In this document: piece after piece, positions 1 through 64,000 of the stretch | Layout: each line of letters opens with the position of its first letter | Position numbering within the stretch: position 1 is the stretch's first letter | Source: Escherichia coli | Lineage (GTDB): Bacteria > Pseudomonadota > Gammaproteobacteria > Enterobacterales > Enterobacteriaceae | Direction: 5' to 3' (one strand) | Assembly (NCBI RefSeq): GCF_001677475.2 | Contig: NZ_CP015229.1 | Length of the DNA stretch: 64,000 nucleotides | Translations under genes and position numbers: made by a program | The notes under the pieces: model-generated | Database searches by the model: none | Seen by the model: the letters and a program-made list of their open reading frames with translations, nothing else | What the model was told of the DNA's origin: nothing

Positions 1-515
1 AGCTGTTTGAGGACGCTACACTGATACCTTCCGGGTTGAAAGCGGCATTCCTGAAAGCGACAGATGAGCTGATCGCCGCCGTTACAGCACACTGGCGGGA
101 AGATTTCACCGTTCTGCGGCTACATGGAGACTGCCACGCCGGGAATATTCTCTGGCGCGATGGTCCAATGTTTGTTGATCTGGATGATGCACGTAATGGT
201 CCAGCTATTCAGGATTTGTGGATGTTGCTCAATGGCGATAAAGCCGAGCAGCGGATGCAACTGGAAACTATTATTGAAGCTTATGAAGAATTTAGCGAGT
301 TCGACACCGCTGAAATCGGACTGATTGAACCTTTACGCGCCATGCGTTTGGTTTATTATCTTGCCTGGCTAATGCGGCGTTGGGCTGATCCCGCGTTCCC
401 GAAAAATTTCCCGTGGTTAACCGGGGAAGATTACTGGCTGCGACAGACGGCGACTTTTATAGAACAGGCAAAAGTTATACAAGAACCCCCTTTGCAATTA
501 AGACCAATGTATTAA
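1..515 (+). CDS. srkA: Stress-response Ser/Thr kinase SrkA (YihE), C-terminal part; 5' end lies outside the window
   Basis: ORF 36..515 in frame to window start; kinase catalytic-loop-like HGDCHAGN; sits immediately upstream of dsbA as in E. coli. Confidence 0.8.
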   Translation, partial: LFEDATLIPSGLKAAFLKATDELIAAVTAHWREDFTVLRLHGDCHAGNILWRDGPMFVDLDDARNGPAIQDLWMLLNGDKAEQRMQLETIIEAYEEFSEFDTAEIGLIEPLRAMRLVYYLAWLMRRWADPAFPKNFPWLTGEDYWLRQTATFIEQAKVIQEPPLQLRPMY

Positions 516-531
516 TCGGAGAGAGTAGATC

Positions 532-1158
532 ATGAAAAAGATTTGGCTGGCGCTGGCTGGTTTAGTTTTAGCGTTTAGCGCATCGGCGGCGCAGTATGAA
601 GATGGTAAACAGTACACTACCCTGGAAAAACCGGTAGCTGGCGCGCCGCAAGTGCTGGAGTTTTTCTCTTTCTTCTGCCCGCACTGCTATCAGTTTGAAG
701 AAGTTCTGCATATTTCTGATAACGTGAAGAAAAAACTGCCGGAAGGCGTGAAGATGACTAAATACCACGTCAACTTCATGGGTGGTGACCTGGGCAAAGA
801 TCTGACTCAGGCATGGGCAGTGGCGATGGCACTGGGCGTGGAAGACAAAGTCACTGTTCCGCTGTTTGAAGGCGTACAGAAAACCCAGACCATTCGTTCA
901 GCATCTGATATCCGCGATGTATTTATCAACGCAGGTATTAAAGGTGAAGAGTACGACGCGGCGTGGAACAGCTTCGTGGTGAAATCTCTGGTCGCTCAGC
1001 AGGAAAAAGCCGCAGCTGACGTGCAATTGCGTGGTGTTCCGGCGATGTTTGTTAACGGTAAATATCAGCTGAATCCGCAGGGTATGGATACCAGCAATAT
1101 GGATGTTTTTGTTCAGCAGTATGCTGATACTGTGAAATATCTGTCCGAGAAAAAATAA
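532..1158 (+). CDS. dsbA: Periplasmic thiol:disulfide oxidoreductase DsbA
   Basis: 208 aa; signal peptide; CPHC active site; sequence matches remembered E. coli DsbA. Confidence 0.97.
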
Positions 1159-1178
1159 TTCAATGTAAATTACATAAA

Positions 1179-1206
1179 GCCCGTGAATATTCACGGGCTT
1201 TTTTTA
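1179..1206 (+). terminator. Rho-independent terminator after dsbA
   Basis: Hairpin gcccgtgaatattcacgggc followed by a T-run. Confidence 0.7.
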
Positions 1207-1312
1207 TTATTTAATAAATATAAATACATTCTGATAATGCATCCTGCCGCTGGACATTATTTCAGCATAAGTGGATATTCAAAGTTTTGCTGTTTTATCA
1301 GGGAATATTTAT

Positions 1313-2743
1313 ATGATACGTAAGTCAGCTACAGGTGTCATTGTTGCGTTAGCCGTTATCTGGGGTGGTGGCACATGGTACACAGGTACGCAAATTCAGC
1401 CAGGTGTCGAAAAGTTTATTAAAGATTTTAACGATGCTAAAAAGAAAGGTGAACATTCCTACGCGATGACATTAAGTTATAAAAATTTTGACAAAGGTTT
1501 TTTTAATTCCCATTTTCAGATGCAAATTATATTTGATAACGGTGCACCCGATCTCAATATCAAACCAGGCCAGAAAGTTGCATTTGATGTGGATGTTGAG
1601 CACGGTCCGTTACCCATCACAATGTTAATGCGTGGTAATGTCATCCCCGCACTGGTAGCGGCAAAAGTGAACTTAGTGAACAATGAACTGACACAACCGC
1701 TATTTATCGCCGCGAAAAATAAATCGCCCGTGGAAGCGACATTGCGATTCGCGTTTGGTGGCTCATTCTCTACGACATTAGATGTTGCCCCTGCAGAGTA
1801 TGGAAAGTTTTCTTTTGGTGAGGGCCAGTTTACTTTTAATGGTGATGGTAGTTCATTGTCTAACCTGGATATTGAAGGCAAAGTCGAAGATATTGTTCTG
1901 CAATTATCGCCATTGAACAAAGTAACGGCAAAAAGTTTTACCATTGATTCTCTGGCTCGATTAGAAGAAAAGAAATTTCCGGTTGGTGAAAGCGAGTCGA
2001 AATTTAATCAGATTAACATTATCAATCACGGGGAAGACGTTGCCCAAATCGATGCTTTCGTTGCAAAAACCAGGCTGGATCGCGTTAAAGACAAAGATTA
2101 TATCAATGTCAATCTGACCTACGAACTTGATAAGTTAACAAAAGGGAATCAGCAACTCGGTAGTGGTGAGTGGTCATTGATTGCTGAATCTATTGATCCC
2201 TCAGCGGTGCGCCAATTTATCATCCAGTATAACATTGCGATGCAGAAGCAGCTTGCTGCACACCCTGAGTTAGCAAACGATGAAGTTGCTCTGCAAGAAG
2301 TGAATGCTGCATTGTTCAAAGAGTATTTACCGTTATTACAAAAAAGTGAGCCGACCATTAAACAACCGGTAAGATGGAAGAATGCACTCGGCGAACTAAA
2401 TACCAATCTGGATATCAGTATTGCCGACCCAGCCAAATCCTCATCATCCACAAACAAAGATATTAAATCGCTTAATTTTGATGTGAAGTTACCGCTTAAT
2501 GTCGTCACAGAAACCGCAAAACAGCTTAATTTATCTGAAGGAATGGATGCGGAAAAAGCGCAAAAGCAGGCTGATAAACAAATCAGCGGGATGATGACAT
2601 TAGGTCAGATGTTTCAGTTAATCACGATTGACAACAATACCGCCTCGCTGCAGCTGCGTTATACACCGGGTAAAGTTGTTTTTAACGGACAGGAGATGAG
2701 CGAAGAAGAATTTATGTCTCGTGCCGGACGTTTTGTTCATTAA
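1313..2743 (+). CDS. yihF: DUF945-family protein YihF
   Basis: 476 aa from ATG at 1313 (MIRKSATGVIVALAV..., N-terminal membrane anchor); ORF track starts at 1271 but that start is less likely. Confidence 0.88.
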   Translation: MIRKSATGVIVALAVIWGGGTWYTGTQIQPGVEKFIKDFNDAKKKGEHSYAMTLSYKNFDKGFFNSHFQMQIIFDNGAPDLNIKPGQKVAFDVDVEHGPLPITMLMRGNVIPALVAAKVNLVNNELTQPLFIAAKNKSPVEATLRFAFGGSFSTTLDVAPAEYGKFSFGEGQFTFNGDGSSLSNLDIEGKVEDIVLQLSPLNKVTAKSFTIDSLARLEEKKFPVGESESKFNQINIINHGEDVAQIDAFVAKTRLDRVKDKDYINVNLTYELDKLTKGNQQLGSGEWSLIAESIDPSAVRQFIIQYNIAMQKQLAAHPELANDEVALQEVNAALFKEYLPLLQKSEPTIKQPVRWKNALGELNTNLDISIADPAKSSSSTNKDIKSLNFDVKLPLNVVTETAKQLNLSEGMDAEKAQKQADKQISGMMTLGQMFQLITIDNNTASLQLRYTPGKVVFNGQEMSEEEFMSRAGRFVH

Positions 2744-2750
2744 AATACTC

Positions 2751-2778
2751 ACTCGCCTCTGCTCATTCAGAGGCGAGT
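2751..2778. terminator. Hairpin between convergent yihF and yihG (likely bidirectional terminator)
   Basis: actcgcctctg / cagaggcgagt inverted repeat. Confidence 0.55.
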
Positions 2779-2783
2779 AAAAC

Positions 2784-3716
2784 TTACTTATTCTGACGCT
2801 GTGATGACATGAGAGACGTCAGAAGTCGGTCCTTTTCCTGCCACAGTGAGTTCAGCCATTGCTGAAAATGGCGCTTAAAGCTTTTGTCATTGATGTAATC
2901 GCCATGTAACTCATCGGCAATAGGCTGTAAATCCACATGTACGACAATCCGCGTCAGTTTACCGCTTAACATATCGAAGAACGGCTGACGGTTATTGTCC
3001 GGATAACACAGCGTAACATTAAGCAGTTTATCGAATTGTTTACCCAGTACATTTAGCGCCATCGCAATGCCTGCCGCCTTTGGTGGCAACAAGTTTTGAA
3101 AAGTGGAGTGGGTTTGCTGATGTTTTTCTTGCGTGAAACGGGAGCCTTCAACGAAATTGACAATGGTGGTGGGATGCAGGCGAAACTTTTCACAAGAACG
3201 CCGAGTGGTTTCAACATCTTTACCACGTCGCTCCGGATGACGTAATAAATAAGCGCGGGAATAACGCTTCATAAACGGCATATCCAGCGCCCAGCACGCC
3301 AGGCCAAGAAATGGCACCCAGGCCAGTTGTTGCTTGAGGAAATATTTATTCATCGGAATGTGCTTACGAAACAGCACGCACAGTACGACAATATCTGCCC
3401 AACTACGGTGGTTACAAATAAGCAGATACCAGTTTTTCTTACTTAACCCTTCCAGCCCGTGAACTTCCCATTGCAGGTGTGGGTTCAGATGCAGTAATAC
3501 CGCCAGACCTTCACACCAGCAATACATCATAAAATCACAAAACCGCGAAACCTTTCGCCAAATGACTGGCACAGGTAGCAATAGTTTTACAATCCCGGCA
3601 ATGATGATCGGGACGGAACAAAAAATAGTGACCAAAATGGTCAATACGATACTCAGCAAAAGGGTTATCGCAGCGAGTATTCTCGTCATAATGAATTTAT
3701 TCAAAAGGTTAGCCAT
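2784..3716 (-). CDS. yihG: PlsC-family acyltransferase YihG
   Basis: 310 aa from ATG at 3716 ([14 protein letters not shown]...); acyltransferase H-x4-D motif NHRSWAD; membrane segments. Confidence 0.9.
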
Positions 3717-3947
3717 AGACAGTACGCTAAAGAAGCGCAAGGCGCAGATTTTAGCAGAAAACGCCCCAAATAACGGATGATCCTTAAGGAGAAAAATAAT
3801 TCATATCTATCCACATTAGAAAAAATCCCATTATCTCAATTATTAGGGAAGGCTTTATTTTTAACTGCATGAAAAACAAAGACAAACATCATACTGTAAA
3901 AAGCATGATAATAAATTAAAAGCGATGTAAATAATTTATGCACAAAG

Positions 3948-3956
3948 TTATCCACA
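3948..3956 (+). promoter_or_regulatory. DnaA-box-like TTATCCACA in the polA upstream region
   Basis: Exact TTATCCACA 9-mer about 125 nt upstream of the polA start; a second near-match lies near 3806..3815. Confidence 0.4.
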
Positions 3957-4079
3957 TGACGATTTGCGAGCGATCCAGAAGATCTACAAAAGATTTTCAC
4001 GAAAAGCGGTGAAAAACTCATGTTTTCATCCTGTCTGTGGCATCCTTTACTCATAATCTGATAAACAGGCACGGACATT

Positions 4080-6866
4080 ATGGTTCAGATCCCCCAAAAT
4101 CCACTTATCCTTGTAGATGGTTCATCTTATCTTTATCGCGCATATCACGCGTTTCCCCCGCTGACTAACAGCGCAGGCGAGCCGACCGGTGCGATGTATG
4201 GTGTCCTCAACATGCTGCGCAGTCTGATCATGCAATATAAACCGACGCATGCAGCGGTGGTCTTTGACGCCAAGGGAAAAACCTTTCGTGATGAACTGTT
4301 TGAACATTACAAATCACATCGCCCGCCAATGCCGGACGATCTGCGAGCACAAATCGAACCTCTGCACGCGATGGTTAAAGCGATGGGACTGCCGCTGCTG
4401 GCGGTTTCTGGCGTAGAAGCGGACGACGTTATCGGTACTCTGGCGCGCGAAGCCGAAAAAGCCGGGCGTCCGGTGCTGATCAGCACTGGCGATAAAGATA
4501 TGGCGCAGCTGGTGACGCCAAATATTACGCTTATCAATACCATGACGAATACCATCCTCGGCCCGGAAGAGGTGGTGAATAAGTACGGCGTGCCGCCAGA
4601 ACTGATCATCGACTTCCTGGCGCTGATGGGTGACTCCTCTGATAACATTCCTGGCGTACCGGGTGTCGGTGAAAAAACCGCGCAGGCATTGCTGCAAGGT
4701 CTTGGCGGGCTGGATACGCTGTATGCCGAACCAGAAAAAATTGCTGGGTTGAGCTTCCGTGGCGCGAAAACAATGGCAGCGAAGCTCGAGCAAAACAAAG
4801 AAGTTGCTTATCTCTCATACCAGCTGGCGACGATTAAAACCGATGTTGAACTGGAGCTGACCTGTGAACAACTGGAAGTGCAGCAACCGGCAGCGGAAGA
4901 GTTGTTGGGGCTGTTCAAAAAATATGAGTTCAAACGCTGGACTGCTGATGTCGAAGCGGGCAAATGGTTACAGGCCAAAGGGGCAAAACCAGCCGCGAAG
5001 CCGCAGGAAACCAGTGTTGCAGACGAAGCACCAGAAGTGACGGCAACGGTGATTTCTTATGACAACTACGTCACCATCCTTGATGAAGAAACACTGAAAG
5101 CGTGGATTGCGAAGCTGGAAAAAACGCCGGTATTTGCATTTGATACTGAAACCGACAGCCTTGATAACATCTCTGCCAACCTGGTCGGGCTTTCTTTTGC
5201 TATCGAGCCAGGCGTAGCGGCATATATTCCGGTTGCTCATGATTATCTTGATGCGCCCGATCAAATCTCTCGCGAGCGTGCACTCGAGTTGCTAAAACCG
5301 CTGCTGGAAGATGAAAAGGCGCTGAAGGTCGGGCAAAACCTGAAATACGATCGCGGTATTCTGGCGAACTACGGCATTGAACTGCGTGGGATTGCGTTTG
5401 ATACCATGCTGGAGTCCTACATTCTCAATAGCGTTGCCGGGCGTCACGATATGGACAGCCTCGCGGAACGTTGGTTGAAGCACAAAACCATCACTTTTGA
5501 AGAGATTGCTGGTAAAGGCAAAAATCAACTGACCTTTAACCAGATTGCCCTCGAAGAGGCCGGACGTTACGCCGCCGAAGATGCTGATGTCACCTTGCAG
5601 TTGCATCTGAAAATGTGGCCGGACCTGCAAAAACACAAAGGGCCGTTGAACGTCTTCGAGAATATCGAAATGCCGCTGGTGCCGGTGCTTTCACGCATTG
5701 AACGTAACGGTGTGAAGATCGATCCGAAAGTTCTGCATAATCATTCTGAAGAGCTCACTCTGCGCCTGGCGGAGCTGGAAAAGAAAGCGCATGAAATTGC
5801 AGGTGAAGAATTTAACCTTTCTTCCACCAAGCAGTTACAAACCATTCTGTTTGAAAAACAGGGCATTAAACCGCTGAAGAAAACGCCGGGTGGCGCGCCG
5901 TCAACGTCGGAAGAGGTACTGGAAGAACTGGCGCTGGACTATCCGTTGCCAAAAGTGATTCTGGAGTATCGTGGTCTGGCGAAGCTGAAGTCGACTTACA
6001 CCGACAAGCTGCCGCTGATGATCAACCCGAAAACCGGGCGTGTGCATACCTCTTATCACCAGGCAGTAACTGCAACGGGACGTTTATCGTCAACCGATCC
6101 TAACCTGCAAAACATTCCGGTGCGTAACGAAGAAGGTCGTCGTATCCGCCAGGCGTTTATTGCGCCAGAGGATTATGTGATTGTCTCAGCGGACTACTCG
6201 CAGATTGAACTGCGCATTATGGCGCATCTCTCGCGTGACAAAGGCTTGCTGACCGCATTCGCGGAAGGAAAAGATATCCACCGAGCTACGGCGGCAGAAG
6301 TGTTTGGTTTGCCTCTGGAAACCGTCACCAGCGAGCAACGCCGTAGCGCGAAAGCGATCAACTTTGGTCTGATTTATGGCATGAGTGCTTTCGGTCTGGC
6401 GCGGCAATTGAACATTCCACGTAAAGAAGCGCAGAAGTACATGGACCTTTACTTCGAACGCTACCCTGGCGTGCTGGAGTATATGGAACGCACCCGTGCT
6501 CAGGCGAAAGAGCAGGGCTACGTTGAAACGCTGGACGGACGCCGTCTGTATCTGCCGGATATCAAATCCAGCAATGGTGCTCGTCGTGCAGCGGCTGAAC
6601 GTGCAGCTATTAACGCGCCAATGCAGGGAACCGCCGCCGACATTATCAAACGGGCGATGATTGCCGTTGATGCGTGGTTACAGGCTGAGCAACCGCGTGT
6701 GCGTATGATCATGCAGGTACACGATGAACTGGTATTTGAAGTTCATAAAGATGATGTCGATGCCGTCGCGAAGCAGATTCATCAACTGATGGAAAACTGT
6801 ACCCGTCTGGATGTGCCGTTGCTGGTGGAAGTGGGGAGTGGTGAAAACTGGGATCAGGCGCACTAA
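4080..6866 (+). CDS. polA: DNA polymerase I
   Basis: 928 aa; 5'-3' exonuclease, 3'-5' exonuclease and polymerase regions recognisable; matches E. coli PolA. Confidence 0.98.
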
Positions 6867-7013
6867 GATTCGCCTGAACATGCCCTTTTTTCGTAAGTAA
6901 GCAACATAAGCTGTCACGTTTTGTGATGGCTATTAGAAATTCCTATGCAACAACTGAAAAAAAATTACAAAAAGTGCTTTCTGAACTGAACAAAAAAGAG
7001 TAAAGTTAGTCGC

Positions 7014-7122
7014 GTAGGGTACAGAGGTAAGATGTTCTATCTTTCAGACCTTTTACTTCACGTAATCGGATTTGGCTGAATATTTTAGCCGCCCCAGTCA
7101 GTAATGACTGGGGCGTTTTTTA
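7014..7122 (+). ncRNA. spf: Spot 42 small RNA
   Basis: GTAGGGTACAGAGGTAAGATGTTCTATCTTTCAGACC...GCCCCAGTCAGTAATGACTGGGGCGTTTTTTA, ending in a terminator hairpin; position between polA and engB. Confidence 0.95.
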
Positions 7123-7147
7123 TTGGGCGAAAGAAAAGATCCGTAAT

Positions 7148-7229
7148 GCCTGATACGCCATGTTTATCAGGCCAACGGTAAAATCGTAATCTATTGAATT
7201 TACGGGCCGGATATGCCACATCCGGCACA
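7148..7229. repeat. REP-like palindromic units
   Basis: gcctgatacgcc...atcaggcc and ggccggatatgccacatccggca hairpins. Confidence 0.5.
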
Positions 7230-7247
7230 AGCATTAAGGCAAGAAAA

Positions 7248-7880
7248 TCATTCGCCGTCCTGCGTTTCTTCTACAGGCTGCATCTCGCTAAACCAGGTAT
7301 CCAGTTTCTGCCGCAGCTTGTCCACGCCTTGTTTCTTCAACGAAGAAAACGTTTCAACCTGCACATCACCGTTAAACGCCAGTACAGCTTCACGCACCAT
7401 ATTCAATTGCGCTTTACGTGCGCCGCTTGCCAGTTTGTCCGCTTTGGTCAGCAGCACCAGAACGGCGATATTGCTGTCTACCGCCCACTCAATCATCTGC
7501 TGATCCAAATCTTTCAGCGGATGGCGAATATCCATTAGCACCACCAGACCTTGCAGGCTCTGACGTTTTTCGAGGTATTCGCCGAGCGCGCGTTGCCATT
7601 TGCGCTTCATCTCTTCCGGGACTTCCGCGTAGCCATAGCCGGGCAGGTCAACCAGACGCTTGCCGTCAGCCACTTCAAACAGGTTGATAAGCTGGGTGCG
7701 CCCTGGGGTTTTTGAGGTACGAGCCAGGCTTTTCTGGTTAGTCAGCGTGTTCAGCGCGCTGGATTTACCTGCGTTGGAACGGCCTGCAAAAGCCACTTCA
7801 ATTCCGGTATCGGAAGGTAAGTGGCGAATATCAGGCGCACTCATCACAAAATGCGTCTGTTGATAATTCAAATTAGTCAA
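7248..7880 (-). CDS. engB: Ribosome-biogenesis GTPase EngB (YihA)
   Basis: 210 aa; P-loop GRSNAGKSS; matches E. coli YihA. Confidence 0.95.
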
Positions 7881-8150
7881 AGCGGTCGTCTCCGTCAGTC
7901 AAAGCTTTGCGGCGATTATACCTGAACCATAATAAAAGGCGGATTTTTCGGCGTGAGCGTTGTAAGTAAAAGCCATACGCTTTGTGAGACATTGCCGATA
8001 GTCTTTATGCGAAATAGCAGAGAAAATTCTGCGATGCATGTCAAATAAGCCATATAAATCAGTGAATTGCTTTTATATAAAACTCTGAAAATGTGCAAAT
8101 ACTGATGGCGGTTGATTGTTTGTTTAAAGCAAAGGCGTAAAGTAGCACCC

Positions 8151-8395
8151 ATAGAGCGAGGACGCTAACAGGAACAATGACTCAGGATGAGGGTCAGGAG
8201 CGCCAGGAGGCGAAGACAGAGGATTGTCAGGAAGACAAACGTCCGGAGACGTAATTAAACGGAAATGGAATCAACACGGATTGTTCCGGCTAATGGAAAA
8301 ACAGGGTGTGTTGGCGGCCTGCAAGGATTGTAAGACCCGTTAAGGGTTATGAGTCAGGAAAAAAGGCGACAGAGTAATCTGTCGCCTTTTTTCTT
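8151..8395 (+). ncRNA. csrC: CsrC small RNA (CsrA-sequestering)
   Basis: About 245 nt with many GGA-containing motifs (CAGGATGA, AGGAGCG, CAGGAGG, CAGGAAG, ACGGA...) ending in hairpin aaaaaaggcgacagagtaatctgtcgcctttttt; lies between engB and yihI. Confidence 0.9.
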
Positions 8396-8461
8396 TGCTT
8401 GCTTTCTGTTAGATTCCGCCGCAAATCTATACTGAATAAAACGGCTAAAAGACGAACCATT

Positions 8462-8971
8462 ATGAAACCATCATCTTCAAACTCACGCAGCAAAGGTCAT
8501 GCAAAAGCGCGTCGAAAAACACGCGAGGAGCTGGATCAGGAAGCTCGTGACCGTAAGCGTCAGAAAAAACGTCGTGGTCATGCGCCGGGCAGCCGCGCAG
8601 CGGGCGGAAACACCACGTCAGGCAGCAAAGGCCAGAACGCACCGAAAGATCCACGTATTGGCAGTAAAACCCCTATTCCATTGGGCGTGACTGAAAAAGT
8701 CACCAAACAGCACAAACCGAAGAGTGAGAAACCTATGCTTTCACCGCAGGCGGAGTTGGAATTACTGGAAACGGATGAGCGTCTGGATGCGCTGCTGGAA
8801 CGTCTGGAAGCAGGCGAAACCCTGAGCGCCGAAGAGCAATCCTGGGTGGATGCTAAACTGGATCGTATTGATGAGTTGATGCAGAAACTCGGCCTCTCTT
8901 ATGACGATGACGAAGAAGAGGAAGAAGACGAGAAGCAAGAAGACATGATGCGTCTGCTACGGGGCAACTAA
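8462..8971 (+). CDS. yihI: Der GTPase-activating protein YihI
   Basis: 169 aa from ATG at 8462 ([19 protein letters not shown]...); basic N-terminus and acidic C-terminus. Confidence 0.9.
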
Positions 8972-9159
8972 CGGATTGCCGCCGTGGGCCTTCCCGTTCT
9001 GCTGATAACCCTTCCGGTTATATGTTATCTGGTGTGGTTATTCGTTAAACTACAGCGGTTGTCGCGGCGACAAAAGTGGCTGCGCAACCGGCTGATGACC
9101 CGAAACGGGCATCCGCCGGTACGCCGTAGCCGCCAGAGACGCCATCGGAAGGAGTGAGC

Positions 9160-10533
9160 ATGTCTGTACAGCAAATCGACTGGGATCTGGCCCTGATCCA
9201 GAAATATAACTATTCCGGGCCACGATACACCTCGTACCCGACCGCGCTGGAGTTTTCAGAAGACTTCGGCGAACAGGCGTTTTTACAAGCCGTGGCGCGC
9301 TATCCTGAGCGTCCATTATCTCTCTACGTACATATTCCGTTCTGCCATAAGCTTTGTTACTTCTGCGGTTGCAATAAGATTGTTACTCGCCAGCAGCACA
9401 AGGCCGATCAGTATCTGGACGCGCTGGAGCAAGAAATCGTCCATCGTGCACCGCTGTTCGCCGGGCGTCACGTCAGCCAATTGCACTGGGGCGGCGGAAC
9501 GCCGACGTATCTGAATAAAGCGCAAATCAGCCGCCTGATGAAGCTGCTGCGTGAAAACTTCCAGTTCAATGCCGATGCGGAGATTTCGATCGAAGTCGAT
9601 CCGCGGGAAATCGAACTGGATGTACTCGATCATTTACGCGCCGAAGGCTTTAATCGCCTGAGCATGGGCGTGCAGGACTTCAACAAAGAAGTGCAACGTC
9701 TGGTTAACCGCGAGCAGGATGAAGAGTTCATCTTTGCACTGCTTAACCATGCGCGTGAGATTGGTTTTACCTCCACCAACATCGACCTGATTTACGGCCT
9801 GCCGAAACAGACGCCGGAGAGTTTCGCCTTTACCCTGAAACGTGTGGCGGAGCTGAACCCCGATCGTCTGAGTGTCTTTAACTATGCGCATCTGCCGACC
9901 ATTTTTGCTGCTCAGCGCAAAATCAAAGATGCTGACCTGCCGAGTCCGCAGCAAAAACTCGATATCCTGCAGGAAACCATCGCCTTCCTGACGCAATCGG
10001 GCTATCAGTTTATCGGTATGGATCACTTTGCCCGTCCTGATGACGAGCTGGCGGTGGCCCAGCGTGAAGGCGTGCTGCATCGTAACTTCCAGGGCTACAC
10101 CACTCAGGGCGATACCGATCTGCTGGGGATGGGCGTTTCCGCCATCAGCATGATTGGCGACTGCTACGCGCAGAACCAGAAAGAGTTGAAGCAGTACTAT
10201 CAGCAAGTGGATGAACAAGGCAATGCGCTGTGGCGTGGTATTGCGCTAACGCGTGATGACTGTATTCGCCGCGATGTGATTAAGTCGCTCATCTGCAACT
10301 TCCGTCTGGATTACGCCCCTATTGAGCAACAGTGGGATTTGCACTTCGCAGATTACTTTGCGGAAGATCTCAAGCTGCTCGCCCCGTTAGCAAAAGATGG
10401 GCTGGTGGATGTGGATGAGAAGGGAATACAGGTGACGGCGAAAGGTCGCTTGCTGATCCGCAACATTTGCATGTGCTTTGATACCTATCTGCGCCAGAAA
10501 GCGCGGATGCAGCAGTTCTCTCGGGTGATTTAA
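9160..10533 (+). CDS. hemN: Oxygen-independent coproporphyrinogen III oxidase (radical SAM)
   Basis: 457 aa from ATG at 9160 with RBS GGAAGGAG; radical-SAM Cys motif CHKLCYFCGC. Confidence 0.95.
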   Translation: MSVQQIDWDLALIQKYNYSGPRYTSYPTALEFSEDFGEQAFLQAVARYPERPLSLYVHIPFCHKLCYFCGCNKIVTRQQHKADQYLDALEQEIVHRAPLFAGRHVSQLHWGGGTPTYLNKAQISRLMKLLRENFQFNADAEISIEVDPREIELDVLDHLRAEGFNRLSMGVQDFNKEVQRLVNREQDEEFIFALLNHAREIGFTSTNIDLIYGLPKQTPESFAFTLKRVAELNPDRLSVFNYAHLPTIFAAQRKIKDADLPSPQQKLDILQETIAFLTQSGYQFIGMDHFARPDDELAVAQREGVLHRNFQGYTTQGDTDLLGMGVSAISMIGDCYAQNQKELKQYYQQVDEQGNALWRGIALTRDDCIRRDVIKSLICNFRLDYAPIEQQWDLHFADYFAEDLKLLAPLAKDGLVDVDEKGIQVTAKGRLLIRNICMCFDTYLRQKARMQQFSRVI

Positions 10534-10600
10534 ATAGTGAATGGCGCTTCGTTTACAAAGTAGAAAACGAAAGCGCCATCAATGTGCTGAGAACAAGATT

Positions 10601-10690
10601 GCCTGATGCGCTACGCTTATCAGGCCTACAAAACCTGTTGAAAATATTGCTTTTGTAGGCCGGATAAGGCGTTCACGCCGCATCCGGCAT
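10601..10690. repeat. REP pair (BIME) downstream of hemN
   Basis: gcctgatgcgctacgcttatcaggcctac and gtaggccggataaggcgttcacgccgcatccggcat. Confidence 0.75.
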
Positions 10691-10722
10691 GAACAAAGAG
10701 CACTTCATCAGCAATCTGAAAC

Positions 10723-10833
10723 TCAACTAAACAGCCCAATCATCGCGGCACACAGCACGGCAGCAACGGCAGTTTGCGGTGTGTGGCTGTCAACTGCGCC
10801 ACTCGATACCAGATTAATTATTGATTCCAGCAT
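10723..10833 (-). CDS. yshB: Small membrane protein YshB (36 aa)
   Basis: My own minus-strand translation gives MLESIINLVSSGAVDSHTPQTAVAAVLCAAMIGLFS; too short for the ORF track. Confidence 0.6.
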   Translation of the reverse strand: MLESIINLVSSGAVDSHTPQTAVAAVLCAAMIGLFS

Positions 10834-10944
10834 AATGACTCTCCCCGTTTTCCGGGCAAGATCATACTGAACTTATCGGAACAGTAAAGCGCAAAATACC
10901 AGCAATTTGCGCTCAATAATCAATCTTTACACACAAGCCGTGAA

Positions 10945-12354
10945 TCACTCCATCCCCAGCTCTTTTAACTTCCGCGTCAGAGTGTTACGCCCCCAGCCGA
11001 GTAGCCGCGCCGCTTCCTGTTTATGTCCTTGCGTATATCGCAACGCGGTCGTCAGTAACGTCCGCTCCAGCTCAGGCTGCGCTTCGGAAAGCAGATTTTG
11101 ATGACCGGAACGCAGCGCCCTGTCTGCCCACTGCGCTAACAGCGTCGCCCAACTGTCCGGTTGCATTTGCGAAGTACTCTCCGCAACCGTTGATTCAAAC
11201 AGTTCACCGGGCAAATCCTGAATCAACACTTCCTGCCCGGCGGCCATCACCGTTAGCCAGCGGCAGGTGTTTTCCAGCTGGCGCACGTTGCCTGGCCACG
11301 CCAGACGCGTCAGAGCAGCTTCGGTTTCCGGATGCAGCAACTTCGCTTCTACGCCCAGTTCACGCGCGGCAACCTGTAAAAAATGGCGCGCCAGACGGGG
11401 AATATCTTCCCGACGTTCGCGCAGCGGCGGCAGATGAACGCGGATAACGTTCAGGCGGTGGAACAGATCCTCACGGAACTTGCCTTCCTGCACCCGCTGT
11501 TCAAGATTCTGGTGAGTGGCAGCGATAATCCGCACATCTACTTTCACCGGCGCATAGCCGCCAACGCGATAAAACTGACCATCTGCCAGTACGCGCAGCA
11601 AACGCGTCTGCACATCCAGCGGCATATCGCCAATTTCATCGAGGAATAATGTACCGCCATCAGCCTGTTCAAAACGCCCCTGACGAATGGTATTCGCGCC
11701 GGTAAACGCGCCTTTCTCGTGGCCAAACAGTTCTGATTCGATCAAATCTTTTGGGATAGCTGCCATATTCAGCGCGATAAACGGCGCTTTGGCGCGCGGA
11801 CTGTGGCGATGCAGGGCATGAGCGACCAGTTCTTTACCGGTACCGGATTCGCCGTTAATCAGCACGCTAATAGAAGAACGCGAAAGCCGACCGATAATAC
11901 GGAACACGTCCTGCATGGCTGGCGCTTCGCCGATGATATCGGTCGTTGGGCCGTTAAGCTGAACATTACGCGGCTGCTGCTGTTCCTGATAATGGCTGAT
12001 GGCGCGCTCAACCAGCGCCACGGCTTCGTCGATATCAAACGGTTTGGGCAGATAATCAAACGCCCCTTGTTGATAGGCGCTGACGGCAGCATCCAGATCG
12101 GAATGTGCGGTCATGATGATGACCGGAAGCATCGGATGGCGCTGTTTAATCTGCTTGAGCAGTGCCAGTCCGTCCATTCCCGGCATACGGATATCTGAAA
12201 GCAGCACATCCGGCGTTTTGCTCGCCAGCGCCTCCAGTACCTCCGCGCCGTTCTCAAATGTCGTACAGGTTAAACCCGCTCCAGCGAGCGCACGTTCAAG
12301 CACCCAACGGATGGAACTATCGTCATCGACTACCCAGACTATCCCTCGTTGCAT
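10945..12354 (-). CDS. glnG: Nitrogen regulation response regulator NtrC (sigma54 activator)
   Basis: 469 aa from ATG at 12354 ([12 protein letters not shown]...); receiver domain, AAA+ GESGTGKE, C-terminal HTH. Confidence 0.95.
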
Positions 12355-12365
12355 AAACGTCACCT

Positions 12366-13415
12366 TTATTTCCTGATAGGCAGGTAAACCGAGAACTCGG
12401 TATGCCCTGGCCAACTGGTAAATTCAATTTTGCCTGAATGCTGATCAATCAAATTACGAGCGATGGATAAGCCAAGCCCGGTGCCACCTTCGCGGCCGCT
12501 GACCATCGGGTAAAACAGCGTATCCTGCAAATGAGGCGGAATGCCCGGCCCGTTATCTTCCACATCAATCCGCGCCGCCAGCCGGTAGCGCTCGCCGTGT
12601 AAGGTCAGTTGAAACGCGGTGCGGGTACGCAGAATGATTTCACCGCCTTCCGGCCCCAGCGCCTGTAGCGCATTGCGCACAATATTCAGGAGCACTTGCT
12701 CAATTTGATCCGGGTCGTGCGCCAGTTCCGGCAGGCTGGGGTCGTAATCACGAATCAACCGCACGTTGTCCGGCAGTTCCATCGACACCAGCGTCACCAC
12801 ACGTTCAGCCACTTTATGAATACTTTCGGTAACGCGCGTACCGGGCAGCTGCGGCCCCAACAGACGGTCGACCAGATTTCGCAGCCGGTCCGCCTGTTCG
12901 ATAATCACTTTGGTATATTCGAGTAGTGACGGGTCAGGTAATGCTTTGCTGAGTAGCTGCGCCGCGCCCCGTAAACCGCCAAGCGGATTTTTAATCTCAT
13001 GTGCCAGGCCGCGCACTAAATCACGGGCAGCAACCTGCTGGGCGTGCTGTAGCTGTTCCTGACTTAAGCGGCGCTGGTTATCCATCGGTGCCATCTCCAG
13101 CAGGATCATGCCGTCCGGCATACGCTGGGCCGTCACAGAAAGGATATGCGAACGCCCGTCGATGACCAGCGTCACTTCGTTATCGGTAAAACCTTGCCCC
13201 GCCTCCAGACTTTCTTGCATCAGCTCGATATTTAATGAGAAGTAGCTCAACAGTTCCGGTAACGGCGTACCAAACAATTTGCGGGAGCTTTGGGCGAGCA
13301 GTTGTTGCGCGGCGGGGTTGGCGTAATGGATCGCCAGGTTGTCATCGATTAACAAAATACTGTTAATCAGCGAGTTGAGGATCTGCCCAGCATCGGGCTG
13401 CGTGCCTGTTGCCAT
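12366..13415 (-). CDS. glnL: Nitrogen regulation sensor histidine kinase NtrB
   Basis: 349 aa; PAS region plus HisKA/HATPase motifs. Confidence 0.95.
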
Positions 13416-13480
13416 AAAGCAGTCTCCTGAACAGGTTGCACCATTTTAGTGCATTATAGCTTTTTACGGATAAAAAGCGC
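13416..13480 (-). promoter_or_regulatory. glnL promoter with overlapping NtrC site
   Basis: Minus strand reads agctataatgcactaaaatggtgcaa: -10-like TATAAT and NtrC-like TGCACTAAAATGGTGCA. Confidence 0.5.
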
Positions 13481-13502
13481 GAAGCATCAGAGAATTGACG
13501 GA

Positions 13503-13529
13503 GAAAAAAGCCCATGCAGAGATGGGCTG
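13503..13529 (-). terminator. glnA terminator
   Basis: Minus-strand hairpin cagcccatctctgcatgggc followed by a T-run. Confidence 0.75.
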
Positions 13530-13733
13530 AAATTTCCACGGCAACTAAAAACCAGTCCCATCAGGCTATTTTATTTGCCATTTTGAACCTGGGCAGTGCT
13601 CGAACTCCTCACGTACCAGTGTACGCTCCGGGTTCTGCGCGCTGTCCGTGTTCAAACTGGCTGCAACAATTACGCCAGATGGGCCTGGTTTGAACCTCCG
13701 GCGTTGTTGCGCCGGGTAGTACAACTTCAACTA
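13503..13733 (-). ncRNA. glnZ: glnA 3'UTR, candidate GlnZ 3'UTR-derived sRNA
   Basis: Inferred from position alone (glnA stop to its terminator); not independently recognisable from sequence. Confidence 0.35.
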
Positions 13734-15143
13734 TTAGACGCTGTAGTACAGCTCAAACTCTACCGGATGCGGAGTCATACGCACGCGGTCATCTTCTTCG
13801 CGACGCAGAGCGATGTACGCATCGATCGCTTCATCCGTGAACACGCCACCGGCTTTCAGGAACTCGCGATCCAGATCCAGTTCGTTCAGTGCTTCTTCCA
13901 GAGAGCCTGCAACCTGTGGGATCTCTTTCGCTTCTTCTGGCGGCAGGTCATACAGGTTTTTGTCCATGGCTTCGCCCGGATGGATCTTGTTCTTGATACC
14001 ATCAAGACCGGCCATCAGCAGGGCAGCAAAGCACAGGTACGGGTTAGCCGCCGGGTCCGGGAAACGTACTTCGATACGACGTGCTTTCGGAGAAGAAACC
14101 ACCGGAATACGGATAGACGCAGAACGGTTACGCGCAGAGTAAGCCAGCATTACCGGTGCTTCGTAGCCCGGGACCAGACGCTTGTAAGAGTTGGTGGTCG
14201 GGTTTGCCAGGGCGTTAATCGCTTTAGCGTGTTTGATTACGCCGCCAATGTAGTACAGCGCCTGCTCAGACAGACCTGCGTATTTATCGCCCGCGAACAG
14301 GTTAACGCCGTTTTTAGACAGTGACATGTGGCAGTGCATACCGGAGCCGTTATCACCGAACATCGGTTTTGGCATAAAGGTCGCAGTTTTACCGAAGCGG
14401 TGCGCTACGTTGTGCACAACATATTTGTAGATCTGAATTTCGTCAGCTTTTTTGGTCATGGTATTGAAGCGGGTAGCCACTTCGTTCTGACCAGCAGTCG
14501 CTACTTCGTGGTGATGGGCTTCAACCACCAGACCCATCTGTTCCATCACCAGACACATTTCAGAACGAATATCCTGAGCAGAGTCTACCGGTGGAACCGG
14601 GAAGTAACCGCCTTTCACTGCCGGACGGTGACCTTTGTTACCACCTTCGTATTGGGTGGAGGAGTTCCATGCGCCTTCGATATCGTCGATAGCAACGTGG
14701 GAACCGGAGATAGATGATCCGAAACGGATGTCATCGAACAGGAAGAATTCAGGTTCTGGCCCGAACAGTACGGTGTCGGCAATGCCAGTGGAACGCAGGT
14801 AATCTTCGGCGCGCTTCGCAATAGAGCGCGGGTCACGGTCATAGCCTTGCAGGGTGCCAGGTTCAAGGATGTCGCAACGGATAATCAGGGTAGAGTCGGC
14901 GAAGAACGGGTCAATCACTGCGGTGGATGCGTCTGGCATCAGCACCATGTCGGATTCGTTAATGCCTTTCCAGCCGCCAATCGAGGAGCCGTCAAACATT
15001 TTGCCTTCTTCGAAGAATTCAGCATTCACCTGATGAGCAGGGATAGTGACGTGCTGTTCTTTACCTTTGGTATCGGTGAAGCGCAAATCAACAAACTTCA
15101 CTTCGTGCTCGTTCAGCATCGTCAGTACGTGTTCAGCGGACAT
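13734..15143 (-). CDS. glnA: Glutamine synthetase
   Basis: 469 aa; sequence matches GlnA (adenylylation-site region present). Confidence 0.97.
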
Positions 15144-15224
15144 ACTTTAACTCTCCTGGATTGGTCATTGTCGTCGTGGTAACGAAATCTGCAATTATTT
15201 TGGCCGTGTCGCCGTAAAAAAGAT

Positions 15225-15370
15225 AAAGCGAAAACTGTGCCAACTTTTAAATTGCCCCTAAAAGGCGTTATCATGCTTAACATCGTGCAAAAGGGCTGCA
15301 CCATGATGTGAATGTTGCACCAATATAGTGCTTCAATGGAAACATTAAGCACCATATTGGTGCAATGACC
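15225..15370 (-). promoter_or_regulatory. glnA control region: sigma54 promoter glnAp2 and upstream NtrC sites
   Basis: Minus strand TTGGCACAGTTTTCGCT (-24 GG / -12 GC); NtrC-type palindromes gcaccatattggtgca (15350..15365) and tgcaccatgatgtgaatgttgcacca. Confidence 0.8.
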
Positions 15371-15515
15371 TTTGGATAACCCTTTTTATGCTCCGTGAAA
15401 GCGATCACAAAGGGACTCTGCAATACTTGTTTGCGGAGGATGTTTGTGATCCTGTTTTGTAGTGCGATTAATCCGTGTACAATAACGCGCTATTTCTAAT
15501 GCCTGAGGCAAAGTT

Positions 15516-17339
15516 GTGATCGAAAAATTGCGTAATATCGCCATCATCGCGCACGTAGACCATGGTAAAACCACCCTGGTAGACAAGCTGCTCCAACAAT
15601 CCGGTACGTTCGACTCTCGTGCCGAAACCCAAGAGCGCGTGATGGACTCCAACGATTTGGAGAAAGAGCGTGGGATTACCATCCTCGCGAAAAACACCGC
15701 TATCAAATGGAATGATTACCGTATCAACATCGTTGATACCCCGGGGCACGCCGACTTCGGTGGTGAAGTTGAACGTGTAATGTCCATGGTAGACTCAGTG
15801 CTGCTGGTGGTTGACGCATTTGACGGCCCGATGCCGCAAACGCGCTTCGTAACCAAAAAAGCGTTTGCTTACGGCCTGAAGCCGATTGTTGTTATCAACA
15901 AAGTTGACCGCCCTGGCGCGCGTCCTGACTGGGTTGTGGATCAGGTATTCGATCTGTTCGTTAACCTCGACGCGACCGACGAGCAGCTGGACTTCCCGAT
16001 CGTTTACGCTTCTGCGCTGAACGGTATCGCGGGTCTGGACCACGAAGATATGGCGGAAGACATGACTCCGCTGTATCAGGCGATTGTTGACCACGTTCCT
16101 GCGCCGGACGTTGACCTTGACGGTCCGTTCCAGATGCAGATTTCTCAGCTCGATTACAACAGCTATGTTGGCGTTATCGGCATTGGCCGCATCAAGCGCG
16201 GTAAAGTGAAGCCGAACCAGCAGGTTACTATCATCGATAGCGAAGGCAAAACCCGCAACGCGAAAGTCGGTAAAGTGCTGGGCCACCTCGGTCTGGAACG
16301 TATCGAAACTGATCTGGCGGAAGCTGGCGATATCGTTGCGATCACGGGCCTTGGCGAACTGAACATTTCTGACACCGTTTGCGACACGCAAAACGTTGAA
16401 GCGCTGCCGGCACTCTCCGTTGATGAGCCGACCGTTTCTATGTTCTTCTGCGTTAACACCTCACCGTTCTGCGGTAAAGAAGGTAAGTTCGTAACGTCTC
16501 GTCAGATCCTGGATCGTCTGAACAAAGAACTGGTACACAACGTTGCGCTGCGCGTAGAAGAAACCGAAGACGCCGATGCGTTCCGCGTTTCTGGTCGTGG
16601 CGAACTGCACCTGTCTGTTCTGATCGAAAACATGCGTCGTGAAGGTTTCGAACTGGCGGTATCCCGTCCGAAAGTTATCTTCCGTGAAATCGACGGTCGT
16701 AAACAAGAGCCGTATGAAAACGTGACTCTGGACGTTGAAGAACAGCATCAGGGTTCTGTAATGCAGGCGCTGGGCGAACGTAAAGGCGACCTGAAAAACA
16801 TGAATCCAGACGGTAAAGGCCGCGTACGTCTCGACTACGTGATCCCAAGCCGTGGTCTGATTGGCTTCCGTTCTGAGTTCATGACCATGACTTCCGGTAC
16901 TGGTCTGCTGTACTCCACCTTCAGCCACTACGACGACGTACGTCCGGGTGAAGTGGGTCAGCGTCAGAACGGCGTACTGATCTCTAACGGTCAGGGTAAA
17001 GCGGTCGCGTTCGCGCTGTTCGGTCTGCAGGATCGCGGTAAGCTGTTCCTCGGTCACGGTGCAGAAGTTTACGAAGGTCAGATTATCGGTATTCATAGCC
17101 GCTCTAACGACCTGACTGTAAACTGCCTGACCGGTAAGAAACTGACCAACATGCGTGCTTCCGGTACTGACGAAGCCGTTGTTCTGGTTCCGCCTATCCG
17201 CATGACTCTGGAACAAGCTCTGGAGTTCATCGATGATGACGAACTGGTAGAAGTGACTCCGACCTCTATCCGTATTCGTAAACGTCACCTGACGGAAAAT
17301 GATCGTCGTCGCGCTAACCGCGCACCGAAAGACGATTAA
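15516..17339 (+). CDS. typA: Ribosome-associated translational GTPase BipA/TypA
   Basis: 607 aa from GTG at 15516; G-domain [14 protein letters not shown]. Confidence 0.95.
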
Positions 17340-17361
17340 TTTCGTTTTTTAGCCATAAAAA

Positions 17362-17389
17362 ACCTGCCAGCGATGGCAGGTTTTTTTTT
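17362..17389 (+). terminator. Rho-independent terminator after typA
   Basis: aacctgccagcgatggcaggtt followed by T9. Confidence 0.8.
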
Positions 17390-17555
17390 ACCTGTCGTGA
17401 GCGCACACCAATGCGAGTATCTCCCTTATAAGTCTGTGATTACGTCAATAGAGAGCTTTGTCACAATTATCTGCAAAGTCATACGCCGTTAATTGCTTTC
17501 TTTTTTGGCGTAAGCGTAAGATGCTTCATCTGGTTTAAACCAAAAGGATTAAACA

Positions 17556-18266
17556 ATGGCGGAGAATCAATCCACCGTAGAAAATGCAAAAGAGAAACTG
17601 GATCGGTGGTTGAAAGATGGCATCACCACGCCGGGTGGAAAACTCCCTTCAGAAAGAGAGCTGGGAGAACTGCTGGGCATTAAACGTATGACGCTGCGCC
17701 AGGCGTTGTTGAACCTCGAGGCAGAATCCAAAATCTTCCGTAAAGATCGTAAGGGGTGGTTCGTGACCCAGCCGCGATTTAATTACAGTCCGGAGCTGTC
17801 GGCGAGCTTTCAGCGGGCCGCAATTGAGCAAGGGCGAGAGCCTTCCTGGGGGTTTACCGAGAAAAACCGTACCAGCGATATTCCCGAGACGCTCGCGCCA
17901 CTGATTGCAGTGACGCCATCAACTGAACTCTATCGCATCACCGGCTGGGGGGCGCTGGAAGGACATAAAGTTTTCTATCACGAAACATATATTAATCCTG
18001 AAGTTGCTCCGGGTTTTATTGAACAACTTGAAAACCACTCATTTTCTGCAGTCTGGGAAAAGTGCTACCAAAAAGAGACGGTAGTAAAAAAATTGATTTT
18101 CAAACCCGTCAGAATGCCGGGCGATATCAGCAAGTATCTTGGCGGTTCTGCGGGTATGCCTGCGATCTTAATTGAAAAGCATCGCGCCGACCAGCAAGGC
18201 AATATTGTCCAGATAGATATTGAATATTGGCGATTTGAGGCCGTAGACCTCATCATTAATCTGTAG
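17556..18266 (+). CDS. yihL: GntR-family transcriptional regulator YihL
   Basis: 236 aa; N-terminal HTH plus effector-binding domain. Confidence 0.85.
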   Translation: MAENQSTVENAKEKLDRWLKDGITTPGGKLPSERELGELLGIKRMTLRQALLNLEAESKIFRKDRKGWFVTQPRFNYSPELSASFQRAAIEQGREPSWGFTEKNRTSDIPETLAPLIAVTPSTELYRITGWGALEGHKVFYHETYINPEVAPGFIEQLENHSFSAVWEKCYQKETVVKKLIFKPVRMPGDISKYLGGSAGMPAILIEKHRADQQGNIVQIDIEYWRFEAVDLIINL

Positions 18267-18273
18267 GTGTTTT

Positions 18274-19254
18274 ATGGTGACAATAAATAACGCAAGAAAG
18301 ATTCTACAACGTGTCGACACTCTTCCTCTTTATTTACATGCTTATGCCTTTCATTTAAATATGCGGCTGGAAAGAGTGTTGCCTGCTGATTTACTTGATA
18401 TCGCAAGTGAAAATAATCTACGTGGCGTCAAAATCCATGTTCTGGATGGCGAGCGTTTTTCTCTTGGTAATATGGACGATAAAGAACTCTCTGCCTTTGG
18501 GGATAAAGCCCGCCGTCTGAACCTTGATATTCATATTGAAACCAGTGCCTCAGATAAAAAATCTATTGACGAAGCCGTCGCCATCGCGTTGAAAACTGGG
18601 GCATCCTCCGTACGTTTTTATCCGCGTTATGAAGGTAATTTGCGCGACGTATTATCGATTATCGCTAACGACATTGCCTATGTACGGGAAACGTATCAGG
18701 ACAGCGGCCTGACTTTTACGATCGAGCAGCATGAAGATTTAAAAAGTCATGAGCTGGTGTCGCTGGTCAAAGAAAGTGAGATGGAGTCTCTTTCCTTACT
18801 GTTTGATTTTGCGAACATGATCAATGCAAATGAGCATCCCATCGACGCTTTAAAAACGATGGCACCGCATATTACCCAGGTCCATATCAAAGATGCCTTG
18901 ATCGTTAAAGAACAGGGTGGCCTGGGTCATAAAGCCTGTATTTCAGGTCAGGGGGATATGCCCTTCAAAGCGTTATTAACGCACCTTATCTGCCTGGGTG
19001 ATGATGAGCCGCAGGTGACGGCATATGGCCTGGAAGAAGAGGTTGATTATTATGCGCCGGCGTTCCGCTTTGAAGACGAAGATGATAATCCGTGGATCCC
19101 TTATCGCCAGATGAGTGAAACACCCCTACCAGAAAATCATTTACTGGATGCGCGGTTACGTAAAGAAAAAGAAGATGCAATTAATCAGATAAATCATGTG
19201 CGTAACGTACTACAACAAATCAAACAAGAGGCAAACTATCTTCTGAACCACTAA
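18274..19254 (+). CDS. yihM: Putative sugar-phosphate isomerase/epimerase (TIM barrel) YihM
   Basis: 326 aa; size and position match E. coli yihM. Confidence 0.8.
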   Translation: MVTINNARKILQRVDTLPLYLHAYAFHLNMRLERVLPADLLDIASENNLRGVKIHVLDGERFSLGNMDDKELSAFGDKARRLNLDIHIETSASDKKSIDEAVAIALKTGASSVRFYPRYEGNLRDVLSIIANDIAYVRETYQDSGLTFTIEQHEDLKSHELVSLVKESEMESLSLLFDFANMINANEHPIDALKTMAPHITQVHIKDALIVKEQGGLGHKACISGQGDMPFKALLTHLICLGDDEPQVTAYGLEEEVDYYAPAFRFEDEDDNPWIPYRQMSETPLPENHLLDARLRKEKEDAINQINHVRNVLQQIKQEANYLLNH

Positions 19255-19355
19255 TAAGTTTTAACTCATACGCAGTTAATAAAACCATTCCATATGAATG
19301 GTCGGTATCTTATTGCCTTTAAAACAGTGATTTTAAAAATCGCTTAGGGGATGTT

Positions 19356-20621
19356 ATGCTCACGAAAAAGAAATGGGCGTTATTTAGTCTATTAACACTG
19401 TGTGGCGGTACAATTTATAAATTACCGTCGCTGAAAGATGCGTTTTATATCCCGATGCAGGAATATTTCCATTTGACCAATGGTCAAATTGGTAATGCTA
19501 TGTCGGTAAACTCATTTGTCACCACAGTGGGCTTTTTTCTGTCTATTTATTTTGCCGATAAACTACCGCGCAGATACACCATGTCACTCTCACTCATTGC
19601 GACAGGATTACTGGGTGTTTATTTGACGACAATGCCGGGGTATTGGGGCATCCTCTTTGTCTGGGCGCTATTTGGCGTTACTTGCGACATGATGAACTGG
19701 CCGGTCTTGCTCAAGTCGGTAAGTCGATTGGGCAATAGCGAACAACAAGGTCGGTTGTTTGGCTTCTTCGAAACAGGGCGTGGCATTGTCGATACCGTGG
19801 TGGCATTTTCTGCGTTGGCAGTATTTACCTGGTTTGGCAGTGGCTTATTGGGTTTTAAAGCAGGCATCTGGTTCTATTCCCTTATTGTGATTGCCGTAGG
19901 CATTATTATTTTCTTTGTCCTGAATGACAAAGAAGAGGCACCGTCCGTTGAGGTGAAAAAAGAAGACGGAGCATCGCAAAACACCAGTATGACCTCGGTG
20001 CTGAGAGACAAAACCATCTGGCTTATCGCTTTCAACGTCTTCTTCGTTTACGCGGTTTACTGTGGCCTGACATTCTTCATTCCATTCCTGAAAAACATCT
20101 ATCTATTGCCCGTTGCGTTGGTGGGGGCTTACGGCATCATTAACCAATATTGTCTGAAAATGATTGGAGGACCGATTGGTGGCATGATTTCAGATAAGAT
20201 CCTGAAATCGCCGAGTAAATATCTATGCTACACCTTTATCATCAGTACCGCTGCGCTCGTACTGTTGATTATGCTGCCGCACGAAAGTATGCCGGTCTAT
20301 TTAGGGATGGCATGTACATTAGGCTTTGGCGCGATAGTCTTTACACAGCGAGCCGTATTTTTTGCACCTATCGGCGAAGCAAAAATTGCTGAAAATAAAA
20401 CAGGCGCGGCGATGGCGTTGGGTAGCTTTATTGGTTACGCCCCGGCGATGTTCTGCTTCAGTCTGTATGGCTACATTCTGGATTTAAATCCGGGGATTAT
20501 TGGCTACAAAATCGTGTTTGGCATTATGGCCTGCTTCGCATTCTGTGGTGCGGTGGTTTCCGTAATGCTGGTTAAGCGTATTAGCCAACGTAAGAAAGAG
20601 ATGCTGGCGGCTGAAGCTTAA
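19356..20621 (+). CDS. yihN: MFS transporter YihN
   Basis: 421 aa; about 12 hydrophobic segments. Confidence 0.85.
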   Translation: MLTKKKWALFSLLTLCGGTIYKLPSLKDAFYIPMQEYFHLTNGQIGNAMSVNSFVTTVGFFLSIYFADKLPRRYTMSLSLIATGLLGVYLTTMPGYWGILFVWALFGVTCDMMNWPVLLKSVSRLGNSEQQGRLFGFFETGRGIVDTVVAFSALAVFTWFGSGLLGFKAGIWFYSLIVIAVGIIIFFVLNDKEEAPSVEVKKEDGASQNTSMTSVLRDKTIWLIAFNVFFVYAVYCGLTFFIPFLKNIYLLPVALVGAYGIINQYCLKMIGGPIGGMISDKILKSPSKYLCYTFIISTAALVLLIMLPHESMPVYLGMACTLGFGAIVFTQRAVFFAPIGEAKIAENKTGAAMALGSFIGYAPAMFCFSLYGYILDLNPGIIGYKIVFGIMACFAFCGAVVSVMLVKRISQRKKEMLAAEA

Positions 20622-20626
20622 TTAAT

Positions 20627-20649
20627 GGCCGGATGTGCTTAATCCGGCC
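20627..20649. terminator. Hairpin between convergent yihN and the DeoR regulator gene
   Basis: ggccggat gtgctta atccggcc. Confidence 0.5.
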
Positions 20650-20680
20650 AACGAAAACCGTATCAACCGAAGTTTCAATT

Positions 20681-21469
20681 TCAGGATACTTCTTGCTCAG
20701 CAACCACCAGTTCAACATTCTCTTCACTTAACAACTGGCAGAAAGAATTGGGAGGCGGGGCATCAGTAAAAAAAGCCCTGACATTCCGTGCATTGCCAAT
20801 TGAAACGGCAGCAGACGCGGCAAACTTCGTATGATCGGCCACTAACAATGTATTCCGCGCATGTTTAATCATCGTTCTTGCGACTAACGCTTCATTGACA
20901 TCAAATTCCAGTAGGGTGCCGTCATGTTCAATGGCACCTATACTGGTGATTAAATAATCTGCGCGGAAGCCTTCAATAAAATCCACGGCTCCTGGGCCGA
21001 TAATCCCGCCGTTATGAGCGCGTAAAGTGCCTCCCGGCACCATCACTTCAATATCCTGATTCTTATAAAGAATCTGTGCCACACGTAGGCTGTTAGTGAT
21101 AATGCGTAAATCACGACGGTTGAGTAATGCCCTGGCAACGGCTTCTACGGTTGTACCGATGGTGATAAAGACGGTACAGCGTTCGGGAAGGTAATCGGCG
21201 ACTGCCTCAGCGATCGCCCGTTTCTCGGCGGTGAGCGAAAGTTCCCGTTGCTCAAAAGCGGTATTCATGACGCTGGAGACGCGCCCGGCCCCTCCATGAT
21301 GACGGGTGATCAACCCCTGCTCACTGAGTTTTCGGATATCCCGGCGCACGGTTTGCGTTGAAACATCCAGCAGTTGTGCCAGTTCTTCAATATTCATATA
21401 ACCGCGTTCTGCGATTAGATGAACGAGTTGGTCATGGCGTGGATTACCTGTCACTTCGATGATACTCAT
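20681..21469 (-). CDS. DeoR-family transcriptional regulator (YihW/CsqR-like)
   Basis: 262 aa; N-terminal HTH (STQTVRRDIRKL) and DeoR C-terminal sugar-phosphate-binding domain; related to but not the same as K-12 YihW as I remember it. Confidence 0.85.
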   Translation of the reverse strand: MSIIEVTGNPRHDQLVHLIAERGYMNIEELAQLLDVSTQTVRRDIRKLSEQGLITRHHGGAGRVSSVMNTAFEQRELSLTAEKRAIAEAVADYLPERCTVFITIGTTVEAVARALLNRRDLRIITNSLRVAQILYKNQDIEVMVPGGTLRAHNGGIIGPGAVDFIEGFRADYLITSIGAIEHDGTLLEFDVNEALVARTMIKHARNTLLVADHTKFAASAAVSIGNARNVRAFFTDAPPPNSFCQLLSEENVELVVAEQEVS

Positions 21470-21508
21470 GAATACTCCCTTGCCCCTCCTCGGTATATGT
21501 TTACCATT

Positions 21509-22405
21509 TTACGCATAAAGTGACAAAAATGATTCGGTTTGCTCACGATTAGGAATGCCGGCCCGACCGCCAGGCTGGGTACATTTCATCGCGGCAACCG
21601 CACTGGCAAAACGAATAGCCTCTTTTGTTGGCATTTTTTCTGCCAACGCTACCGCGAGTGCGCCGTGAAAAACATCGCCTGCTCCAGTGGTATCAACCAC
21701 ATTGACAGAAAATGCCTCCTGTTGACACAAATGATCATCTTCAATCCACAACGATCCTTCAGAACCCAGCGTAACATACACTTTACCTGCTGTTTGTGTC
21801 GTTGCCTGGAACAAACCTTCTTCAGGTGACTGCAGGCCAGTCATGCGTTTCAGCCCCGGTGTTGAGAACACGGCGTGATCGGCAAGCGCGACAAGTGGAG
21901 AAATATCCTGCGGTGTCATATCGGCGTCTAAAAGCGTTGTCACCCCCGCAAGGCGCGCTAGCGAGAATGCTTTTTCAGTACCGCTATGCCAGCGAACATC
22001 GGCCAGAATCAGATCATAACGAGAGAAATCGATCGCTTCTAACCATTCGGCATCAGTACCGAGATCGGGACTTGGATAATTAACGATAATCCGTTCGCCA
22101 TGCTGATCAACGAGGATCGCTGATTGCGACGAACGGGCGTTAGGATATCGGCGGCAAAATGCGGTATTGACGCCCCAACCCTCAAGTTCTGCAAGTAAGG
22201 TATTTCCACAACTGTCATCGCCGACGCGACCGATGAAATCAACCTCCACGCCAAGCTTTGCGATTGCAACAGCGGCTGTTGCTGCCGGGCCGCCACCAAT
22301 CTCAAGATAATGATTTGCCTGATATTTCCCGCCGCCATCCGGCAGAGTGAGCAAAGAATAAATCCTGTCCTGAACTGTGATACCCACGCATGCAATTTTT
22401 GTCAT
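21509..22405 (-). CDS. PfkB-family sugar kinase (YihV-like)
   Basis: 298 aa from ATG at 22405 with AGGA RBS; PfkB signature [17 protein letters not shown]; ORF track start 22456 is a probable over-extension. Confidence 0.85.
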
Positions 22406-22577
22406 ATTTGTCTTGTCCTGTTTAATTTTGTCGTCTTTGGTCAATTTAAATGACACAAATGATCAAATTAGTGATGTGTGTCGTGTTTTTGAACATAAAT
22501 TACAAATATGCTCAAAAACAGACGAAAACGAATTTTCAATTGTCATTATTTTGTCAATGTCAGACAGGAGAGTATTC
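22406..22577. promoter_or_regulatory. AT-rich divergent promoter/operator region between the kinase and reductase genes
   Basis: 172-nt AT-rich spacer with recurring TTTGTC / GACGAAAACGA-type motifs; candidate operator for the adjacent DeoR regulator. Confidence 0.4.
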
Positions 22578-23456
22578 ATGGCAACCATTGCATTTCTCGG
22601 GCTGGGGCAGATGGGTAGCCCAATGGCTAACAATCTATTGCGAAAAGGGCATTCATTGCAGGTATTTGATGTCAATGCACAGGCCGTCGATGCGCTAGTT
22701 ACGCAGGGGGCCACTGCGGCACAAACCCCAGCGGAAGCGGCAGCAGGCGCTGAATTTATCATCACTATGCTTCCCAATGGTGACATTGTTCGACAGGTTC
22801 TGTTGGGGGAAAAAGGCGTCTGTGAGGCTGTTTCATCTGACGCGTTATTGATTGATATGTCGACTATTCATCCCTTACAGACCGATGCATTAATACGGGA
22901 GTTACAAGAAAAAGGCATCAGTATGATGGACGCCCCCGTGGGCAGAACATCCGTGAATGCGATTGATGGCACATTGCTGATTTTAGCGGGTGGCACTGAT
23001 GAGCAGATTGCGCGTGCACGCCCGATTCTCATGTGCATGGGTAATGAGCTGGTCGAGGCTGGCGGCCCAGGAATGGGGATCCGCGTGAAGCTAATTAACA
23101 ACTATATGAGCATTGCGCTTAATGCGCTGTCCTCCGAGGCCGCTGTGTTATGTGAGTCACTGGGATTAAATCTTGATGTCGCAATTAAGGTGATGAGTGG
23201 TACGGCAGCAGGGAAAGGACATTTTACGACCACCTGGCCTGGCAAAGTGCTGAAAGGCGATCTTTCACCCGCCTTCATGGTGGATCTGGCGTTGAAAGAT
23301 CTGCGTATTGCAGTTGACGTCGCTCGGGAGACGGGGGCACCGCTCAATATGGGGATTGCAGCAGAAAGTTATTACGCCGCAGCAAGTCAAGACGGCAAAG
23401 GGCGGCAGGACTGGAGCGCCCTGCTAAATCAGGTTCGCCAGCAGGCTGGTCTTTAA
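22578..23456 (+). CDS. NAD(P)-dependent beta-hydroxyacid dehydrogenase family reductase (YihU / GarR-like)
   Basis: 292 aa from ATG at 22578 with RBS CAGGAGAG; dinucleotide fold [13 protein letters not shown]; ORF track start 22377 overlaps the divergent gene and is rejected. Confidence 0.85.
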
Positions 23457-23480
23457 TTTTATCTATTAACAGGAGTTTCT

Positions 23481-24368
23481 ATGTCATCCCACTTCACCCC
23501 ATTTACGCTGAAAGATATCTCCCGCCCAGGTGGTGGATTCGCCATGTTAGCTGTCGATCAGCGTGAGGCCATGCGCCTGATGTTTGCGGCAGCAGGGCAG
23601 CCCAAACCCATCGCCGACAGTGTACTCACCGATTTTAAAGTTGCCGCGACCCGAATCCTTTCTCCTTATGCTTCTGCCGTTCTGGCGGATAAACAATTTT
23701 GTCTTGAGCAAATAGTCGAGCAGGGCGCTGTTGCTAATTCTTGCGGCCTGATTGTCGCTGCCGATCTTTTTATCCCAGGTAATGGCATCCCGGTTGATAG
23801 CGTTGAAATAGATATGTCCGTCGACCCGCATAAAGCCCGTGAAATGGGGGCTAAGGCAATGAAATTACTTGTACTCTGGCGTGAAGATGAACCCGCAGAG
23901 GAACGTCTGGCAATGGTTGATAAATTTGTTCGTCGCTGCCGTAGTGCCGGACTGGTTAGCATTATTGAACCTGTGGTGCGTCCACCTCGTCGCGGTTGGG
24001 ACTTTGATCGTGAAAGCGCCATTGCCGCGGCCGCCGCAGAGCTTGGTGGAACAGAGGCTGATCTTTACAAAGCCGAGATGCCATTAGGGGGCAAAGGCGA
24101 TGAAAAAACCTTACTTGCCGCCTGTCAGCAACTTAACGATCAGATGAAGATGCCGTGGGTAATTCTTTCTTCTGGCGTTGATGCCGATATTTTTGGCCGT
24201 GCAGTAAGTATTGCCATGAAAGGTGGGGCGTCGGGCTTCCTGGCTGGACGAGCGGTTTGGGCGTCGGTTGTTGGTGCACAAGATCCACAAACTATGCTGC
24301 GCGATGTCTCCGTTCCACGCTTGCAACGGCTGGCTGAAATTGTCGATGAAGGTATCGCGCAACGCTAA
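23481..24368 (+). CDS. Class I aldolase family protein (YihT / sulfofructosephosphate-aldolase-like)
   Basis: 295 aa; shares blocks [45 protein letters not shown] with K-12 YihT as I remember it. Confidence 0.85.
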
Positions 24369-24400
24369 TCCCCTATGGATATCGATTCTGGAGAATAACA

Positions 24401-25411
24401 ATGGATAAAAGTACCCAGGTTTTATTTTCAGATATTGGGAAAGTCACCACTCAATATGTTGAAGTACCACACCAGGAACTTAAACCGCACGAAGTGCGGA
24501 TTGCGCCTGTGTTCTATGGGATATGCGGTTCGGATCTGCATGTTCTGAAAGGCGGTCATCCGTTTGCCAAACCACCTGTCGTCCCCGGTCATGAAATTGC
24601 AGCGCGCGTTGCGGAAGTTGGCAGCGACGTTAAAAATGTACAGCCGGGCGATCATGTTGTGGTCGATCCCATCATGGCTTGCATGGAATGCCGAGCCTGC
24701 AAAGCAGGACGTTTTAATCTTTGTGAACCACCGCAGGTTGCTGGTTTTCGCGCACCGGGCTTTGCTCGCTCACAACACATTGTTCCTGCGCGTAATTGCC
24801 ATGTCGCACCAGCCTCTTTACCGCTAAAAGTGTTAGCCTTTGCCGAACCGGCGGCTTGTGCTCGTCACTGCGTTAACCGAATGCCGAAAGCTTCTCTGGA
24901 AAGCGTACTGGTGATTGGTGCCGGAACGATAGGCTTATCCATCGTGCAGGCACTGCGCATTATGGGGGCAGGTAAGATTACCGTGATTGAACCTGACGCT
25001 GCCAAACGCGCGCTGGCGTTAAAGCTGGGCGCAGCAGAAGTTTGGGCACCAGGTGAGCTGGCCGCAGATGTGCGATTTACGGGGGCGATTGATGTCGTTG
25101 CAGCGCAGGCCACGCTTAACGATGCATGTACCCGTGTATATGCCGGAGGCACCGTCGTGTGCATGGGCGTACCAAGTGGGCCGCGTGAAATACCATTACC
25201 TATGATGCAACGTTTCGAGCGTGACTTGCTCAACTCTGGCATGTACATCCCTGAAGATTTCGATGCTGTTATCGAATGGCTGGCGGATGGGCGGTTTGAT
25301 ACCAGTGAACTGGTTACCGATTTATTTGCCATTGAGGATGCAGCGGCGGCATTCGAACGCGCGCAGCAAAATGACTCCATAAAGGTCATGCTGCAATTTG
25401 CGCCGGAATGA
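24401..25411 (+). CDS. Zn-dependent medium-chain dehydrogenase (polyol / sorbitol-dehydrogenase-like)
   Basis: 336 aa; catalytic-Zn Cys (GICGSDLHV), GHE motif (PGHEIAARV), structural-Zn C-x2-C-x2-C-x7-C (CMECRACKAGRFNLC), NAD site GAGTIGL. Confidence 0.85.
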   Translation: MDKSTQVLFSDIGKVTTQYVEVPHQELKPHEVRIAPVFYGICGSDLHVLKGGHPFAKPPVVPGHEIAARVAEVGSDVKNVQPGDHVVVDPIMACMECRACKAGRFNLCEPPQVAGFRAPGFARSQHIVPARNCHVAPASLPLKVLAFAEPAACARHCVNRMPKASLESVLVIGAGTIGLSIVQALRIMGAGKITVIEPDAAKRALALKLGAAEVWAPGELAADVRFTGAIDVVAAQATLNDACTRVYAGGTVVCMGVPSGPREIPLPMMQRFERDLLNSGMYIPEDFDAVIEWLADGRFDTSELVTDLFAIEDAAAAFERAQQNDSIKVMLQFAPE

Positions 25412-25480
25412 TTTTCTAAATCTCTGTCTGGCGCTGCGTCACGTCAGCGCCACCCTACAACAATTAAAAAGGACACTGCG

Positions 25481-26914
25481 ATGAGTCAAATCACCAGTCC
25501 TGCAACTTATTCAATTAGTCGGCCACAGGACGTAATTGATATTGTTAATAAGAACTCTGCAATCAACACCAGTATCGGCGTTATTTTTATTGCTTTGGGC
25601 GGCATATTGATTGATGCCTACCAGGCGGCGATGGTGGGGTTTGGTAATAAATACATTGCCGCTCAATTCGGCATTTCGCCGGGTCTTGCTGCAACCGTCA
25701 ATGCATCAGTATTAATCGCCGCGTTAATTGGCGGTTTATTAGCGAACCGAGTAATAAACCGCTTTGGGCAAAAGCGGGCATTTATTATTGGCATGGGGCT
25801 GTGCACCATCGGTGCTGCAGCGGTAGCTATTGCTCCCAGTATCTGGTGGGTGCTGGTGTGCCGCGTCATCATGGGCTTTGGTTTAGGCATCGACTTCCCT
25901 TTGGCAACCAATGCCGTGGCAGAGCTTCGTGGTTCAACGTCGAAGAAAACCGGAACGTCGGTCAACCTCTGGCAAATGGCCTGGTATGTTTCGACAACCG
26001 TTGTTTATTTGGTGCTTTTGCCGCTGCTTCTGTCGGGTATCGCTGAAGAACAATTGTGGCGTTACGGAATATTCATCGGAGCTATTTTTGCAGTCATCTT
26101 CATGATTTTGCGTTACTTCTTTATTGGTGAATCCGCAATGTGGGCTGCACGCGTCGGGCGTTACCAGGAAGCGTGCGACATTCTGGGAAAACGTTATGGT
26201 GTTCAGGCTCGCGTTGCGGCATCGGGTACAACAGAAGCGAAATTCTCGGAAAAAGCAGAGAATAAATACAGTGGTGGATATGGCATCTTATTTAATGATC
26301 GTTACCGCAAACGCACCATTCTTGGTTGTGTCGTGGCAACCATGCAGGCGTGGCAATATAACGCCGTAGGTGTTTATCTTCCTCTTACGTTGGCGGGAAT
26401 AATAAGTGGCGGGCTTACTGGCGCGTTGACCGGTTCTGCCGTCGTGAATGCCCTTTGTGGGGTGACAGGTGGGATGATCGGCTCGTTTATTCTCCAACGA
26501 CTGGGTACTCGCCGACAGTCGATGTATGGATTTGCTGTTGTGACCTTAGCATTGCTGTCGTTAGGCGCACTGGCAACGACTAATCCCTGGCTGTCTTTAG
26601 GGTTATTGGGATCAATTATTTTCTTCCATTCAGCGGGTCCTGGTGGGCTGGGCATGACCATTGCCACACTCTCTTATCCTCCCGCTATTCGTCCTACTGG
26701 GGTCGGATTTGCCCGCGCTATTATGCGCACAGGGGCAATTGCAGGACTCATTTTCTGGCCGATGCTGTGGGGTACGTTGAAAACTGAAGCGTTTTATTGG
26801 TTGGCAATTGTGCCATTCCTGGGGTTCCTGACCTGCGTATTGATTAATTGGGAACCTTTGGGAGCAAATGTTGATGCTGAGGATGCAGAGGTTCTGGCTG
26901 AATTGAAGAAATAA
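25481..26914 (+). CDS. MFS transporter (sugar / metabolite:H+ symporter-like)
   Basis: 477 aa; 12 predicted TM segments; MFS motif-A-like NRFGQKRA. Confidence 0.85.
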   Translation: MSQITSPATYSISRPQDVIDIVNKNSAINTSIGVIFIALGGILIDAYQAAMVGFGNKYIAAQFGISPGLAATVNASVLIAALIGGLLANRVINRFGQKRAFIIGMGLCTIGAAAVAIAPSIWWVLVCRVIMGFGLGIDFPLATNAVAELRGSTSKKTGTSVNLWQMAWYVSTTVVYLVLLPLLLSGIAEEQLWRYGIFIGAIFAVIFMILRYFFIGESAMWAARVGRYQEACDILGKRYGVQARVAASGTTEAKFSEKAENKYSGGYGILFNDRYRKRTILGCVVATMQAWQYNAVGVYLPLTLAGIISGGLTGALTGSAVVNALCGVTGGMIGSFILQRLGTRRQSMYGFAVVTLALLSLGALATTNPWLSLGLLGSIIFFHSAGPGGLGMTIATLSYPPAIRPTGVGFARAIMRTGAIAGLIFWPMLWGTLKTEAFYWLAIVPFLGFLTCVLINWEPLGANVDAEDAEVLAELKK

Positions 26915-26951
26915 ATTAATGCGCATCGGCTTAAACCGATGCGCATTAATT
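26915..26951. other. Perfect 15-bp inverted repeat between the two transporter genes
   Basis: aattaatgcgcatcgg cttaaa ccgatgcgcattaatt; no following T-run. Confidence 0.6.
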
Positions 26952-27012
26952 CAAACTGCCCACGTTTAGTGGTTCGTATCCCAGATTTCTCGCCTACCAG
27001 GAGAGGAAAATT

Positions 27013-28362
27013 ATGTCTGAAAAGTTACCCGCACCGCGTGAAGGGCTTTCCGGTAAAGCCATGAGACGTGTCGTTATGGGCAGTTTCGCAGGCGCGTTAA
27101 TGGAATGGTATGACTTCTTTATTTTTGGCACGGCAGCAGGACTGGTATTTGCACCGCTGTTTTATCCAGACAGCGATCCTTTTATAGGTCTTATAGCTTC
27201 CTTTGCGACCTTTGGTGTCGGTTTTCTGACTCGTCCTTTAGGTGGCATCGTCTTTGGTCATTTTGGCGATAAAATCGGGCGAAAAATAACACTTATCTGG
27301 ACGCTGGCTATTGTCGGTTGCTCCACATTTTTGATTGGTTTTATTCCGACGTATCAGGAAATTGGCATTTGGGCACCGCTTGTATTAATGGTGCTGCGTT
27401 TGATTCAGGGCTTTGGTCTTGGTGGCGAGTACGGCGGAGCGGCATTGATGACCATAGAATCAGCGCCCGAATCCCGACGCGGATTTTTAGGTTCACTCCC
27501 GCAAACGGCTGCGTCTGTGGGTATTATGCTGGCAACCGGTATTTTTGCTCTCTGTAACCATTTTCTTACTTCGGAGCAGTTTCTCTCCTGGGGATGGCGC
27601 ATTCCGTTTTGGCTTTCTGCGGTGATGTTGATCGTTGGGCTGTTTATCCGCCTGCATACCGAAGAAACGCTGGATTTTCAAAAGCAAAAAACGACGAATA
27701 ATAAAGAAAAGTCCGTTCCTCCGTTGATTGAATTATTCAAAAAACATCCACGAAATATTTTATTGGCACTGGGTGCGAGGCTGGCGGAAAGTGTCTCCTC
27801 TAATATTATTAACGCCTTTGGTATTGTCTATATTTCCAGCCAATTAGCATTGTCGCGAGATATTCCCCTGACGGGTATGTTGATTGCCTCGGCGATCGGT
27901 ATTTTCAGTTGTCCATTGGTTGGATGGTTATCAGATCGTATAGGTCAAAAAAGTCTGTATTTGTCGGGAGCAGGATTTTGTGTCCTGTTCGCGTTTCCTT
28001 TCTTCTTATTACTGGATAGCAAAAGTACGCTCATCATCTGGTGCAGTATGATCCTCGGCTACAACTTAGGTCCGACGATGATGTTTGCCGTGCAGCCAAC
28101 ACTTTTCACCCGCATGTTCGGTACCAAAGTACGATATACCGGCCTTTCTTTTGCTTATCAATTTTCCGCGATTCTTGGCGGACTAAGCCCCCTTATCGCC
28201 TCAAGTTTGCTGGCGCTAGGGGGAGGAAAACCGTGGTATGTCGCTCTGTTTTTATTTGCTGTCTCAGTTCTTTCCTTTGTTTGCGTCTGGCTGATTGAGC
28301 CGACCGATGAACAAGAAACCGCTTCTTACCGCTACATCAGGGAACAATCTCATGAAAACTGA
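27013..28362 (+). CDS. MFS transporter, metabolite:H+ symporter (MHS) family
   Basis: 449 aa; MHS-type motifs GHFGDKIGRK and GGEYGGAALM. Confidence 0.85.
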   Translation: MSEKLPAPREGLSGKAMRRVVMGSFAGALMEWYDFFIFGTAAGLVFAPLFYPDSDPFIGLIASFATFGVGFLTRPLGGIVFGHFGDKIGRKITLIWTLAIVGCSTFLIGFIPTYQEIGIWAPLVLMVLRLIQGFGLGGEYGGAALMTIESAPESRRGFLGSLPQTAASVGIMLATGIFALCNHFLTSEQFLSWGWRIPFWLSAVMLIVGLFIRLHTEETLDFQKQKTTNNKEKSVPPLIELFKKHPRNILLALGARLAESVSSNIINAFGIVYISSQLALSRDIPLTGMLIASAIGIFSCPLVGWLSDRIGQKSLYLSGAGFCVLFAFPFFLLLDSKSTLIIWCSMILGYNLGPTMMFAVQPTLFTRMFGTKVRYTGLSFAYQFSAILGGLSPLIASSLLALGGGKPWYVALFLFAVSVLSFVCVWLIEPTDEQETASYRYIREQSHEN

Positions 28363-29239
28363 ACGAAAAAACGAGCATTACCTGGCGCTACAACAGGCGT
28401 TTGACGCGCCATGGCCTGGGCCTGTAGGAGAGTTAGTGACGCTGGAAAAAGGCAATATTCACCTGCAGATTTATCCGCATGATGGTGCCAGGATAACCTC
28501 GTTAAAGGCATTTGGTTCTGAAGTATTACGCCAATGGCAGCCGCAGCGCAGAGCTTTTCAGTATGGCTGTTTCCCAATGGTGCCGTGGGCAGGGCGACTG
28601 GGGAATGCGACGCTGAATGCTGGTGGGCAATGTTATTCTTTACCCGCCAATAAACCACCACATGCGTTGCATGGTATGGCTTGTTACTCAACGTGGGAAA
28701 TCATCGACAAAACAATAGATTCCCTGACTTTACGTATGCCCCTGGCTTCACCGTGGCCCTGGCAAGGGGAAGTGATTCAGACTTTTTTGCTGGAGAACGA
28801 TGCGCTGGTTTTGCAACTGGAAATCCATTCACATACCGATACATTCCCGGCCTCTGCAGGCTGGCATCCGTGGTTTGCGAAAAAGCTGACTCCGCAAAAT
28901 ACAGAATCGTTGCAGGTGCTTTTTGATGCGGACTGGCAAGAGGAAGCGGGTAGTGATGAACTGCCAACTGGAAATCGCATCTCTCCTCAAGCTGGTCCCT
29001 GGGATGACTGTTTTGGTTTTTATGACGGGGTGAAGGTTAAGTTACTGTGGCCTGGTAAACTCACGATGACCATGACCTCTTCTGCAAACAGTCTGGTGGT
29101 ATTTGATAAACAGCCCGATGCCACCTGTGTTAATCCGCTTACTCAGGCACCTAACGCAATAAATCTAACGCCGGAATTGGTGACATCAGATAAGCCGCTG
29201 GTCATCGAAACTCGTTGGCAATTTACACCTGAATCTTAA
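28352..29239 (+). CDS. Aldose 1-epimerase (mutarotase) family protein (YihR-like)
   Basis: 295 aa from ATG at 28352 (MKTERKNEHY...) with RBS AGGGA; overlaps the upstream transporter by 11 nt; the 28295 TTG start is less likely. Confidence 0.8.
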   Translation: MKTERKNEHYLALQQAFDAPWPGPVGELVTLEKGNIHLQIYPHDGARITSLKAFGSEVLRQWQPQRRAFQYGCFPMVPWAGRLGNATLNAGGQCYSLPANKPPHALHGMACYSTWEIIDKTIDSLTLRMPLASPWPWQGEVIQTFLLENDALVLQLEIHSHTDTFPASAGWHPWFAKKLTPQNTESLQVLFDADWQEEAGSDELPTGNRISPQAGPWDDCFGFYDGVKVKLLWPGKLTMTMTSSANSLVVFDKQPDATCVNPLTQAPNAINLTPELVTSDKPLVIETRWQFTPES

Positions 29240-29249
29240 CCATTCATCT

Positions 29250-29290
29250 ATTGCGAAAAAGCCAGTGAAATTACTCTGCTTTTTCGCAAT
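29250..29290 (+). terminator. Strong hairpin downstream of the epimerase gene
   Basis: attgcgaaaaagc cagtgaaattactct gctttttcgcaat (13-bp perfect stem); no clean T-run. Confidence 0.5.
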
Positions 29291-29379
29291 CAGCATCACA
29301 AGATTACCCTTATTGCCACATAGCCAAACCCATCCTTTCCCGCTACAGTTAATTTCTTGTGGCGCGAAAGGAGGCAAAA

Positions 29380-29979
29380 ATGCTCTATATCTTTGATTTA
29401 GGTAATGTGATTGTCGATATCGACTTTAACCGTGTGCTGGGAGCCTGGAGCGATTTAACGCGTATTCCGCTGGCATCTCTTAAGAAGAGTTTTCATATGG
29501 GGGAGGCGTTTCATCAGCATGAGCGTGGGGAAATTAGCGACGAAGCGTTCGCAGAGGCGCTGTGTCATGAGATGGCTCTACCGCTAAGCTACGAGCAGTT
29601 CTCCCACGGTTGGCAGGCAGTGTTTGTCGCGCTGCGCCCGGAAGTGATCGCCATCATGCATAAACTGCGTGAGCAGGGGCATCGCGTGGTGGTGCTTTCC
29701 AATACCAACCGCCTGCATACCACCTTCTGGCCGGAAGAATACCCGGAAATTCGTGATGCTGCTGACCATATCTATCTGTCGCAAGATCTGGGGATGCGCA
29801 AACCTGAAGCACGAATTTACCAGCATGTTTTGCAGGCGGAAGGTTTTTCACCCAGCGATACGGTCTTTTTCGACGATAACGCCGATAATATAGAAGGAGC
29901 CAATCAGCTGGGCATTACCAGCATTCTGGTGAAAGATAAAACCACCATCCCGGACTATTTCGCGAAGGTGTTATGCTAA
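29380..29979 (+). CDS. yihX: HAD-family alpha-D-glucose-1-phosphate phosphatase YihX
   Basis: 199 aa from ATG at 29380 with RBS AAAGGAGG; HAD motif I FDLGNV. Confidence 0.9.
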
Positions 29980-30845
29980 AAACCATTCAGGACAAAGCCA
30001 GGCACCGTACCCGTCCACTATGGGCCTGGCTAAAACTACTCTGGCAACGCATTGATGAGGACAACATGACAACCCTGGCAGGTAACCTTGCCTATGTGTC
30101 GTTGCTCTCATTAGTGCCGCTGGTTGCCGTTGTTTTTGCGCTTTTCGCCGCTTTTCCCATGTTTTCCGACGTCAGCATTCAGTTGCGTCACTTTATTTTT
30201 GCCAACTTTCTGCCTGCTACTGGCGATGTTATTCAGCGGTATATCGAACAATTTGTTGCCAATTCCAACAAGATGACCGCCGTTGGCGCGTGCGGGCTGA
30301 TCGTCACAGCGCTATTGTTGATGTACTCCATCGATAGCGCGTTGAATACCATCTGGCGCAGTAAACGAGCGCGACCAAAAATTTACTCGTTTGCCGTGTA
30401 CTGGATGATTTTAACGCTGGGGCCGCTGCTGGCAGGGGCCAGTCTGGCGATCAGTTCCTATTTGCTCTCCCTGCGCTGGGCGAGCGATCTCAATACTGTC
30501 ATCGACAACGTGCTGCGTATTTTTCCGTTGCTGTTGTCGTGGATCTCCTTCTGGTTGCTGTACAGCATTGTTCCTACCATCCGCGTACCTAACCGCGACG
30601 CGATTGTCGGCGCGTTTGTCGCCGCGCTCCTGTTCGAAGCAGGAAAGAAAGGTTTCGCGCTTTATATCACCATGTTCCCGTCATATCAGCTCATTTACGG
30701 TGTGCTGGCGGTGATCCCCATTCTCTTCGTCTGGGTCTACTGGACATGGTGTATCGTCTTGCTTGGCGCGGAAATTACTGTCACTCTCGGGGAATACCGC
30801 AAACTAAAACAAGCTGCTGAACAAGAAGAAGACGACGAACCATGA
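29973..30845 (+). CDS. yihY: BrkB/YihY-family inner-membrane protein
   Basis: 290 aa; multiple TM segments; overlaps yihX stop. Confidence 0.9.
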
Positions 30846-31279
30846 TTGCATTAATTCAACGCGTAACCCGTGCCAGCGTCACCGTGGAGGGAGAAGTGAC
30901 GGGCGAAATTGGCGCGGGACTTTTGGTGTTATTGGGTGTCGAAAAGGATGACGACGAACAGAAAGCAAACCGTCTGTGCGAGCGTGTGCTCGGCTACCGC
31001 ATCTTTAGCGATGCCGAAGGCAAGATGAATCTCAACGTGCAACAGGCGGGCGGCAGTGTACTGGTGGTTTCCCAGTTTACCCTCGCCGCAGATACCGAAC
31101 GGGGGATGCGCCCAAGTTTCTCCAAAGGCGCATCACCGGATCGCGCAGAGGCGTTATATGACTATTTCGTCGAACGCTGCCGCCAGCAAGAGATGAACAC
31201 GCAAACAGGACGCTTCGCTGCCGATATGCAAGTATCGCTGGTCAATGATGGCCCCGTGACATTCTGGTTGCAGGTATGA
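30842..31279 (+). CDS. dtd: D-aminoacyl-tRNA deacylase
   Basis: 145 aa; matches Dtd; ATGA overlap with yihY. Confidence 0.95.
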
Positions 31280-32265
31280 GCCAGCTTCCAGGGTTGTCAC
31301 GGGAAACAAGAGAGAGTATCGCTATGTATCACCTTCGGGTTCCACAAACAGAAGAAGAATTAGAGCGTTACTATCAGTTTCGCTGGGAAATGTTGCGTAA
31401 GCCCCTGCATCAACCAAAAGGTTCGGAACGCGACGCGTGGGATGCGATGGCGCATCACCAGATGGTCGTCGACGAGCAGGGTAATTTGGTGGCAGTAGGG
31501 CGGCTGTATATTAATGCCGACAATGAAGCGTCCATTCGCTTTATGGCCGTTCATCCCGACGTGCAGGACAAAGGGCTAGGAACGCTGATGGCGATGACCC
31601 TGGAGTCGGTGGCGCGTCAGGAAGGCGTTAAGCGCGTGACCTGTAGCGCCCGTGAAGACGCGGTGGAGTTTTTCGCCAAGCTGGGTTTTGTTAATCAGGG
31701 AGAAATCACCACGCCAACCACCACGCCGATTCGCCATTTTTTGATGATTAAACCTGTCGCCACTCTGGATGATATTTTGCATCGCGGCGACTGGTGCGCG
31801 CAGCTGCAACAGGCGTGGTACGAACATATCCCGCTAAGCGAAAAAATGGGCGTGCGCATTCAACAATATACCGGGCAAAAATTTATCACTACCATGCCAG
31901 AAACCGGCAATCAGAATCCGCACCATACGCTGTTTGCCGGGAGTTTATTCTCACTGGCAACGCTCACCGGTTGGGGGCTTATCTGGCTGATGCTGCGCGA
32001 ACGCCATCTCGGCGGAACGATTATTCTGGCGGATGCGCATATCCGCTACAGCAAGCCGATTAGCGGTAAACCTCATGCGGTAGCCGACCTTGGTGCCTTA
32101 AGCGGCGATCTCGACCGTCTGGCGCGCGGACGAAAAGCACGGGTGCAGATGCAAGTAGAAATCTTTGGCGACGAGACGCCGGGTGCAGTGTTTGAAGGCA
32201 CGTATATCGTTCTGCCCGCGAAGCCATTTGGCCCGTATGAAGAGGGCGGGAACGAAGAAGAGTAG
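31276..32265 (+). CDS. yiiD: GNAT acetyltransferase / hotdog thioesterase fusion protein YiiD
   Basis: 329 aa; overlaps dtd stop. Confidence 0.9.
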
Positions 32266-32270
32266 CTGAT

Positions 32271-32302
32271 GGAGAGGGGCGGTGTAGCCTCTCTCATTTT
32301 TT
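32271..32302 (+). terminator. Rho-independent terminator after yiiD
   Basis: ggagaggggcggtgtagcctctctc followed by a T-run. Confidence 0.6.
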
Positions 32303-32680
32303 CAGGTCATTTACATTAGCCTCTGACTATTCCGGTTATATTGAATAAGAACTCTATTAATTTTTATTCTTCGTTGGCACCATACGTGTCTTGCTACATC
32401 ACTGTTCAGGAGCATTTAAATATTATTTGTAGAGGTGAGTGGCAATTATCGCCGATAATGCTTAATTCATCATCTTACTTCAGGTTTGAGCGATTTTTGA
32501 TAGTCAAAACCCCCTATGGTGCCATACTTTTCTCATAAATATTTTTAAAATCTATAGCTAACTAACATTATGCAAAGATAATGGGCTGGCACCATTGTCA
32601 GTATCATTCATTTACTGCTTCTAGATGTTGTAAATAATTATGTTGTATGTTTGCTCTTAAACCGTGGGAAGGAGGCTGTA

Positions 32681-42962: not shown

Positions 42963-44018
42963 ATGAAAAGGAATTTATTATCTTCCGCTATTATAGTCGC
43001 CATCATGGCCCTCGGTCTGACGGGTTGTGATGATAAAAAAGCCGAAACAGAAACTCCCCCGCCCGCCAATAGTCAACCTGCCGCTCCAGCTCCTGAAGCG
43101 AAACCTACTGAAGCTCCCGTTGCAAAAGCAGAAGCTAAACCTGAAACGCCTGCGCAACCGGTGGTCGATGAACAAGCGGTTTTCGACGAAAAAATGGATG
43201 TCTATATTAAGTGCTACAACAAGTTACAGATCCCTGTACAGAGCAGTCTGGCGCGTTATGCTGACTGGCTGAAAGATTTTAAACAGGGGCCTACCGGTGA
43301 AGAGCGTACTGTTTATGGCATCTACGGCATTAGTGAATCCAGCCTATCTGAGTGTGAAAAAGGCGTAAAAAGTGCTGTGGCGTTAACGCCTGCGCTGCAA
43401 CCAATTGATGGCGTGGCGGTGAGTTATATCGATGCTGCCGTGGCGTTGGGTAATACCATTAACGAAATGGATAAATATTACACCCAGGAAAATTATAAAG
43501 ACGATGCGTTTGCGAAAGGGAAAACGCTGCACCAGACATTCTTAAAAAATCTGGAAGCCTTTGAACCTGTAGCAGAATCTTATCATGCGGCGATTCAGGA
43601 AATTAATGATAAGCGTCAGCTTGCGGAACTGAAAAATATTGAACAAAGAGAAGGGAAAACATTCCACTACTACTCTCTGGCAGTCATGATTTCAGCGAAA
43701 CAAATTAATAACCTGATATCGCAAGATAAGTTTGATGTTGATGCGGCAATGAAGAAAGTCTCTGAACTGGAAACGCTGGTGGCGCAGGCCAAAGAAGCGG
43801 ATAAAGGCGGTATGAATTTCTCGTTCATTAATTCGGCAGACCAGTATCAACTCGAGGCTAAAAAATATGTTCGCCGCGTCAGAGATAAAGTTCCGTACTC
43901 TGACTGGGATAAAGAGCAACTTCAGGATGCAAACACAAGCTGGATGGTCGACGACTCTTTCCCGAGAGCATTACGCGAGTACAACGAAATGGTCGATGAT
44001 TATAATCGCCTGCGTTAA
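42963..44018 (+). CDS. yiiG: Lipoprotein YiiG (DUF3829 family)
   Basis: 351 aa; lipobox LGLTGC; Pro/Ala/Glu-rich linker. Confidence 0.9.
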   Translation: MKRNLLSSAIIVAIMALGLTGCDDKKAETETPPPANSQPAAPAPEAKPTEAPVAKAEAKPETPAQPVVDEQAVFDEKMDVYIKCYNKLQIPVQSSLARYADWLKDFKQGPTGEERTVYGIYGISESSLSECEKGVKSAVALTPALQPIDGVAVSYIDAAVALGNTINEMDKYYTQENYKDDAFAKGKTLHQTFLKNLEAFEPVAESYHAAIQEINDKRQLAELKNIEQREGKTFHYYSLAVMISAKQINNLISQDKFDVDAAMKKVSELETLVAQAKEADKGGMNFSFINSADQYQLEAKKYVRRVRDKVPYSDWDKEQLQDANTSWMVDDSFPRALREYNEMVDDYNRLR

Positions 44019-44046
44019 ACGTTTTTGTTTTTGCTGTGAAATACAA

Positions 44047-44081
44047 GGTCGGATGTGGCGTAAACGCCTTATCCGACCTAC
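44047..44081. repeat. REP element
   Basis: ggtcggatgtggcgtaaacgccttatccgacctac. Confidence 0.75.
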
Positions 44082-44119
44082 ACGTCATTAAGCCGTGTCA
44101 GCTGTGGATCCGACAACAT

Positions 44120-44631
44120 TCACCCCTCGCGAAGTAACGCCATAAACCCTTCATACCCCGTTAGCCCGACAATAGTTTCCGCCGAATGCTGACACAGGAC
44201 GCTGGCAAGATAGCTGAATATTTTTAACTCGTGACGCGCATCGGCGGCGGCGCAGGCGATCAAGACATGGTTAATGACTTCGTTATTCACCTCAACTGGT
44301 TGGGCGAGGGTAATAAAAAATCCACGAAAACGTCGCTCCTGTTCGCTCCAGCAATTTCGCCATCGCTGGCTTTCCAGTCAATGGCCTGCGCTTTGCGGGC
44401 GAACAACACAAAGGGCTGTTTTACGCAGGCGCTTTTACCGTGCGGCACGGCGATGCCGGAACCAAATCCCGTGGAGTGCATTTTTTCGCGCAGCAGCAGG
44501 GTTTGCAGGAACTGGTGTTAGTCGGTGATAAAACCGTTTTGTAACGCCATTGTCGCCAACTGCTTCAGAATGGAATAAGCGCCATTGCCCTGAATATTCA
44601 GGTCAATACAGCTTGCAGTAAGAGCTGCCAT
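44120..44631 (-). pseudogene. Disrupted PTS EIIA (fructose/mannitol/nitrogen type) gene
   Basis: Minus-strand translation gives EIIA-like blocks (LREKMHSTGFGSGIAVPHGK; LIACAAADARHELKIFSYLASVL) but with an in-frame TAA after ...NGFITD and a frame change after ...PSPNQ. Confidence 0.65.
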
Positions 44632-45108
44632 TAATCGAACTCCATGAAAAAATATTTCAGTTAATTGTAACGGCGGGGCGGGTTTGTGATGAGCGCGGAT
44701 ATGTCGTGAAGTCGTGACAATATAAAGCAGAGTGAAGGATAAATTTTGCGGGGTAAGGCACATAGTGATTGGTAAAATAAATGTTGTGAATAAAAATTAA
44801 TTCTTTAATGATTTTATGAATGTTTAACTGTCGCGGATATTTTGCTGCAACGTTATTTATATTTGTGGCTTATGAGTCAGCGTGAATCATATCTAATATT
44901 TTTTACGATATTTAGTTAAAAACGGCACTATTGTTATATTCCTCACGTTCCAGGAAATCAGCGGATTTACTCATATTATGCAGCGGGATACTATCCATCG
45001 GCCTGCTGAAGTTGGATTAAAAATTCGAAAGTGCACACCTTATATTTCTCTATATGCGTATTCCTTTTGGAAAGCGTAGGGTCTCTTTTATTTCAGGGAA
45101 CGTAAATA

Positions 45109-46503
45109 ATGAAAAAATCGACATTATCTTTAGCCATCGGTTTATTATTGGCATGTAGTACCGGAATGGCAAAAACACAGCATTTAACGCTGGAACAACG
45201 CATGGCATTGCTGGAAGAACGCCTGGAAGCGGCAGAAATGCGGGCAGCAAAAGCAGAGAGCCAGGTTAAACAGCTGCAGACACAACAAGCCGCTGAGATC
45301 CGCGAAATTAAGACTGCCCAGGGCAATACGCCGGTAAATGGACAGGCAACGGCGGAATCTGCAAAGAAAAATTCCACCTCACCTAATCTTTTGCTCTCAG
45401 GTTATGGCGATTTAAAAATCTACGGCGACGTAGAATTTAATATGGATGCGGAAAGTAATCATGGCCTGCTGGCAATGACCAACGCTGATGTGAATAGCGA
45501 TCCCACTAATGAACAGTGGAATCTCAATGGTCGTATTCTGTTAGGTTTTGATGGTATGCGAAAACTGGATAATGGTTATTTCGCCGGGTTCTCCGCACAA
45601 CCGCTGGGGGACATGCACGGTTCAGTAAATATCGATGATGCGGTATTCTTCTTTGGCAAAGAAAACGACTGGAAGGTCAAAGTAGGCCGTTTTGAAGCCT
45701 ACGATATGTTCCCGCTGAATCAGGATACCTTTGTTGAACATTCCGGTAATACTGCGAACGATCTTTATGACGATGGCAGCGGTTATATCTATATGATGAA
45801 AGAGGGCCGCGGGCGCTCTAACGCTGGCGGTAATTTCCTCGTCAGCAAACAACTTGATAACTGGTATTTTGAATTAAACACGTTACTTGAAGACGGAACA
45901 TCTTTATATAATGATGGTAATTATCATGGACGCGATATGGAGCAGCAGAAAAATGTTGCTTATCTGCGTCCGGTAATTGCCTGGTCGCCGACGGAAGAAT
46001 TCACCGTTTCCGCAGCGATGGAAGCGAACGTGGTAAATAATGCTTATGGTTATACCGATAGCAAGGGTAATTTTGTCGATCAGTCCGATCGTACCGGCTA
46101 TGGTATGAGCATGACCTGGAATGGCCTGAAAACGGATCCGGAAAATGGTGTCGTGGTTAATCTTAATACCGCCTATTTAGATGCTAATAATGAGAAAGAC
46201 TTCACTGCCGGGATTAACGCGCTGTGGAAACGTTTCGAGCTGGGTTATATCTACGCGCACAATAAGATTGATGAATTCAGCGGTGTAGTTTGTGATAACG
46301 ACTGCTGGATTGATGATGAAGGGACGTACACCATTCACACCATTCATGCGTCTTATCAGTTCGCTAATGTGATGGATATGGAGAACTTTAATATTTACCT
46401 CGGGACGTATTACTCCATTCTGGATAGCGACGGTGATAAAAAACACGGTGATGATACTGATGACCGTTACGGCGCACGCGTTCGCTTTAAATACTTCTTC
46501 TGA
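45109..46503 (+). CDS. Putative outer-membrane beta-barrel (porin-like) protein with N-terminal coiled coil
   Basis: 464 aa; signal peptide MKKSTLSLAIGLLLACSTGMA; about 50-residue heptad coiled coil; alternating-residue beta-strand region rich in Y/G/N/D; C-terminal ...FKYFF; family not assignable by eye. Confidence 0.75.
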   Translation: MKKSTLSLAIGLLLACSTGMAKTQHLTLEQRMALLEERLEAAEMRAAKAESQVKQLQTQQAAEIREIKTAQGNTPVNGQATAESAKKNSTSPNLLLSGYGDLKIYGDVEFNMDAESNHGLLAMTNADVNSDPTNEQWNLNGRILLGFDGMRKLDNGYFAGFSAQPLGDMHGSVNIDDAVFFFGKENDWKVKVGRFEAYDMFPLNQDTFVEHSGNTANDLYDDGSGYIYMMKEGRGRSNAGGNFLVSKQLDNWYFELNTLLEDGTSLYNDGNYHGRDMEQQKNVAYLRPVIAWSPTEEFTVSAAMEANVVNNAYGYTDSKGNFVDQSDRTGYGMSMTWNGLKTDPENGVVVNLNTAYLDANNEKDFTAGINALWKRFELGYIYAHNKIDEFSGVVCDNDCWIDDEGTYTIHTIHASYQFANVMDMENFNIYLGTYYSILDSDGDKKHGDDTDDRYGARVRFKYFF

Positions 46504-46543
46504 TGAAGTCGCGGTGCTGGATATTTTCCGGCACCGCAACTCA

Positions 46544-46858
46544 TTAAGGCAGGTAAAACACTTCTTGCAGCTCGCTACTGACTGGGCTGTTATCCGGGTT
46601 AGCTGGCATAACGTCGGTCATATATTTCCACCAACGTTGGCAAACATCAGTACTGGCTACCGCATTCCACCGTTCTTCAGATTCAATCTCTACCGTGGCA
46701 AACAGCAGATTACGCGCTTTGTCGAGGTAAATGGTGTAGTTATGCGCACCGTGAGATTTCAACACTGCTTCCAGTTCCGGCCAGATGGGATTATGCCGAC
46801 GCTGATACTCTTCGTGGGCGTCGGGGTTAACCTGCATGACAAAGGCTTTGCGGATCAT
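46544..46858 (-). CDS. rhaM: L-rhamnose mutarotase
   Basis: 104 aa; matches RhaM. Confidence 0.92.
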
Positions 46859-46867
46859 GTTTGCTCC

Positions 46868-47692
46868 TTACAGCGCCAGCGCACTGGCTAGTGGTGTAAC
46901 GCCGAAGCGCTTGCCGAGCGCTATCAACTCTTCACGGTTGATGGTCTGTTTCATGCCGCCCATCGAATAAACCTTCACTAATACTTGTGCTGATTTTTCT
47001 GCGGTGTCGATTAAACCGAATGTTTCATCCAGCGTCGGCCCGCTGCCGAAGACGCCGTGGAAGGGCCACAACACCAGCGAATGTTTTTGCATTTCTTGTG
47101 CGGTCGCCTGGCCGATTTCGTCCGTGCCGGGCACCATCCACGGCAGAATGCCAACGCCATCCGGGAACACTACCAGACACTCGGTGCTGCCTTCCCACAG
47201 TTGGCGAGTAAAGACCGCGGTGTCGTTTTCCAGTACGTAGGTAAGGGCGATCAGGTTGGTGGCGTGGCAGTGCATGATCACCCGATCTTTACCGTTGGTG
47301 GCTTTAATGCGCTCGCAGTGGGAAAGGAAGTGAGCCGGAAGTTCGGAAGTGGGGACGGCTTCGTTGGTTAATCCCCAGAGAATATGGTAGCCCGCGCCGT
47401 CGCTGTCGACTTTTACGACGCCTAAGTTAGCCGCAGGATCAAGCTGGACGTTACGGAAGAATTTGCCGGAGCCGGTGACAATAAACGGTGTATTTGCCAG
47501 TAAAGGCATGGGCTGGCTGAGCGGAATATAGCGTGGTTGTGGGTGGAAGTTGTCGTGATAAAGCGCGATATCGGCGTCATCCAGGCGCAGCGTCAGGTTG
47601 CCGCCGTTGCGCTCGTCCCAGCCTTTCAGCCAGGCATCGGTGGTGGCTTTGATCATTCCCTGGACAAACCAGGACTGGGTAATGTTTTGCAT
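46868..47692 (-). CDS. rhaD: Rhamnulose-1-phosphate aldolase
   Basis: 274 aa from ATG at 47692 ([25 protein letters not shown]...); ORF track 298 aa is over-extended. Confidence 0.95.
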
Positions 47693-47735
47693 GTTCTGTG
47701 TTCCTGTAAATTCGGTGTTGTCAGATGCACGACCC

Positions 47736-47771
47736 GTAGGCCGGATAAGGCGCTCGCGCCGCATCCGGCAG
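47736..47771. repeat. REP element between rhaA and rhaD
   Basis: gtaggccggataaggcgctcgcgccgcatccggcag. Confidence 0.75.
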
Positions 47772-47774
47772 TGT

Positions 47775-50787
<3,013 letters not shown>

Positions 50788-51624
50788 ATGGCCGTATTAC
50801 ATAGTGTGGATTTTTTTCCGTCTGGTAACGCGTCCGTGGCGATAGAACCCCGGCTCCCGCAAGCGGATTTTCCTGAACATCATCATGATTTTCATGAAAT
50901 TGTGATTGTTGAACATGGCACGGGTATTCATGTGTTTAATGGGCAGCCCTATACCATCACCGGTGGCACGGTCTGTTTTGTGCGCGACCATGATCGGCAT
51001 CTGTATGAACATACCGATAATCTGTGTCTGACCAATGTGCTATATCGCTCGCCGGATCGATTTCAGTTTCTCGCCGGGCTGAATCAGTTGCTGCCACAAG
51101 AGCAGGATGGGCAGTATCCGTCTCACTGGCGAGTTAACCACAGTGTATTGCAGCAGGTGCGACAGCTGGTTGCACAGATGGAACAGCAGGATGGGGAAAA
51201 TGATTTACCCTCGACCGCCAGTCGCGAGATCTTGTTTATGCAATTACTGCTCTTGCTGCGTAAAAGCAGTTTGCAGGAGAACCTGGAAAACAGCGCATCA
51301 CGTCTCAACTTGCTTCTGGCCTGGCTGGAGGACCATTTTGCCGATGAGGTGAATTGGGATGCTGTGGCGGATCAATTTTCTCTTTCGCTGCGTACGCTAC
51401 ATCGGCAGCTTAAGCAGCAAACGGGACTGACGCCTCAGCGTTACCTGAACCGCCTGCGACTGATGAAAGCCCGACATCTGCTACGCCACAGTGAGGCCAG
51501 CGTTACTGACATCGCCTATCATTGCGGATTCAGCGACAGTAACCACTTTTCGACGCTTTTTCGCCGAGAGTTTAACTGGTCTCCGCGTGATATTCGCCAG
51601 GGACGGGATGGCTTTCTGCAATAA
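50788..51624 (+). CDS. rhaS: AraC-family activator RhaS
   Basis: 278 aa; cupin N-domain plus AraC HTH. Confidence 0.95.
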
Positions 51625-52546
51625 CGCGAATCTTCTCAACGTATTTGTACGCCATATTGCGAATAATCAACTTCGTTCTCTGGCCGAGGTAGCCACGGTG
51701 GCGCATCAGTTAAAACTTCTCAAAGATGATTTTTTTGCCAGCGACCAGCAGGCAGTCGCTGTGGCTGACCGTTATCCGCAAGATGTCTTTGCCGAACATA
51801 CACATGATTTTTGTGAGCTGGTGATTGTCTGGCGCGGTAATGGTCTGCATGTACTCAACGATCGCCCTTATCGCATTACCCGTGGCGATCTCTTTTACAT
51901 TCATGCTGACGATAAACACTCCTACGCTTCCGTTAACGATCTGGTTTTGCAGAATATTATTTATTGCCCGGAGCGGCTGAAGCTGAATCTTGACTGGCAG
52001 GGGGCGATTCCGGGATTTAGTGCCAGCGCAGGGCAACCACACTGGCGCTTAGGTAGCGTGGGGATGGCGCAGGCGCGGCAGGTTATCGGTCAACTTGAGC
52101 ATGAAAGTAGTCAGCATGTGCCGTTTGCTAACGAAATGGCAGAGTTGCTGTTCGGGCAGTTGGTGATGTTGCTGAATCGCCATCGTTACACCAGCGATTC
52201 GTTGCCGCCAACATCCAGCGAAACATTGCTGGATAAGCTGATTACCCGGCTGGCGGCCAGCCTGAAAAGTCCCTTTGCGCTGGATAAATTTTGTGATGAG
52301 GCATCGTGCAGTGAGCGCGTTTTGCGTCAGCAATTTCGCCAGCAGACTGGCATGACCATCAATCAATATCTGCGGCAGGTCAGAGTGTGTCATGCGCAAT
52401 ATCTTCTCCAGCATAGCCGCCTGTTAATCAGTGATATTTCAACCGAATGTGGCTTTGAAGATAGTAACTATTTTTCGGTGGTGTTTACCCGGGAAACCGG
52501 GATGACGCCCAGCCAGTGGCGTCATCTCAATTCGCAGAAAGATTAA
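51608..52546 (+). CDS. rhaR: AraC-family activator RhaR
   Basis: 312 aa from ATG at 51608 (overlaps rhaS end); a shorter 282-aa form would start at GTG 51698; ORF track start 51491 rejected. Confidence 0.9.
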
Positions 52547-53577
52547 TTCGCCATGCCCATGCCGACGATGTTGGCGGCGACAATAATCACCACACAACCG
52601 AGGCTCAACACCGTTACCGGACGGCGACCTGCATTGTTCCACTCTTTCAGCACCAACCCGACGATACCGCCGCACAATACATAGAAGCTCATATGCAGCA
52701 TCCAGCTGATGTAGTCATACTGCGCCGGAATACGCGCGTGGCCCCAGGCATAGAAAAAGAATTGTAGATACCACATCAACCCGCCCAGTGCTGAGAGTAA
52801 CACATTGTGAATGATCAGCGGTTTTGCCAGCGAGAAGTCGGCTTTTAGCGACAAATCCTTCATTTTTGCCAGACGAATAAAACAGAAACCGAGGTTGATG
52901 ATCGCGCCGCCGCCCATGATGACAACATAGCTTGGCAGAGCGACATACAGTGGATCGACGCCTAGTGCGACAGCGGCTTCATGCATCGGTTTTGCGGCGT
53001 TCATCGCAAAGGACATCCCGGCAGAGAAAATGCCGCACATCACCGCCAGCACCAGCCCTTTTTTCAGATTGAACTCTTCGGCTTTAATGCCCATCTTGCG
53101 CTCTTTCAACTGCCCGGCTCGAGTTACAATCCCTACGCCAATCAGCGCCACCAGAACGCCGAGCAACGTCATGCGTCCGCCTTCGGTATTAATCAGCACA
53201 TCGAAATTGCCGTTGATAATTGGCGTCATCAGCGTACCGACAATCAACGTAATGCCAATGGCGATGCCAATTCCCATCGACATGCCGAGATAACGCATGG
53301 TCAGGCCGTAGTTGATATTACCGATCCCCCACATAGCGCCGAACAGAAAAACAGGCAGCAGCGTAGAGAGACTAAACGAGCTGTAATACGCCCAGAAATT
53401 CGGCAGTAACAGGGCGCTGATGGCCCACGGCAGAATAATCCACGAAACAATCCCACCAACTGACCACATGGTTTCCCATGACCATTTTTTTACTTTTTTG
53501 AACGGAGCGTAAAAACAGGCTGCACTGGCCGCGCCGATCAAATGCCAAAATATCCCCATCGTAATCGCGTTACTCAT
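52543..53577 (-). CDS. rhaT: L-rhamnose:H+ symporter
   Basis: 344 aa; 10 TM transporter. Confidence 0.95.
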
Positions 53578-53769
53578 CTTCTTATCCTCATCATTTTTCG
53601 TCGCGTCACATCTCCGACGAGATGAGTGTAAAAATCGTGCTGTCGATTAACCTTTCGCCTGTTGCCGCCGTTGTCGATTTACTGGCAATCACGGCATTAA
53701 GTGGGTGATTTGCTTCACATCTCGGGCATTTTCCTGCAAAACCATACCCTTACGAAAAGTACGGCATTG

Positions 53770-53810
53770 ATAATCATTTTCAATATCATTTAATTAACTA
53801 TAATGAACCA
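53770..53810 (+). promoter_or_regulatory. sodA promoter with Fur-box-like AT-rich palindrome
   Basis: ataatcattttcaatatcatttaattaactataatgaacc upstream of sodA. Confidence 0.6.
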
Positions 53811-53861
53811 ACTGCTTACGCGGCATTAACAATCGGCCGCCCGACAATACTGGAGATGAAT

Positions 53862-54482
53862 ATGAGCTATACCCTGCCATCCCTGCCGTATGCTTACGAT
53901 GCCCTGGAACCGCACTTCGATAAGCAGACCATGGAAATCCACCACACCAAACACCATCAGACCTACGTCAACAACGCCAACGCGGCGCTGGAAAGCCTGC
54001 CAGAATTTGCCAACCTGCCGGTTGAAGAGCTGATCACCAAACTGGACCAGCTGCCAGCAGACAAGAAAACCGTACTGCGCAACAACGCTGGCGGTCACGC
54101 TAACCACAGCCTGTTCTGGAAAGGTCTGAAAAAAGACACCACCCTGCAGGGTGACCTGAAAGCGGCTATCGAACGTGACTTCGGCTCCGTTGATAACTTC
54201 AAAGCAGAATTTGAAAAAGCGGCAGCTTCCCGCTTTGGTTCCGGCTGGGCATGGCTGGTGCTGAAAGGCGATAAACTGGCGGTGGTTTCTACTGCTAACC
54301 AGGACTCCCCGCTGATGGGTGAAGCTATTTCTGGCGCTTCCGGCTTCCCGATTCTGGGCCTGGATGTGTGGGAACATGCTTACTACCTGAAATTCCAGAA
54401 CCGCCGTCCGGACTACATCAAAGAGTTCTGGAACGTGGTGAACTGGGACGAAGCAGCGGCACGTTTCGCGGCGAAAAAATAA
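53862..54482 (+). CDS. sodA: Manganese superoxide dismutase
   Basis: 206 aa from ATG at 53862; Mn/Fe-SOD motifs ([14 protein letters not shown]). Confidence 0.96.
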
Positions 54483-54539
54483 TCATTTGCCGCCTGCTGC
54501 AATGAGGCGTTTACGCCGCATATCAGCTTAAAAAATGAA

Positions 54540-54567
54540 CCATCGCCAACGGCGGTGGTTTTTTTGT
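54540..54567 (+). terminator. Rho-independent terminator after sodA
   Basis: ccatcgccaacggcggtgg followed by T7. Confidence 0.7.
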
Positions 54568-54741
54568 GATCAATTTCAAAATAAAAACAATAATCCGATA
54601 AAAATAAAACAGTGTTTCAATTGATGTGGTTTTGATCACTTTTATTGATTAAATGAATGTCTATCTTCGTTTCCATCAACACTGATGCTCCATTGAGGAA
54701 TTACGCATCAGCCCTTAAAAATATGCCGACAGGTGATGGAA

Positions 54742-55725
54742 ATGCAGATAAAACGCTCGATTGAGAAAATCCCGGGGGGGATGATGCTCGTCCCGCTATT
54801 CCTTGGCGCACTGTGCCACACCTTCTCGCCGGAGGCGGGGAAATATTTTGGATCATTCACCAACGGGATGATTACCGGTACGGTGCCCATTCTGGCGGTG
54901 TGGTTTTTTTGCATGGGGGCGTCAATAAAATTAAGCGCGACGGGAACGGTATTGCGTAAATCCGGTACGCTGGTGGTAACAAAAATTGCCGTCGCGTGGG
55001 TGGTTGCGGCAATTGCCTCGCGCATTATTCCGGAACATGGTGTTGAAGTTGGATTCTTTGCCGGACTTTCAACGCTGGCGCTGGTGGCGGCGATGGATAT
55101 GACAAACGGCGGACTTTACGCTTCCATCATGCAGCAGTACGGCACAAAAGAAGAAGCTGGGGCATTTGTGTTGATGTCGTTGGAGTCCGGGCCGCTCATG
55201 ACGATGATTATTTTGGGCACTGCCGGGATTGCCTCGTTTGAACCGCATGTTTTCGTCGGCGCAGTATTACCGTTCCTGGTGGGCTTTGCCCTGGGGAACC
55301 TTGACCCTGAATTGCGAGAATTTTTCAGCAAAGCGGTGCAAACGCTGATTCCGTTCTTTGCCTTCGCGCTGGGCAATACCATTGATTTGACTGTGATTGC
55401 CCAGACAGGTTTGCTGGGGATCCTGTTGGGTGTGGCAGTAATCATCGTGACCGGTATTCCGTTGATTATCGCCGATAAATTGATTGGCGGTGGCGATGGT
55501 ACAGCCGGAATCGCGGCTTCCAGTTCCGCAGGGGCCGCGGTAGCGACACCTGTGCTGATTGCAGAAATGGTGCCTGCGTTTAAACCGATGGCTCCGGCAG
55601 CAACTTCGCTGGTAGCGACGGCGGTCATTGTGACTTCGATTCTGGTGCCAATTCTTACCTCTATCTGGTCACGTAAAGTCAAAGCCAGAGCGGCGAAAAT
55701 CGAAATTTTAGGTACGGTGAAATAA
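54742..55725 (+). CDS. kdgT: 2-keto-3-deoxygluconate permease
   Basis: 327 aa from ATG at 54742 ([20 protein letters not shown]...). Confidence 0.92.
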
Positions 55726-55873
55726 ACCTGCTTCCTTAATCTCCACAGCCGGATGAACTAACGTTCGTCCGGTTTGCTATTGAGTTCCTGCCTGGATACT
55801 TACCGCGAAAACAGCACGCCTGACATAAAATAAATATGGTCTAATGGGGAAATTTCTCGTGGAGAGGGAACAG

Positions 55874-56548
55874 ATGCGATATCCGGTTGATGTATACACA
55901 GGCAAGATTCAGGCTTATCCCGAAGGCAAACCCAGCGCAATTGCCAAAATCCAGGTTGATGGTGAGTTGATGCTGACGGAGCTGGGGCTGGAAGGTGACG
56001 AGCAGGCGGAGAAAAAGGTTCACGGCGGGCCAGACAGAGCGCTGTGTCATTATCCTCGTGAGCATTATCTCTACTGGGCGCGGGAATTTCCGGAACAGGC
56101 GGAGTTGTTTGTTGCGCCTGCGTTTGGCGAAAACCTCTCAACCGATGGCCTGACGGAAAGTAATGTTTATATTGGCGATATTTTCCGCTGGGGAGAGGCA
56201 TTAATTCAGGTCAGCCAGCCACGCTCACCTTGCTATAAACTTAATTACCATTTTGATATCAGCGATATAGCGCAGTTGATGCAAAACACGGGTAAAGTGG
56301 GGTGGTTGTATAGCGTGATAGCGCCAGGGAAAGTGTCTGCGGACGCGCCGCTGGAGTTGGTTTCCCGTGTCAGCGATGTGACCGTGCAGGAGGCTGCCGC
56401 CATCGCATGGCATATGCCGTTTGATGACGATCAATATCACCGTTTACTCTCCGCCGCCGGGTTATCGAAAAGCTGGACGCGGACGATGCAAAAGCGCCGA
56501 CTGAGCGGCAAGATCGAAGATTTTTCCCGCCGGTTGTGGGGAAAATAA
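55874..56548 (+). CDS. yiiM: MOSC-domain protein YiiM
   Basis: 224 aa from ATG at 55874 (MRYPVDVYTGKIQAY...). Confidence 0.9.
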   Translation: MRYPVDVYTGKIQAYPEGKPSAIAKIQVDGELMLTELGLEGDEQAEKKVHGGPDRALCHYPREHYLYWAREFPEQAELFVAPAFGENLSTDGLTESNVYIGDIFRWGEALIQVSQPRSPCYKLNYHFDISDIAQLMQNTGKVGWLYSVIAPGKVSADAPLELVSRVSDVTVQEAAAIAWHMPFDDDQYHRLLSAAGLSKSWTRTMQKRRLSGKIEDFSRRLWGK

Positions 56549-56557
56549 CCCCCCGGA

Positions 56558-56643
56558 GTGTAGGCCTGATAAGACGCTATCAGCGTCGCATCAGGCATCC
56601 TGCTCAAATGCCGGATGCGGCGTAAACGCCTTATCCTGCCTAC
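56558..56643. repeat. REP pair (BIME) between yiiM and cpxA
   Basis: gtaggcctgataagacgctatcagcgtcgcatcaggc and gccggatgcggcgtaaacgccttatcctgcctac. Confidence 0.75.
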
Positions 56644-56654
56644 AAATGCGGAGT

Positions 56655-64000: not shown

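Follow-up and report, generated by a model that had tools for sequence, protein, structure and literature searches.

Four known regulatory small RNAs in the polA-fieF region of a non-K-12 Escherichia coli chromosome, with a GlnZ sequence of the O111 type

Small RNA genes in the polA-fieF region

The window analyzed here is a 64,000-nucleotide segment of a non-K-12 Escherichia coli chromosome that extends from polA to fieF. In the syntenic region of K-12, RefSeq annotates spf, spfP, csrC, glnZ and cpxQ. When these genes were mapped to the window, spf and spfP were 100% identical, csrC matched at 245/246 positions and cpxQ at 57/58; for glnZ, only the terminator could be placed. We consider it almost certain that the window contains four known regulatory sRNAs, namely Spot 42, CsrC, CpxQ and GlnZ, and that each of them works as published (Table 1). 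The present analysis is based on sequence identities, Rfam matches, motifs, the GlnZ allele type, the repeat nature of an insert in GlnZ and pairing with K-12 target leaders; expression, processing and regulation in this strain are what we infer from the literature. All four RNAs, their mechanisms and the GlnZ allele type have already been published, and no new biology is involved. The discovery value is small and the main use of these results lies in annotation, as the automated RefSeq annotation of close relatives leaves out these sRNAs.

A previous sequence-only reading of the window had named all four sRNAs, and these names were correct. It had suggested an Rfam scan and a comparison with the annotated K-12 sRNAs as checks, and regarded the absence of an Rfam match for Spot 42 or CsrC as a refutation. 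Both RNAs scored above the Rfam gathering threshold (122.8 vs 80 bits for Spot 42 and 277.9 vs 61 bits for CsrC), and both matched the annotated K-12 genes. Such a refutation is applicable to only two of the four RNAs, Spot 42 and CsrC. It is blind to GlnZ and CpxQ, since no Rfam 15 model attains its threshold on either RNA, and Rfam is unusable to confirm or refute these two. With a permissive E-value, the only matches found in the GlnZ and CpxQ regions were chance-level ones to sX9 and Ysr49 (E 0.05) and a reversed match to Hrs1, which is discussed below.

Table 1. Coordinates of the sRNAs, their parent genes and internal features in the window
Feature	Position	Strand	Remarks
Spot 42 (spf) sRNA	7014..7122	+	Classical 109-nt form; K-12 RefSeq annotates 111 nt, to 7124
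spfP ORF within Spot 42	7032..7079	+	15 codons plus stop; translates to MFYLSDLLLHVIGFG; 100% identical to the K-12 b4837 CDS
Spot 42 Rho-independent terminator	7090..7122	+	11-bp stem 7090-7115, then U tract; terminator scan and Rfam structure line
CsrC sRNA, CsrA-sequestering decoy	8151..8396	+	RF00084; 245/246 identical to K-12 csrC (b4457); 14 GGA motifs
CsrC terminator hairpin	8356..8395	+	18 pairs; terminator scan and Rfam structure line
GlnZ, O111 type, complete glnA 3'UTR, 230 nt	13504..13733	-	Length, AGGUUCAAA repeats and seed position as in the published O111 type
GlnZ Rho-independent terminator	13504..13528	-	7-bp stem and U tract; matches the 3' end of K-12 GlnZ at 25/25 positions; hairpin in the fold
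GlnZ target-pairing core UUUAGUUGCCGUGGAAA	13533..13549	-	Includes the 12-nt seed; common to the K-12, O157 and O111 types
145-nt insert (O111 vs 85-nt O157 type)	13553..13697	-	Single copy of a dispersed intergenic repeat that forms a hairpin
Second AGGUUCAAA copy	13582..13590	-	Inside the repeat element
glnA CDS, GlnZ parent mRNA	13734..15143	-	98.7% identical to K-12 glnA
cpxP CDS, CpxQ parent mRNA	58873..59373	+	99.6% identical to K-12 cpxP
CpxQ sRNA from the cpxP 3'UTR	59383..59440	+	57/58 identical to K-12 cpxQ b4716 (58 nt)

Spot 42 and SpfP

The spf gene (7014-7124, +) is located between polA (4080-6866, +) and yihA/engB (7880-7250, -), on the same strand as polA. The RF00021 model matched positions 7004-7122 of the plus strand over its full length (model 1-115, E 3.6e-24), and K-12 spf (b3864, 111 nt in RefSeq) could be aligned to 7014-7124 without a mismatch; the span read previously from the letters, 7014..7122, is that of the classical 109-nt RNA. 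The predicted fold (z = -5.1) was as expected, with one hairpin at the 5' end, two at the 3' end and a single-stranded stretch. In the 147 nt upstream of Spot 42, between polA and spf, one 1-nt indel was the only deviation from K-12. No difference from K-12 Spot 42 and SpfP was detectable, with the same sequence, polA-yihA location, terminator and an intact spfP. Judging from this identity, Spot 42 would be a primary transcript under CRP-cAMP repression, and should bind Hfq and base-pair with mRNAs for non-preferred carbon use, such as galK and others. The regulation of Spot 42 and its dual-function role with SpfP have been covered elsewhere (PMC8916003). The coding of SpfP, a 15-aa protein that binds CRP (PMC8916003), by Spot 42 was absent from the sequence-only reading.

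GlnZ in the glnA 3'UTR

The glnA gene ends at 13734 on the minus strand and the 3' end of K-12 GlnZ maps to 13504. The previous assignment of the glnA 3'UTR to GlnZ was therefore right in substance, as both the seed and the conserved terminator are present, with an end (13503) that was off by one. The seed TTGCCGTGGAAA occurs only once in the window (13544..13533, -; 0.01 occurrences expected by chance). In the RNA, the 12-nt seed 5'-UUGCCGUGGAAA-3' occupies UTR positions 190-201, immediately before the conserved terminator that separates glnA from glnL. The aceE-specific 5' flank of the seed (UUUAG) is intact.

Pairing was examined by a sliding-window test with the 17-nt shared core against K-12 target leaders, which served as proxy. 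The best duplexes formed at the published sites of sucA (-18.3 kcal/mol), glnP (-18.4 kcal/mol) and aceE (-20.7 kcal/mol), with a median of approximately -8 kcal/mol. RNAduplex runs with long GlnZ flanks were dropped as they gave inconsistent sites and large internal loops. GlnZ classes and targets have been described in a preprint (10.1101/2022.04.01.486790). In the expected mechanism, GlnZ would be released from the NtrC-induced glnA mRNA, would undergo processing by RNase E and would repress sucA, glnP and aceE through its seed.

By its sequence, GlnZ in this window is the published 230-nt O111 type and not the K-12 form (Miyakoshi 2022, PMC9731577). The O111 type has been described as an O157-type backbone with an insertion, two direct AGGUUCAAA repeats 98 nt apart and a seed beside the terminator (PMC9731577). 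Two copies of AGGUUCAAA are found here, at 13697..13689 and 13582..13590 of the minus strand (UTR positions 37-45 and 144-152), and exactly 98 nt separate them, in agreement with that study. Length, repeats and seed position are the same as those published; the sequence is identical to the alleles of O111 and O26 strains, and no difference from the O111 type was found. O111-type GlnZ was present at full length in 992 of 5,426 complete E. coli genomes, many copies being 100% identical. On northern blots it has been observed and is induced on glutamine, and under nitrogen limitation the RNA appears together with processed species, also after transfer of the allele into K-12 (PMC9731577).

The K-12 type (b4836, 194 nt; class III of Walling et al.) shares its parent gene, seed core and terminator with the GlnZ of the window and presumably acts on the same targets. 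However, in K-12 (approximately 194-197 nt) the seed is at the 5' end beside the stop codon and a REP element lies between seed and terminator, whereas here the seed is beside the terminator and a different repeat is located upstream of it. Of K-12 GlnZ, no more than the last 25 nt could be aligned with the locus, and the sequence of the window does not qualify as K-12 type. What the two have in common is limited to the 25-nt terminator and to the 12-nt seed with a few bases beside it; the rest could not be aligned, and the REP segment of K-12 GlnZ matched other REP copies in the window but not the glnA locus. The relationship with the O157 type (EsrF, 85 nt; class I of Walling et al.) is much closer, in that the UTR of the window equals the O157 type plus a 145-nt insert. 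UTR positions 1-36 and the block from seed to terminator are collinear between the two, and a 1-nt deletion was observed directly after the seed (GGAAAUUUC here vs GGAAACUUUC in the O157 type). The difference from the O157 type thus totals 145 nt and not 98, which is our own addition to the published O111 description. Because three alleles exist, the K-12 coordinates or sequence of GlnZ cannot be transferred to approximately 70% of E. coli genomes.

The insert as a dispersed repeat

The insert lies between the stop-codon-proximal stem and the seed. Members of its repeat family were detected in 5425 of 5426 genomes, at a median of 5 places per genome and with 80-90% identity; other copies occupy the nfi-hemE, cysP-ucpA, pheM-pheS, qseG-qseE and rlmL-ycbX intergenic regions. 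Folding of the insert yielded a long hairpin (z = -5.8), and in the repeat consensus 48 pairs, 13 of them with compensatory changes, are conserved across six loci. Because it pairs within itself, the insert leaves seed and terminator in the local arrangement of the short form. Membership of the O111-type insert in a dispersed repeat family adds a small detail on the remodelling of 3'UTR-derived sRNAs.

ERIC/IRU was considered as the identity of the insert and rejected. The ERIC consensus core was absent from the window at up to three mismatches, local alignment to a true ERIC copy scored 18 vs 16.2 +/- 2.3 for shuffles (z = 0.8), and the copy number (median of 5 places per genome) differs from that of the ERIC core (at least 9). 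A published name for the family could not be found in the literature, where RSA, Box C and IRU were considered, and we left it unnamed. Its size and copy number presumably resemble those of the "RSA" repeats listed for K-12.

Possible effects of the insert on GlnZ activity

Folding of the complete 230-nt GlnZ predicts that most of the seed pairs with UTR positions 6-18. The probability of the seed being unpaired is 0.29, as compared with approximately 0.6 in the other two alleles; unprocessed GlnZ may therefore be less active. In hypothetical 5'-truncated species of 61-131 nt the seed is predicted to be partly open (0.36-0.43), and predicted accessibility increases to 0.65-0.84 without the first 20-45 nt or in a 46-nt 3' species.

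One reading of these folds is that the insert, as a low-copy MITE-like hairpin repeat, alters the action of the sRNA by bringing the 5' end of the UTR to the seed and masking it, so that activity would depend on extra processing, which might be trimming of the 5' end by RNase E or cleavage of the hairpin by RNase III. In K-12 GlnZ, the REP hairpin is cleaved. We regard this model as rather unlikely. If it were true, approximately 18% of E. coli strains would have a differently timed GlnZ response and, together with the REP insert of K-12, GlnZ would be one sRNA that has been remodelled repeatedly by intergenic repeats.

The same predictions could be taken further, to suggest that the glnA 3'UTR is a mere UTR with a passenger repeat and a terminator, in which no functional GlnZ is made, as the insert would hide the seed or interfere with processing. 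The values of 0.29 for the full-length RNA and 0.36-0.43 for the truncated species would fit such a view, as would the lack of an Rfam model supporting GlnZ. However, seed, UUUAG flank and terminator are all intact, the allele is shared by 992 genomes and 100% conserved across many of them, and accessibility is predicted to recover once the 5' end is removed or in the 46-nt species. In addition, northern blots have revealed O111-type GlnZ and its processed species, also in K-12 (PMC9731577). It is thus highly improbable that the locus lacks a functional GlnZ, and we retain the O111-type sRNA.

CpxQ and the Rfam Hrs1 model

CpxQ starts 10 nt after the cpxP stop codon, as in K-12, has the same orientation as cpxP and extends to the terminator of that gene. 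The identification of the cpxP 3'UTR with CpxQ in the sequence-only reading is borne out by the identity to K-12 (57/58), although its start, 59380, was 3 nt early with respect to 59383. The single change relative to K-12, C42A at 59424, is in the terminator loop, and the 5' pairing region is identical. In the fold, positions 59414-59432 form the terminator hairpin, and a U8 tract comes after it. By analogy with K-12 CpxQ (background in PMC9438474), RNase E with the help of Hfq would cut the RNA from the cpxP mRNA, and the product would repress mRNAs of inner-membrane proteins as well as skp.

Rfam 15 contains no CpxQ model. Instead, Hrs1 (RF02628) matched positions 59368-59440 over the full model and on the minus strand only, with 44.5 bits (E 5e-08), below its gathering score of 56.4. 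Taken at face value, a full-length match of this E-value confined to the minus strand would mark a genuine antisense RNA opposite CpxQ. However, the defining paper placed hrs1 between cpxP and fieF, on the strand of both genes and with a Rho-independent terminator (PMC4070566, Table 1), and the Rfam consensus opens with poly-A and continues into a GC hairpin, the layout of a terminator in reverse. Erwinia hrs1 is homologous to CpxQ and likewise lies between cpxP and fieF; Rfam Hrs1 represents the CpxQ orthologue of Erwinia. Most simply, the Rfam model appears to be stored as the reverse complement and the match to be CpxQ in reverse orientation, and an antisense RNA has very little probability left.

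CsrC

RF00084, a member of the CsrB/RsmB clan, matched CsrC at 8151-8404 (+) with E 1.2e-87 over model positions 1-255. K-12 csrC mapped to 8151-8396 with one mismatch, A144U at 8294, and the GGA adjacent to it is kept. The repeated GGA motifs noted in the sequence-only reading held up together with the name (277.9 bits, 245/246): the 246-nt RNA has 14 of them, as compared with 3.1 +/- 1.9 over every stretch of that size on either strand and 7.7 +/- 2.2 in shuffled CsrC. The number of 14 is the maximum of the window and was reached only by windows overlapping CsrC. In the Rfam alignment, several of the GGA sites are placed in hairpin loops. The RNA matches the model at full length and agrees with K-12 CsrC in its yihA-yihI location, its terminator and its number of GGA motifs (14); A144U is the one difference.

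The region upstream of csrC, between yihA and csrC, is nearly identical to that of K-12 (2 SNPs). No sigma-70-like site was detected between 6860 and 8480 in a search for consensus promoters; this result is uninformative, as the search is strict and the promoter regions of both K-12 genes are conserved here by identity. From its likeness to K-12, CsrC would be a primary transcript activated by BarA-UvrY, whose GGA sites are expected to titrate the CsrA protein from its mRNA targets (for background on CsrB/C, see PMC7652899).

In the automated RefSeq annotation of close relatives, a bogus pseudogene sits inside CsrC. In the closest strain, 7/2, RefSeq/PGAP has annotated a pseudo-CDS ("hypothetical protein; frameshifted; internal stop") at the equivalent of positions 8177-8343, which would make the locus a decayed protein-coding gene, but this reading has practically no chance and is already effectively refuted: the annotation itself lists a frameshift and an internal stop, the Rfam match extends over the whole model, including every hairpin and the terminator, the RNA is nearly identical to the experimentally characterised K-12 csrC, and its GGA motifs are as dense as is typical of CsrA decoys.

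Small RNAs of the window and their K-12 counterparts

The 1.8-kb stretch around the sRNA finding matched 5,422 of 5,426 complete E. coli genomes with 95-100% identity (best, 99.6%), and the window is collinear with K-12 MG1655 4,042,887-4,110,000 at ~98-99% identity, except for a few replaced segments. These sequence comparisons identify it as a chromosome segment of a non-K-12 E. coli, running from yihD/dsbA through polA, glnALG and cpxRA-cpxP to pfkA. The sequence-only reading had recognised Spot 42 and CsrC directly and had placed GlnZ and CpxQ by position; all four identities were supported here, and all four sRNAs are already known. In the syntenic K-12 region, the ncRNA genes annotated by RefSeq number just four, spf, csrC, glnZ and cpxQ, and spf also contains the small CDS spfP; the list is thus complete relative to K-12. 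Rfam could test only two of the four and recovered both, Spot 42 and CsrC, above the cut-off. Comparison with K-12 coordinates agreed for spf, csrC and cpxQ, and K-12 GlnZ (194 nt) aligned with the glnA 3'UTR over the last 25 nt only (13528..13504). Mapped features are listed in the table.

Features located in the window and copies of the GlnZ insert repeat (L004, L006, L012, L013 and L015 denote other sequences that carry copies)
Feature	Position	Strand	Remark
Spot 42 terminator	7090-7115	+	11-bp stem, then U tract
CsrC terminator hairpin	8356-8395	+	18 pairs
Repeat copy, window	13553-13697	-	
Repeat copy, L004	2486-2641		
Repeat copy, L006	1501-1619		
Repeat copy, L012	1201-1326		
Repeat copy, L013	1201-1322		
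Repeat copy, L015	1201-1322		
glnA CDS	15143..13734	-	mapped
ES222	15327-15434	+	Rfam gathering-level; glnA-bipA spacer
STnc370	17324-17392	+	Rfam gathering-level; 53 nt beyond K-12-inferred bipA 3' end
SECIS_3	41143-41201	-	Rfam gathering-level; position fits fdoG
naRNA4	56563-56640	-	Rfam gathering-level
cpxP CDS	58873-59373	+	K-12 cpxP mapped
ES036	61645-61686	-	Rfam gathering-level

Spot 42 and CsrC

The RNA at 7014-7122 is exactly the classical Spot 42, a 109-nt Hfq-binding RNA that is repressed by CRP-cAMP and represses galK, srlA, fucI, nanC and further genes that serve the use of non-preferred carbon sources (PMC8916003). When the whole window was searched at gathering thresholds, RF00021 matched 7004-7122 (+) with 122.8 bits (cut-off 80, E 3.6e-24). 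K-12 spf mapped to 7014-7124 and spfP to 7032-7079, both with zero mismatches, the latter translating as MFYLSDLLLHVIGFG; SpfP, the 15-aa product of Spot 42, is CRP-binding and strengthens the same feed-forward loop (PMC8916003). The 109-nt fold, consisting of a hairpin at the 5' end, a single-stranded part and two hairpins on the 3' side, was much more stable than shuffled sequence (z = -5.1), and a 1-nt indel is the sole difference from K-12 in the 147-nt polA-spf spacer.

For CsrC, RF00084 matched over the full model at 8151-8404 (+) with 277.9 bits (cut-off 61, E 1.2e-87). K-12 csrC mapped to 8151-8396 with the single difference A144U (8294), the neighbouring GGA being unaffected, and the yihA-csrC spacer differs from K-12 by 2 SNPs. 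The reported richness in GGA also held: CsrC has 14 such motifs, a number reached only by 246-nt windows overlapping it, compared with a mean of 3.1 +/- 1.9 for every 246-nt window of the 64 kb, both strands included, and 7.7 +/- 2.2 for shuffled CsrC composition. CsrB and CsrC sequester CsrA through multiple high-affinity GGA sites; their transcription is activated by BarA-UvrY, and while a preferred carbon source is available they decay via CsrD and RNase E (PMC7652899).

The RefSeq/PGAP annotation of the closest strain (7/2, NZ_CP023820.1) includes neither spf nor csrC. At the equivalent of 8177-8343 (+), wholly within CsrC, it places a pseudogene ("hypothetical protein; frameshifted; internal stop"), which is an annotation artefact on this known sRNA.

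CpxQ and the Rfam Hrs1 model

CpxQ is an RNA of ~60 nt that arises when RNase E, with Hfq, cleaves the cpxP mRNA; it constitutes the non-coding arm of the Cpx envelope-stress response, and represses nhaB, skp, agp, ydjN, fimA and cfa (PMC9438474). Its placement by position was borne out directly downstream of cpxP, where the 58-nt K-12 cpxQ mapped to 59383-59440 with 57/58 identity. The single change, C42A (59424), is confined to the loop of the terminator hairpin, and thus the 5' pairing region is identical to that of K-12.

Rfam has no CpxQ model, and the only significant Rfam match in this region was RF02628 (Hrs1) at 59368-59440 on the minus strand, antisense to CpxQ (44.5 bits, below the cut-off of 56.4; E ~5e-08). 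In Erwinia amylovora, hrs1 is a 74-nt gene with a Rho-independent terminator, located between cpxP and fieF and sharing the strand of these two genes (PMC4070566 Table 1). This location and strand make Hrs1 the orthologue of CpxQ. The Rfam consensus starts with poly-A followed by a GC hairpin, that is, a terminator read backwards, so it seems that the stored model is the reverse complement. The apparent reversal of CpxQ in the Hrs1 model is one of two mildly new points of this analysis.

The GlnZ allele

Three types of the E. coli glnA 3'UTR have been described: K-12 (197 nt), O157 (85 nt) and O111, the last with a 230-nt UTR carrying a "98 nt insertion flanked by 5'-AGGUUCAAA-3' direct repeats"; the GlnZ seed is 5'-UUGCCGUGGAAA-3' (Miyakoshi et al., PMC9731577). 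Walling et al. (10.1101/2022.04.01.486790) reported equivalent classes and demonstrated repression of glnP, sucA and aceE by the various forms. The glnA 3'UTR of the window (13733..13504, minus strand, from which UTR positions are numbered) is exactly 230 nt long, with AGGTTCAAA at UTR 37-45 and 144-152, 98 nt separating the copies. The seed, at UTR 190-201 (13544..13533), is directly followed by the conserved terminator; it is found a single time in the window, where 0.01 occurrences would be expected by chance. Judged by sequence, this UTR has all the features that define the O111 type. The positional assignment of GlnZ thus stands, with the correction that the allele is not the K-12 form. 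In K-12 GlnZ, AGUUGCCGUGGAAA adjoins the stop codon, whereas in global alignment it adjoins the terminator in the window. The central REP segment of K-12 GlnZ matched not this locus but other REP copies of the window, which confirms, at the level of sequence, that the K-12-specific part is a generic REP element absent from this glnA 3'UTR.

The full-length O111-type allele was found in 992 of the 5,426 complete genomes, many with 100% identity; the 85-nt form accounts for ~2,580 and the K-12 form for 1,571. Genomes with the identical allele carry no annotation in the GlnZ region. Northern blots of O111 strains grown on glutamine showed UTR-sized GlnZ and processed species, and the allele was also expressed when moved into K-12 (PMC9731577). 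A weak Rfam match to the Yersinia sRNA Ysr49 over the 3' half (13504-13626, minus strand; 21.7 bits, GA 95, E 0.05) is probably due to chance or to the terminator.

The GlnZ insert as a dispersed repeat

By alignment, the real difference between the O111-type and O157:H7 UTRs is 145 nt (UTR ~37-181, 13697..13553). In blastn searches, this segment was found with 80-90% identity in 5,425 of the 5,426 genomes, each having it at 5 places in the median. Further copies are situated in the nfi-hemE, cysP-ucpA, pheM-pheS, qseG-qseE and rlmL-ycbX intergenic regions, and placement is always between genes, in transcribed regions. The copies have a common core of ~125-130 nt with terminal inverted repeats, flanked in most by TTAG or CTAAG, and the consensus folds as a single 48-pair hairpin with both-sided changes at 13 pairs among six loci. 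The second AGGUUCAAA copy is internal to the element, and other copies keep GGCCUCAAA or GGGCCAAAA. ERIC was rejected as the identity of the family, as comparison with a true ERIC copy was no better than with shuffled sequence (z = 0.8). No name for the family was found in the literature, and the GlnZ paper (PMC9731577) makes no mention of a repeat element at this position. Membership of the GlnZ insert in a repeat family is the other mildly new point.

The 230-nt GlnZ fold has z = -5.8, with the insert forming one long self-contained stem-loop, because of which the O157-type backbone (stop-proximal hairpin, seed and terminator) would most likely be kept in three dimensions. The same argument has been made for the REP insert in K-12 GlnZ (Walling et al., 10.1101/2022.04.01.486790). 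A 17-nt core, UUUAGUUGCCGUGGAAA, is common to all three alleles and includes the U-rich 5' flank, which is important for aceE according to the GlnZ paper. It pairs best at exactly the published K-12 leader sites of sucA (-18.3), glnP (-18.4) and aceE (-20.7 kcal/mol), against a median of ~-8 kcal/mol over all windows. Between seed and terminator (13529-13532, minus strand) the O111-type allele has a 1-nt deletion (O111 GGAAAUUUC, O157 GGAAACUUUC, K-12 GGAAACUUUU), just 3' of the seed and outside the validated pairings.

In the full-length 230-nt form, the seed was predicted to be largely taken up in pairing with UTR nt 6-18, the mean P(unpaired) being 0.29 (O157 type, 0.61; K-12 type, 0.58). 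The predicted value rose to 0.65-0.70 without the first 20-45 nt and reached 0.84 for a 46-nt 3' species. This purely thermodynamic prediction suggests that processing may matter more for the O111-type allele, and is not evidence of a functional difference.

Other observations

Three window segments (20669-29313, 32745-34793 and 44355-46543) have no K-12 counterpart, and the K-12 frv operon is mostly absent. The first holds an alternative sugar-utilisation cluster in place of the K-12 sulfoquinovose cluster (ompL to csqR), with two MFS transporters, a Zn-dependent alcohol dehydrogenase, a sugar kinase, an aldolase and an aldose epimerase; this alternative cluster is present in 1,325 of the 5,426 genomes. 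Among the remaining Rfam matches, we take naRNA4 and ES036 to be REP-type repeats. K-12 GlnZ nt 63-103 (REP) matched 10654-10692, 47736-47769 and 61687-61724 with 83-86% identity, the last of which adjoins ES036.

Follow-up and report, generated by a model that had tools for sequence, protein, structure and literature searches.

The window, that is the whole stretch of 64,000 nucleotides that was analysed here, covers a part of the E. coli chromosome that a map of open reading frames and similarity searches placed in the hemN-glnG-glnL-glnA / typA region. The genes glnA, glnL and glnG are all intact, with glnL and glnG located downstream of glnA, and the gap between glnA and the divergently oriented typA/bipA gene harbours the control region described below. 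The features identified at this locus are compiled in Table 1.

Table 1. Features of the glnA-glnL-glnG region in the window. Centres are given relative to the putative glnAp2 start at 15216; mismatches of NtrC sites refer to the published 17-bp consensus.
Feature	Sequence	Position	Strand	Centre	Remarks
glnG (NtrC)		10945..12354	-		469 aa, full length; Response_reg, Sigma54_activat and HTH_8 domains
glnL (NtrB sensor kinase)		12366..13415	-		349 aa; protein identical to K-12; PAS, HisKA and HATPase_c domains
NtrC operator at glnLp	TGCACTAAAATGGTGCA	13437..13453			1 mismatch; third strong dyad in the window
-10 element of glnLp	TATAAT	13453..13458	-		last T is the first T of the operator
glnA 3'UTR, source of the GlnZ sRNA		13504..13733	-		230 nt, O111 type
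GlnZ terminator stem		13509..13528	-		
GlnZ seed	TTGCCGTGGAAA	13533..13544	-		next to the terminator
sigma54-like motif	CTGGCGTAATTGTTGCA	13662..13678	-		inside the O111-type insertion; 17.53 bits, near-consensus
glnA CDS		13734..15143	-		469 aa; protein identical to K-12; Gln-synt_N and Gln-synt_C domains
glnA 5'UTR downstream of +1		15144..15215	-		contains the Shine-Dalgarno sequence GGAGAG; 1 difference from K-12 (C to A)
glnAp2 start (+1), putative		15216	-		GC placed at -13/-12, +1 12 nt downstream of GC
glnAp2 sigma54 -24/-12 element	TTGGCACAGTTTTCGCT	15227..15243	-		GG at 15240-15241, GC at 15228-15229
Low-affinity NtrC site V region		15253..15269		-45	position from the literature; 6 mismatches; same as K-12; moderately conserved
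Low-affinity NtrC site IV	TTGCACGATGTTAAGCA	15274..15290		-66	TTGCAC kept; right half GGTGCG changed to GTTAAG
Low-affinity NtrC site III	ATTCACATCATGGTGCA	15297..15313		-89	5 mismatches; 1 spacer difference from K-12
NtrC enhancer site II	AGCACTATATTGGTGCA	15316..15332		-108	2 mismatches; 32 bp from site I
glnAp1 sigma70 start, approximate		15331	-		placed only by the 115-bp offset from glnAp2; NtrC sites I and II overlap
NtrC enhancer site I	TGCACCAATATGGTGCT	15348..15364		-140	1 mismatch
CRP site	TGTGATCGCTTTCACG	15394..15409			upstream of glnAp1; 1 mismatch to TGTGA-N6-TCACA; conservation of 90% or more across 75 species
glnA-typA gap		between glnA 13734..15143 (-) and typA/bipA 15516..17339 (+)			372 bp

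A comparison of this region with other E. coli sequences revealed a 100% match of 431 bases around the promoter to many complete genomes, where the stretch is annotated as lying between glnA and typA. Of 5426 complete E. coli genomes, 5425 contain it in a single copy. The gapless alignment of the promoter region with that of K-12 MG1655 showed 394 identical bases out of 401 (98.3%). Three of the seven differences lie in the right half of NtrC site IV, and the others are a C to T exchange in the spacer of site I, a G to A exchange in the spacer of site III, an A to T exchange in the spacer of the -24/-12 element and a C to A exchange in the 5'UTR. For these latter four, in the spacers of site I, site III and the -24/-12 element and in the leader, an effect on binding is not expected from their positions.

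Alignment of the GlnG protein with that of K-12 revealed a single substitution, H440Y (codon 11035..11037), within the HTH_8 domain, which represents the Fis-type HTH of the DNA-binding domain. Residue 440 is H in K-12, O157 and E. albertii, and likewise in 47 of 47 other Enterobacterales loci covering this residue. The exact GlnG protein of the window was found on 32 contigs in public data, which marks H440Y as a natural but rare variant. A megablast search for carriers with a 41-mer returned no match, a result that is confounded by flanking synonymous differences. At the DNA level, the glnG-glnL segment (10900..13000) is a divergent allele with a best identity of 98.1% to any of the 5426 complete genomes. 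Over 12 kb, 134 differences separate the window from the closest genome, of which 55 fall into glnG-glnL. Almost all of these changes are synonymous, with GlnL identical to the K-12 protein and GlnG deviating in one residue. This pattern suggests that the glnLG allele was acquired by recombination from a lineage of which few genomes have been sampled.

Upstream of glnA, the minus strand contains TGGCACAGTTTTCGCT at 15227..15242, within the -24/-12 element of glnAp2. It reads TGGCAC-AGTTT-TCGC and thus shows one mismatch to TGGCAC-N5-TTGC (TCGC for TTGC), which is also present in K-12, and its GG and GC dinucleotides are separated by exactly one helical turn. The first-pass annotation of this DNA had described a TGGCAC-N5-TTCGCT sigma54 promoter at glnA. 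The element itself is present, but the spacing has to be amended to N4 in front of TTCGCT, or canonically to TGGCAC-N5-TCGC. A scan with a position-weight matrix (PWM), which had been suggested as a check, was carried out with a log-odds PWM built from 134 E. coli ChIP-seq sites, glnA excluded (Bonocora et al. 2015, PMC4591121, Tables 1-2). These 134 sites score between 6.7 and 20.2 bits with a median of 14.4 bits. The glnAp2 element, with 15.74 bits compared to 15.85 bits for the K-12 version, lies inside the range of the bound sites and exceeds 78% of them, and the A to T exchange in its spacer accounts for a negligible change of 0.1 bit. Within the 64 kb, glnAp2 ranked as the third-best match. 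The top match, CTGGCGCGAATTCTGCA at 37652..37668 (-), is identical to the intragenic K-12 fdoI ChIP-seq site IS47 and served as positive control; the second-best match is considered below together with the 3'UTR of glnA.

The K-12 orthologue of the glnAp2 element, TTGGCACAGATTTCGCT, corresponds to the ChIP-seq site OS37, which is confirmed in EcoCyc, has a FAT value of 21 and is located 73 nt from glnA (PMC4591121). Placing +1 of glnAp2 at 15216, on the same strand as glnA, results in a leader of 73 nt before the glnA ATG, equal to the distance given for OS37. By analogy with this orthologue, sigma54 holoenzyme would be expected to bind at glnAp2 and to drive rpoN-dependent transcription; the rpoN gene itself lies outside the 64-kb window.

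NtrC sites were evaluated by counting mismatches to the published 17-bp consensus TGCACCAnnnTGGTGCA at 14 positions, and not with a PWM. Exactly three sites with two mismatches or fewer were detected in the 64 kb, namely site I, site II and the operator at glnLp. The palindrome GCACCATATTGGTGCA on the plus strand (15349..15364), which had been noted earlier as an example of at least two NtrC-type palindromes upstream of glnA, is part of site I, and sites I and II together bear out this statement. The centres of the five 17-mers relative to +1 at 15216 agree to the base with those published for NtrC sites I-V (-140, -108, -89, -66 and -45; PMC5159524). Sites I and II, with a distance of 32 bp, lie on one face of the helix and within the range of about 100-140 bp from the promoter that is expected of an NtrC enhancer. 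ChIP-seq of NtrC in K-12 identified peaks upstream of glnALG (71-fold) and of glnLG (PMC4066584), and classical work (Reitzer and Magasanik 1986; Ninfa 1987), as cited in PMC4066584 and PMC9731577, established sites I and II as the enhancer of glnAp2. Judging from these K-12 experiments, NtrC~P would also occupy sites I and II in the present allele.

The suggestion that a further NtrC-like site overlaps the glnL promoter also held. The dyad TGCACTAAAATGGTGCA directly abuts the TATAAT sequence of glnLp and shares one T with it, and both elements are identical in the window, K-12 and O157. PMC4066584 and PMC9731577 credit Ueno-Nishio 1984 with glnLp and its operator. Compared with the system described there, promoter and operator show no difference, whereas the 3'UTR upstream of them is of the O111 type instead of the K-12 type.

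The second promoter of glnA, glnAp1, is reported to start 115 bp upstream of glnAp2 (PMC1865078). With this offset, the CRP site is centred at -70.5 relative to glnAp1, in agreement with the position of about -70 for a class I site; according to one preprint, CRP binding at glnA has yet to be mapped by experiment. A sigma70 scan called neither glnAp1 nor glnLp, with no good match on the strand of glnAp1, because both promoters have poor -35 hexamers, and their positions therefore rest on the literature. On the opposite strand, a full-length match to the Rfam family ES222 (RF02755), a reported sRNA candidate, was found at 15327..15434 (+) with a score of 133 bits (gathering score 62). Lying antisense to the promoter region of glnA, this match shares sequence with NtrC sites I and II and with the CRP site, and its end falls on a hairpin (15416..15438). 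A literature search retrieved no publications on ES222.

To analyse the conservation of the region, species-representative genomes were scanned with exact patterns of the promoter core. This yielded 102 loci, 87 of which were followed by a glnA start, and resulted in 75 unique upstream sequences from about 25 Enterobacterales genera, the window and K-12 included. Given the search pattern, the -24/-12 element is necessarily conserved in these sequences and was not counted as evidence. The half-sites of sites I and II are conserved in at least 95% of the 75 sequences and the spacer columns in 50-87%. Retained half-sites with varying spacers are the signature of a binding site for a dimeric protein. 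Conservation of 90-100% was also found for the CRP site and for one half each of site III (GGTGCA) and site IV (TTGCAC); in site III, the GGTGCA half reaches at least 95% across species, whereas the left half does not. Salmonella, Klebsiella, Citrobacter, Enterobacter, Serratia and other Enterobacterales share with E. coli the -24/-12 element, the CRP site, the GGTGCA half of site III and the half-sites of dyads I and II. They differ in the dyad spacers and in the site IV/V region, and the Serratia group diverges between site III and the promoter. Far upstream of glnA, a block at 15440..15473 (GATTAATCGCACTACAAAACAGGATCACAAAC on the minus strand) is conserved to at least 90-95% across 75 Enterobacterales species; it probably belongs to the promoter region of typA/bipA.

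The sigma54/NtrC architecture at glnA had been called intact. This applies to the strong NtrC sites and to the -24/-12 element, but not to site IV, where the right half carries three substitutions, with all differing bases falling within 15276..15280. Searches with exact 40-mers detected the GTTAAG allele, which is found in the window, O157:H7 and others, in 2205 of 5426 complete E. coli genomes (41%), and the GGTGCG allele of K-12 in 3207 of them (59%). Other genera mostly carry GGTGCG or near variants of it, and GTTAAG was found only in E. coli, which identifies GTTAAG as the derived state. No published mention of a polymorphism in site IV was found in a literature search.

Based on the mechanism described for K-12 in the three-promoter model (PMC5159524, PMC1865078, PMC4066584, PMC9731577), the elements of this region would work together as follows. 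Under nitrogen limitation, NtrB, the product of glnL, would phosphorylate NtrC, the product of glnG. NtrC~P would then occupy the high-affinity dyads at -140 and -108 and oligomerise, and the oligomer, through DNA looping and ATP hydrolysis, would turn the closed complex of sigma54-RNA polymerase at -24/-12 into the open one, so that transcription of glnA would begin near 15216. The same two dyads overlap glnAp1, a weak CRP-activated sigma70 promoter, and would repress it, while the dyad over the -10 element of glnLp would repress this internal promoter of glnLG. The weak sites III-V between enhancer and promoter would modulate the output and set an upper limit to it when NtrC~P is high, acting as a "governor". 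For the present allele, binding, looping, activation and repression are all transferred from the K-12 literature and may be expected to proceed alike. Nothing was found that contradicts the textbook model of glnALG. The positions of the elements, the statistics, the conservation and the near-identity to K-12 all agree with the view of the first-pass annotation that this is the expected nitrogen-regulation circuitry. We therefore consider it almost certain, as judged from the DNA, that the region is the glnAp2/glnAp1 control region of E. coli, a well-known sigma54/NtrC circuit in a common natural allele.

Two other explanations of the motifs were weighed against this assignment. The motifs might be mere chance matches to a consensus without any regulatory role, and simple counts do fit such a view. 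The simple sigma54 consensus matched twice in the window with 3.2 matches expected from shuffled sequences, a 12-position NtrC pattern matched four times with 3.3 expected, so that neither was enriched, and a sigma54 score at least as high as that of glnAp2 (15.7 bits) is expected 0.66 times in a random stretch of 64 kb, i.e. the sigma54 motif alone is not rare. What makes it significant is where it lies, and in which direction it points, with respect to the NtrC dyads and glnA. As the simple IUPAC counts were not enriched, the fuller 14-position NtrC consensus, a test for clustering and the ChIP-derived sigma54 PWM were used. With the 14-position consensus, all of the three best sites in the window are located at glnA and glnL. 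Markov-1 random windows contained on average 0.35 sites with two mismatches or fewer; three such sites were reached in 1 of 300 random windows, and a close pair, i.e. two NtrC sites within 60 bp, in none of the 300. Together with the base-exact agreement with the published footprints, the half-sites that are conserved over about 25 genera while the spacers drift, and the ChIP-seq signals at the K-12 orthologues, this effectively refutes an origin by chance. Dyads I and II could also matter mainly as operators, repressing either glnAp1 or the divergent plus-strand ES222, instead of serving as the enhancer of glnAp2. They do overlap the published position of glnAp1 and the 5' part of the ES222 match, and repression of glnAp1 by NtrC is documented (PMC1865078, PMC9731577). 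However, the roles of enhancer and operator are not mutually exclusive, the classical studies cited above identify these sites as the glnAp2 enhancer, and in glucose no more than 0.8% of the transcription of glnA comes from glnAp1. It is thus very improbable that the operator function is the main one.

With the region assigned to the known glnAp2/glnAp1 circuit, the substitutions in site IV might still have changed its output. According to mutagenesis and modelling (including Atkinson 2002, as cited in later work), removal of site III and/or site IV raises the output only at high NtrC. The loss of the GGTGC half of site IV could accordingly weaken the governor in this allele, so that the output of glnAp2 would exceed that of K-12 at high NtrC~P, and the H440Y substitution may add to this. 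That three substitutions have accumulated in one site, in a derived and E. coli-specific state, speaks for such a re-tuning, as do the restriction of the published effect to high NtrC and the invariance of H440 in the 47 other loci. On the other hand, the right half of site IV also differs among genera (GACGTG, GACCTG, GGAGTG), which argues for weak constraint, and the presence of the allele in 41% of complete genomes suggests that it is near-neutral. Residue 440 of NtrC presumably lies outside the recognition-helix segment, which counts against the contribution of H440Y. On balance, a re-tuned governor appears doubtful to us, though it deserves more credit than the two explanations above.

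Downstream of glnA, the 3'UTR with GlnZ represents the O111 type of Miyakoshi et al. 2022 (PMC9731577), and in the window the O111-type insertion spans 13548..13700 and is flanked by AGGTTCAAA repeats. It forms an imperfect palindrome with a strong predicted RNA fold (z = -5.6) and belongs to a family of dispersed intergenic repeats of about 125-150 bp. At 80-90% identity, E. coli genomes contain a median of 5 such copies, and 8 at most. Other copies were found between nfi and hemE (strain YL3, L105:1486-1641) and between ycbX and rlmL (K-12, L107:3102-3344). NC_000913.3 has no annotation of the repeat at ycbX-rlmL, and matches to Rfam were insignificant only.

The second-best sigma54 match of the window, CTGGCGTAATTGTTGCA, resides in this insertion. 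It scores above glnAp2 and above 92.5% of the ChIP-bound sites, and only 0.135 sites as good as this are expected per 64 kb. Like glnA and glnL, the motif is on the minus strand, and it faces the GlnZ seed, the terminator and glnL. A 41-mer bearing it is present in 992 of the 5426 E. coli genomes (about 18%). Sigma54-like versions of the motif in other copies of the repeat are weaker, with 13.2 bits for the K-12 copy at ycbX-rlmL and 9.3 bits for another, and the former is absent from the sigma54 ChIP lists. No NtrC-like site was found upstream of CTGGCGTAATTGTTGCA, the nearest being the glnLp operator about 200 bp downstream. Replacement of the K-12 3'UTR by the O111 type in K-12 left the levels of GlnA and NtrC unchanged (PMC9731577), and the publications on GlnZ that were consulted do not mention the sigma54 motif. 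Occupancy of CTGGCGTAATTGTTGCA by sigma54 seems plausible, with the prospects about evenly balanced, whereas a productive and physiologically relevant sigma54 promoter at this position is unlikely. If sigma54 holoenzyme were bound at the motif and could be activated, with NtrC at the glnLp operator as one candidate activator, strains with this insertion would produce GlnZ as a primary transcript of roughly 150 nt, and perhaps additional glnLG mRNA. GlnZ would then be made independently of the processing of glnA mRNA, which would amount to a rewiring of the nitrogen circuit borne by a repeat element.

In comparison with the glnAp2/glnAp1 system of K-12 (Reitzer and Magasanik; Ninfa; Atkinson for the governor), the window shows the same locus, order of elements, spacing, positions and length of the 5'UTR, and it differs by the seven substitutions given above. 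The E. coli promoters glnK, glnHp2, nac and astC follow the same logic of a sigma54 -24/-12 element with upstream NtrC dyads and appear in the same ChIP-seq list, but according to the literature glnAp2 is set apart from them by its tandem p1/p2 promoters and the low-affinity governor sites. The glnAp2/glnAp1/glnLp circuitry is already known and ordinary, and the core finding adds nothing new. Among sigma54/enhancer promoters, glnAp2 has been studied most, and the window carries a common allele of it. The region is useful as a positive control, as the scan recovered a textbook circuit with base-level accuracy. A modest added value lies in the natural variation within E. coli: the two alleles of site IV, the rare H440Y variant of NtrC and the sigma54-like motif in the GlnZ insertion bear on the drift that a paradigmatic control region undergoes inside one species.

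Follow-up and report, generated by a model that had tools for sequence, protein, structure and literature searches.

In E. coli K-12, the interval between yihN and yihX holds the sulfoquinovose (sulfo-EMP) locus ompL-yihOPQRSTU / yihV-csqR. Another form was described in 2025 for strain Nissle 1917 as a "short yih cassette (yihTUVW)", comprising regulator, kinase, reductase, and aldolase, and was called truncated; its location, inverted orientation, and distribution were reported as well (PMC12608037). Sulfoquinovose did not induce this cassette, which fits a different substrate, and band shift assays (EMSA) revealed that the Nissle YihW orthologue binds the DNA between the kinase and reductase genes, with weaker DNA binding and weak release by sulfoquinovose; growth of Nissle 1917 on sulfoquinovose was about equal to that of K-12 (PMC12608037). 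Four further genes, encoding a Zn-dependent medium-chain dehydrogenase (ZnDH), an MFS transporter (MFS1), an MHS-like (metabolite:H+ symporter) transporter, and an aldose-1-epimerase-like protein (Epi), are nowhere mentioned in that paper. As its queries were K-12 yih genes only, they were invisible to the survey, and they are absent from its searchable lists of differentially expressed genes (PMC12608037). The cluster to which the original prediction drew attention in our window, a 64-kb stretch of E. coli DNA, is hence partly known, its DeoR–kinase–reductase–aldolase part having been published.

In the window, the yihN/yihX interval contains eight intact ORFs in the predicted order and on the predicted strands, all with starts that agree with the RefSeq annotation of the ATCC 25922 locus. 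The minus strand carries a DeoR/GlpR-family regulator homologous to CsqR (YihW; 20681–21469) and a PfkB kinase of the YihV type (sulfofructose kinase-like; 21509–22405). Beyond an intergenic region, the plus strand carries a beta-hydroxyacid-dehydrogenase-family reductase of the YihU type (sulfolactaldehyde reductase-like; 22578–23456), a class I (DeoC/LacD-family) aldolase of the YihT type (23481–24368), ZnDH (24401–25411), MFS1 (25481–26914), the MHS-like transporter (27013–28362), and Epi (28352–29239). The last two genes overlap by 11 nt, as had been noticed, from the Epi ATG at 28352 to the end of the MHS stop codon at 28362, and Epi is predicted to be translationally coupled to the MHS gene. 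The flanks are typA-yihL-yihM-yihN on one side and yihX-yihY-dtd-fabY on the other. With the 8.7-kb interval as query, K-12-type genomes aligned only at the edges, about 50 nt each, i.e., at a left junction (20622–20672; query positions 1–51), which contains the terminator-like hairpin of yihN (20627–20649), and at a right junction upstream of yihX (29313–29358; query positions 8692–8737, 100%). YihS, YihQ, YihO, YihP, and OmpL of K-12 gave no match in the whole 64-kb window (tblastn, E ≤ 1e-3). The cluster thus replaces the K-12 sulfoquinovose locus, as originally claimed, and interval 20673–29312 forms a complete catabolic module of eight genes that stands on its own. The K-12 order csqR-yihV / yihU-yihT-yihS corresponds to DeoR-kinase / reductase-aldolase-ZnDH in the window, with ZnDH occupying the position of YihS.

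Among 5426 complete genomes of E. coli, 1325 (about a quarter) carry the full 8.7 kb and 1327 carry the ZnDH–MFS1–MHS–Epi block, so that the "short cassette" practically always has eight genes. The eight ORFs are intact and at least 95% identical across these ~1,325 genomes. K-12-type yihQRS is present in 3886 of the 5426 genomes, and both forms together account for 96%. Within E. coli, the eight-gene module is an alternative allele to the K-12 sulfo-EMP cassette; of the proposed "paralogous or alternative" pathway, the first term is the less apt, since the two forms behave as alternative alleles of one slot. Citrobacter has the same gene set in the same yihN/yihX slot, and the set recurs in Budvicia, Tenebrionibacter, Vibrio rhodolitus, Rhodopseudomonas palustris, Rhodovastum, Telmatospirillum, Pleomorphomonas, Streptomyces, and a Propionibacteriaceae MAG. 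Outside the yihN/yihX slot, its neighbours are unrelated from genome to genome. BLASTP revealed no YihS or YihQ homologues within 10 kb of the module at twelve loci, and four further loci contained no homologues of YihS, YihQ, YihO, YihP, or OmpL at a protein coverage above 60%. Jejubacter and Prauserella have minimal clusters of kinase, aldolase, ZnDH, and one transporter, without a YihU-type reductase; the Prauserella cluster is more distant (ZnDH 45% identical) and adjoins fructuronate-reductase-like and L-idonate-5-dehydrogenase-like genes and a TRAP transporter. In Vibrio, Budvicia, Tenebrionibacter, and Jejubacter, a class II aldolase stands in place of class I, a swap which mirrors the variation known for sulfofructose-phosphate aldolases of sulfo-EMP pathways (PMC10665668). 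Judged by this conserved neighbourhood, ZnDH, MFS1, MHS, and Epi belong to the same module as the regulator, kinase, reductase, and aldolase, which supports the original grouping more strongly than a single genome could. Compared to the published description (PMC12608037), it is new that the four downstream genes belong to the cassette and that the module is conserved from Streptomyces to Vibrio.

The four core proteins had been described as resembling, yet diverging from, their K-12 counterparts, and full-length, ungapped comparison revealed 72% identity to CsqR (over 260 aa), 67% to YihV, 72% to YihU, and 67% to YihT, which excludes near-identity to the K-12 locus. As the aldolase is furthermore nearer to that of the Rhodopseudomonas module (73%) than to YihT, the cassette is not a recent truncation. 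On NCBIfam, the regulator matched DeoR-family models alone. The reductase scored 580 bits on the sulfolactaldehyde-reductase equivalog NF012005 (cut-off 348) versus ~216–220 bits on tartronate-semialdehyde-reductase models, below their cut-offs. When aligned with YihV, YihT, and YihU, for which the residues that bind the sulfonate have been published (PMC8006165), the kinase keeps the triad K27-N109-R138 as well as D13, S95, D162, and D244, and the reductase R123, N174, and S178. The aldolase keeps the Schiff-base lysine (YihT K193), S226, S227, R253, and A26; because R253 is a phosphate ligand too, finding it conserved is only a weak argument for a sulfonate substrate. All published YihV/YihU contact residues are likewise kept in the Citrobacter, Budvicia, and Vibrio modules. 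Alphaproteobacterial and actinobacterial kinases and reductases, at 25–34% identity to YihV/YihU, lack them, and their reductases score equally on tartronate-semialdehyde- and sulfolactaldehyde-reductase models; sulfonate specificity is therefore supported only where the kinase is of the type found in gammaproteobacteria and Telmatospirillum. For the E. coli version, the conserved contacts indicate that this specificity is retained.

ZnDH has the full motif set of a Zn/NAD medium-chain dehydrogenase, as had been proposed: Cys42, His64, Glu65, and Glu149 match the ligands of the catalytic Zn, Cys94/97/100/108 are the four cysteines for the structural Zn, residues 173–178 read GAGTIG, and beta-2 is followed by the acidic Glu197. 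Its orthologues form a tight family (55–93% identity), always inside the same module; three of them are named L-gulonate 5-dehydrogenase in JGI. L-gulonate corresponds to glucitol with a carboxylate at C6, and the product formed from it is fructuronate. The closest solved relatives by sequence are RspB (4ilk), the best match, the putative zinc-binding dehydrogenase 4ej6, ketose reductase (1e3j), and threonine dehydrogenases. By fold (AlphaFold model, pLDDT 90.8), RspB is outranked by 4ejm/4ej6, ECK1772 (5vm2), L-idonate 5-dehydrogenase (6dkh), TADH, and threonine dehydrogenases. Several of the closest solved enzymes act on polyols or sugar acids and oxidise the carbon beside a terminal CH2OH, namely RspB, ketose reductase/sorbitol dehydrogenase, L-idonate 5-dehydrogenase, GatD, and L-arabinitol dehydrogenase. 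HpsP (8wwd), a Zn medium-chain enzyme that oxidises the primary hydroxyl of S-DHPS to sulfolactaldehyde (PMC11131964), is among both the sequence and the fold matches and, at ~25% identity, as close as the polyol dehydrogenases. Since identity to every solved relative, including threonine and plain alcohol dehydrogenases, is 22–28%, the substrate is not readable from homology. With a polyol-type enzyme in the isomerase position, the most economical reading is that ZnDH supplies the keto-sugar to kinase and aldolase.

Regarding the transporters, MFS1 matched aromatic-acid/H+ and sugar-porter families of NCBIfam, sub-threshold throughout, and by sequence its closest PDB entries are phosphate:H+ transporters. 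It is present in every locus with the beta-hydroxyacid-type reductase and missing from the two without it, and the two genes overlap by 4 nt in Rhodopseudomonas, Rhodovastum, Telmatospirillum, and the Propionibacteriaceae MAG. The MHS-like protein scored 407 bits on TIGR00883 (cut-off 443) and 410 bits on the shikimate-transporter model (cut-off 538), and is the sole transporter that Jejubacter and Prauserella retain in their minimal clusters; metabolite:H+ symporters mostly carry carboxylates. Epi is covered by Pfam PF01263 at residues 28–214 only and is 27% identical to K-12 YihR over 164 aa. It keeps both His motifs, with Asn261 (nt 29132–29134) aligned to the Glu of the YihR "VEP" motif, which we take to be the mutarotase catalytic base. 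In most genomes the module includes this mutarotase-like gene, which points to a cyclic reducing sugar at some step; a route through alditols alone leaves that unexplained.

From these data, we infer that the lower part of the sulfo-EMP pathway is functional here and receives its substrate from a polyol dehydrogenase of the NAD type, with uptake by one transporter and export of the product by the other, a reading to which we give an even chance. An anionic six-carbon substrate would enter, probably via the MHS-like transporter, and ZnDH would oxidise the hydroxyl beside its terminal CH2OH to a 2-ketose, at best guess 6-deoxy-6-sulfo-D-glucitol (or -mannitol) to 6-deoxy-6-sulfofructose. The YihV-type kinase would phosphorylate C1, the YihT-type class I aldolase would release DHAP and sulfolactaldehyde, and the YihU-type reductase would form 2,3-dihydroxypropanesulfonate (DHPS), re-using the NADH from the ZnDH step, before DHPS leaves the cell via MFS1. 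The 6-sulfo-hexitol is a guess: we know of no natural one, and a full-text literature search with such names returned no paper. ZnDH in place of an isomerase would point to a nutrient or entry route of the sulfosugar type that has gone unrecognised.

It is unlikely, though conceivable, that the module uses free sulfoquinovose by another route, with MHS importing it, Epi handling the anomers, and the rest as in K-12. Either an unlinked host aldose reductase would act before ZnDH, or ZnDH alone would perform an unprecedented redox isomerisation. For the latter, we know of no mechanism in this family by which a single NAD-dependent dehydrogenase isomerises an aldose; for the former, a first-step reductase is encoded in none of the modules examined, although the ydj cluster of E. 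coli does have an aldo-keto reductase beside its Zn dehydrogenases. The frequent mutarotase-like gene would fit a cyclic aldose, but E. coli Epi has Asn for the presumed catalytic Glu. Nissle 1917, with the module and without YihS, grows on sulfoquinovose about like K-12, and its YihW comes off DNA with sulfoquinovose in vitro; however, the four extra genes are not among the searchable differentially expressed genes (PMC12608037).

A carboxylate sugar acid as substrate appears rather improbable. ZnDH would then turn an aldonate of the L-gulonate/L-idonate type into a hexulosuronate, and kinase and aldolase would yield DHAP and tartronate (or malonate) semialdehyde, reduced to glycerate or 3-hydroxypropionate. 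The RspB match, the JGI names, the MHS scores together with the carboxylate preference of that family, the sugar-acid genes beside the Prauserella cluster, and the alphaproteobacterial and actinobacterial enzymes without sulfonate residues argue for this reading, as does the ydj cluster, which has the same architecture and whose kinase and aldolase prefer carboxylate-ended sugars (PMC9602453). Against it stand the complete YihV/YihU contacts in E. coli, Citrobacter, Budvicia, and Vibrio, the large difference between the reductase model scores, and the regulator's 72% identity to CsqR together with its response to sulfoquinovose in vitro (PMC12608037); a glycerate-forming pathway, moreover, has no need of a second transporter coupled to the reductase.

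It is very unlikely that ZnDH acts at the three-carbon end (HpsP-like on sulfolactaldehyde/DHPS, or on another C3 sulfonate) while a ketose such as sulfofructose is imported directly. The HpsP match (PMC11131964) and the minimal clusters with ZnDH but no YihU-type reductase would fit, but 11 of the 13 loci with the reductase region on the contig have both enzymes, which would be redundant, HpsP is no closer than other family members, and ZnDH holds the YihS position. Hardly credible is a decaying remnant, i.e., a truncated, functionless yihTUVW beside four unrelated neighbours, which is close to the 2025 view and is suggested by the lack of sulfoquinovose induction, the weaker regulator binding, and the missing front-end yihQ, yihS, yihO, and yihP, since it conflicts with the intact ORFs in ~1,325 genomes, the co-occurrence of the eight genes in distant phyla with unrelated flanks, a protein divergence from K-12 of 28–33% that speaks against a recent deletion derivative, and K-12 yih queries that could not reveal the extra genes (PMC12608037).

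Regarding non-coding elements, the putative divergent promoter/operator region between kinase and reductase genes (22406–22577) resembles the stretch between yihU and yihV of K-12 in a conserved block, …ATAAATTACAAATA.G.TCAAAAACAGAC…, and in TGTCA/TGACA repeats. A consensus promoter scan of it found no promoter; the proposed pathway would have divergent promoters here under the CsqR-like repressor. A hairpin with 16 perfect bp immediately follows the MFS1 stop codon (26914–26953, plus strand; −24.7 kcal/mol, z = −7.6), lacks a T-run on the plus strand, and has counterparts of other sequence at the same place in Citrobacter, Budvicia, and Vibrio; it is possibly an internal attenuator or mRNA stabiliser. 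A second hairpin, 3' of the last gene (29250–29290, plus strand; −18.7 kcal/mol, z = −4.95), likely marks the 3' end of the unit.

The interval between yihN and yihX (20622–29358) carries eight intact ORFs within the gene order polA … glnA-typA-yihL-yihM-yihN, cluster, yihX-yihY-dtd-fabY, and their starts and ends agree with those that RefSeq gives for this locus in E. coli ATCC 25922. A DeoR regulator (20681–21469) and a PfkB kinase (21509–22405) are encoded on the minus strand. Divergently, on the plus strand, follow a beta-hydroxyacid-dehydrogenase-family reductase (22578–23456), a class I aldolase (23481–24368), a Zn-dependent medium-chain dehydrogenase (ZnDH; 24401–25411), a first MFS transporter (MFS1; 25481–26914), an MHS-like transporter (MHS; 27013–28362), and an aldose-1-epimerase-like protein (Epi; 28352–29239). 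Genes, order, and strands, including the 11-nt overlap of the last two genes, are thus as originally predicted. Successive gaps measure 39, 172 (divergent region), 24, 32, 69, 98, −11, and 140 nt, and the G+C content of the cluster (49.6%) is no different from that of its flanks. The original prediction had further described the four core proteins as divergent from K-12 and YihS, YihQ, YihO, YihP, and OmpL as missing, and both statements held. Identities amount to 72% for CsqR (YihW), 67% for YihV, 72% for YihU, and 67% for YihT, while YihR is matched at 27% over 164 residues; tblastn with the K-12 proteins against the whole 64 kb revealed no match for YihS, YihQ, YihO, YihP, or OmpL.

The divergent region between kinase and reductase (22406–22577) has a conserved block and TGTCA/TGACA repeats in common with the K-12 yihU/yihV region, which is consistent with published EMSA band-shifts (PMC12608037). 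A consensus promoter scan of this intergenic region gave no match. Directly after the MFS1 stop lies a perfect 16-bp hairpin without a T-run (26914–26953; −24.7 kcal/mol, z = −7.6). A hairpin is also found at this position in Citrobacter, Budvicia, and Vibrio, with its structure kept and its sequence different, which suggests a conserved internal attenuator or stabiliser dividing reductase-aldolase-ZnDH-MFS1 from MHS-Epi. A second hairpin is located downstream of Epi (29250–29290, z = −4.95).

The K-12 sulfo-EMP cassette, ompL-yihOPQRSTU / yihV-csqR, was reportedly described by Denger in 2014. The module resembles it in its yihN/yihX slot, in the divergent layout of regulator-kinase and reductase-aldolase-next enzyme, in a kinase, aldolase, reductase, and regulator that are 67–72% identical and keep all published sulfonate contacts, and in having two transporters and a mutarotase-family gene. 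However, it is devoid of YihS, YihQ, the GPH-family proteins YihO/YihP, and OmpL, and carries ZnDH in the place of yihS. YihQ, a GH31 sulfoquinovosidase, is a frequent though not universal member of sulfo-EMP clusters. Its transporters come from other MFS families, Epi has an Asn for the Glu of the YihR motif 'VEP', and the module is inverted relative to its flanks and not induced by sulfoquinovose in Nissle 1917. As the isomerase and sulfoquinovosidase features are missing, it would be misleading to class the cluster with the sulfoquinovose cassettes.

Structures of the K-12 sulfo-EMP enzymes define the relevant residues (Sharma et al. 2021, PMC8006165): the sulfonate contacts K27-N109-R138 and further residues D13, S95, D162, and D244 in YihV; Schiff-base K193, S226, S227, R253, and, via water, A26 in YihT; and N174, S178, and the backbone of R123 in YihU. 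Ungapped pairwise and multiple alignments place all of them in the window proteins, and the same residues are kept in the Citrobacter, Budvicia, and Vibrio versions. This applies to the sulfonate triad and the catalytic D244 of the predicted kinase, and to K193 and the R253/A26 pocket of the predicted aldolase; R253 also binds phosphate, so its conservation is weakly specific. The reductase reached 580 bits with the NCBIfam sulfolactaldehyde-reductase equivalog NF012005 (cut-off 348), compared to about 216–220 bits, under the respective cut-offs, with tartronate-semialdehyde-reductase models. Judged by these alignments and scores, a sulfonate specificity of the E. coli form is well supported, and the lower half of the pathway, which by sequence belongs with the sulfo-EMP enzymes, is predicted to work like them. 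Alphaproteobacterial and actinobacterial kinases have R/T/G at the triad positions, and the corresponding reductases have S/G at positions 174/178. An NCBIfam scan of these kinases and reductases identified no family separating sulfonate from carboxylate substrates, and their assignment is ambiguous; the putative sulfonate specificity of the distant forms is backed solely by how well the rest of the block is conserved.

The locus is identical to the 'short yih cassette (yihTUVW)' reported for Nissle 1917 and many pathogenic strains, but four genes longer than published (Kaznadzey et al. 2025, PMC12608037). The regulator identity of 72% to CsqR equals the value given there for Nissle YihW, which showed weaker DNA binding and a less complete release by sulfoquinovose. 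The short cassette was described at the same position, in reversed orientation, with a distribution scattered over phylogeny and phylogroups, and it was not induced by sulfoquinovose in Nissle 1917 by RNA-seq or qRT-PCR; growth of Nissle on sulfoquinovose was comparable to that of K-12 all the same. The authors took it for a truncated version with four genes, which has probably lost its role in sulfoquinovose use. Their queries were K-12 yih genes only, and the supplement covers differentially expressed genes only; text and supplement mention neither the dehydrogenase nor the two transporters nor the epimerase-like gene, and report no eight-gene conservation outside Escherichia. The locus as such was therefore already known, and our additions are a corrected gene list, the recurrence of the module across phyla, and the swap of YihS for a dehydrogenase. 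We found no dehydrogenase-fed sulfo-EMP variant and no eight-gene module in the literature searched, with most subscription journals outside its coverage; a 2026 review, the class II aldolase paper (PMC10665668), and the CsqR phylogeny paper include no dehydrogenase-type sulfo-EMP variant. Searches with names for reduced sulfoquinovose, and with the RefSeq accessions of six module proteins (all but regulator and reductase), gave no literature match. In E. coli isolates from IBD, a 'sulfoquinovose metabolism' neighbourhood co-segregates with epithelial invasion, the cassette variant not being specified (PMC11879602).

Among 5426 complete E. coli genomes, 1325 (~24%) contain the whole 8.7-kb interval at 95–99% identity, e.g., ATCC 25922 and BEN2908, and the carriers include Nissle 1917, B2 extraintestinal, avian and urinary pathogens, and O104:H4. 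The ZnDH-to-Epi block alone is found in 1327 genomes, O104:H4 among them; the downstream four genes accompany the core four practically always. K-12-type genomes have only ~50 nt at each interval edge in common with the module, and the K-12 yihQ-yihR-yihS stretch is present in 3886 of the 5426 genomes (≥80% coverage). As both forms sum up to 96% of the genomes (sum of two separate totals), the K-12 form and the module behave as alternative alleles.

Outside E. coli, ZnDH orthologues form a tight family (55–93% identity), the next relatives reaching at most 49%, and in every genome with readable context the orthologue lies inside the same gene set with unrelated flanks. In a scan of the genome collection with generic peptide patterns from the ZnDH alignment, about nine of the 80 loci listed were true orthologues. 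All eight genes occupy the same yihN/yihX slot in Citrobacter spp. In Rhodopseudomonas palustris BisB18, Rhodovastum, and Pleomorphomonas, the order is DeoR, then kinase-aldolase-ZnDH-MFS1-reductase-MHS-Epi, and Telmatospirillum has the same genes with order and orientation slightly changed. A Streptomyces sp. carries the same set without Epi, and a Propionibacteriaceae MAG the same set up to the contig end. Vibrio rhodolitus and Budvicia have their genes in the E. coli order, except that a class II aldolase replaces class I, and Tenebrionibacter shows the order reductase-ZnDH-MFS1-MHS-Epi-kinase-class II aldolase. Two clusters are minimal: Jejubacter has kinase, class II aldolase, DeoR, ZnDH, and an MHS-type transporter only, and Prauserella, whose ZnDH is 45% identical, has DeoR, kinase, class I aldolase (56–58% to that of the window), ZnDH, and an MHS-type transporter. 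Carriers of the module outside E. coli live in soil, freshwater, or the sea and represent at least two phyla. No YihS or YihQ homologue was detected within 10 kb of the module in any of the genomes compiled, and Pfam context tables of the relatives' loci contain no PF07221 or PF02952 isomerase domain. These domains represent the sulfoquinovose isomerases included in sulfo-EMP1 and sulfo-EMP2 clusters (Sharma et al. 2023, PMC10665668); the module differs in having neither, and ZnDH instead. YihS itself belongs to PF07221 and has an analogue in SqvD. The class II aldolase of the Vibrio, Budvicia, Tenebrionibacter, and Jejubacter versions is a non-orthologous replacement like that in the hybrid sulfo-EMP1/2 clusters, which use a class II sulfofructose-phosphate aldolase (PMC10665668).

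Comparison of window and Rhodopseudomonas proteins revealed uneven identities. The aldolase (73%), ZnDH (70%), MFS1 (70%), MHS (67%), and Epi (52%) are similar, and kinase, reductase, and regulator reach only 25–31%, which points to aldolase-ZnDH-transporters-Epi as the deeply conserved block. Across the module versions, the kinase has been replaced on at least two occasions, and the reductase on one or more. With 73% to the Rhodopseudomonas aldolase versus 67% to K-12 YihT, the window aldolase is nearer to the former; together with the 28–33% protein divergence from K-12, this rules out a recent truncation or inversion of the K-12 cassette. In Citrobacter sp. R56, a MisL/AIDA-type autotransporter adhesin gene lies between Epi and yihX (L007 15360–18098). 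In Prauserella alba (L014 2188–6150), the distant cluster adjoins fructuronate-reductase-like, L-idonate-5-dehydrogenase-like, and second MHS transporter genes, and a TRAP transporter on its other side, i.e., a sugar-acid context. In Jejubacter calystegiae (L090 12571–15329), the module, here without beta-hydroxyacid reductase, MFS1, and Epi, adjoins an enolase-superfamily dehydratase-like gene, an aldehyde dehydrogenase, and a GntR regulator.

ZnDH, which corresponds to RefSeq WP_000357981 in ATCC 25922, contains the Zn ligands C42, H64, E65, and E149, the structural cysteines C94/97/100/108, the motif G173–G178 (GAGTIG), and E197 after beta-2, all of which are invariant or nearly so in 17 orthologues; E197 is read as an indication of NAD preference. 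Its predicted structure (pLDDT 90.8) gave TM-scores (query-normalised) of 0.80–0.86 to sorbitol, L-idonate, RspB, and L-arabinitol dehydrogenases. By sequence, the nearest solved proteins are RspB, the putative dehydrogenase 4ej6, whitefly ketose reductase, and threonine dehydrogenases, followed by sorbitol dehydrogenase, GatD, L-arabinitol 4-dehydrogenase, and L-idonate 5-dehydrogenase. In the fold ranking, 4ejm/4ej6 comes first, followed by ECK1772 (5vm2), L-idonate 5-dehydrogenase, TADH, threonine dehydrogenases, RspB, and sorbitol dehydrogenase; nothing closer than in the sequence search turned up. All solved fold matches are only 22–28% identical to ZnDH, and at this level homology does not fix the substrate. 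ZnDH shares the fold, both zinc sites, and the NAD-type Rossmann motif with RspB/L-gulonate 5-dehydrogenase, sorbitol dehydrogenase/ketose reductase, L-idonate 5-dehydrogenase, and GatD. It differs from these polyol and sugar-acid dehydrogenases in being only 24–28% identical and in forming its own tight family, with the segment AGFRAPGF where RspB has VLGVHADGGF; relatives usually carry a DGGF-type motif at this position. Three ZnDH orthologues are named L-gulonate 5-dehydrogenase by JGI. An assignment as aldose 1-dehydrogenase was dropped, the module being without a lactonase or dehydratase gene.

The order csqR-yihV / yihU-yihT-yihS in K-12 matches DeoR-kinase / reductase-aldolase-ZnDH in the window, which puts ZnDH exactly at the isomerase (yihS) position; this arrangement supports a probable entry role for ZnDH. 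Among the ZnDH relatives, the polyol and sugar-acid dehydrogenases oxidise the carbon beside a terminal CH2OH to a 2-ketose, and several accept anionic substrates. L-gulonate, which is oxidised to fructuronate, can be viewed as glucitol bearing a carboxylate at C6. In the sulfonate analogue of this reaction, ZnDH would convert 6-deoxy-6-sulfo-D-glucitol to sulfofructose. We tentatively consider the module an unrecognised entry into sulfoglycolysis, a possible reading at best, in which ZnDH makes sulfofructose from a reduced or modified sulfosugar, such as a 6-deoxy-6-sulfo-hexitol, which is not yet a recognised natural nutrient, and 2,3-dihydroxypropanesulfonate (DHPS) is released. A hexitol pathway would be redox-neutral within the operon, as the NADH made by ZnDH could be spent by the reductase.

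Both transporters score under curated family thresholds, and their best solved matches are phosphate:H+ symporters, weak in both cases. For the MHS-like protein, named after the metabolite:H+ symporter family (TC 2.A.1.6), the best-scoring families are TIGR00883 (406.8 bits, cut-off 443.45) and the shikimate-transporter model (409.7 bits, cut-off 538); the shikimate-transporter/MHS family carries mostly organic anions. As the MHS-type protein is the sole transporter retained in the minimal clusters, it is suggested to be the importer. MFS1 is present in the 11 loci with a beta-hydroxyacid-type reductase and absent from the two without, and the genes for MFS1 and the reductase share 4 nt in Rhodopseudomonas, Rhodovastum, Telmatospirillum, and the Propionibacteriaceae MAG. 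On the basis of this co-occurrence and overlap, MFS1 is proposed to be the exporter of what the reductase makes, the role ascribed to YihP in K-12.

The chief feature that a route purely from an alditol fails to account for is Epi. Its gene is translationally coupled to that of MHS in E. coli, Rhodopseudomonas, and Rhodovastum and missing from Streptomyces. The Pfam match to PF01263 (E = 5e-22) covers residues 28–214 only, i.e., the N-terminal two thirds. Epi keeps both mutarotase histidine motifs; Asn261 (nt 29132–29134, 'CVNPL') stands at the Glu position of YihR 'AVEPM', a Glu which we take, from homology, to be the mutarotase catalytic base. Citrobacter, Vibrio, and Sutterella likewise have Asn, and Budvicia, Tenebrionibacter, Rhodopseudomonas, and Pleomorphomonas have Glu. 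An epimerase-like gene in the module, together with the growth of Nissle on sulfoquinovose, would fit a route from free sulfoquinovose, which would have to rely on an aldose reductase encoded elsewhere or on a redox isomerisation without precedent. However, sulfoquinovose did not induce the cassette, the reductase for the first step is missing, and the mutarotase motif is altered by the Glu-to-Asn change, so that we consider this route rather unlikely.

In its parts list, the module is closest to the E. coli ydj cluster, which, as summarised in PMC9602453, comprises the DeoR regulator YdjF, PfkB kinase YdjH, aldolase YdjI, Zn dehydrogenases YdjJ/YdjL, YdjG, and the MFS transporters YdjE/YdjK, and whose preferred substrates have an anionic terminus. 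Common to both are a DeoR regulator, a PfkB kinase acting at C1 of a ketose, a DHAP-releasing aldolase, Zn dehydrogenase(s), and two MFS transporters. The proteins, however, are not close: ECK1772 (5vm2), presumably YdjJ, is 26% identical to ZnDH, and the resemblance is architectural, resting on the parts list and on a ZnDH fold match at this 26%. Unlike the module, ydj has the aldo-keto reductase YdjG and a class II aldolase and is without a YihU-type reductase, and its best substrates are carboxylates with 7–9 carbons. Further details of the ydj enzymes are reportedly given in papers from the Raushel laboratory. The relatives of ZnDH, the transporter family, the sugar-acid neighbourhood in Prauserella, and the non-YihV/YihU enzymes of distant versions would agree with a pathway for a carboxylate sugar acid, along ydj or L-gulonate lines. 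Such a pathway is at odds with the complete sulfonate signatures of the E. coli version and with its passing of the curated sulfolactaldehyde-reductase model, and appears unlikely.

Sulfonate binding by the Zn medium-chain fold is exemplified by HpsP (PDB 8wwd) from Roseobacteraceae, which converts S-DHPS to sulfolactaldehyde by oxidising its primary hydroxyl (PMC11131964). HpsP is as close to ZnDH as the polyol dehydrogenases are, and ZnDH could accordingly act at the sulfolactaldehyde/DHPS node. HpsP differs in taking a C3 sulfonate, in its identity of only ~25%, and in belonging to DHPS-degradation operons without kinase and aldolase, whereas the gene order of the module favours an entry role; we regard a function at this node as improbable. 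A decaying remnant is the least credible explanation and very improbable, with conservation across phyla and an intact module in about 1,325 genomes both speaking strongly against it. The sulfofucose pathway of Paracoccus, an Entner-Doudoroff-type route with lactonase and dehydratase, was rejected as a match.

Instead of a truncated leftover, the locus of ~24% of complete E. coli genomes can be reread as an intact, widely conserved eight-gene pathway, which offers a testable answer to the question left by PMC12608037, i.e., the role of the short cassette and the growth of Nissle on sulfoquinovose. If the tentative sulfonate reading were true, the module would represent a new enzymatic entry into sulfoglycolysis and perhaps point to an unknown natural organosulfonate, with consequences for the sulfur cycle and for the provision of DHPS to gut bacteria that produce sulfide. 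If the carboxylate reading were true, the YihV/YihT/YihU-like proteins of the module would have another substrate, which matters for annotation, as one of them is named sulfolactaldehyde reductase by the curated model.

A few further observations concern the surroundings and relatives of the locus. The best listed matches among the 5426 genomes reach 98.9% over the hemN-glnGLA-typA stretch (9154–17339), with only 10 records at ≥99%, and the best listed identity over the cluster (20622–29358) is 99.0%; these top identities indicate that the source lineage has no very close complete-genome relative in that collection. NZ_CP178597.1 and NZ_AP045796.1 contain K-12-type long cassettes with an extra 'sulfite exporter TauE/SafE family protein' gene inside yihQ-yihS, which would be a third locus variant. 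After fabY, a 614-aa ORF of low G+C content (about 37–41%) without an NCBIfam match is located at 32651–34495. Its 2.4-kb region is covered to ≥80% in 1061 E. coli genomes (best identity 97.4%), including strain 042, where the ORF is annotated as 'hypothetical protein' and adjoins a transposase.

Follow-up and report, generated by a model that had tools for sequence, protein, structure and literature searches.

The spacer between the divergent yihV-like kinase and yihU-like reductase genes is, with a probability that we put at roughly 70%, the shared promoter and operator region of the Nissle-type short yih cassette, in which the regulator YihW would occupy a central operator and spread from it cooperatively. 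That the spacer is a control region bound by YihW is very probable; that the primary YihW site is the conserved central quasi-palindrome (22480-22523, reaching to about 22533) we infer at slightly better than even odds. Both the control region and its regulator have already been published, and no new kind of element is described here. The window, i.e. the whole stretch of DNA that was analysed, comprises 64,000 nucleotides of an E. coli chromosome (99.2% identity to strains such as HS).

The short yih cassette and its relatives

The local gene order is typA-yihL-yihM-yihN, the regulator and kinase genes (minus strand), the spacer, the genes from reductase to epimerase, and yihX (Table 1). The genes were assigned from their ORFs and NCBIfam matches and agree with the RefSeq annotation of identical loci. 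The window differs in size from strain HS by 51 bp, located in the yihN/yihW intergenic region and outside the spacer. Nissle 1917 has the gene order of the window, a spacer that is one base apart (22477, T against C) and a YihW that is one residue apart (A217T). The cassette is the "short" (Nissle-type) yih cassette of Kaznadzey et al. 2025 (PMC12608037), who call it a truncated yihTUVW form and nowhere mention the dehydrogenase in their text. Spacer copies at least 95% identical were found in 1326 of 5426 complete E. coli genomes (24%), and the carriers of the short cassette include Nissle 1917 and ST131 strains. A search of the cassette against PLSDB for mobility gave no match.

E. coli K-12 has ompL-yihOPQRSTU / yihVW at the same place, and the window cassette is inverted relative to yihN/yihX. 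It is without yihS, yihQ, yihO, yihP and ompL, has the polyol-type dehydrogenase and two other MFS genes instead, and carries a distant aldose 1-epimerase (about 24% identical) in place of yihR. The shared proteins are only 66-72% identical to those of K-12 (YihW 72%, YihV 66%, YihU 71%, YihT 66%). Since yihS and yihQ are absent, here and from every S-type locus defined below, the cassette is not a canonical sulfo-EMP cluster. The sulfonate-pocket residues of the K-12-type sulfo-EMP kinase, aldolase and reductase are present in the window, and all of the published pocket residues are intact: the sulfonate triad K27/N109/R138 and the catalytic D244 are conserved in YihV, R123/N174/S178 are conserved in YihU, and A26/K193/S226/S227/R253 of YihT align with identical residues.

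A kinase scan of species-representative genomes yielded 76 loci, which were classed by their neighbouring genes. Ten S-type loci have the dehydrogenase after the aldolase (Escherichia sp., three named and one unnamed Citrobacter, Mixta, Trabulsiella, Phytobacter, Enterobacter sp. and Erwinia typographi), 44 fetched K-12-type loci from many Enterobacterales have yihS there (45 aligned spacers including K-12), and ten loci of a third group (Yersinia, Serratia and Chimaeribacter) have neither. The comparative footprint covered 11 S-type, 45 K-12-type and 10 Yersinia/Serratia/Chimaeribacter spacers; the Vibrio and Serratia DD3 loci, with a regulator only 44-50% identical, were left out. The aldolase, dehydrogenase and first MFS genes come after yihU in 10/10 S-type loci from other taxa. 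The module of regulator, kinase, reductase, aldolase, polyol-type dehydrogenase and MFS genes is conserved in ten loci of seven genera, and the second MFS and epimerase genes are also present in E. coli.

Table 1. Features of the yih cassette and its spacer. Mean identities are to the window, over nine non-Escherichia S-type spacers (the eleven minus the window and the near-identical L003).
Feature	Position	Strand	Remarks
yihW-like DeoR/GlpR-family regulator, 262 aa	20681-21469	minus	NCBIfam DeoR/GlpR match
Putative yihW promoter/operator (CGTGA..., TTTTTGTCACTTTATG, -10 CGTAAAAT)	21506-21547	minus	in the yihV 3' end
yihV-like PfkB kinase, 298 aa	21509-22405	minus	66% identical to K-12 sulfofructose kinase
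Divergent spacer, 172 nt	22406-22577		between the yihV-like and yihU-like ATGs
TTTGTC copies 1 and 2 (22407-22412, 22427-22432) and TTGTC 22413	22407-22432	plus	flank the yihV Shine-Dalgarno
Conserved core	22442-22528		mean identity 0.86
Predicted yihV -10 TAAATT, start near 22436	22443-22448	minus	aligns with K-12 TAAAAT
S-type-specific conserved block TTAAATGACACAAATGATCAAATTAGTGAT	22446-22475	plus	mean identity 0.90
CRP-like AGTGA-N6-TCGTG	22470-22485, centre 22477.5		6/10 consensus positions
44-bp quasi-palindrome GTCGTGTTTTTGAACATA-AATTACAAA-TATGCTCAAAAACAGAC	22480-22523		candidate primary YihW operator; mean identity 0.88
Window equivalent of the K-12 YihW ChIP-exo peak	22493-22533		29/41 positions identical
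Predicted yihU -10 TATGCT, start near 22518	22507-22512	plus	aligns with K-12 TACGAT
GACGAAAACGA element	22521-22531	plus	one copy
TTGTCA (22540), TTTGTC copy 3 (22550), TGTCA (22558)	22540-22562	plus	yihU leader
Three TTTGTC copies			mean identity 0.80-0.83
Left flank / right flank			mean identity 0.72 / 0.68
yihU-like sulfolactaldehyde 3-reductase, 292 aa	22578-23456	plus	NCBIfam NF012005, 580 bits (cutoff 348)
yihT-like aldolase	23481-24368	plus	
Zn-dependent polyol-type dehydrogenase	24401-25411	plus	sorbitol/ketose-reductase group
MFS transporter 1	25481-26914	plus	
MFS transporter 2	27013-28362	plus	
Aldose 1-epimerase	28352-29239	plus	

Composition, conservation and promoters of the spacer

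The sequence-only reading had described an AT-rich 172-nt spacer with several copies of TTTGTC and with a GACGAAAACGA-like element in both orientations, and had proposed these as candidate half-sites for the DeoR regulator encoded next door. Its boundaries are exact, lying against the kinase ATG (22405, minus) and the reductase ATG (22578, plus); the GC content is 30.2%, compared to 49.8% window-wide; a DeoR/GlpR-family gene does come after the kinase; and TTTGTC is present three times (22407, 22427 and 22550). The orientation did not hold. Two further copies of TTGTC (22413 and 22540) bring this word to five, every one on the plus strand, and GACGAAAACGA occurs once, its only reverse-orientation partner being a 9-nt match (TTGTCGTCT at 22428-22436 against AGACGAAAA at 22520-22528, 8/9).

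As a pre-named word, TTTGTC reached three copies in 2 of 2000 dinucleotide shuffles. When the choice of motif was allowed for, some 6-mer was present three times in 50% of the shuffles and some 5-mer five times in 15%; the repeat count is therefore ordinary and not beyond chance. Families of 10-12-mer repeats with mismatches did not rise above shuffles in the window spacer. The TGTC/GACA core was observed nine times against 2.7 expected (z 4.4, rank 2 among 4-mers), an enrichment that the S-type spacers of Enterobacter and Trabulsiella lack. Within the spacer, one repeat alone is conspicuous, a central inverted repeat that emerged with no motif chosen beforehand; its arms (22484-22497 and 22507-22520) are 13/14 complementary across a 9-nt gap, a level reached in 4 of 500 shuffles. 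The search for several half-sites gave no significant repeat family in the window spacer, yet the central inverted repeat and the TGTC enrichment were significant.

Spacer length is 152-173 nt throughout the S-type and K-12-type groups. Across 64 orthologous spacers, a conserved core (about 22442-22530) is common to all of the groups, including the K-12 CsqR target, and reads cATTTTAAT ... AGTGA-N6-TC ... GTTTTT ... CATAAATTACAAATAyGmTCAAAAACAGAC. Pairwise and 56-sequence alignments demonstrated that it is homologous to the K-12 spacer, the ChIP-exo-bound segment included. The motifs of the sequence-only reading persisted in part: the TTTGTC copies exceed the flanks in conservation by a small margin (Table 1), and the TGT(C) cores are conserved islands for four of the five TTGTC copies (among them TGT or TGTC at 22409, 22429 and 22540), but exact TTTGTC is kept in only 5/11 (copy 1) and 4/11 (copy 2) of the S-type sequences. 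In the right flank, TTGT (22540-22543) and the T-run that follows are conserved, and TGTCA at 22558 is not (0.31). TGACA at 22451 is present in 10/11 S-type sequences, within the S-type-specific block that is also the best spacer match to the yihW-promoter word GTGACAAAAATGAT. Most S-type orthologues keep the word GACGAAAA at the palindrome's right edge. A tandem TGACA pair is conserved beside yihU in K-12-type spacers, in an orientation opposite to that of the window words; in the window, this pair is replaced by differently oriented TGTC words.

A consensus promoter and terminator scan found nothing at 9/12 or better, and the predictions of the yihV and yihU promoters therefore draw on the homologous K-12 starts alone. 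Lack of a strong consensus promoter fits activator-dependent promoters. In K-12, primer extension placed the yihV start at -25/-27 and yihU starts at -62/-63, among others; the K-12 hexamers that align with the predicted -10 elements lie 5-7 nt upstream of the yihV start (TAAAAT) and 6-7 nt upstream of the yihU start at -62/-63 (TACGAT). The CRP-like site aligns with a better K-12 site, AGTGA-N6-TCAAT (7/10), and CRP binds the K-12 yihU/V fragment. The centre of the window site is about 41 bp from both predicted starts, a spacing that resembles divergent class II CRP-dependent sugar-catabolic promoters with a local repressor, where TGTGA-N6-TCACA is centred near -41.5 of the start, although the window site has only 6/10 consensus positions and the starts are placed by homology to K-12. 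The sole base that differs between the window and Nissle (22477) lies in the N6 of this site, and S-type orthologues differ from one another in its right half. With the predicted start near 22436, TTTGTC copies 1 and 2 would fall downstream of it into the yihV leader, on either side of the yihV Shine-Dalgarno AGGA (the complement of 22416-22419). The yihU Shine-Dalgarno (AGGAG, 22566-22570) is downstream of the TGTC words of the yihU leader.

YihW binding and a candidate operator

The earlier statement that no binding data exist was incorrect. An EMSA has been published for the Nissle allele, one base away from the window spacer, in which YihW binds the yihU/V fragment and cooperative high-molecular-weight complexes form (Kaznadzey et al. 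2025, PMC12608037), and the proposed tie between the divergent control region and the neighbouring DeoR-family regulator is borne out by this binding. The degenerate primers of the supplement match window positions 22376-22395 and 22620-22640; the yihU/V fragment therefore corresponds to 22376-22640 (265 bp, the whole spacer inside, tested only entire), and the yihV/W fragment to 21371-21705. Either of the Nissle and K-12 YihW proteins binds either spacer in EMSA, Nissle YihW binding is weaker at 37 °C, and sulfoquinovose dissociates the complexes, less strongly on Nissle fragments (PMC12608037). In vivo, the short cassette was not induced by sulfoquinovose in Nissle (PMC12608037). With weak binding at 37 °C and no induction by sulfoquinovose, in both of which the Nissle-type system differs from K-12, the physiological importance of YihW repression is uncertain.

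The window spacer is a member of the CsqR/YihW yihU-yihV control-region family described in K-12 (Shimada 2019, Kaznadzey 2018, Gao 2021). Its place is the same (172 nt in the window vs. 167 nt in K-12), some 85 bp of its core are homologous, the two regulators have a near-identical helix-turn-helix and are reported to cross-bind, and there is likewise a second target, the regulator's own promoter within the yihV 3' end. For K-12 CsqR on the homologous spacer, gSELEX, EMSA (gel shift) and AFM have been reported: gSELEX identifies CsqR as a single-target factor, and the complex is released by sulfoquinovose and not by glucose. YihW is reported to form large aggregates at 16-48-fold molar excess. 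Compared to the helix-turn-helix of CsqR (residues 25-63), YihW has two conservative changes only (E28D and Q32N, BLASTP). With the DNA-binding domain nearly identical, the operator should be the same and should sit among the elements common to both spacer types, in agreement with the cross-binding.

K-12 YihW gave one strong ChIP-exo peak (4071641-4071681, signal/noise 168), with a signal of 14 or less elsewhere (Gao et al. 2021). These are U00096.2 coordinates, which we verified by the published yihV start (4071737, at -25/-27 of the ATG). The peak maps to 13619-13659 of L002 and reads CGATAAATTACAAATACGATCAAAAACAGACAAGCAAAGCA in window orientation. Over it, nearly all of ATAAATTACAAATA.G.TCAAAAACAGAC is identical between the window and K-12. 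The equivalent stretch in the window overlaps the 44-bp quasi-palindrome, holds GACGAAAA and contains no TTTGTC copy. A literature search for the CsqR/YihW operator found no defined site, and Shimada et al. 2019 may define sites differently.

The pattern GTC-N2-3-TTTT, defined post hoc after the data had been seen, is present at two places of the window spacer, 22480 (plus) and 22514-22523 (minus), as a convergent pair at the ends of the quasi-palindrome. The 34-nt offset of the pair is constant in most S-type, K-12-type, Yersinia and Serratia spacers, whereas Mixta (L007) and Chimaeribacter (L062) each lack one arm. An unbiased repeat search in the K-12 spacer returned TGTCACTTTTTG, TGTCTGTTTTTG and CGTCACTTTTTA, with TGTCAATTTTTT on the opposite strand, a four-copy 12-mer family reached in 0 of 300 shuffles, of which one copy is in the centre of the ChIP-exo peak and the same word recurs at the yihW promoter; unlike in K-12, this family is not significant in the window spacer. 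Against the palindrome as operator, the peak covers the right arm and the centre while the left arm is outside, and the inner three bases of the left arm vary among S-type spacers without compensating changes. Moreover, conservation of the core cannot separate an operator from promoter and CRP elements. As operator half-sites, the TTTGTC and GACGAAAACGA words are only partly supported: the central element (22480-22533), where the K-12 peak and the strongest phylogenetic footprint coincide, has the better evidence, and it overlaps GACGAAAA but no TTTGTC.

The second target was compared in 51 orthologues. In the yihV 3' end, a stretch of about 50 nt has no variation at synonymous sites; within it, at the yihW promoter, GTCACTTT does not change and the T-run before GTC does, which favours GTC followed by a T-run, rather than TTTGTC, as the constrained unit. 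Relative to the mapped yihW start, the K-12 homologue GTCACTTTTT spans -22 to -13, and both cassette types have TTTTTGTCAC at their yihW promoter.

In the E. coli glp regulon, GlpR operators are built of the half-site WATGTTCGWT, and a tetramer binds several of them cooperatively. Among characterised paralogues, GlpR is the closest to YihW, whose best NCBIfam match is a GlpR-type model, and multiple sites with oligomeric binding are plausible for YihW as well. The inner arms of the palindrome, TATGTTCAAA and TATGCTCAAA, match this half-site at 8/10 and 7/10 positions; unlike in GlpR operators, they are 9 bp apart and face outward instead of abutting head-to-head, and the arms of the K-12 spacer match less well (5-7/10). 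The spacer has no full palindrome of the GlpR consensus, only half-site-like 10-mers with 2-3 mismatches, and no palindrome within 5 mismatches of the DeoR consensus; it agrees with the AgaR consensus, a degenerate T-rich pattern, at 19/24 positions. An identity with the GlpR, DeoR or AgaR operators was rejected, as these consensus sequences gave weak half-site-like matches only. K-12 YihW also gives a weak ChIP-exo signal at glpA (Gao et al. 2021). This signal adjoins AAAAAACGAAC, just upstream of the glpA ATG and loosely like the window word GAAAACGAA; the resemblance was dropped, as CGAA is not conserved among S-type orthologues.

In the mechanism that we propose, the spacer would drive yihV-yihW leftward and yihU, yihT, the dehydrogenase and the transporter genes rightward. 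YihW, published to bind this spacer and its own promoter region in vitro, would first occupy the central quasi-palindrome, which overlaps the predicted yihU -10 and start and abuts the CRP-like site, from where CRP may supply activation. The bound repressor would then oligomerise along the AT-rich DNA, probably using weaker sites of TGTC plus a T-run in both leaders, among which the TTTGTC copies of the flanks may serve as auxiliary sites. Its occupancy would keep the two divergent promoters occluded, up to its release by a sulfosugar effector.

Alternative explanations and biological meaning

It is unlikely that YihW has its principal half-sites in the TTTGTC-type repeats and in GACGAAAACGA in both orientations. 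The enrichment of TGTC/GACA, the TGT(C) islands in the flanks and TTTTTGTCAC at both yihW promoters argue for it, as do the K-12-type spacers, where GTCA/GACA are the most enriched 4-mers of the spacer bound by CsqR and the TGACA pair beside yihU is conserved. However, the copies are on one strand and GACGAAAACGA is single, the repeat count is ordinary after allowing for motif choice, exact TTTGTC is kept in a minority of orthologues (4-5/11) and TGTC is not enriched in Enterobacter and Trabulsiella. Two copies bracket the yihV ribosome-binding site, the yihW promoter keeps GTCACTTT while the T-run ahead of it varies, and the K-12 ChIP-exo peak is over the centre and not over the flanks. In the RNA, as leader or translation elements of yihV and yihU, the TTTGTC/GACAA words would all be in predicted 5' leaders near both Shine-Dalgarno sequences. 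We consider such a role very improbable: an Rfam scan of 22250-22750 gave sub-threshold noise only, with no family near threshold, the predicted leader folds are no stabler than shuffles (z 0.42 and 0.15), and for this allele the leaders themselves rest on predicted start sites.

A conserved centre might also reflect promoter architecture (the -10 elements, A/T tracts and CRP), with YihW coating AT-rich DNA unspecifically and the repeats a matter of composition. The core does hold the predicted -10 hexamers, start sites and CRP-like site, YihW forms its large aggregates at high molar excess, and no repeat family of the window spacer exceeds shuffles. This explanation is also improbable, since gSELEX classes CsqR as a single-target factor, the contrast in ChIP-exo signal (168 here vs. 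14 or less elsewhere) argues for sequence specificity, sulfoquinovose releases the complex while glucose does not, and the 12-mer family of K-12 exceeds chance and turns up again at the second known target. A YihW operator at the centre of the spacer, with cooperative spreading into the flanks, is the reading that we retain.

The intact pocket residues, the polyol-dehydrogenase-type enzyme in the place of the isomerase and the conservation of the module suggest a working pathway for a different sulfonated substrate. Tentatively, and at somewhat less than even odds, what the spacer controls may be no decayed remnant of the sulfoquinovose cluster but an intact pathway of eight genes, exchanged horizontally, that acts on another sulfonated sugar or sugar alcohol. 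A literature search with sulfo-hexitols and sulfofucose as substrates found nothing tied to the cassette.

The practical value of these results is modest. They add a testable operator proposal (22480-22523 plus the weaker TGTC/T-run sites) for a cassette present in 24% of complete E. coli genomes. If the cassette is a separate pathway, YihW would share the operator of CsqR yet answer a different natural inducer. The spacer would be a natural reporter with which the inducer and the substrate of the cassette could be found.

Putative promoter and hairpin elements within the cassette

Variability at third codon positions was lost over the last ~50 nt of the yihV-like kinase gene (51 orthologues). 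This loss fits, from the alignment, a yihW promoter/operator embedded in the coding sequence, and the position of the putative element (Table) agrees with the yihW start published for K-12 and with the yihV/W EMSA fragment. In the rightward arm of the cassette, a perfect inverted repeat separates the two MFS genes and has no T-run on its 3' side. One possible reading is a hairpin, of the transcript-end or REP-like kind, at which the cassette is divided into two units.

Table. Coordinates and composition of the short yih cassette and of two elements within it
Feature	Position	Strand	Composition or context
Short yih cassette	20681-29239		Regulator and kinase, divergent from reductase, aldolase, Zn polyol-type dehydrogenase, two MFS genes and aldose 1-epimerase
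Putative embedded yihW promoter and operator	21506-21547	minus	CGTGA..., TTTTTGTCACTTT, TAAAAT; invariant codon third positions, 3' end of kinase gene
Perfect 15-nt inverted repeat, 6-nt loop	26915-26950		ATTAATGCGCATCGG CTTAAA CCGATGCGCATTAAT; between two MFS genes

Outside the yihV/yihU spacer, the yihN/yihW intergenic region showed a 51-bp insertion/deletion polymorphism: it measures 59 nt in the window (20622-20680) vs. 110 nt in E. coli HS (positions 23-132 of locus L080), and the 110-nt form was also present in many other strains. In the spacer search of complete E. coli genomes, one match (H40, NZ_AP027764.1) showed 70% identity and covered the yihU-proximal part of the query alone; this genome may carry a third variant of the spacer. 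Two of 1327 matches fell on records labelled plasmid, and a PLSDB search with the cassette returned no match.

DNA and effector recognition by YihW

In K-12, a weak secondary YihW ChIP-exo signal (13.7) lay within a few bases of the glpA start, on its upstream side (~331-337 of L081, the K-12 glpA region), beside AAAAAACGAAC, a GlpR-operator-like word. The adjacency of the two is a hint that YihW and GlpR, as paralogous repressors, cross-recognise sites to some extent.

A 2024 docking study proposed N69, R75, T106, T107, R150, N153, S176, E193, D212 and K215 as the ligand-binding residues of CsqR, the K-12 counterpart of YihW. All of them are identical in the YihW of the window (gapless alignment, read by eye), and at adjacent positions the same reading shows S151 replaced by A and S154 by G. 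As these docking-predicted pocket residues are unchanged, the YihW effector is probably still a sulfosugar-like molecule.

Gene content and predicted substrate of the cassette

The cassette comprises eight genes in the window; the comparison of gene content also covered loci L003-L010, L069, L074 and L079. It has been published as the 'short/truncated yihTUVW cassette' (Kaznadzey et al. 2025, PMC12608037), in a text that nowhere mentions the dehydrogenase. The stretch from the regulator to the first MFS gene was kept in ten loci from seven genera, and no sulfonate-pocket residue was lost from the kinase, the aldolase or the reductase. The eight-gene make-up, the conservation of this stretch and the intact pockets together suggest that the cassette would encode a functional pathway whose sulfonated substrate is not a sulfoquinovose glycoside.

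Follow-up and report, generated by a model that had tools for sequence, protein, structure and literature searches.

Where operon segments of E. coli decay at different rates, protective 3′ hairpins are common at their boundaries, and they are conserved (PMC5927463). The structures described by Dar and Sorek (2018, PMC5927463) are stable, have no U-tract and are conserved in related species; they are mostly located inside coding sequence, and in menBCE two such hairpins occur in one operon. Two older examples, in the form in which PMC5927463 cites them, are the hairpins between malE and malF (Newbury, Smith and Higgins, 1987), which belong to the multi-copy REP family, and the puf stem-loop of Rhodobacter capsulatus (Chen, Beatty, Cohen and Belasco, 1988). 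The latter is a unique, non-repetitive intercistronic hairpin, called an 'mRNA decay terminator', that was proposed to stop 3′-to-5′ decay and to set the ratio of the products. In processing of the papBA type, as far as it is outlined in PMC5927463, the segment downstream of an RNase E cut is protected by a hairpin at its 5′ end. A GC-rich stem-loop right after a stop codon is likewise found in intrinsic terminators and attenuators.

The palindrome described here, located in E. coli DNA, is a stem-loop in the sense polycistronic mRNA yihU-yihT-adh-MFS-MHS-epimerase, directly after the stop codon of the MFS gene. With the malEF hairpins and the cases in PMC5927463 it shares the position just after the upstream cistron of a sugar-utilisation or transport operon, and with protective hairpins in general the prediction of an unequal mRNA stoichiometry from one promoter. 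Like the structures of Dar and Sorek, it is stable, free of a U-tract and conserved in related species, and as in menBCE a second such hairpin is present in the operon. It differs from the malEF element, as cited above, in being single-copy and unrelated in sequence, and from most of the structures of Dar and Sorek in being intergenic and known from sequence alone. The likeness to puf, as given in the citing paper, lies in the unique intercistronic hairpin; organism and operon are others, and the function shown experimentally there is inferred here. As in the outline of papBA, an RN|WUU-like AG|AUU lies immediately 5′ of a conserved helix (26986-27008), but the helix here sequesters a Shine-Dalgarno (SD) sequence and is weak (-8.1 kcal/mol), and cleavage is putative. 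Some Citrobacter homologues have the U-rich tails of intrinsic terminators, whereas the Escherichia sense strand has no U-tract, its terminator score is far lower than those of real terminators in the window and a U-tract is not conserved across the orthologs.

The features of the locus are given below in coordinates of the window, i.e., the whole 64-kb stretch of DNA that was analysed.

25429..25452, + strand: sister hairpin TGGCGCTG-CGTCACGT-CAGCGCCA in the 69-nt dehydrogenase-MFS spacer
25481..26914, + strand: gene of an MFS transporter of 477 aa, sugar-porter / aromatic-acid-symporter-like (ORF, NCBIfam, RefSeq 'MFS transporter')
26914-26929, + strand: 5′ arm of the palindrome, AATTAATGCGCATCGG, whose base 1 is the final A of the MFS TAA stop codon
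26930-26935, + strand: loop CTTAAA, polymorphic among E. coli strains
26936-26951, + strand: 3′ arm of the palindrome, CCGATGCGCATTAATT, in which 26947 covaries with 26918 in Escherichia sp. MOD1
26952..26985, + strand: A/U-rich spacer, mostly unstructured (fold of -5.2 kcal/mol, not significant)
26986..27008, + strand: predicted SD-sequestering helix UUUCUCGCC x GGAGAGGAA, with the MHS SD sequence GGAGAGG at 27000-27006
27013..28362, + strand: gene of an MHS family metabolite/H+ symporter of 449 aa (ORF, NCBIfam)
28352-29239: aldose-1-epimerase gene, whose start overlaps the MHS gene by 11 nt (28352-28362)
29250-29262 / 29278-29290, + strand: second hairpin ATTGCGAAAAAGC / GCTTTTTCGCAAT with 13-bp arms and a 15-nt loop

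An earlier reading of the sequence alone (the sequence-only reading) had placed the palindrome in a gap of 98 nt between two transporter genes. Both statements hold, as the MFS stop ends at 26914 and the MHS ATG begins at 27013, and the ORFs and NCBIfam agree on the two transporter cistrons.

The genes belong to the short yih cassette, which was described for Nissle 1917 and many B2/ExPEC strains (Kaznadzey et al., 2025, PMC12608037). It is inverted relative to the sulfoquinovose cassette of K-12, was not induced by sulfoquinovose and was transcriptionally silent under the conditions of its RNA-seq study (PMC12608037). This paper, the only RNA-seq study of the cassette, neither mentions a hairpin at the MFS-MHS junction nor gives MFS and MHS expression values, and a 2026 review on sulfoquinovose does not mention the short cassette. 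A 3-kb region matched 1342 of the 5426 complete E. coli genomes with 95-99.5% identity; the cassette is thereby present in about one quarter of them, with the palindrome once per genome. It is placed between typA/yihLMN and yihX and contains genes for a DeoR-type regulator and a PfkB kinase, both on the minus strand, followed by yihU, the aldolase, a Zn-dependent dehydrogenase, the MFS and MHS transporters and the aldose-1-epimerase. What was published as a truncated yihTUVW cassette is a conserved cluster of eight genes (20681-29239). The dehydrogenase occupies the place of the K-12 isomerase YihS, which suggests that the substrate of the short cassette differs from that of the K-12 cassette.

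Inspection of the sequence, which reads TAA-ATTAATGCGCATCGG-CTTAAA-CCGATGCGCATTAATT at the locus, revealed perfect arms of 16 bp (26914-26929 / 26936-26951) around the loop CTTAAA. The palindrome had been reported with 15 bp; it is present, and the count was off by one because it had begun one base late. RNA folding of an 81-nt context, a check which had been proposed with the original observation, resulted in -30.4 kcal/mol (z = -5.3), a value equalled by none of 200 shuffles, and the hairpin folded alone reached -24 kcal/mol. It is the longest perfect stem of the window, tied with the stem at 8358-8393, and in 30 shuffles of the window that preserved dinucleotides, perfect stems reached a maximum of 9-13 bp, so that the palindrome is real and beyond chance. 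The other 16-bp perfect stem (GAAAAAAGGCGACAGA / TCTGTCGCCTTTTTTC, 8358-8393) is a textbook bidirectional intrinsic terminator, which served as positive control. On the + strand the palindrome is followed by CAAACTGCC without a T-run; the tail on the - strand is T-rich (TATTTCTTC), a feature that had gone unremarked, as had the sister hairpin before the MFS gene and the SD-sequestering helix in the MFS-MHS spacer. Each E. coli arm also contains the self-complementary octamer ATGCGCAT (26919-26926 and 26939-26946, the copies 20 bp apart), which is probably incidental because it is absent as a conserved feature in other genera.

Known families of repeats and RNAs were searched as well. A REP, BIME or MITE repeat was rejected, as only one locus per genome was detected in 1328 E. 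coli genomes (blastn, 11-base words, E<=10); the palindrome was reported at two BLAST places because it matches itself on both strands. No second copy with up to 3 mismatches was found in the window, and the REP-like hairpins of the window (10616-10668, 44046-44079) are unrelated to the palindrome. The search of 21000-31000 against Rfam 15 (E<=10) resulted in three chance-level snoRNA/IRES matches, none of them at the palindrome, for which RefSeq holds no repeat annotation either. By consensus scan, no sigma-70 promoter was detected in the MFS-MHS spacer.

Within E. coli, 3 haplotypes of the hairpin were seen, and the 14 inner pairs are invariant in all of them. In the B2 haplotype, A26915T breaks the second-outermost pair 26915-26950, and the loop is TTTAAG (C26930T, A26935G), which results in a U·G closing pair. 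In strain JNE23 the loop is CTTAAG with a C-G closing pair, so that the DNA palindrome is complete. Escherichia sp. MOD1-EC7003 differs from the window at 12-21% of the flanking third codon positions and at three palindrome positions only, namely 26915, 26918 (A>C) and 26947 (T>G). The latter two are paired with each other and represent a compensatory double change. In long DNA palindromes and quasi-palindromes, intrastrand template switching can create paired changes in one step; for this reason the double change is weaker evidence of selection rather than proof.

For the comparison beyond Escherichia, one genome per species was scanned for the MFS orthologue, which resulted in 28 loci. The eight-gene cluster is whole in Citrobacter, Mixta, Trabulsiella, Erwinia typographi, Enterobacter sp. 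10-1, Phytobacter and Edaphovirga, and also in Leminorella, Budvicia, Vibrio rhodolitus, a Succinivibrionaceae MAG and Sutterella; it is rearranged in Propionivibrio, a betaproteobacterium, and in several alphaproteobacteria. All 20 loci with an MFS-MHS spacer of >45 nt contain a stable GC-rich hairpin in the spacer, which in most cases starts <=10 nt from the MFS stop, while none is present in the 3 loci with spacers of 15-19 nt. Clusters with a hairpin occur in Enterobacterales, Vibrio, Succinivibrionaceae and Sutterella. Homology of the hairpin sequence is recognisable among the closer enterics only, in which the core GCGC...GCGC is invariant; in Leminorella, Budvicia, Edaphovirga, two Citrobacter lineages, Vibrio, Succinivibrionaceae and Sutterella the sequences are unrelated, and stem length and loop are likewise unrelated in taxa beyond the closer enterics. 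The conservation in related genomes, which had been named as a check, therefore applies to position and structure and not to sequence. In Erwinia typographi, Enterobacter sp. 10-1 and Phytobacter the hairpin nearest the stop is degenerate, with 5 bp, and a strong 11-bp hairpin, GCUGUGGGUGA-N3-UCACCCACAGU, lies about 41-65 nt after the MFS stop in the same spacer, where it is followed by UUU(U)CUC and directly precedes the SD helix. This 11-bp hairpin is terminator-like, and its tail is the anti-SD strand.

Covariation was measured on an alignment of 14 enteric sequences. Standard pairs were present in 96.6% of the cells compared to 40-60% with the 3′ partners slid by 1-3 columns, and 18 double-change cells were observed compared to 0-4 in the slid alignments. 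Changes on both sides were found in 4 of 10 pairs. The observed score for pairing or covariation was reached by none of 500 shuffles, a control which overstates the significance due to the phylogenetic relatedness of the enteric sequences; the slide control and the unrelated hairpins of the distant taxa are independent of this kinship.

To each of the 21 orthologous hairpins a strand test was applied by folding the sequence of both strands. The + strand RNA is more stable in 18 of the 21 sequences, with a mean gain of 2.7 kcal/mol and an extreme of -18.1 (+) versus -7.7 (-) kcal/mol in Mixta, and the + strand folds contain 25 G·U pairs compared to 3 in the - strand folds. A G·U pair in the sense RNA corresponds to an A·C mismatch in the antisense RNA and has no meaning for duplex DNA. 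The G·U bias and the greater stability of the + strand thus identify the mRNA hairpin as the selected object, and on these comparative data the palindrome is very probably a selected structure of the sense mRNA. A DNA operator and an antisense terminator are thereby dismissed, as is, for Escherichia, a canonical intrinsic terminator. An RNA stability or processing hairpin, one of two functions originally suggested, is still a good candidate in view of the structure kept without sequence, the covariation and the sense-only G·U pairs; the other, a binding site for a dimeric protein, is disfavoured by the unconserved arms, the covariation and the frequent strand-specific wobble pairs.

Additional elements are located in the same transcript. 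The dehydrogenase-MFS spacer is the only other long spacer of the operon, the remaining ones being too short for a hairpin. Its GC-rich sister hairpin (-15.6 kcal/mol, z = -3.5) is not followed by a U-tract, differs between E. coli and Escherichia sp. MOD1 only at the loop positions 25439 and 25442, and has counterparts with changed stems at the same position in Citrobacter, Mixta, the Erwinia typographi group, Trabulsiella and others. With hairpins in both long spacers, the MFS cistron is bracketed by hairpins. In the A/U-rich part of the MFS-MHS spacer, a weak 4-bp hairpin of CCAC (26960-26963) and GTGG (26969-26972) is unsupported by energy (z = -0.7). The enteric alignment shows CCAC..GTGG and CAGATTTCTC as conserved blocks.

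The AG|AUU at 26983-26987, directly 5′ of the SD helix, fits the RNase E motif RN|WUU (PMC5927463) and is a putative endonuclease entry site. The block UUUCUCGCC-N5-GGAGAGGAAA of the SD helix is almost invariant across the 14 enteric sequences, and its loop-closing pair covaries (U-A versus G-C). Its energy is unremarkable (z = -1.1), and it is this sequence conservation together with the one covarying pair that suggests the helix. The overlap of the MHS and epimerase genes suggests translational coupling and contrasts with the long structured spacer ahead of the MHS gene. In the alphaproteobacteria and Propionivibrio, in which a yihU-like gene splits MFS and MHS, the spacer before MHS is again long and strongly structured.

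A stable stem-loop between same-strand genes of a conserved cluster, whose sense-strand structure is conserved in relatives, is what would be expected of a barrier to mRNA decay. The most likely role of the hairpin, somewhat more probable than not, is that of a 3′-exonuclease barrier, or of a hairpin forming a 3′ end, by which the amounts of the two transporters would become independent of each other; both the nuclease steps and the consequences for expression are inferred. An endonuclease, presumably RNase E, would cut the A/U-rich spacer downstream of the hairpin, with AG|AUU (26983-26987) as the predicted site, and the 16-bp hairpin would then block 3′-to-5′ exonucleases such as PNPase and RNase II. 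The upstream segment from yihU to MFS would outlive the MHS-epimerase segment, and the SD-sequestering helix would further lower the translation of MHS. The predicted outcome is that one promoter yields the two transporters in unequal proportions.

The main rival is leaky intrinsic termination or attenuation, in which some polymerases would stop after the MFS gene at the GC core GCGCAUCGG/CCGAUGCGC followed by AUUAAUUC, which would directly lower the transcription of MHS and epimerase and leave transcripts that end with the hairpin. The stem itself would suit a terminator, with 16 bp, a 9-bp GC-rich core and -24 kcal/mol. However, no U-tract is present on the + strand, neither in the tail CAAACUGCC after the full stem nor in AUUAAUUC after the GC core. 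A score of the d'Aubenton-Carafa type (1990 formula; absolute values are rough) was -27 to -55 for the + strand and -3 to -24 for the - strand, compared to +15 to +49 for three real terminators of the same window, and the scan with a consensus pattern did not call the palindrome on the + strand and made a terminator-like call on the - strand only. The sequence-only reading had already denied that this is a typical intrinsic terminator on the coding strand, which is borne out by the U-poor tail and the negative score.

Among the 21 orthologs no U-tract is conserved, and most have 0-3 U in the first 8 tail bases. U-rich tails do occur in some Citrobacter lineages (UUUCUCAU, UUUCCUAA; also CGACGCGCUUUUUCGU, GGCGCGCUUUCUCAU), in five Citrobacter-like metagenomic contigs found via the conserved downstream block (UUUUUCGU) and after the unrelated hairpin of Vibrio (ACUUUUUCC); the E. 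coli tail AUUAAUU aligns with these tails, and the 11-bp hairpin with its U-rich tail in Erwinia typographi, Enterobacter 10-1 and Phytobacter also speaks for termination in this spacer. The stem is conserved, while the U-tract is present sporadically. In MOD1 a U of the tail is changed to G together with its partner, so that pairing is kept, which argues for selection on the pairing of the stem and not on U-richness. Taken together, leaky termination is considered unlikely as the explanation, although the hairpin may act as a leaky terminator where the tail is U-rich, and decay barrier and termination may both operate in different lineages.

An extension of the decay barrier, put forward as a rather speculative idea, treats the 98-nt spacer as a conserved composite post-transcriptional module of barrier hairpin, RNase E entry site and SD helix, which might adjust the transporter ratio actively or in response to temperature, an sRNA, a metabolite or some other cue; the long Escherichia stem would add a lineage-specific step such as RNase III cleavage. 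If this were true, the spacer would not be passive but would set the transporter ratio of a sulfosugar-like pathway.

On its own, a processing site for RNase III or another double-strand-specific enzyme, which would split the operon mRNA into independently decaying halves, is improbable. The Escherichia stem of 16-17 bp is perfect and far longer than is needed to block exonucleases, and its length is kept by compensatory change; the orthologous hairpins of other genera, however, have only 8-13 bp. RNase III prefers about two helical turns, for which 8-13 bp are too short. Such a role could at most be an Escherichia-specific addition, which could account for the additional base pairs there yet would leave the short stems of other genera unexplained.

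Very little likelihood is left for an intrinsic terminator of antisense transcription entering from the MHS gene, with UAUUUCUUC as the tail on the - strand. The terminator-like call of the consensus scan and the score above that of the + strand are in its favour, as is the U-rich - strand tail in most enterics, which is due to the stop codon, TAAT repeats and Lys/Glu codons. Against it, the score is nonetheless negative, the nearest promoter-like site on the - strand is at 27830-27803, and 18 of the 21 orthologs have the less stable hairpin on the - strand, where the sense G·U pairs become A·C mismatches. A cis-antisense sRNA ending at the minus-strand 'terminator' was also tried and rejected, since no conserved - strand promoter was detected by eye or scan and the strand test opposes it.

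It is also very unlikely that the palindrome is a relic without present function, e.g., the remains of a terminator that once served an operon with MFS as its last gene. The perfect arms and the paired change at 26918/26947 could be explained by template-switch 'correction', and the cassette was silent in the only study of it. Nevertheless, a hairpin is found at the junction in every lineage with a long spacer, over vast distances, with unrelated sequences and with sense-strand specificity, a recurrence that is hard to obtain without selection.

The least credible proposal is an operator for a dimeric DNA-binding protein, e.g., the DeoR-type YihW/CsqR, that would modulate transcription at the junction: the perfect inverted repeat, the invariant GCGC core in both arms among enterics and the 8-bp palindrome ATGCGCAT in each E. 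coli arm would suit it, but half-sites are unconserved beyond GCGC, lengths and sequences of arm and loop vary between genera, the hairpins found at this position in distant taxa are unrelated, wobble pairs occur often and typical operators fall far short of arms of 16 bp. YihW is known to bind the yihV-yihU and yihW-yihV control regions (PMC12608037), and a YihW/CsqR operator was rejected on the finding that these regions contain no similar sequence. Unrelated to the palindrome, an inverted repeat TGTTTTTGAACATA / TATGCTCAAAAACA in the control region of the divergent yihV and yihU (22484-22520) is a candidate operator for the DeoR-type regulator of the cassette.

As a selected mRNA hairpin, the element is ordinary biology, i.e., a further comparatively supported hairpin that probably sets unequal expression within an operon. 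The bracketing hairpins and the occluded MHS ribosome-binding site predict very different amounts of the two transporters, which would be a clue to importer versus exporter in the short yih cassette of Nissle 1917 and ExPEC-type E. coli. The hairpins should be allowed for when reporters or knock-outs are built in the locus.

The second perfect hairpin that had been reported at 29250..29290 after the epimerase gene, with 13 bp, was found as described (-18.7 kcal/mol, z = -6.1); judged by the length of its arms only, it is borderline, since 13 bp also turned up in 1 of 30 shuffles. The hairpin begins 10 nt past the stop of the epimerase gene, about 22 nt separate its end from the right cassette junction, and neither strand carries a U-tail. 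Conservation extends to E. coli EC958 and Escherichia sp. MOD1 but not to Citrobacter, and the hairpin is missing from the csqR-yihX spacer of K-12; in several other genera canonical terminators are located at this position. The second hairpin probably marks and protects the 3′ end of the operon transcript. The junctions of the cassette with the K-12-type flanks are located near 20670 and 29312. At the left junction, a REP-like element of K-12 is missing from the window, and the hairpin GGCCGGATGTGCTTAATCCGGCC after yihN is common to the window and K-12.

Follow-up and report, generated by a model that had tools for sequence, protein, structure and literature searches.

A deleted frv operon beside an intact RafY-family porin gene between yiiG and rhaM in Escherichia coli

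The interval at positions 44120-46503 of the window, the 64,000-nucleotide stretch of E. coli DNA analysed here, very probably holds two unrelated things side by side, namely the dead remains of the native frv operon and an intact gene for a porin of the RafY family. It is ordinary variation between E. coli strains. As stated in the preliminary description, yiiG and rhaM flank the interval, and its features were placed as follows.

42963-44018, plus strand: yiiG (DUF3829 family), the left flank; an open reading frame whose homologue is annotated yiiG in GF43, O157 and K-12
44038-44081, no strand: one palindromic element of the REP type, located after yiiG and before the frvR tail
44120-44355, minus strand: all that is left of frvR, its final 236 nt (78 codons plus stop), which lack a start of their own
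44355/44356, no strand: deletion junction frvR'/'frvA, from BLAST break points against O157 and K-12 and the junction alignment
44356-44631, minus strand: frvA 5' remnant (PTS fructose-type EIIA), codons 1-92 of 148
44518-44520, minus strand: nonsense codon 38 of frvA, TCA (Ser) to TAA, from codon comparison
44632-45108, no strand: 477-nt spacer (35.6% G+C) from which frvA and the porin gene diverge
44901-44947, plus strand: upstream block conserved with Citrobacter, from alignment and a BLAST search of the spacer against loci L007-L009
45109-46503, plus strand: intact RafY-family glycoporin gene ("rafY2"; RefSeq "carbohydrate porin"), 464 aa
46501-46546, no strand: strong hairpin where the porin gene and rhaM converge, between their stop codons
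46544-46858, minus strand: rhaM (L-rhamnose mutarotase), the right flank; an open reading frame annotated rhaM in the compared loci

At the left border, yiiG was 96-98% identical in nucleotide sequence to its homologues in the comparison genomes. The REP-type element gave a sub-threshold match to Rfam naRNA4 (REP-derived; 34.8 bits, E 8e-4), the only match obtained from Rfam, and it is absent from strain GF43, where the alignment left a 46-nt gap opposite it. At the right border, the hairpin had a minimum free energy of -29.2 kcal/mol (z -6.6), and none of 200 shuffled sequences folded as well; it is likely a bidirectional terminator.

The frvRXBA genes encode a fructose-like PTS system of unknown substrate. 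In K-12, frvR-frvX-frvB-frvA occupies the site and the porin gene is absent, so the content of the window differs from that of K-12, as had been claimed. The minus-strand EIIA-like frame described as broken by an in-frame TAA and a frame change was found with both features; it starts at 44631, and the TAA lies at 44520-44518 and the frame change at 44355/44356. Its description as a disrupted EIIA gene was correct up to the frame change, where the broken gene is frvA, but not past it, where the sequence is the 3' end of another gene, frvR. The translation of the first piece aligned residue for residue with FrvA of K-12 and O157, and its nucleotide sequence is colinear with, and about 95% identical to, frvA of both. 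It matched NF007389 at positions 1-37 (51.8 bits) and 51-94 (80.8 bits) of 148, short of the 151-bit cut-off for full-length FrvA, and is a pseudogene of the FrvA family and not a functional member. The second piece matched NF007366, "putative frv operon regulatory protein", at positions 532-586 of 586 (78.7 bits, E 3.3e-22), a remnant well below the full 586 positions and 426-bit cut-off of FrvR; it aligned with O157 frvR (positions 1572-1807 of that locus, L002), and its frame-2 translation matched the FrvR C-terminus.

Both lesions could be located from these alignments, the stop at codon 38 and the junction at 44355/44356. Relative to O157, 4,193 bp are missing (L002 1808-6000), which took the 3' end of frvA, frvB, frvX, and most of frvR and left the fragments fused out of frame. 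The sequence at the junction, ...GCTCCAGCAAT/TTCGCCATCGC..., is identical in strain GF43, in which RefSeq labels both frv pieces partial pseudogenes. Among 5,426 complete E. coli genomes, the junction (exact string CGCTCCAGCAATTTCGCCATCGC) was shared by one, that of GF43. Codon 38 is TCA in O157, K-12, and GF43, and TAA is specific to the window sequence. One internal deletion of about 4.2 kb left frvA codon 92 fused out of frame to the final 236 nt of frvR, and the change of Ser38 to a stop arose in the frvA stub later. A 9-bp TCACGCAAT-type repeat (TCCAGCAAT) was present on both sides of the deletion in the junction alignment; recombination between these direct repeats was rejected as a simple cause because the junction falls 7 nt past the copy in frvA. 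Compared with K-12 frvRXBA, the window keeps orthologues of frvA codons 1-92 and of the last 78 codons of frvR, but the deletion, the out-of-frame fusion, and the nonsense codon make them non-functional, and Frv function cannot remain in this strain. That the locus is partly decayed was thus rightly recognized.

The interval was then compared across E. coli. The porin was full length in 2,557 of the 5,426 complete genomes (about 47%), including BL21(DE3) and O157:H7. In all three loci inspected (O157:H7, BL21(DE3), and 2021CK-01784), it sits between intact frvRXBA, on the frvA side, and rhaM. About 1,376 genomes carry both porin and frv by count; by subtraction, about 1,180 have the porin without frvA and about 2,800 have frvRXBA without the porin. 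E. coli of the EC-1639 type has the porin and lacks every frv gene. E. coli has lost the frv genes on at least two occasions, by complete deletion in the EC-1639 type and by the rare internal deletion described here. Outside the species, Citrobacter, Klebsiella, and Pseudocitrobacter also carry the porin in this fdhD-rhaM interval, with no frv genes in those loci.

These data bear on the original interpretation of the site, according to which a different, partly decayed PTS sugar-uptake locus consisting of the EIIA gene and the porin gene had replaced frvRXBA. The broken EIIA frame and the state of K-12, which has frvRXBA and no porin at the site, are consistent with such a replacement. However, the EIIA piece is orthologous frvA itself and not part of a different locus, the piece adjoining it is the frvR tail, and the porin gene stands next to intact frvRXBA in the three inspected loci, both being present in some 1,376 genomes. 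Replacement by a foreign locus, refuted by the frvA and frvR identities, the junction alignment, and the coexistence in O157, retains virtually no probability.

An alternative is that the porin is the outer-membrane part of the Frv system, with a control region shared with frvA, and that the window copy is an orphan heading for decay. Coupling of this kind is suggested by the single 477-nt spacer common to the divergent porin and frvA genes wherever both are found in E. coli (about 1,376 genomes). In contrast, the approximately 1,180 genomes that keep the porin without frvA, the approximately 2,800 with frvRXBA and no porin, and the three genera with the porin and no frv in the same interval all argue against it, as does the window copy, which is one residue off the common allele and has a dN/dS of 0.04. 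We consider this explanation improbable. The porin is independent of frv, being kept where frv is lost and present in genera without it, and dN/dS values of 0.04-0.14 point to purifying selection on its gene where frv is gone.

Assignment of the 464-aa protein to the RafY family was based on Pfam PF16966 (Porin_8), which it matched with an E value of 3.7e-154 over residues 104-464 (model positions 1-372 of 372) and which all 58 aligned relatives matched as well. The protein is therefore an outer-membrane sugar porin, and its earlier description as a membrane protein was borne out. No NCBIfam model matched it, and a PDB sequence search returned chance hits only (E about 1). It differs from WP_000749944.1 (RefSeq "carbohydrate porin") by one residue, A69T (99.8% identity). 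The latter, "rafY2" of O157:H7, and the BL21(DE3) orthologue are the same gene at the same site, with 98.7-99.8% protein identity, from which the window is distinguished by A69T (versus WP_000749944.1) and its deleted frv neighbour. For comparison with RafY, the place of the pRSD2 protein was taken by porins linked to raf operons in E. coli records, both plasmid and chromosomal (L005 and L006); these follow regulator, alpha-galactosidase, MFS, and GH32 genes in rafR-rafA-rafB-rafD clusters. The window porin was 77.6% identical to them without gaps, with 464 aa in each. RafY of raffinose plasmids and islands (PF16966; TCDB 1.B.15) thus has the same length and the same layout of leader, coiled coil, and barrel, whereas the window porin departs from it in the signal peptide and in about one residue in five, and its gene is located on the chromosome, between frvA and rhaM, unlinked to rafRABD. 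The window interval contains no raf genes; RafY is typically linked to them, but membership of the protein family does not depend on it.

The signal peptide, N-terminal heptad coiled coil, and beta-barrel-like C-terminal region ending in Phe noted earlier in this protein are all present and were delimited as follows.

45109-45171, plus strand: signal peptide, residues 1-21 (MKKSTLSLAIGLLLACSTGMA/KT), read from the sequence, with a putative cleavage site
45190-45327, plus strand: periplasmic heptad coiled coil at residues 28-73; the residues that come next, 74-99, are a low-confidence linker
45406-46500, plus strand: beta-barrel domain, residues 100-464, made up of 16 long strands, the fifth and sixth of which are connected by a long loop (195-240)

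The leader consists of MKK and a hydrophobic stretch, with a helix at residues 3-18 in the model. A lipoprotein leader (LLAC, residues 13-16) was considered and rejected, since Citrobacter, Klebsiella, and RafY share the A/KT junction but not Cys16. Residues 28-73 form a single long helix in the AF2 model (pLDDT about 86), and the heptad a and d positions are hydrophobic in 11 of 16 slots over residues 22-77. Pfam Sugarporin_N (PF11471) gave a non-significant E value of 0.06 for this protein; among 58 family members, E was at most 0.001 in 10 and at most 0.1 in 26, the best being 5.9e-7. The C-terminus, ...RFKYFF, is aromatic. In its outer-membrane beta-barrel of 16 predicted strands, its putatively cleavable signal peptide, and its C-terminal aromatic residue, the protein conforms to the RafY family, for which 16 strands have also been predicted in the literature (TC 1.B.15; PMC4827864).

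The fold is predicted to be a 16-stranded porin barrel with a periplasmic coiled coil like those of ScrY and DcaP. The nearest solved folds to the model were OprP (PDB 2o4v), VhChiP (5mdo), and DcaP of Acinetobacter baumannii (6eus), with ScrY and LamB farther away. All three are 16-stranded trimeric porins, but the likeness is one of fold and not of family, with 12% sequence identity and with phosphate, chitosugars, and dicarboxylates, respectively, as their substrates. The protein might instead be a substrate-specific, 18-stranded sugar porin of the LamB/ScrY type. ScrY (PDB 1a0s) and LamB are likewise outer-membrane sugar channels, the predicted N-terminal coiled coil is comparable to that of ScrY (Sugarporin_N, E 0.06 for this protein), and RafY clustered nearest the sugar porin family in TCDB (PMC4827864). 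The protein did not qualify for that family (PF02264; TC 1.B.3) by LamB profile and 18-stranded barrel, nor for the OprB carbohydrate porins by profile or closest fold, and a LamB/ScrY-type porin is thus very improbable. The proposed ScrY-like architecture holds for an outer-membrane sugar porin with a coiled coil resembling that of ScrY but not for the family, which is RafY.

As a RafY-type porin, the protein would be exported by way of its Sec signal peptide, with cleavage behind Ala21, and its 16-stranded barrel would be inserted into the outer membrane. A trimer is the probable assembly, judging from RafY and the nearest folds. In DcaP, which is 16-stranded and trimeric, an N-terminal coiled coil stabilises the oligomer (bioRxiv 10.1101/306035), and the 46-residue N-terminal helix of the window porin may form a coiled coil in the periplasm with a similar stabilising effect, as proposed for DcaP and ScrY. 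RafY is a glycoporin for maltose, sucrose, and raffinose, and the O157:H7 homologue of rafY has been named rafY2 (PMC4809568); RafY permits diffusion of raffinose, sucrose, and maltodextrins and behaves as a general diffusion pore in bilayers (PMC4809568, PMC4827864). Because of the 77.6% identity to RafY, we infer that the window porin is a wide diffusion channel for di- to oligosaccharides (raffinose, sucrose, maltodextrins) at low concentration, although the 22% divergence could alter its selectivity. The literature searched contained no experimental or functional study of this chromosomal RafY paralogue.

The AT-rich spacer upstream of the porin gene, previously put at about 470 nt, measured 477 nt and was 94-96% identical to its counterparts in O157, BL21, and 2021CK. 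A CRP-like sequence, TGTTATATTCCTCACG (TGTTA-N6-TCACG), occurs at 44932-44947 within the block conserved with Citrobacter; by our estimate, chance alone would yield about 0.2 sites of this kind, and it is a candidate regulatory site only. No convincing sigma-70 promoter was found upstream of the gene, with three promoter-like hits against 5.2 expected from shuffled sequence, so that expression of the porin is unproven. Silencing of this AT-rich region could also occur. Porin remnants were not found in K-12, where the 150 nt that separate rhaM from the shared sequence upstream of frvA match nothing in the porin region.

The genes next to the porin vary among genera. In Klebsiella sp. B345, a LacI-type regulator, a GH36 alpha-galactosidase, a LacY-type permease, and the porin stand next to rhaM, which the porin directly adjoins there as it does in Citrobacter. 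The porin could accordingly be the last survivor of an ancestral rha-adjacent raf operon (rafR-rafA-rafB-porin), providing residual entry of raffinose or alpha-galactosides that feeds LacY or MelB. Besides these raf-like genes at the orthologous site, the link of rafY2 and lacY to raffinose oxidation in O157:H7 (PMC4809568) favours such an origin. However, GntR/PTS EIIC/GH4 genes lie beside the porin in Pseudocitrobacter, LacI/MFS_2/beta-helix genes in K. grimontii, and nothing more than an HTH-cupin regulator in Citrobacter, and no remnants of rafA or rafB were found in the 477-nt spacer of the window. The raf arrangement is thus one of several and need not be ancestral; descent from a raf operon is possible but less likely than not.

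For the most part, these results matter little beyond annotation; they correct the misreading of an internal frv deletion as a replacement locus and assign the 464-aa protein to the RafY family. It is mildly useful to know that about 47% of complete E. coli genomes, but not K-12, carry a porin of the RafY type. A broader and rather unlikely proposal is that the porin is a fixed anchor of the fdhD-rhaM interval in Escherichia, Citrobacter, Klebsiella, and Pseudocitrobacter, beside which the sugar module has been swapped (frv PTS, raf, GH4-PTS, MFS/beta-helix, or none), and that its own role is an unrecognised route of oligosaccharide entry. If so, CRP-controlled entry of plant oligosaccharides would be one candidate role, suggested by the TGTTA-N6-TCACG block. 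The porin could also bear on the permeability of the outer membrane to oligosaccharides, and possibly to drugs, in strains other than K-12. If it has a conserved role of its own, its persistence in strains that lost frv would point to a general route of oligosaccharide entry in about half of E. coli, missed by physiology based on K-12.

The features reported for the yiiG-rhaM interval in the preliminary description were borne out both by ORF mapping and by reading the sequence itself.

Features of the yiiG-rhaM interval
42963-44018, plus strand: yiiG
44038-44081: one REP-type palindrome, lying after yiiG and before the frvR tail (Rfam naRNA4 match below threshold)
between 44120 and 44763, minus strand: three short ORFs
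44632-45108: AT-rich gap (477 nt, 35.6% G+C)
45109-46503, plus strand: porin ORF of 464 codons
46544-46858, minus strand: rhaM

There is a strong hairpin between the convergent stop codons of the porin gene and rhaM (-29.2 kcal/mol, z -6.6). The short ORFs had been described as one disrupted EIIA frame. In the NCBIfam scan, this was correct for the ORFs at 44518-44763 and 44287-44481, which corresponded to FrvA profile positions 1-37 and 51-94, respectively, but not for the ORF at 44120-44290, which had no EIIA match and represented the very end of FrvR (C-terminal positions 532-586 of 586). When the window was compared by BLAST with its orthologous loci in O157:H7 (L002) and K-12 (L004), a single sharp break appeared at 44355/44356. 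The sequence to its right was colinear with frvA from the start codon to codon 92, and that to its left with the final 236 nt of frvR; 4,193 bp of the O157 locus (L002 1808-6000), comprising the frvA 3' end, frvB, frvX, and approximately 85% of frvR, were missing. Since 236 is not divisible by three, the frvA/frvR fusion is out of frame, and the frame change noted earlier is this deletion junction. The in-frame TAA is frvA codon 38, which is TCA in O157, K-12, and strain GF43. A 9-bp repeat, TCCAGCAAT, was present on both sides of the junction; however, simple repeat-mediated deletion was ruled out as the mechanism because the joint is 7 nt past the frvA copy.

Using a 160-nt probe across the junction, we found this internal frv deletion in one of 5,426 complete E. 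coli genomes, that of GF43, whose joint was identical to that of the window and whose frvA and frvR pieces are already annotated as partial pseudogenes in RefSeq. The REP element at 44038-44081 faced a 46-nt gap in the GF43 alignment, being absent from an otherwise identical arrangement. As neither the TAA nor the REP element occurs in GF43, the deletion came first, and the nonsense change and the REP difference arose afterwards or in a different lineage. A large "hypothetical protein" gene (L001 1-1707) was located directly upstream of yiiG in GF43, unlike in the window, O157, K-12, and EC-1639 (the loci reaching that far), where fdhD was close to yiiG. The best matches to 36000-44000 were split by similar extra genes ("hypothetical protein" and "ATP-binding protein"), and the maximum identity of this region among complete E. 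coli genomes was 97.4%. Compared over 41977-50500 with six E. coli loci (GF43, O157, EC-1639, K-12, 2021CK-01784, and BL21), identity was mosaic: 95-98% for the flanking fdhD, yiiG, and rhaDAB, up to 99.5% for the porin gene and 99.4% for rhaM, and only 87-91.5% for the frvR tail. This suggests that the window comes from a divergent lineage whose porin-rhaM segment has recombined.

Residues 104-464 of the porin spanned the whole Pfam model PF16966 (Porin-like glycoporin RafY; E 3.7e-154). Compared with WP_000749944.1, which RefSeq calls "carbohydrate porin" and which GF43, EC-1639, and 2021CK-01784 encode, A69T was the sole difference, and identity was 98.7% with the O157:H7 and BL21(DE3) proteins and 77.6% over 464 gapless aligned residues with the porin closing the rafR-rafA-rafB-rafD cluster of an E. 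coli plasmid and chromosomal island. The dN/dS values against these relatives (0.04-0.14) indicated that the gene is under purifying selection rather than decaying. As O157:H7 has one matching place, the rafY homologue named rafY2 in that strain (PMC4809568) is the counterpart of this gene. A functional study of the porin in E. coli was not found in the literature searched. The porin and the frv remnant are both of known kinds, nothing in the interval is left unexplained, and all that the window contributes is a private nonsense codon and the A69T substitution.

A PDB search detected no solved structure by sequence, and an AlphaFold2 model was built from 58 homologues collected in two protein searches (mean pLDDT 80.4, most of the barrel >90; pTM 0.71). 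The model comprised a leader helix, a single long helix (residues 28-73), a low-confidence linker (74-99), and 16 long beta-strands. Strands 5 and 6 were joined by a 46-residue loop (195-240), located where classical porins have their constriction loop. Fold comparison ranked OprP (rank 1, 24.1), Omp-Pst1 (2, 23.4), Omp32 (3, 23.2), VhChiP (5, 22.5), PorB (6, 22.5), and DcaP (9, 22.3) ahead of the 18-stranded ScrY (14, 17.9) and LamB (15, 17.7). Sixteen strands are also predicted for the RafY family by TCDB (PMC4827864). The suggested resemblance to ScrY therefore does not extend to the barrel but holds for the N-terminal extension, in which 11 of 16 heptad a/d positions were hydrophobic; Pfam Sugarporin_N reached only E 0.06 with the porin but E<=0.001 with 10 of the 58 relatives, and the structural neighbour DcaP is a 16-stranded trimer, its oligomer being stabilised by an N-terminal coiled coil (bioRxiv 10.1101/306035).

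The porin would be exported by Sec with cleavage after Ala21, inserted by BAM through its C-terminal ...RFKYFF, and assembled as a 16-stranded channel in trimeric form, which a three-stranded coiled coil would hold together in the periplasm. A lipoprotein leader is disfavoured because Cys16 is not conserved in relatives, whereas the A|KT site is. As reported for RafY, the pore may be wide and allow non-saturable entry of di- to oligosaccharides. A promoter scan upstream of the porin gene gave nothing over background. The upstream block at 44901-44947 was conserved in E. coli and Citrobacter and contained TGTTATATTCCTCACG (44932-44947), a candidate CRP site with two mismatches to the consensus, offered as a lead only; it is alternatively readable as a TGnTATATT extended -10.

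The full-length porin gene was present in 2,557 of the 5,426 genomes, at least 80% of frvRXBA in 4,185, and frvA-5', spacer, porin, and rhaM as one colinear block in 1,377. By subtraction, and hence approximately, about 1,376 genomes carried both (e.g., O157:H7, BL21(DE3), and 2021CK-01784), about 2,800 frv without the porin (e.g., K-12), and about 1,180 the porin without frv (e.g., EC-1639), indicating that the two assort independently. In this last group, exemplified by EC-1639, frvRXBA was cleanly absent, the gap running from where yiiG ends to a point shortly upstream of frvA; two different deletions imply that frv was lost at least twice. In the porin-carrying EC-1639 (L003 2379-3044) and 2021CK-01784 (L011 111-752), the annotation lists yiiG as a pseudogene, truncated or frameshifted, indicating that the whole interval decays repeatedly. 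In K-12, 150 AT-rich nt (L004 6426-6575) with no match in porin-bearing loci separate rhaM from the shared region upstream of frvA, and the 150 nt upstream of its frvA were only 75% identical to those of the window. K-12 may either have lost the porin gene or never have had it.

In Citrobacter spp. and C. rodentium, a porin of 81-85% identity adjoined rhaM, preceded by just an HTH-cupin regulator and azlCD. The same site in Klebsiella sp. B345 held a LacI-type regulator, a GH36 alpha-galactosidase, and a LacY-type permease, then the porin, while a GntR/PTS EIIC/GH4 module in Pseudocitrobacter and a LacI/MFS_2/beta-helix module in K. grimontii separated the porin from rhaM. At a different locus in Buttiauxella (L014 228-8395), a RafY-family porin closed an ABC transporter/GH13/GH130/DUF1861 cluster, indicating that the family also serves sugar systems besides raf and PTS. 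None of these porin loci contained frv genes, so the porin was rejected as a component of the frv system. The raf-linked state of the locus may or may not be ancestral. The absence of frv from these loci implies that the porin has long resided in the fdhD-rhaM interval while the sugar modules around it change, and it is a widespread non-K-12 gene in E. coli.
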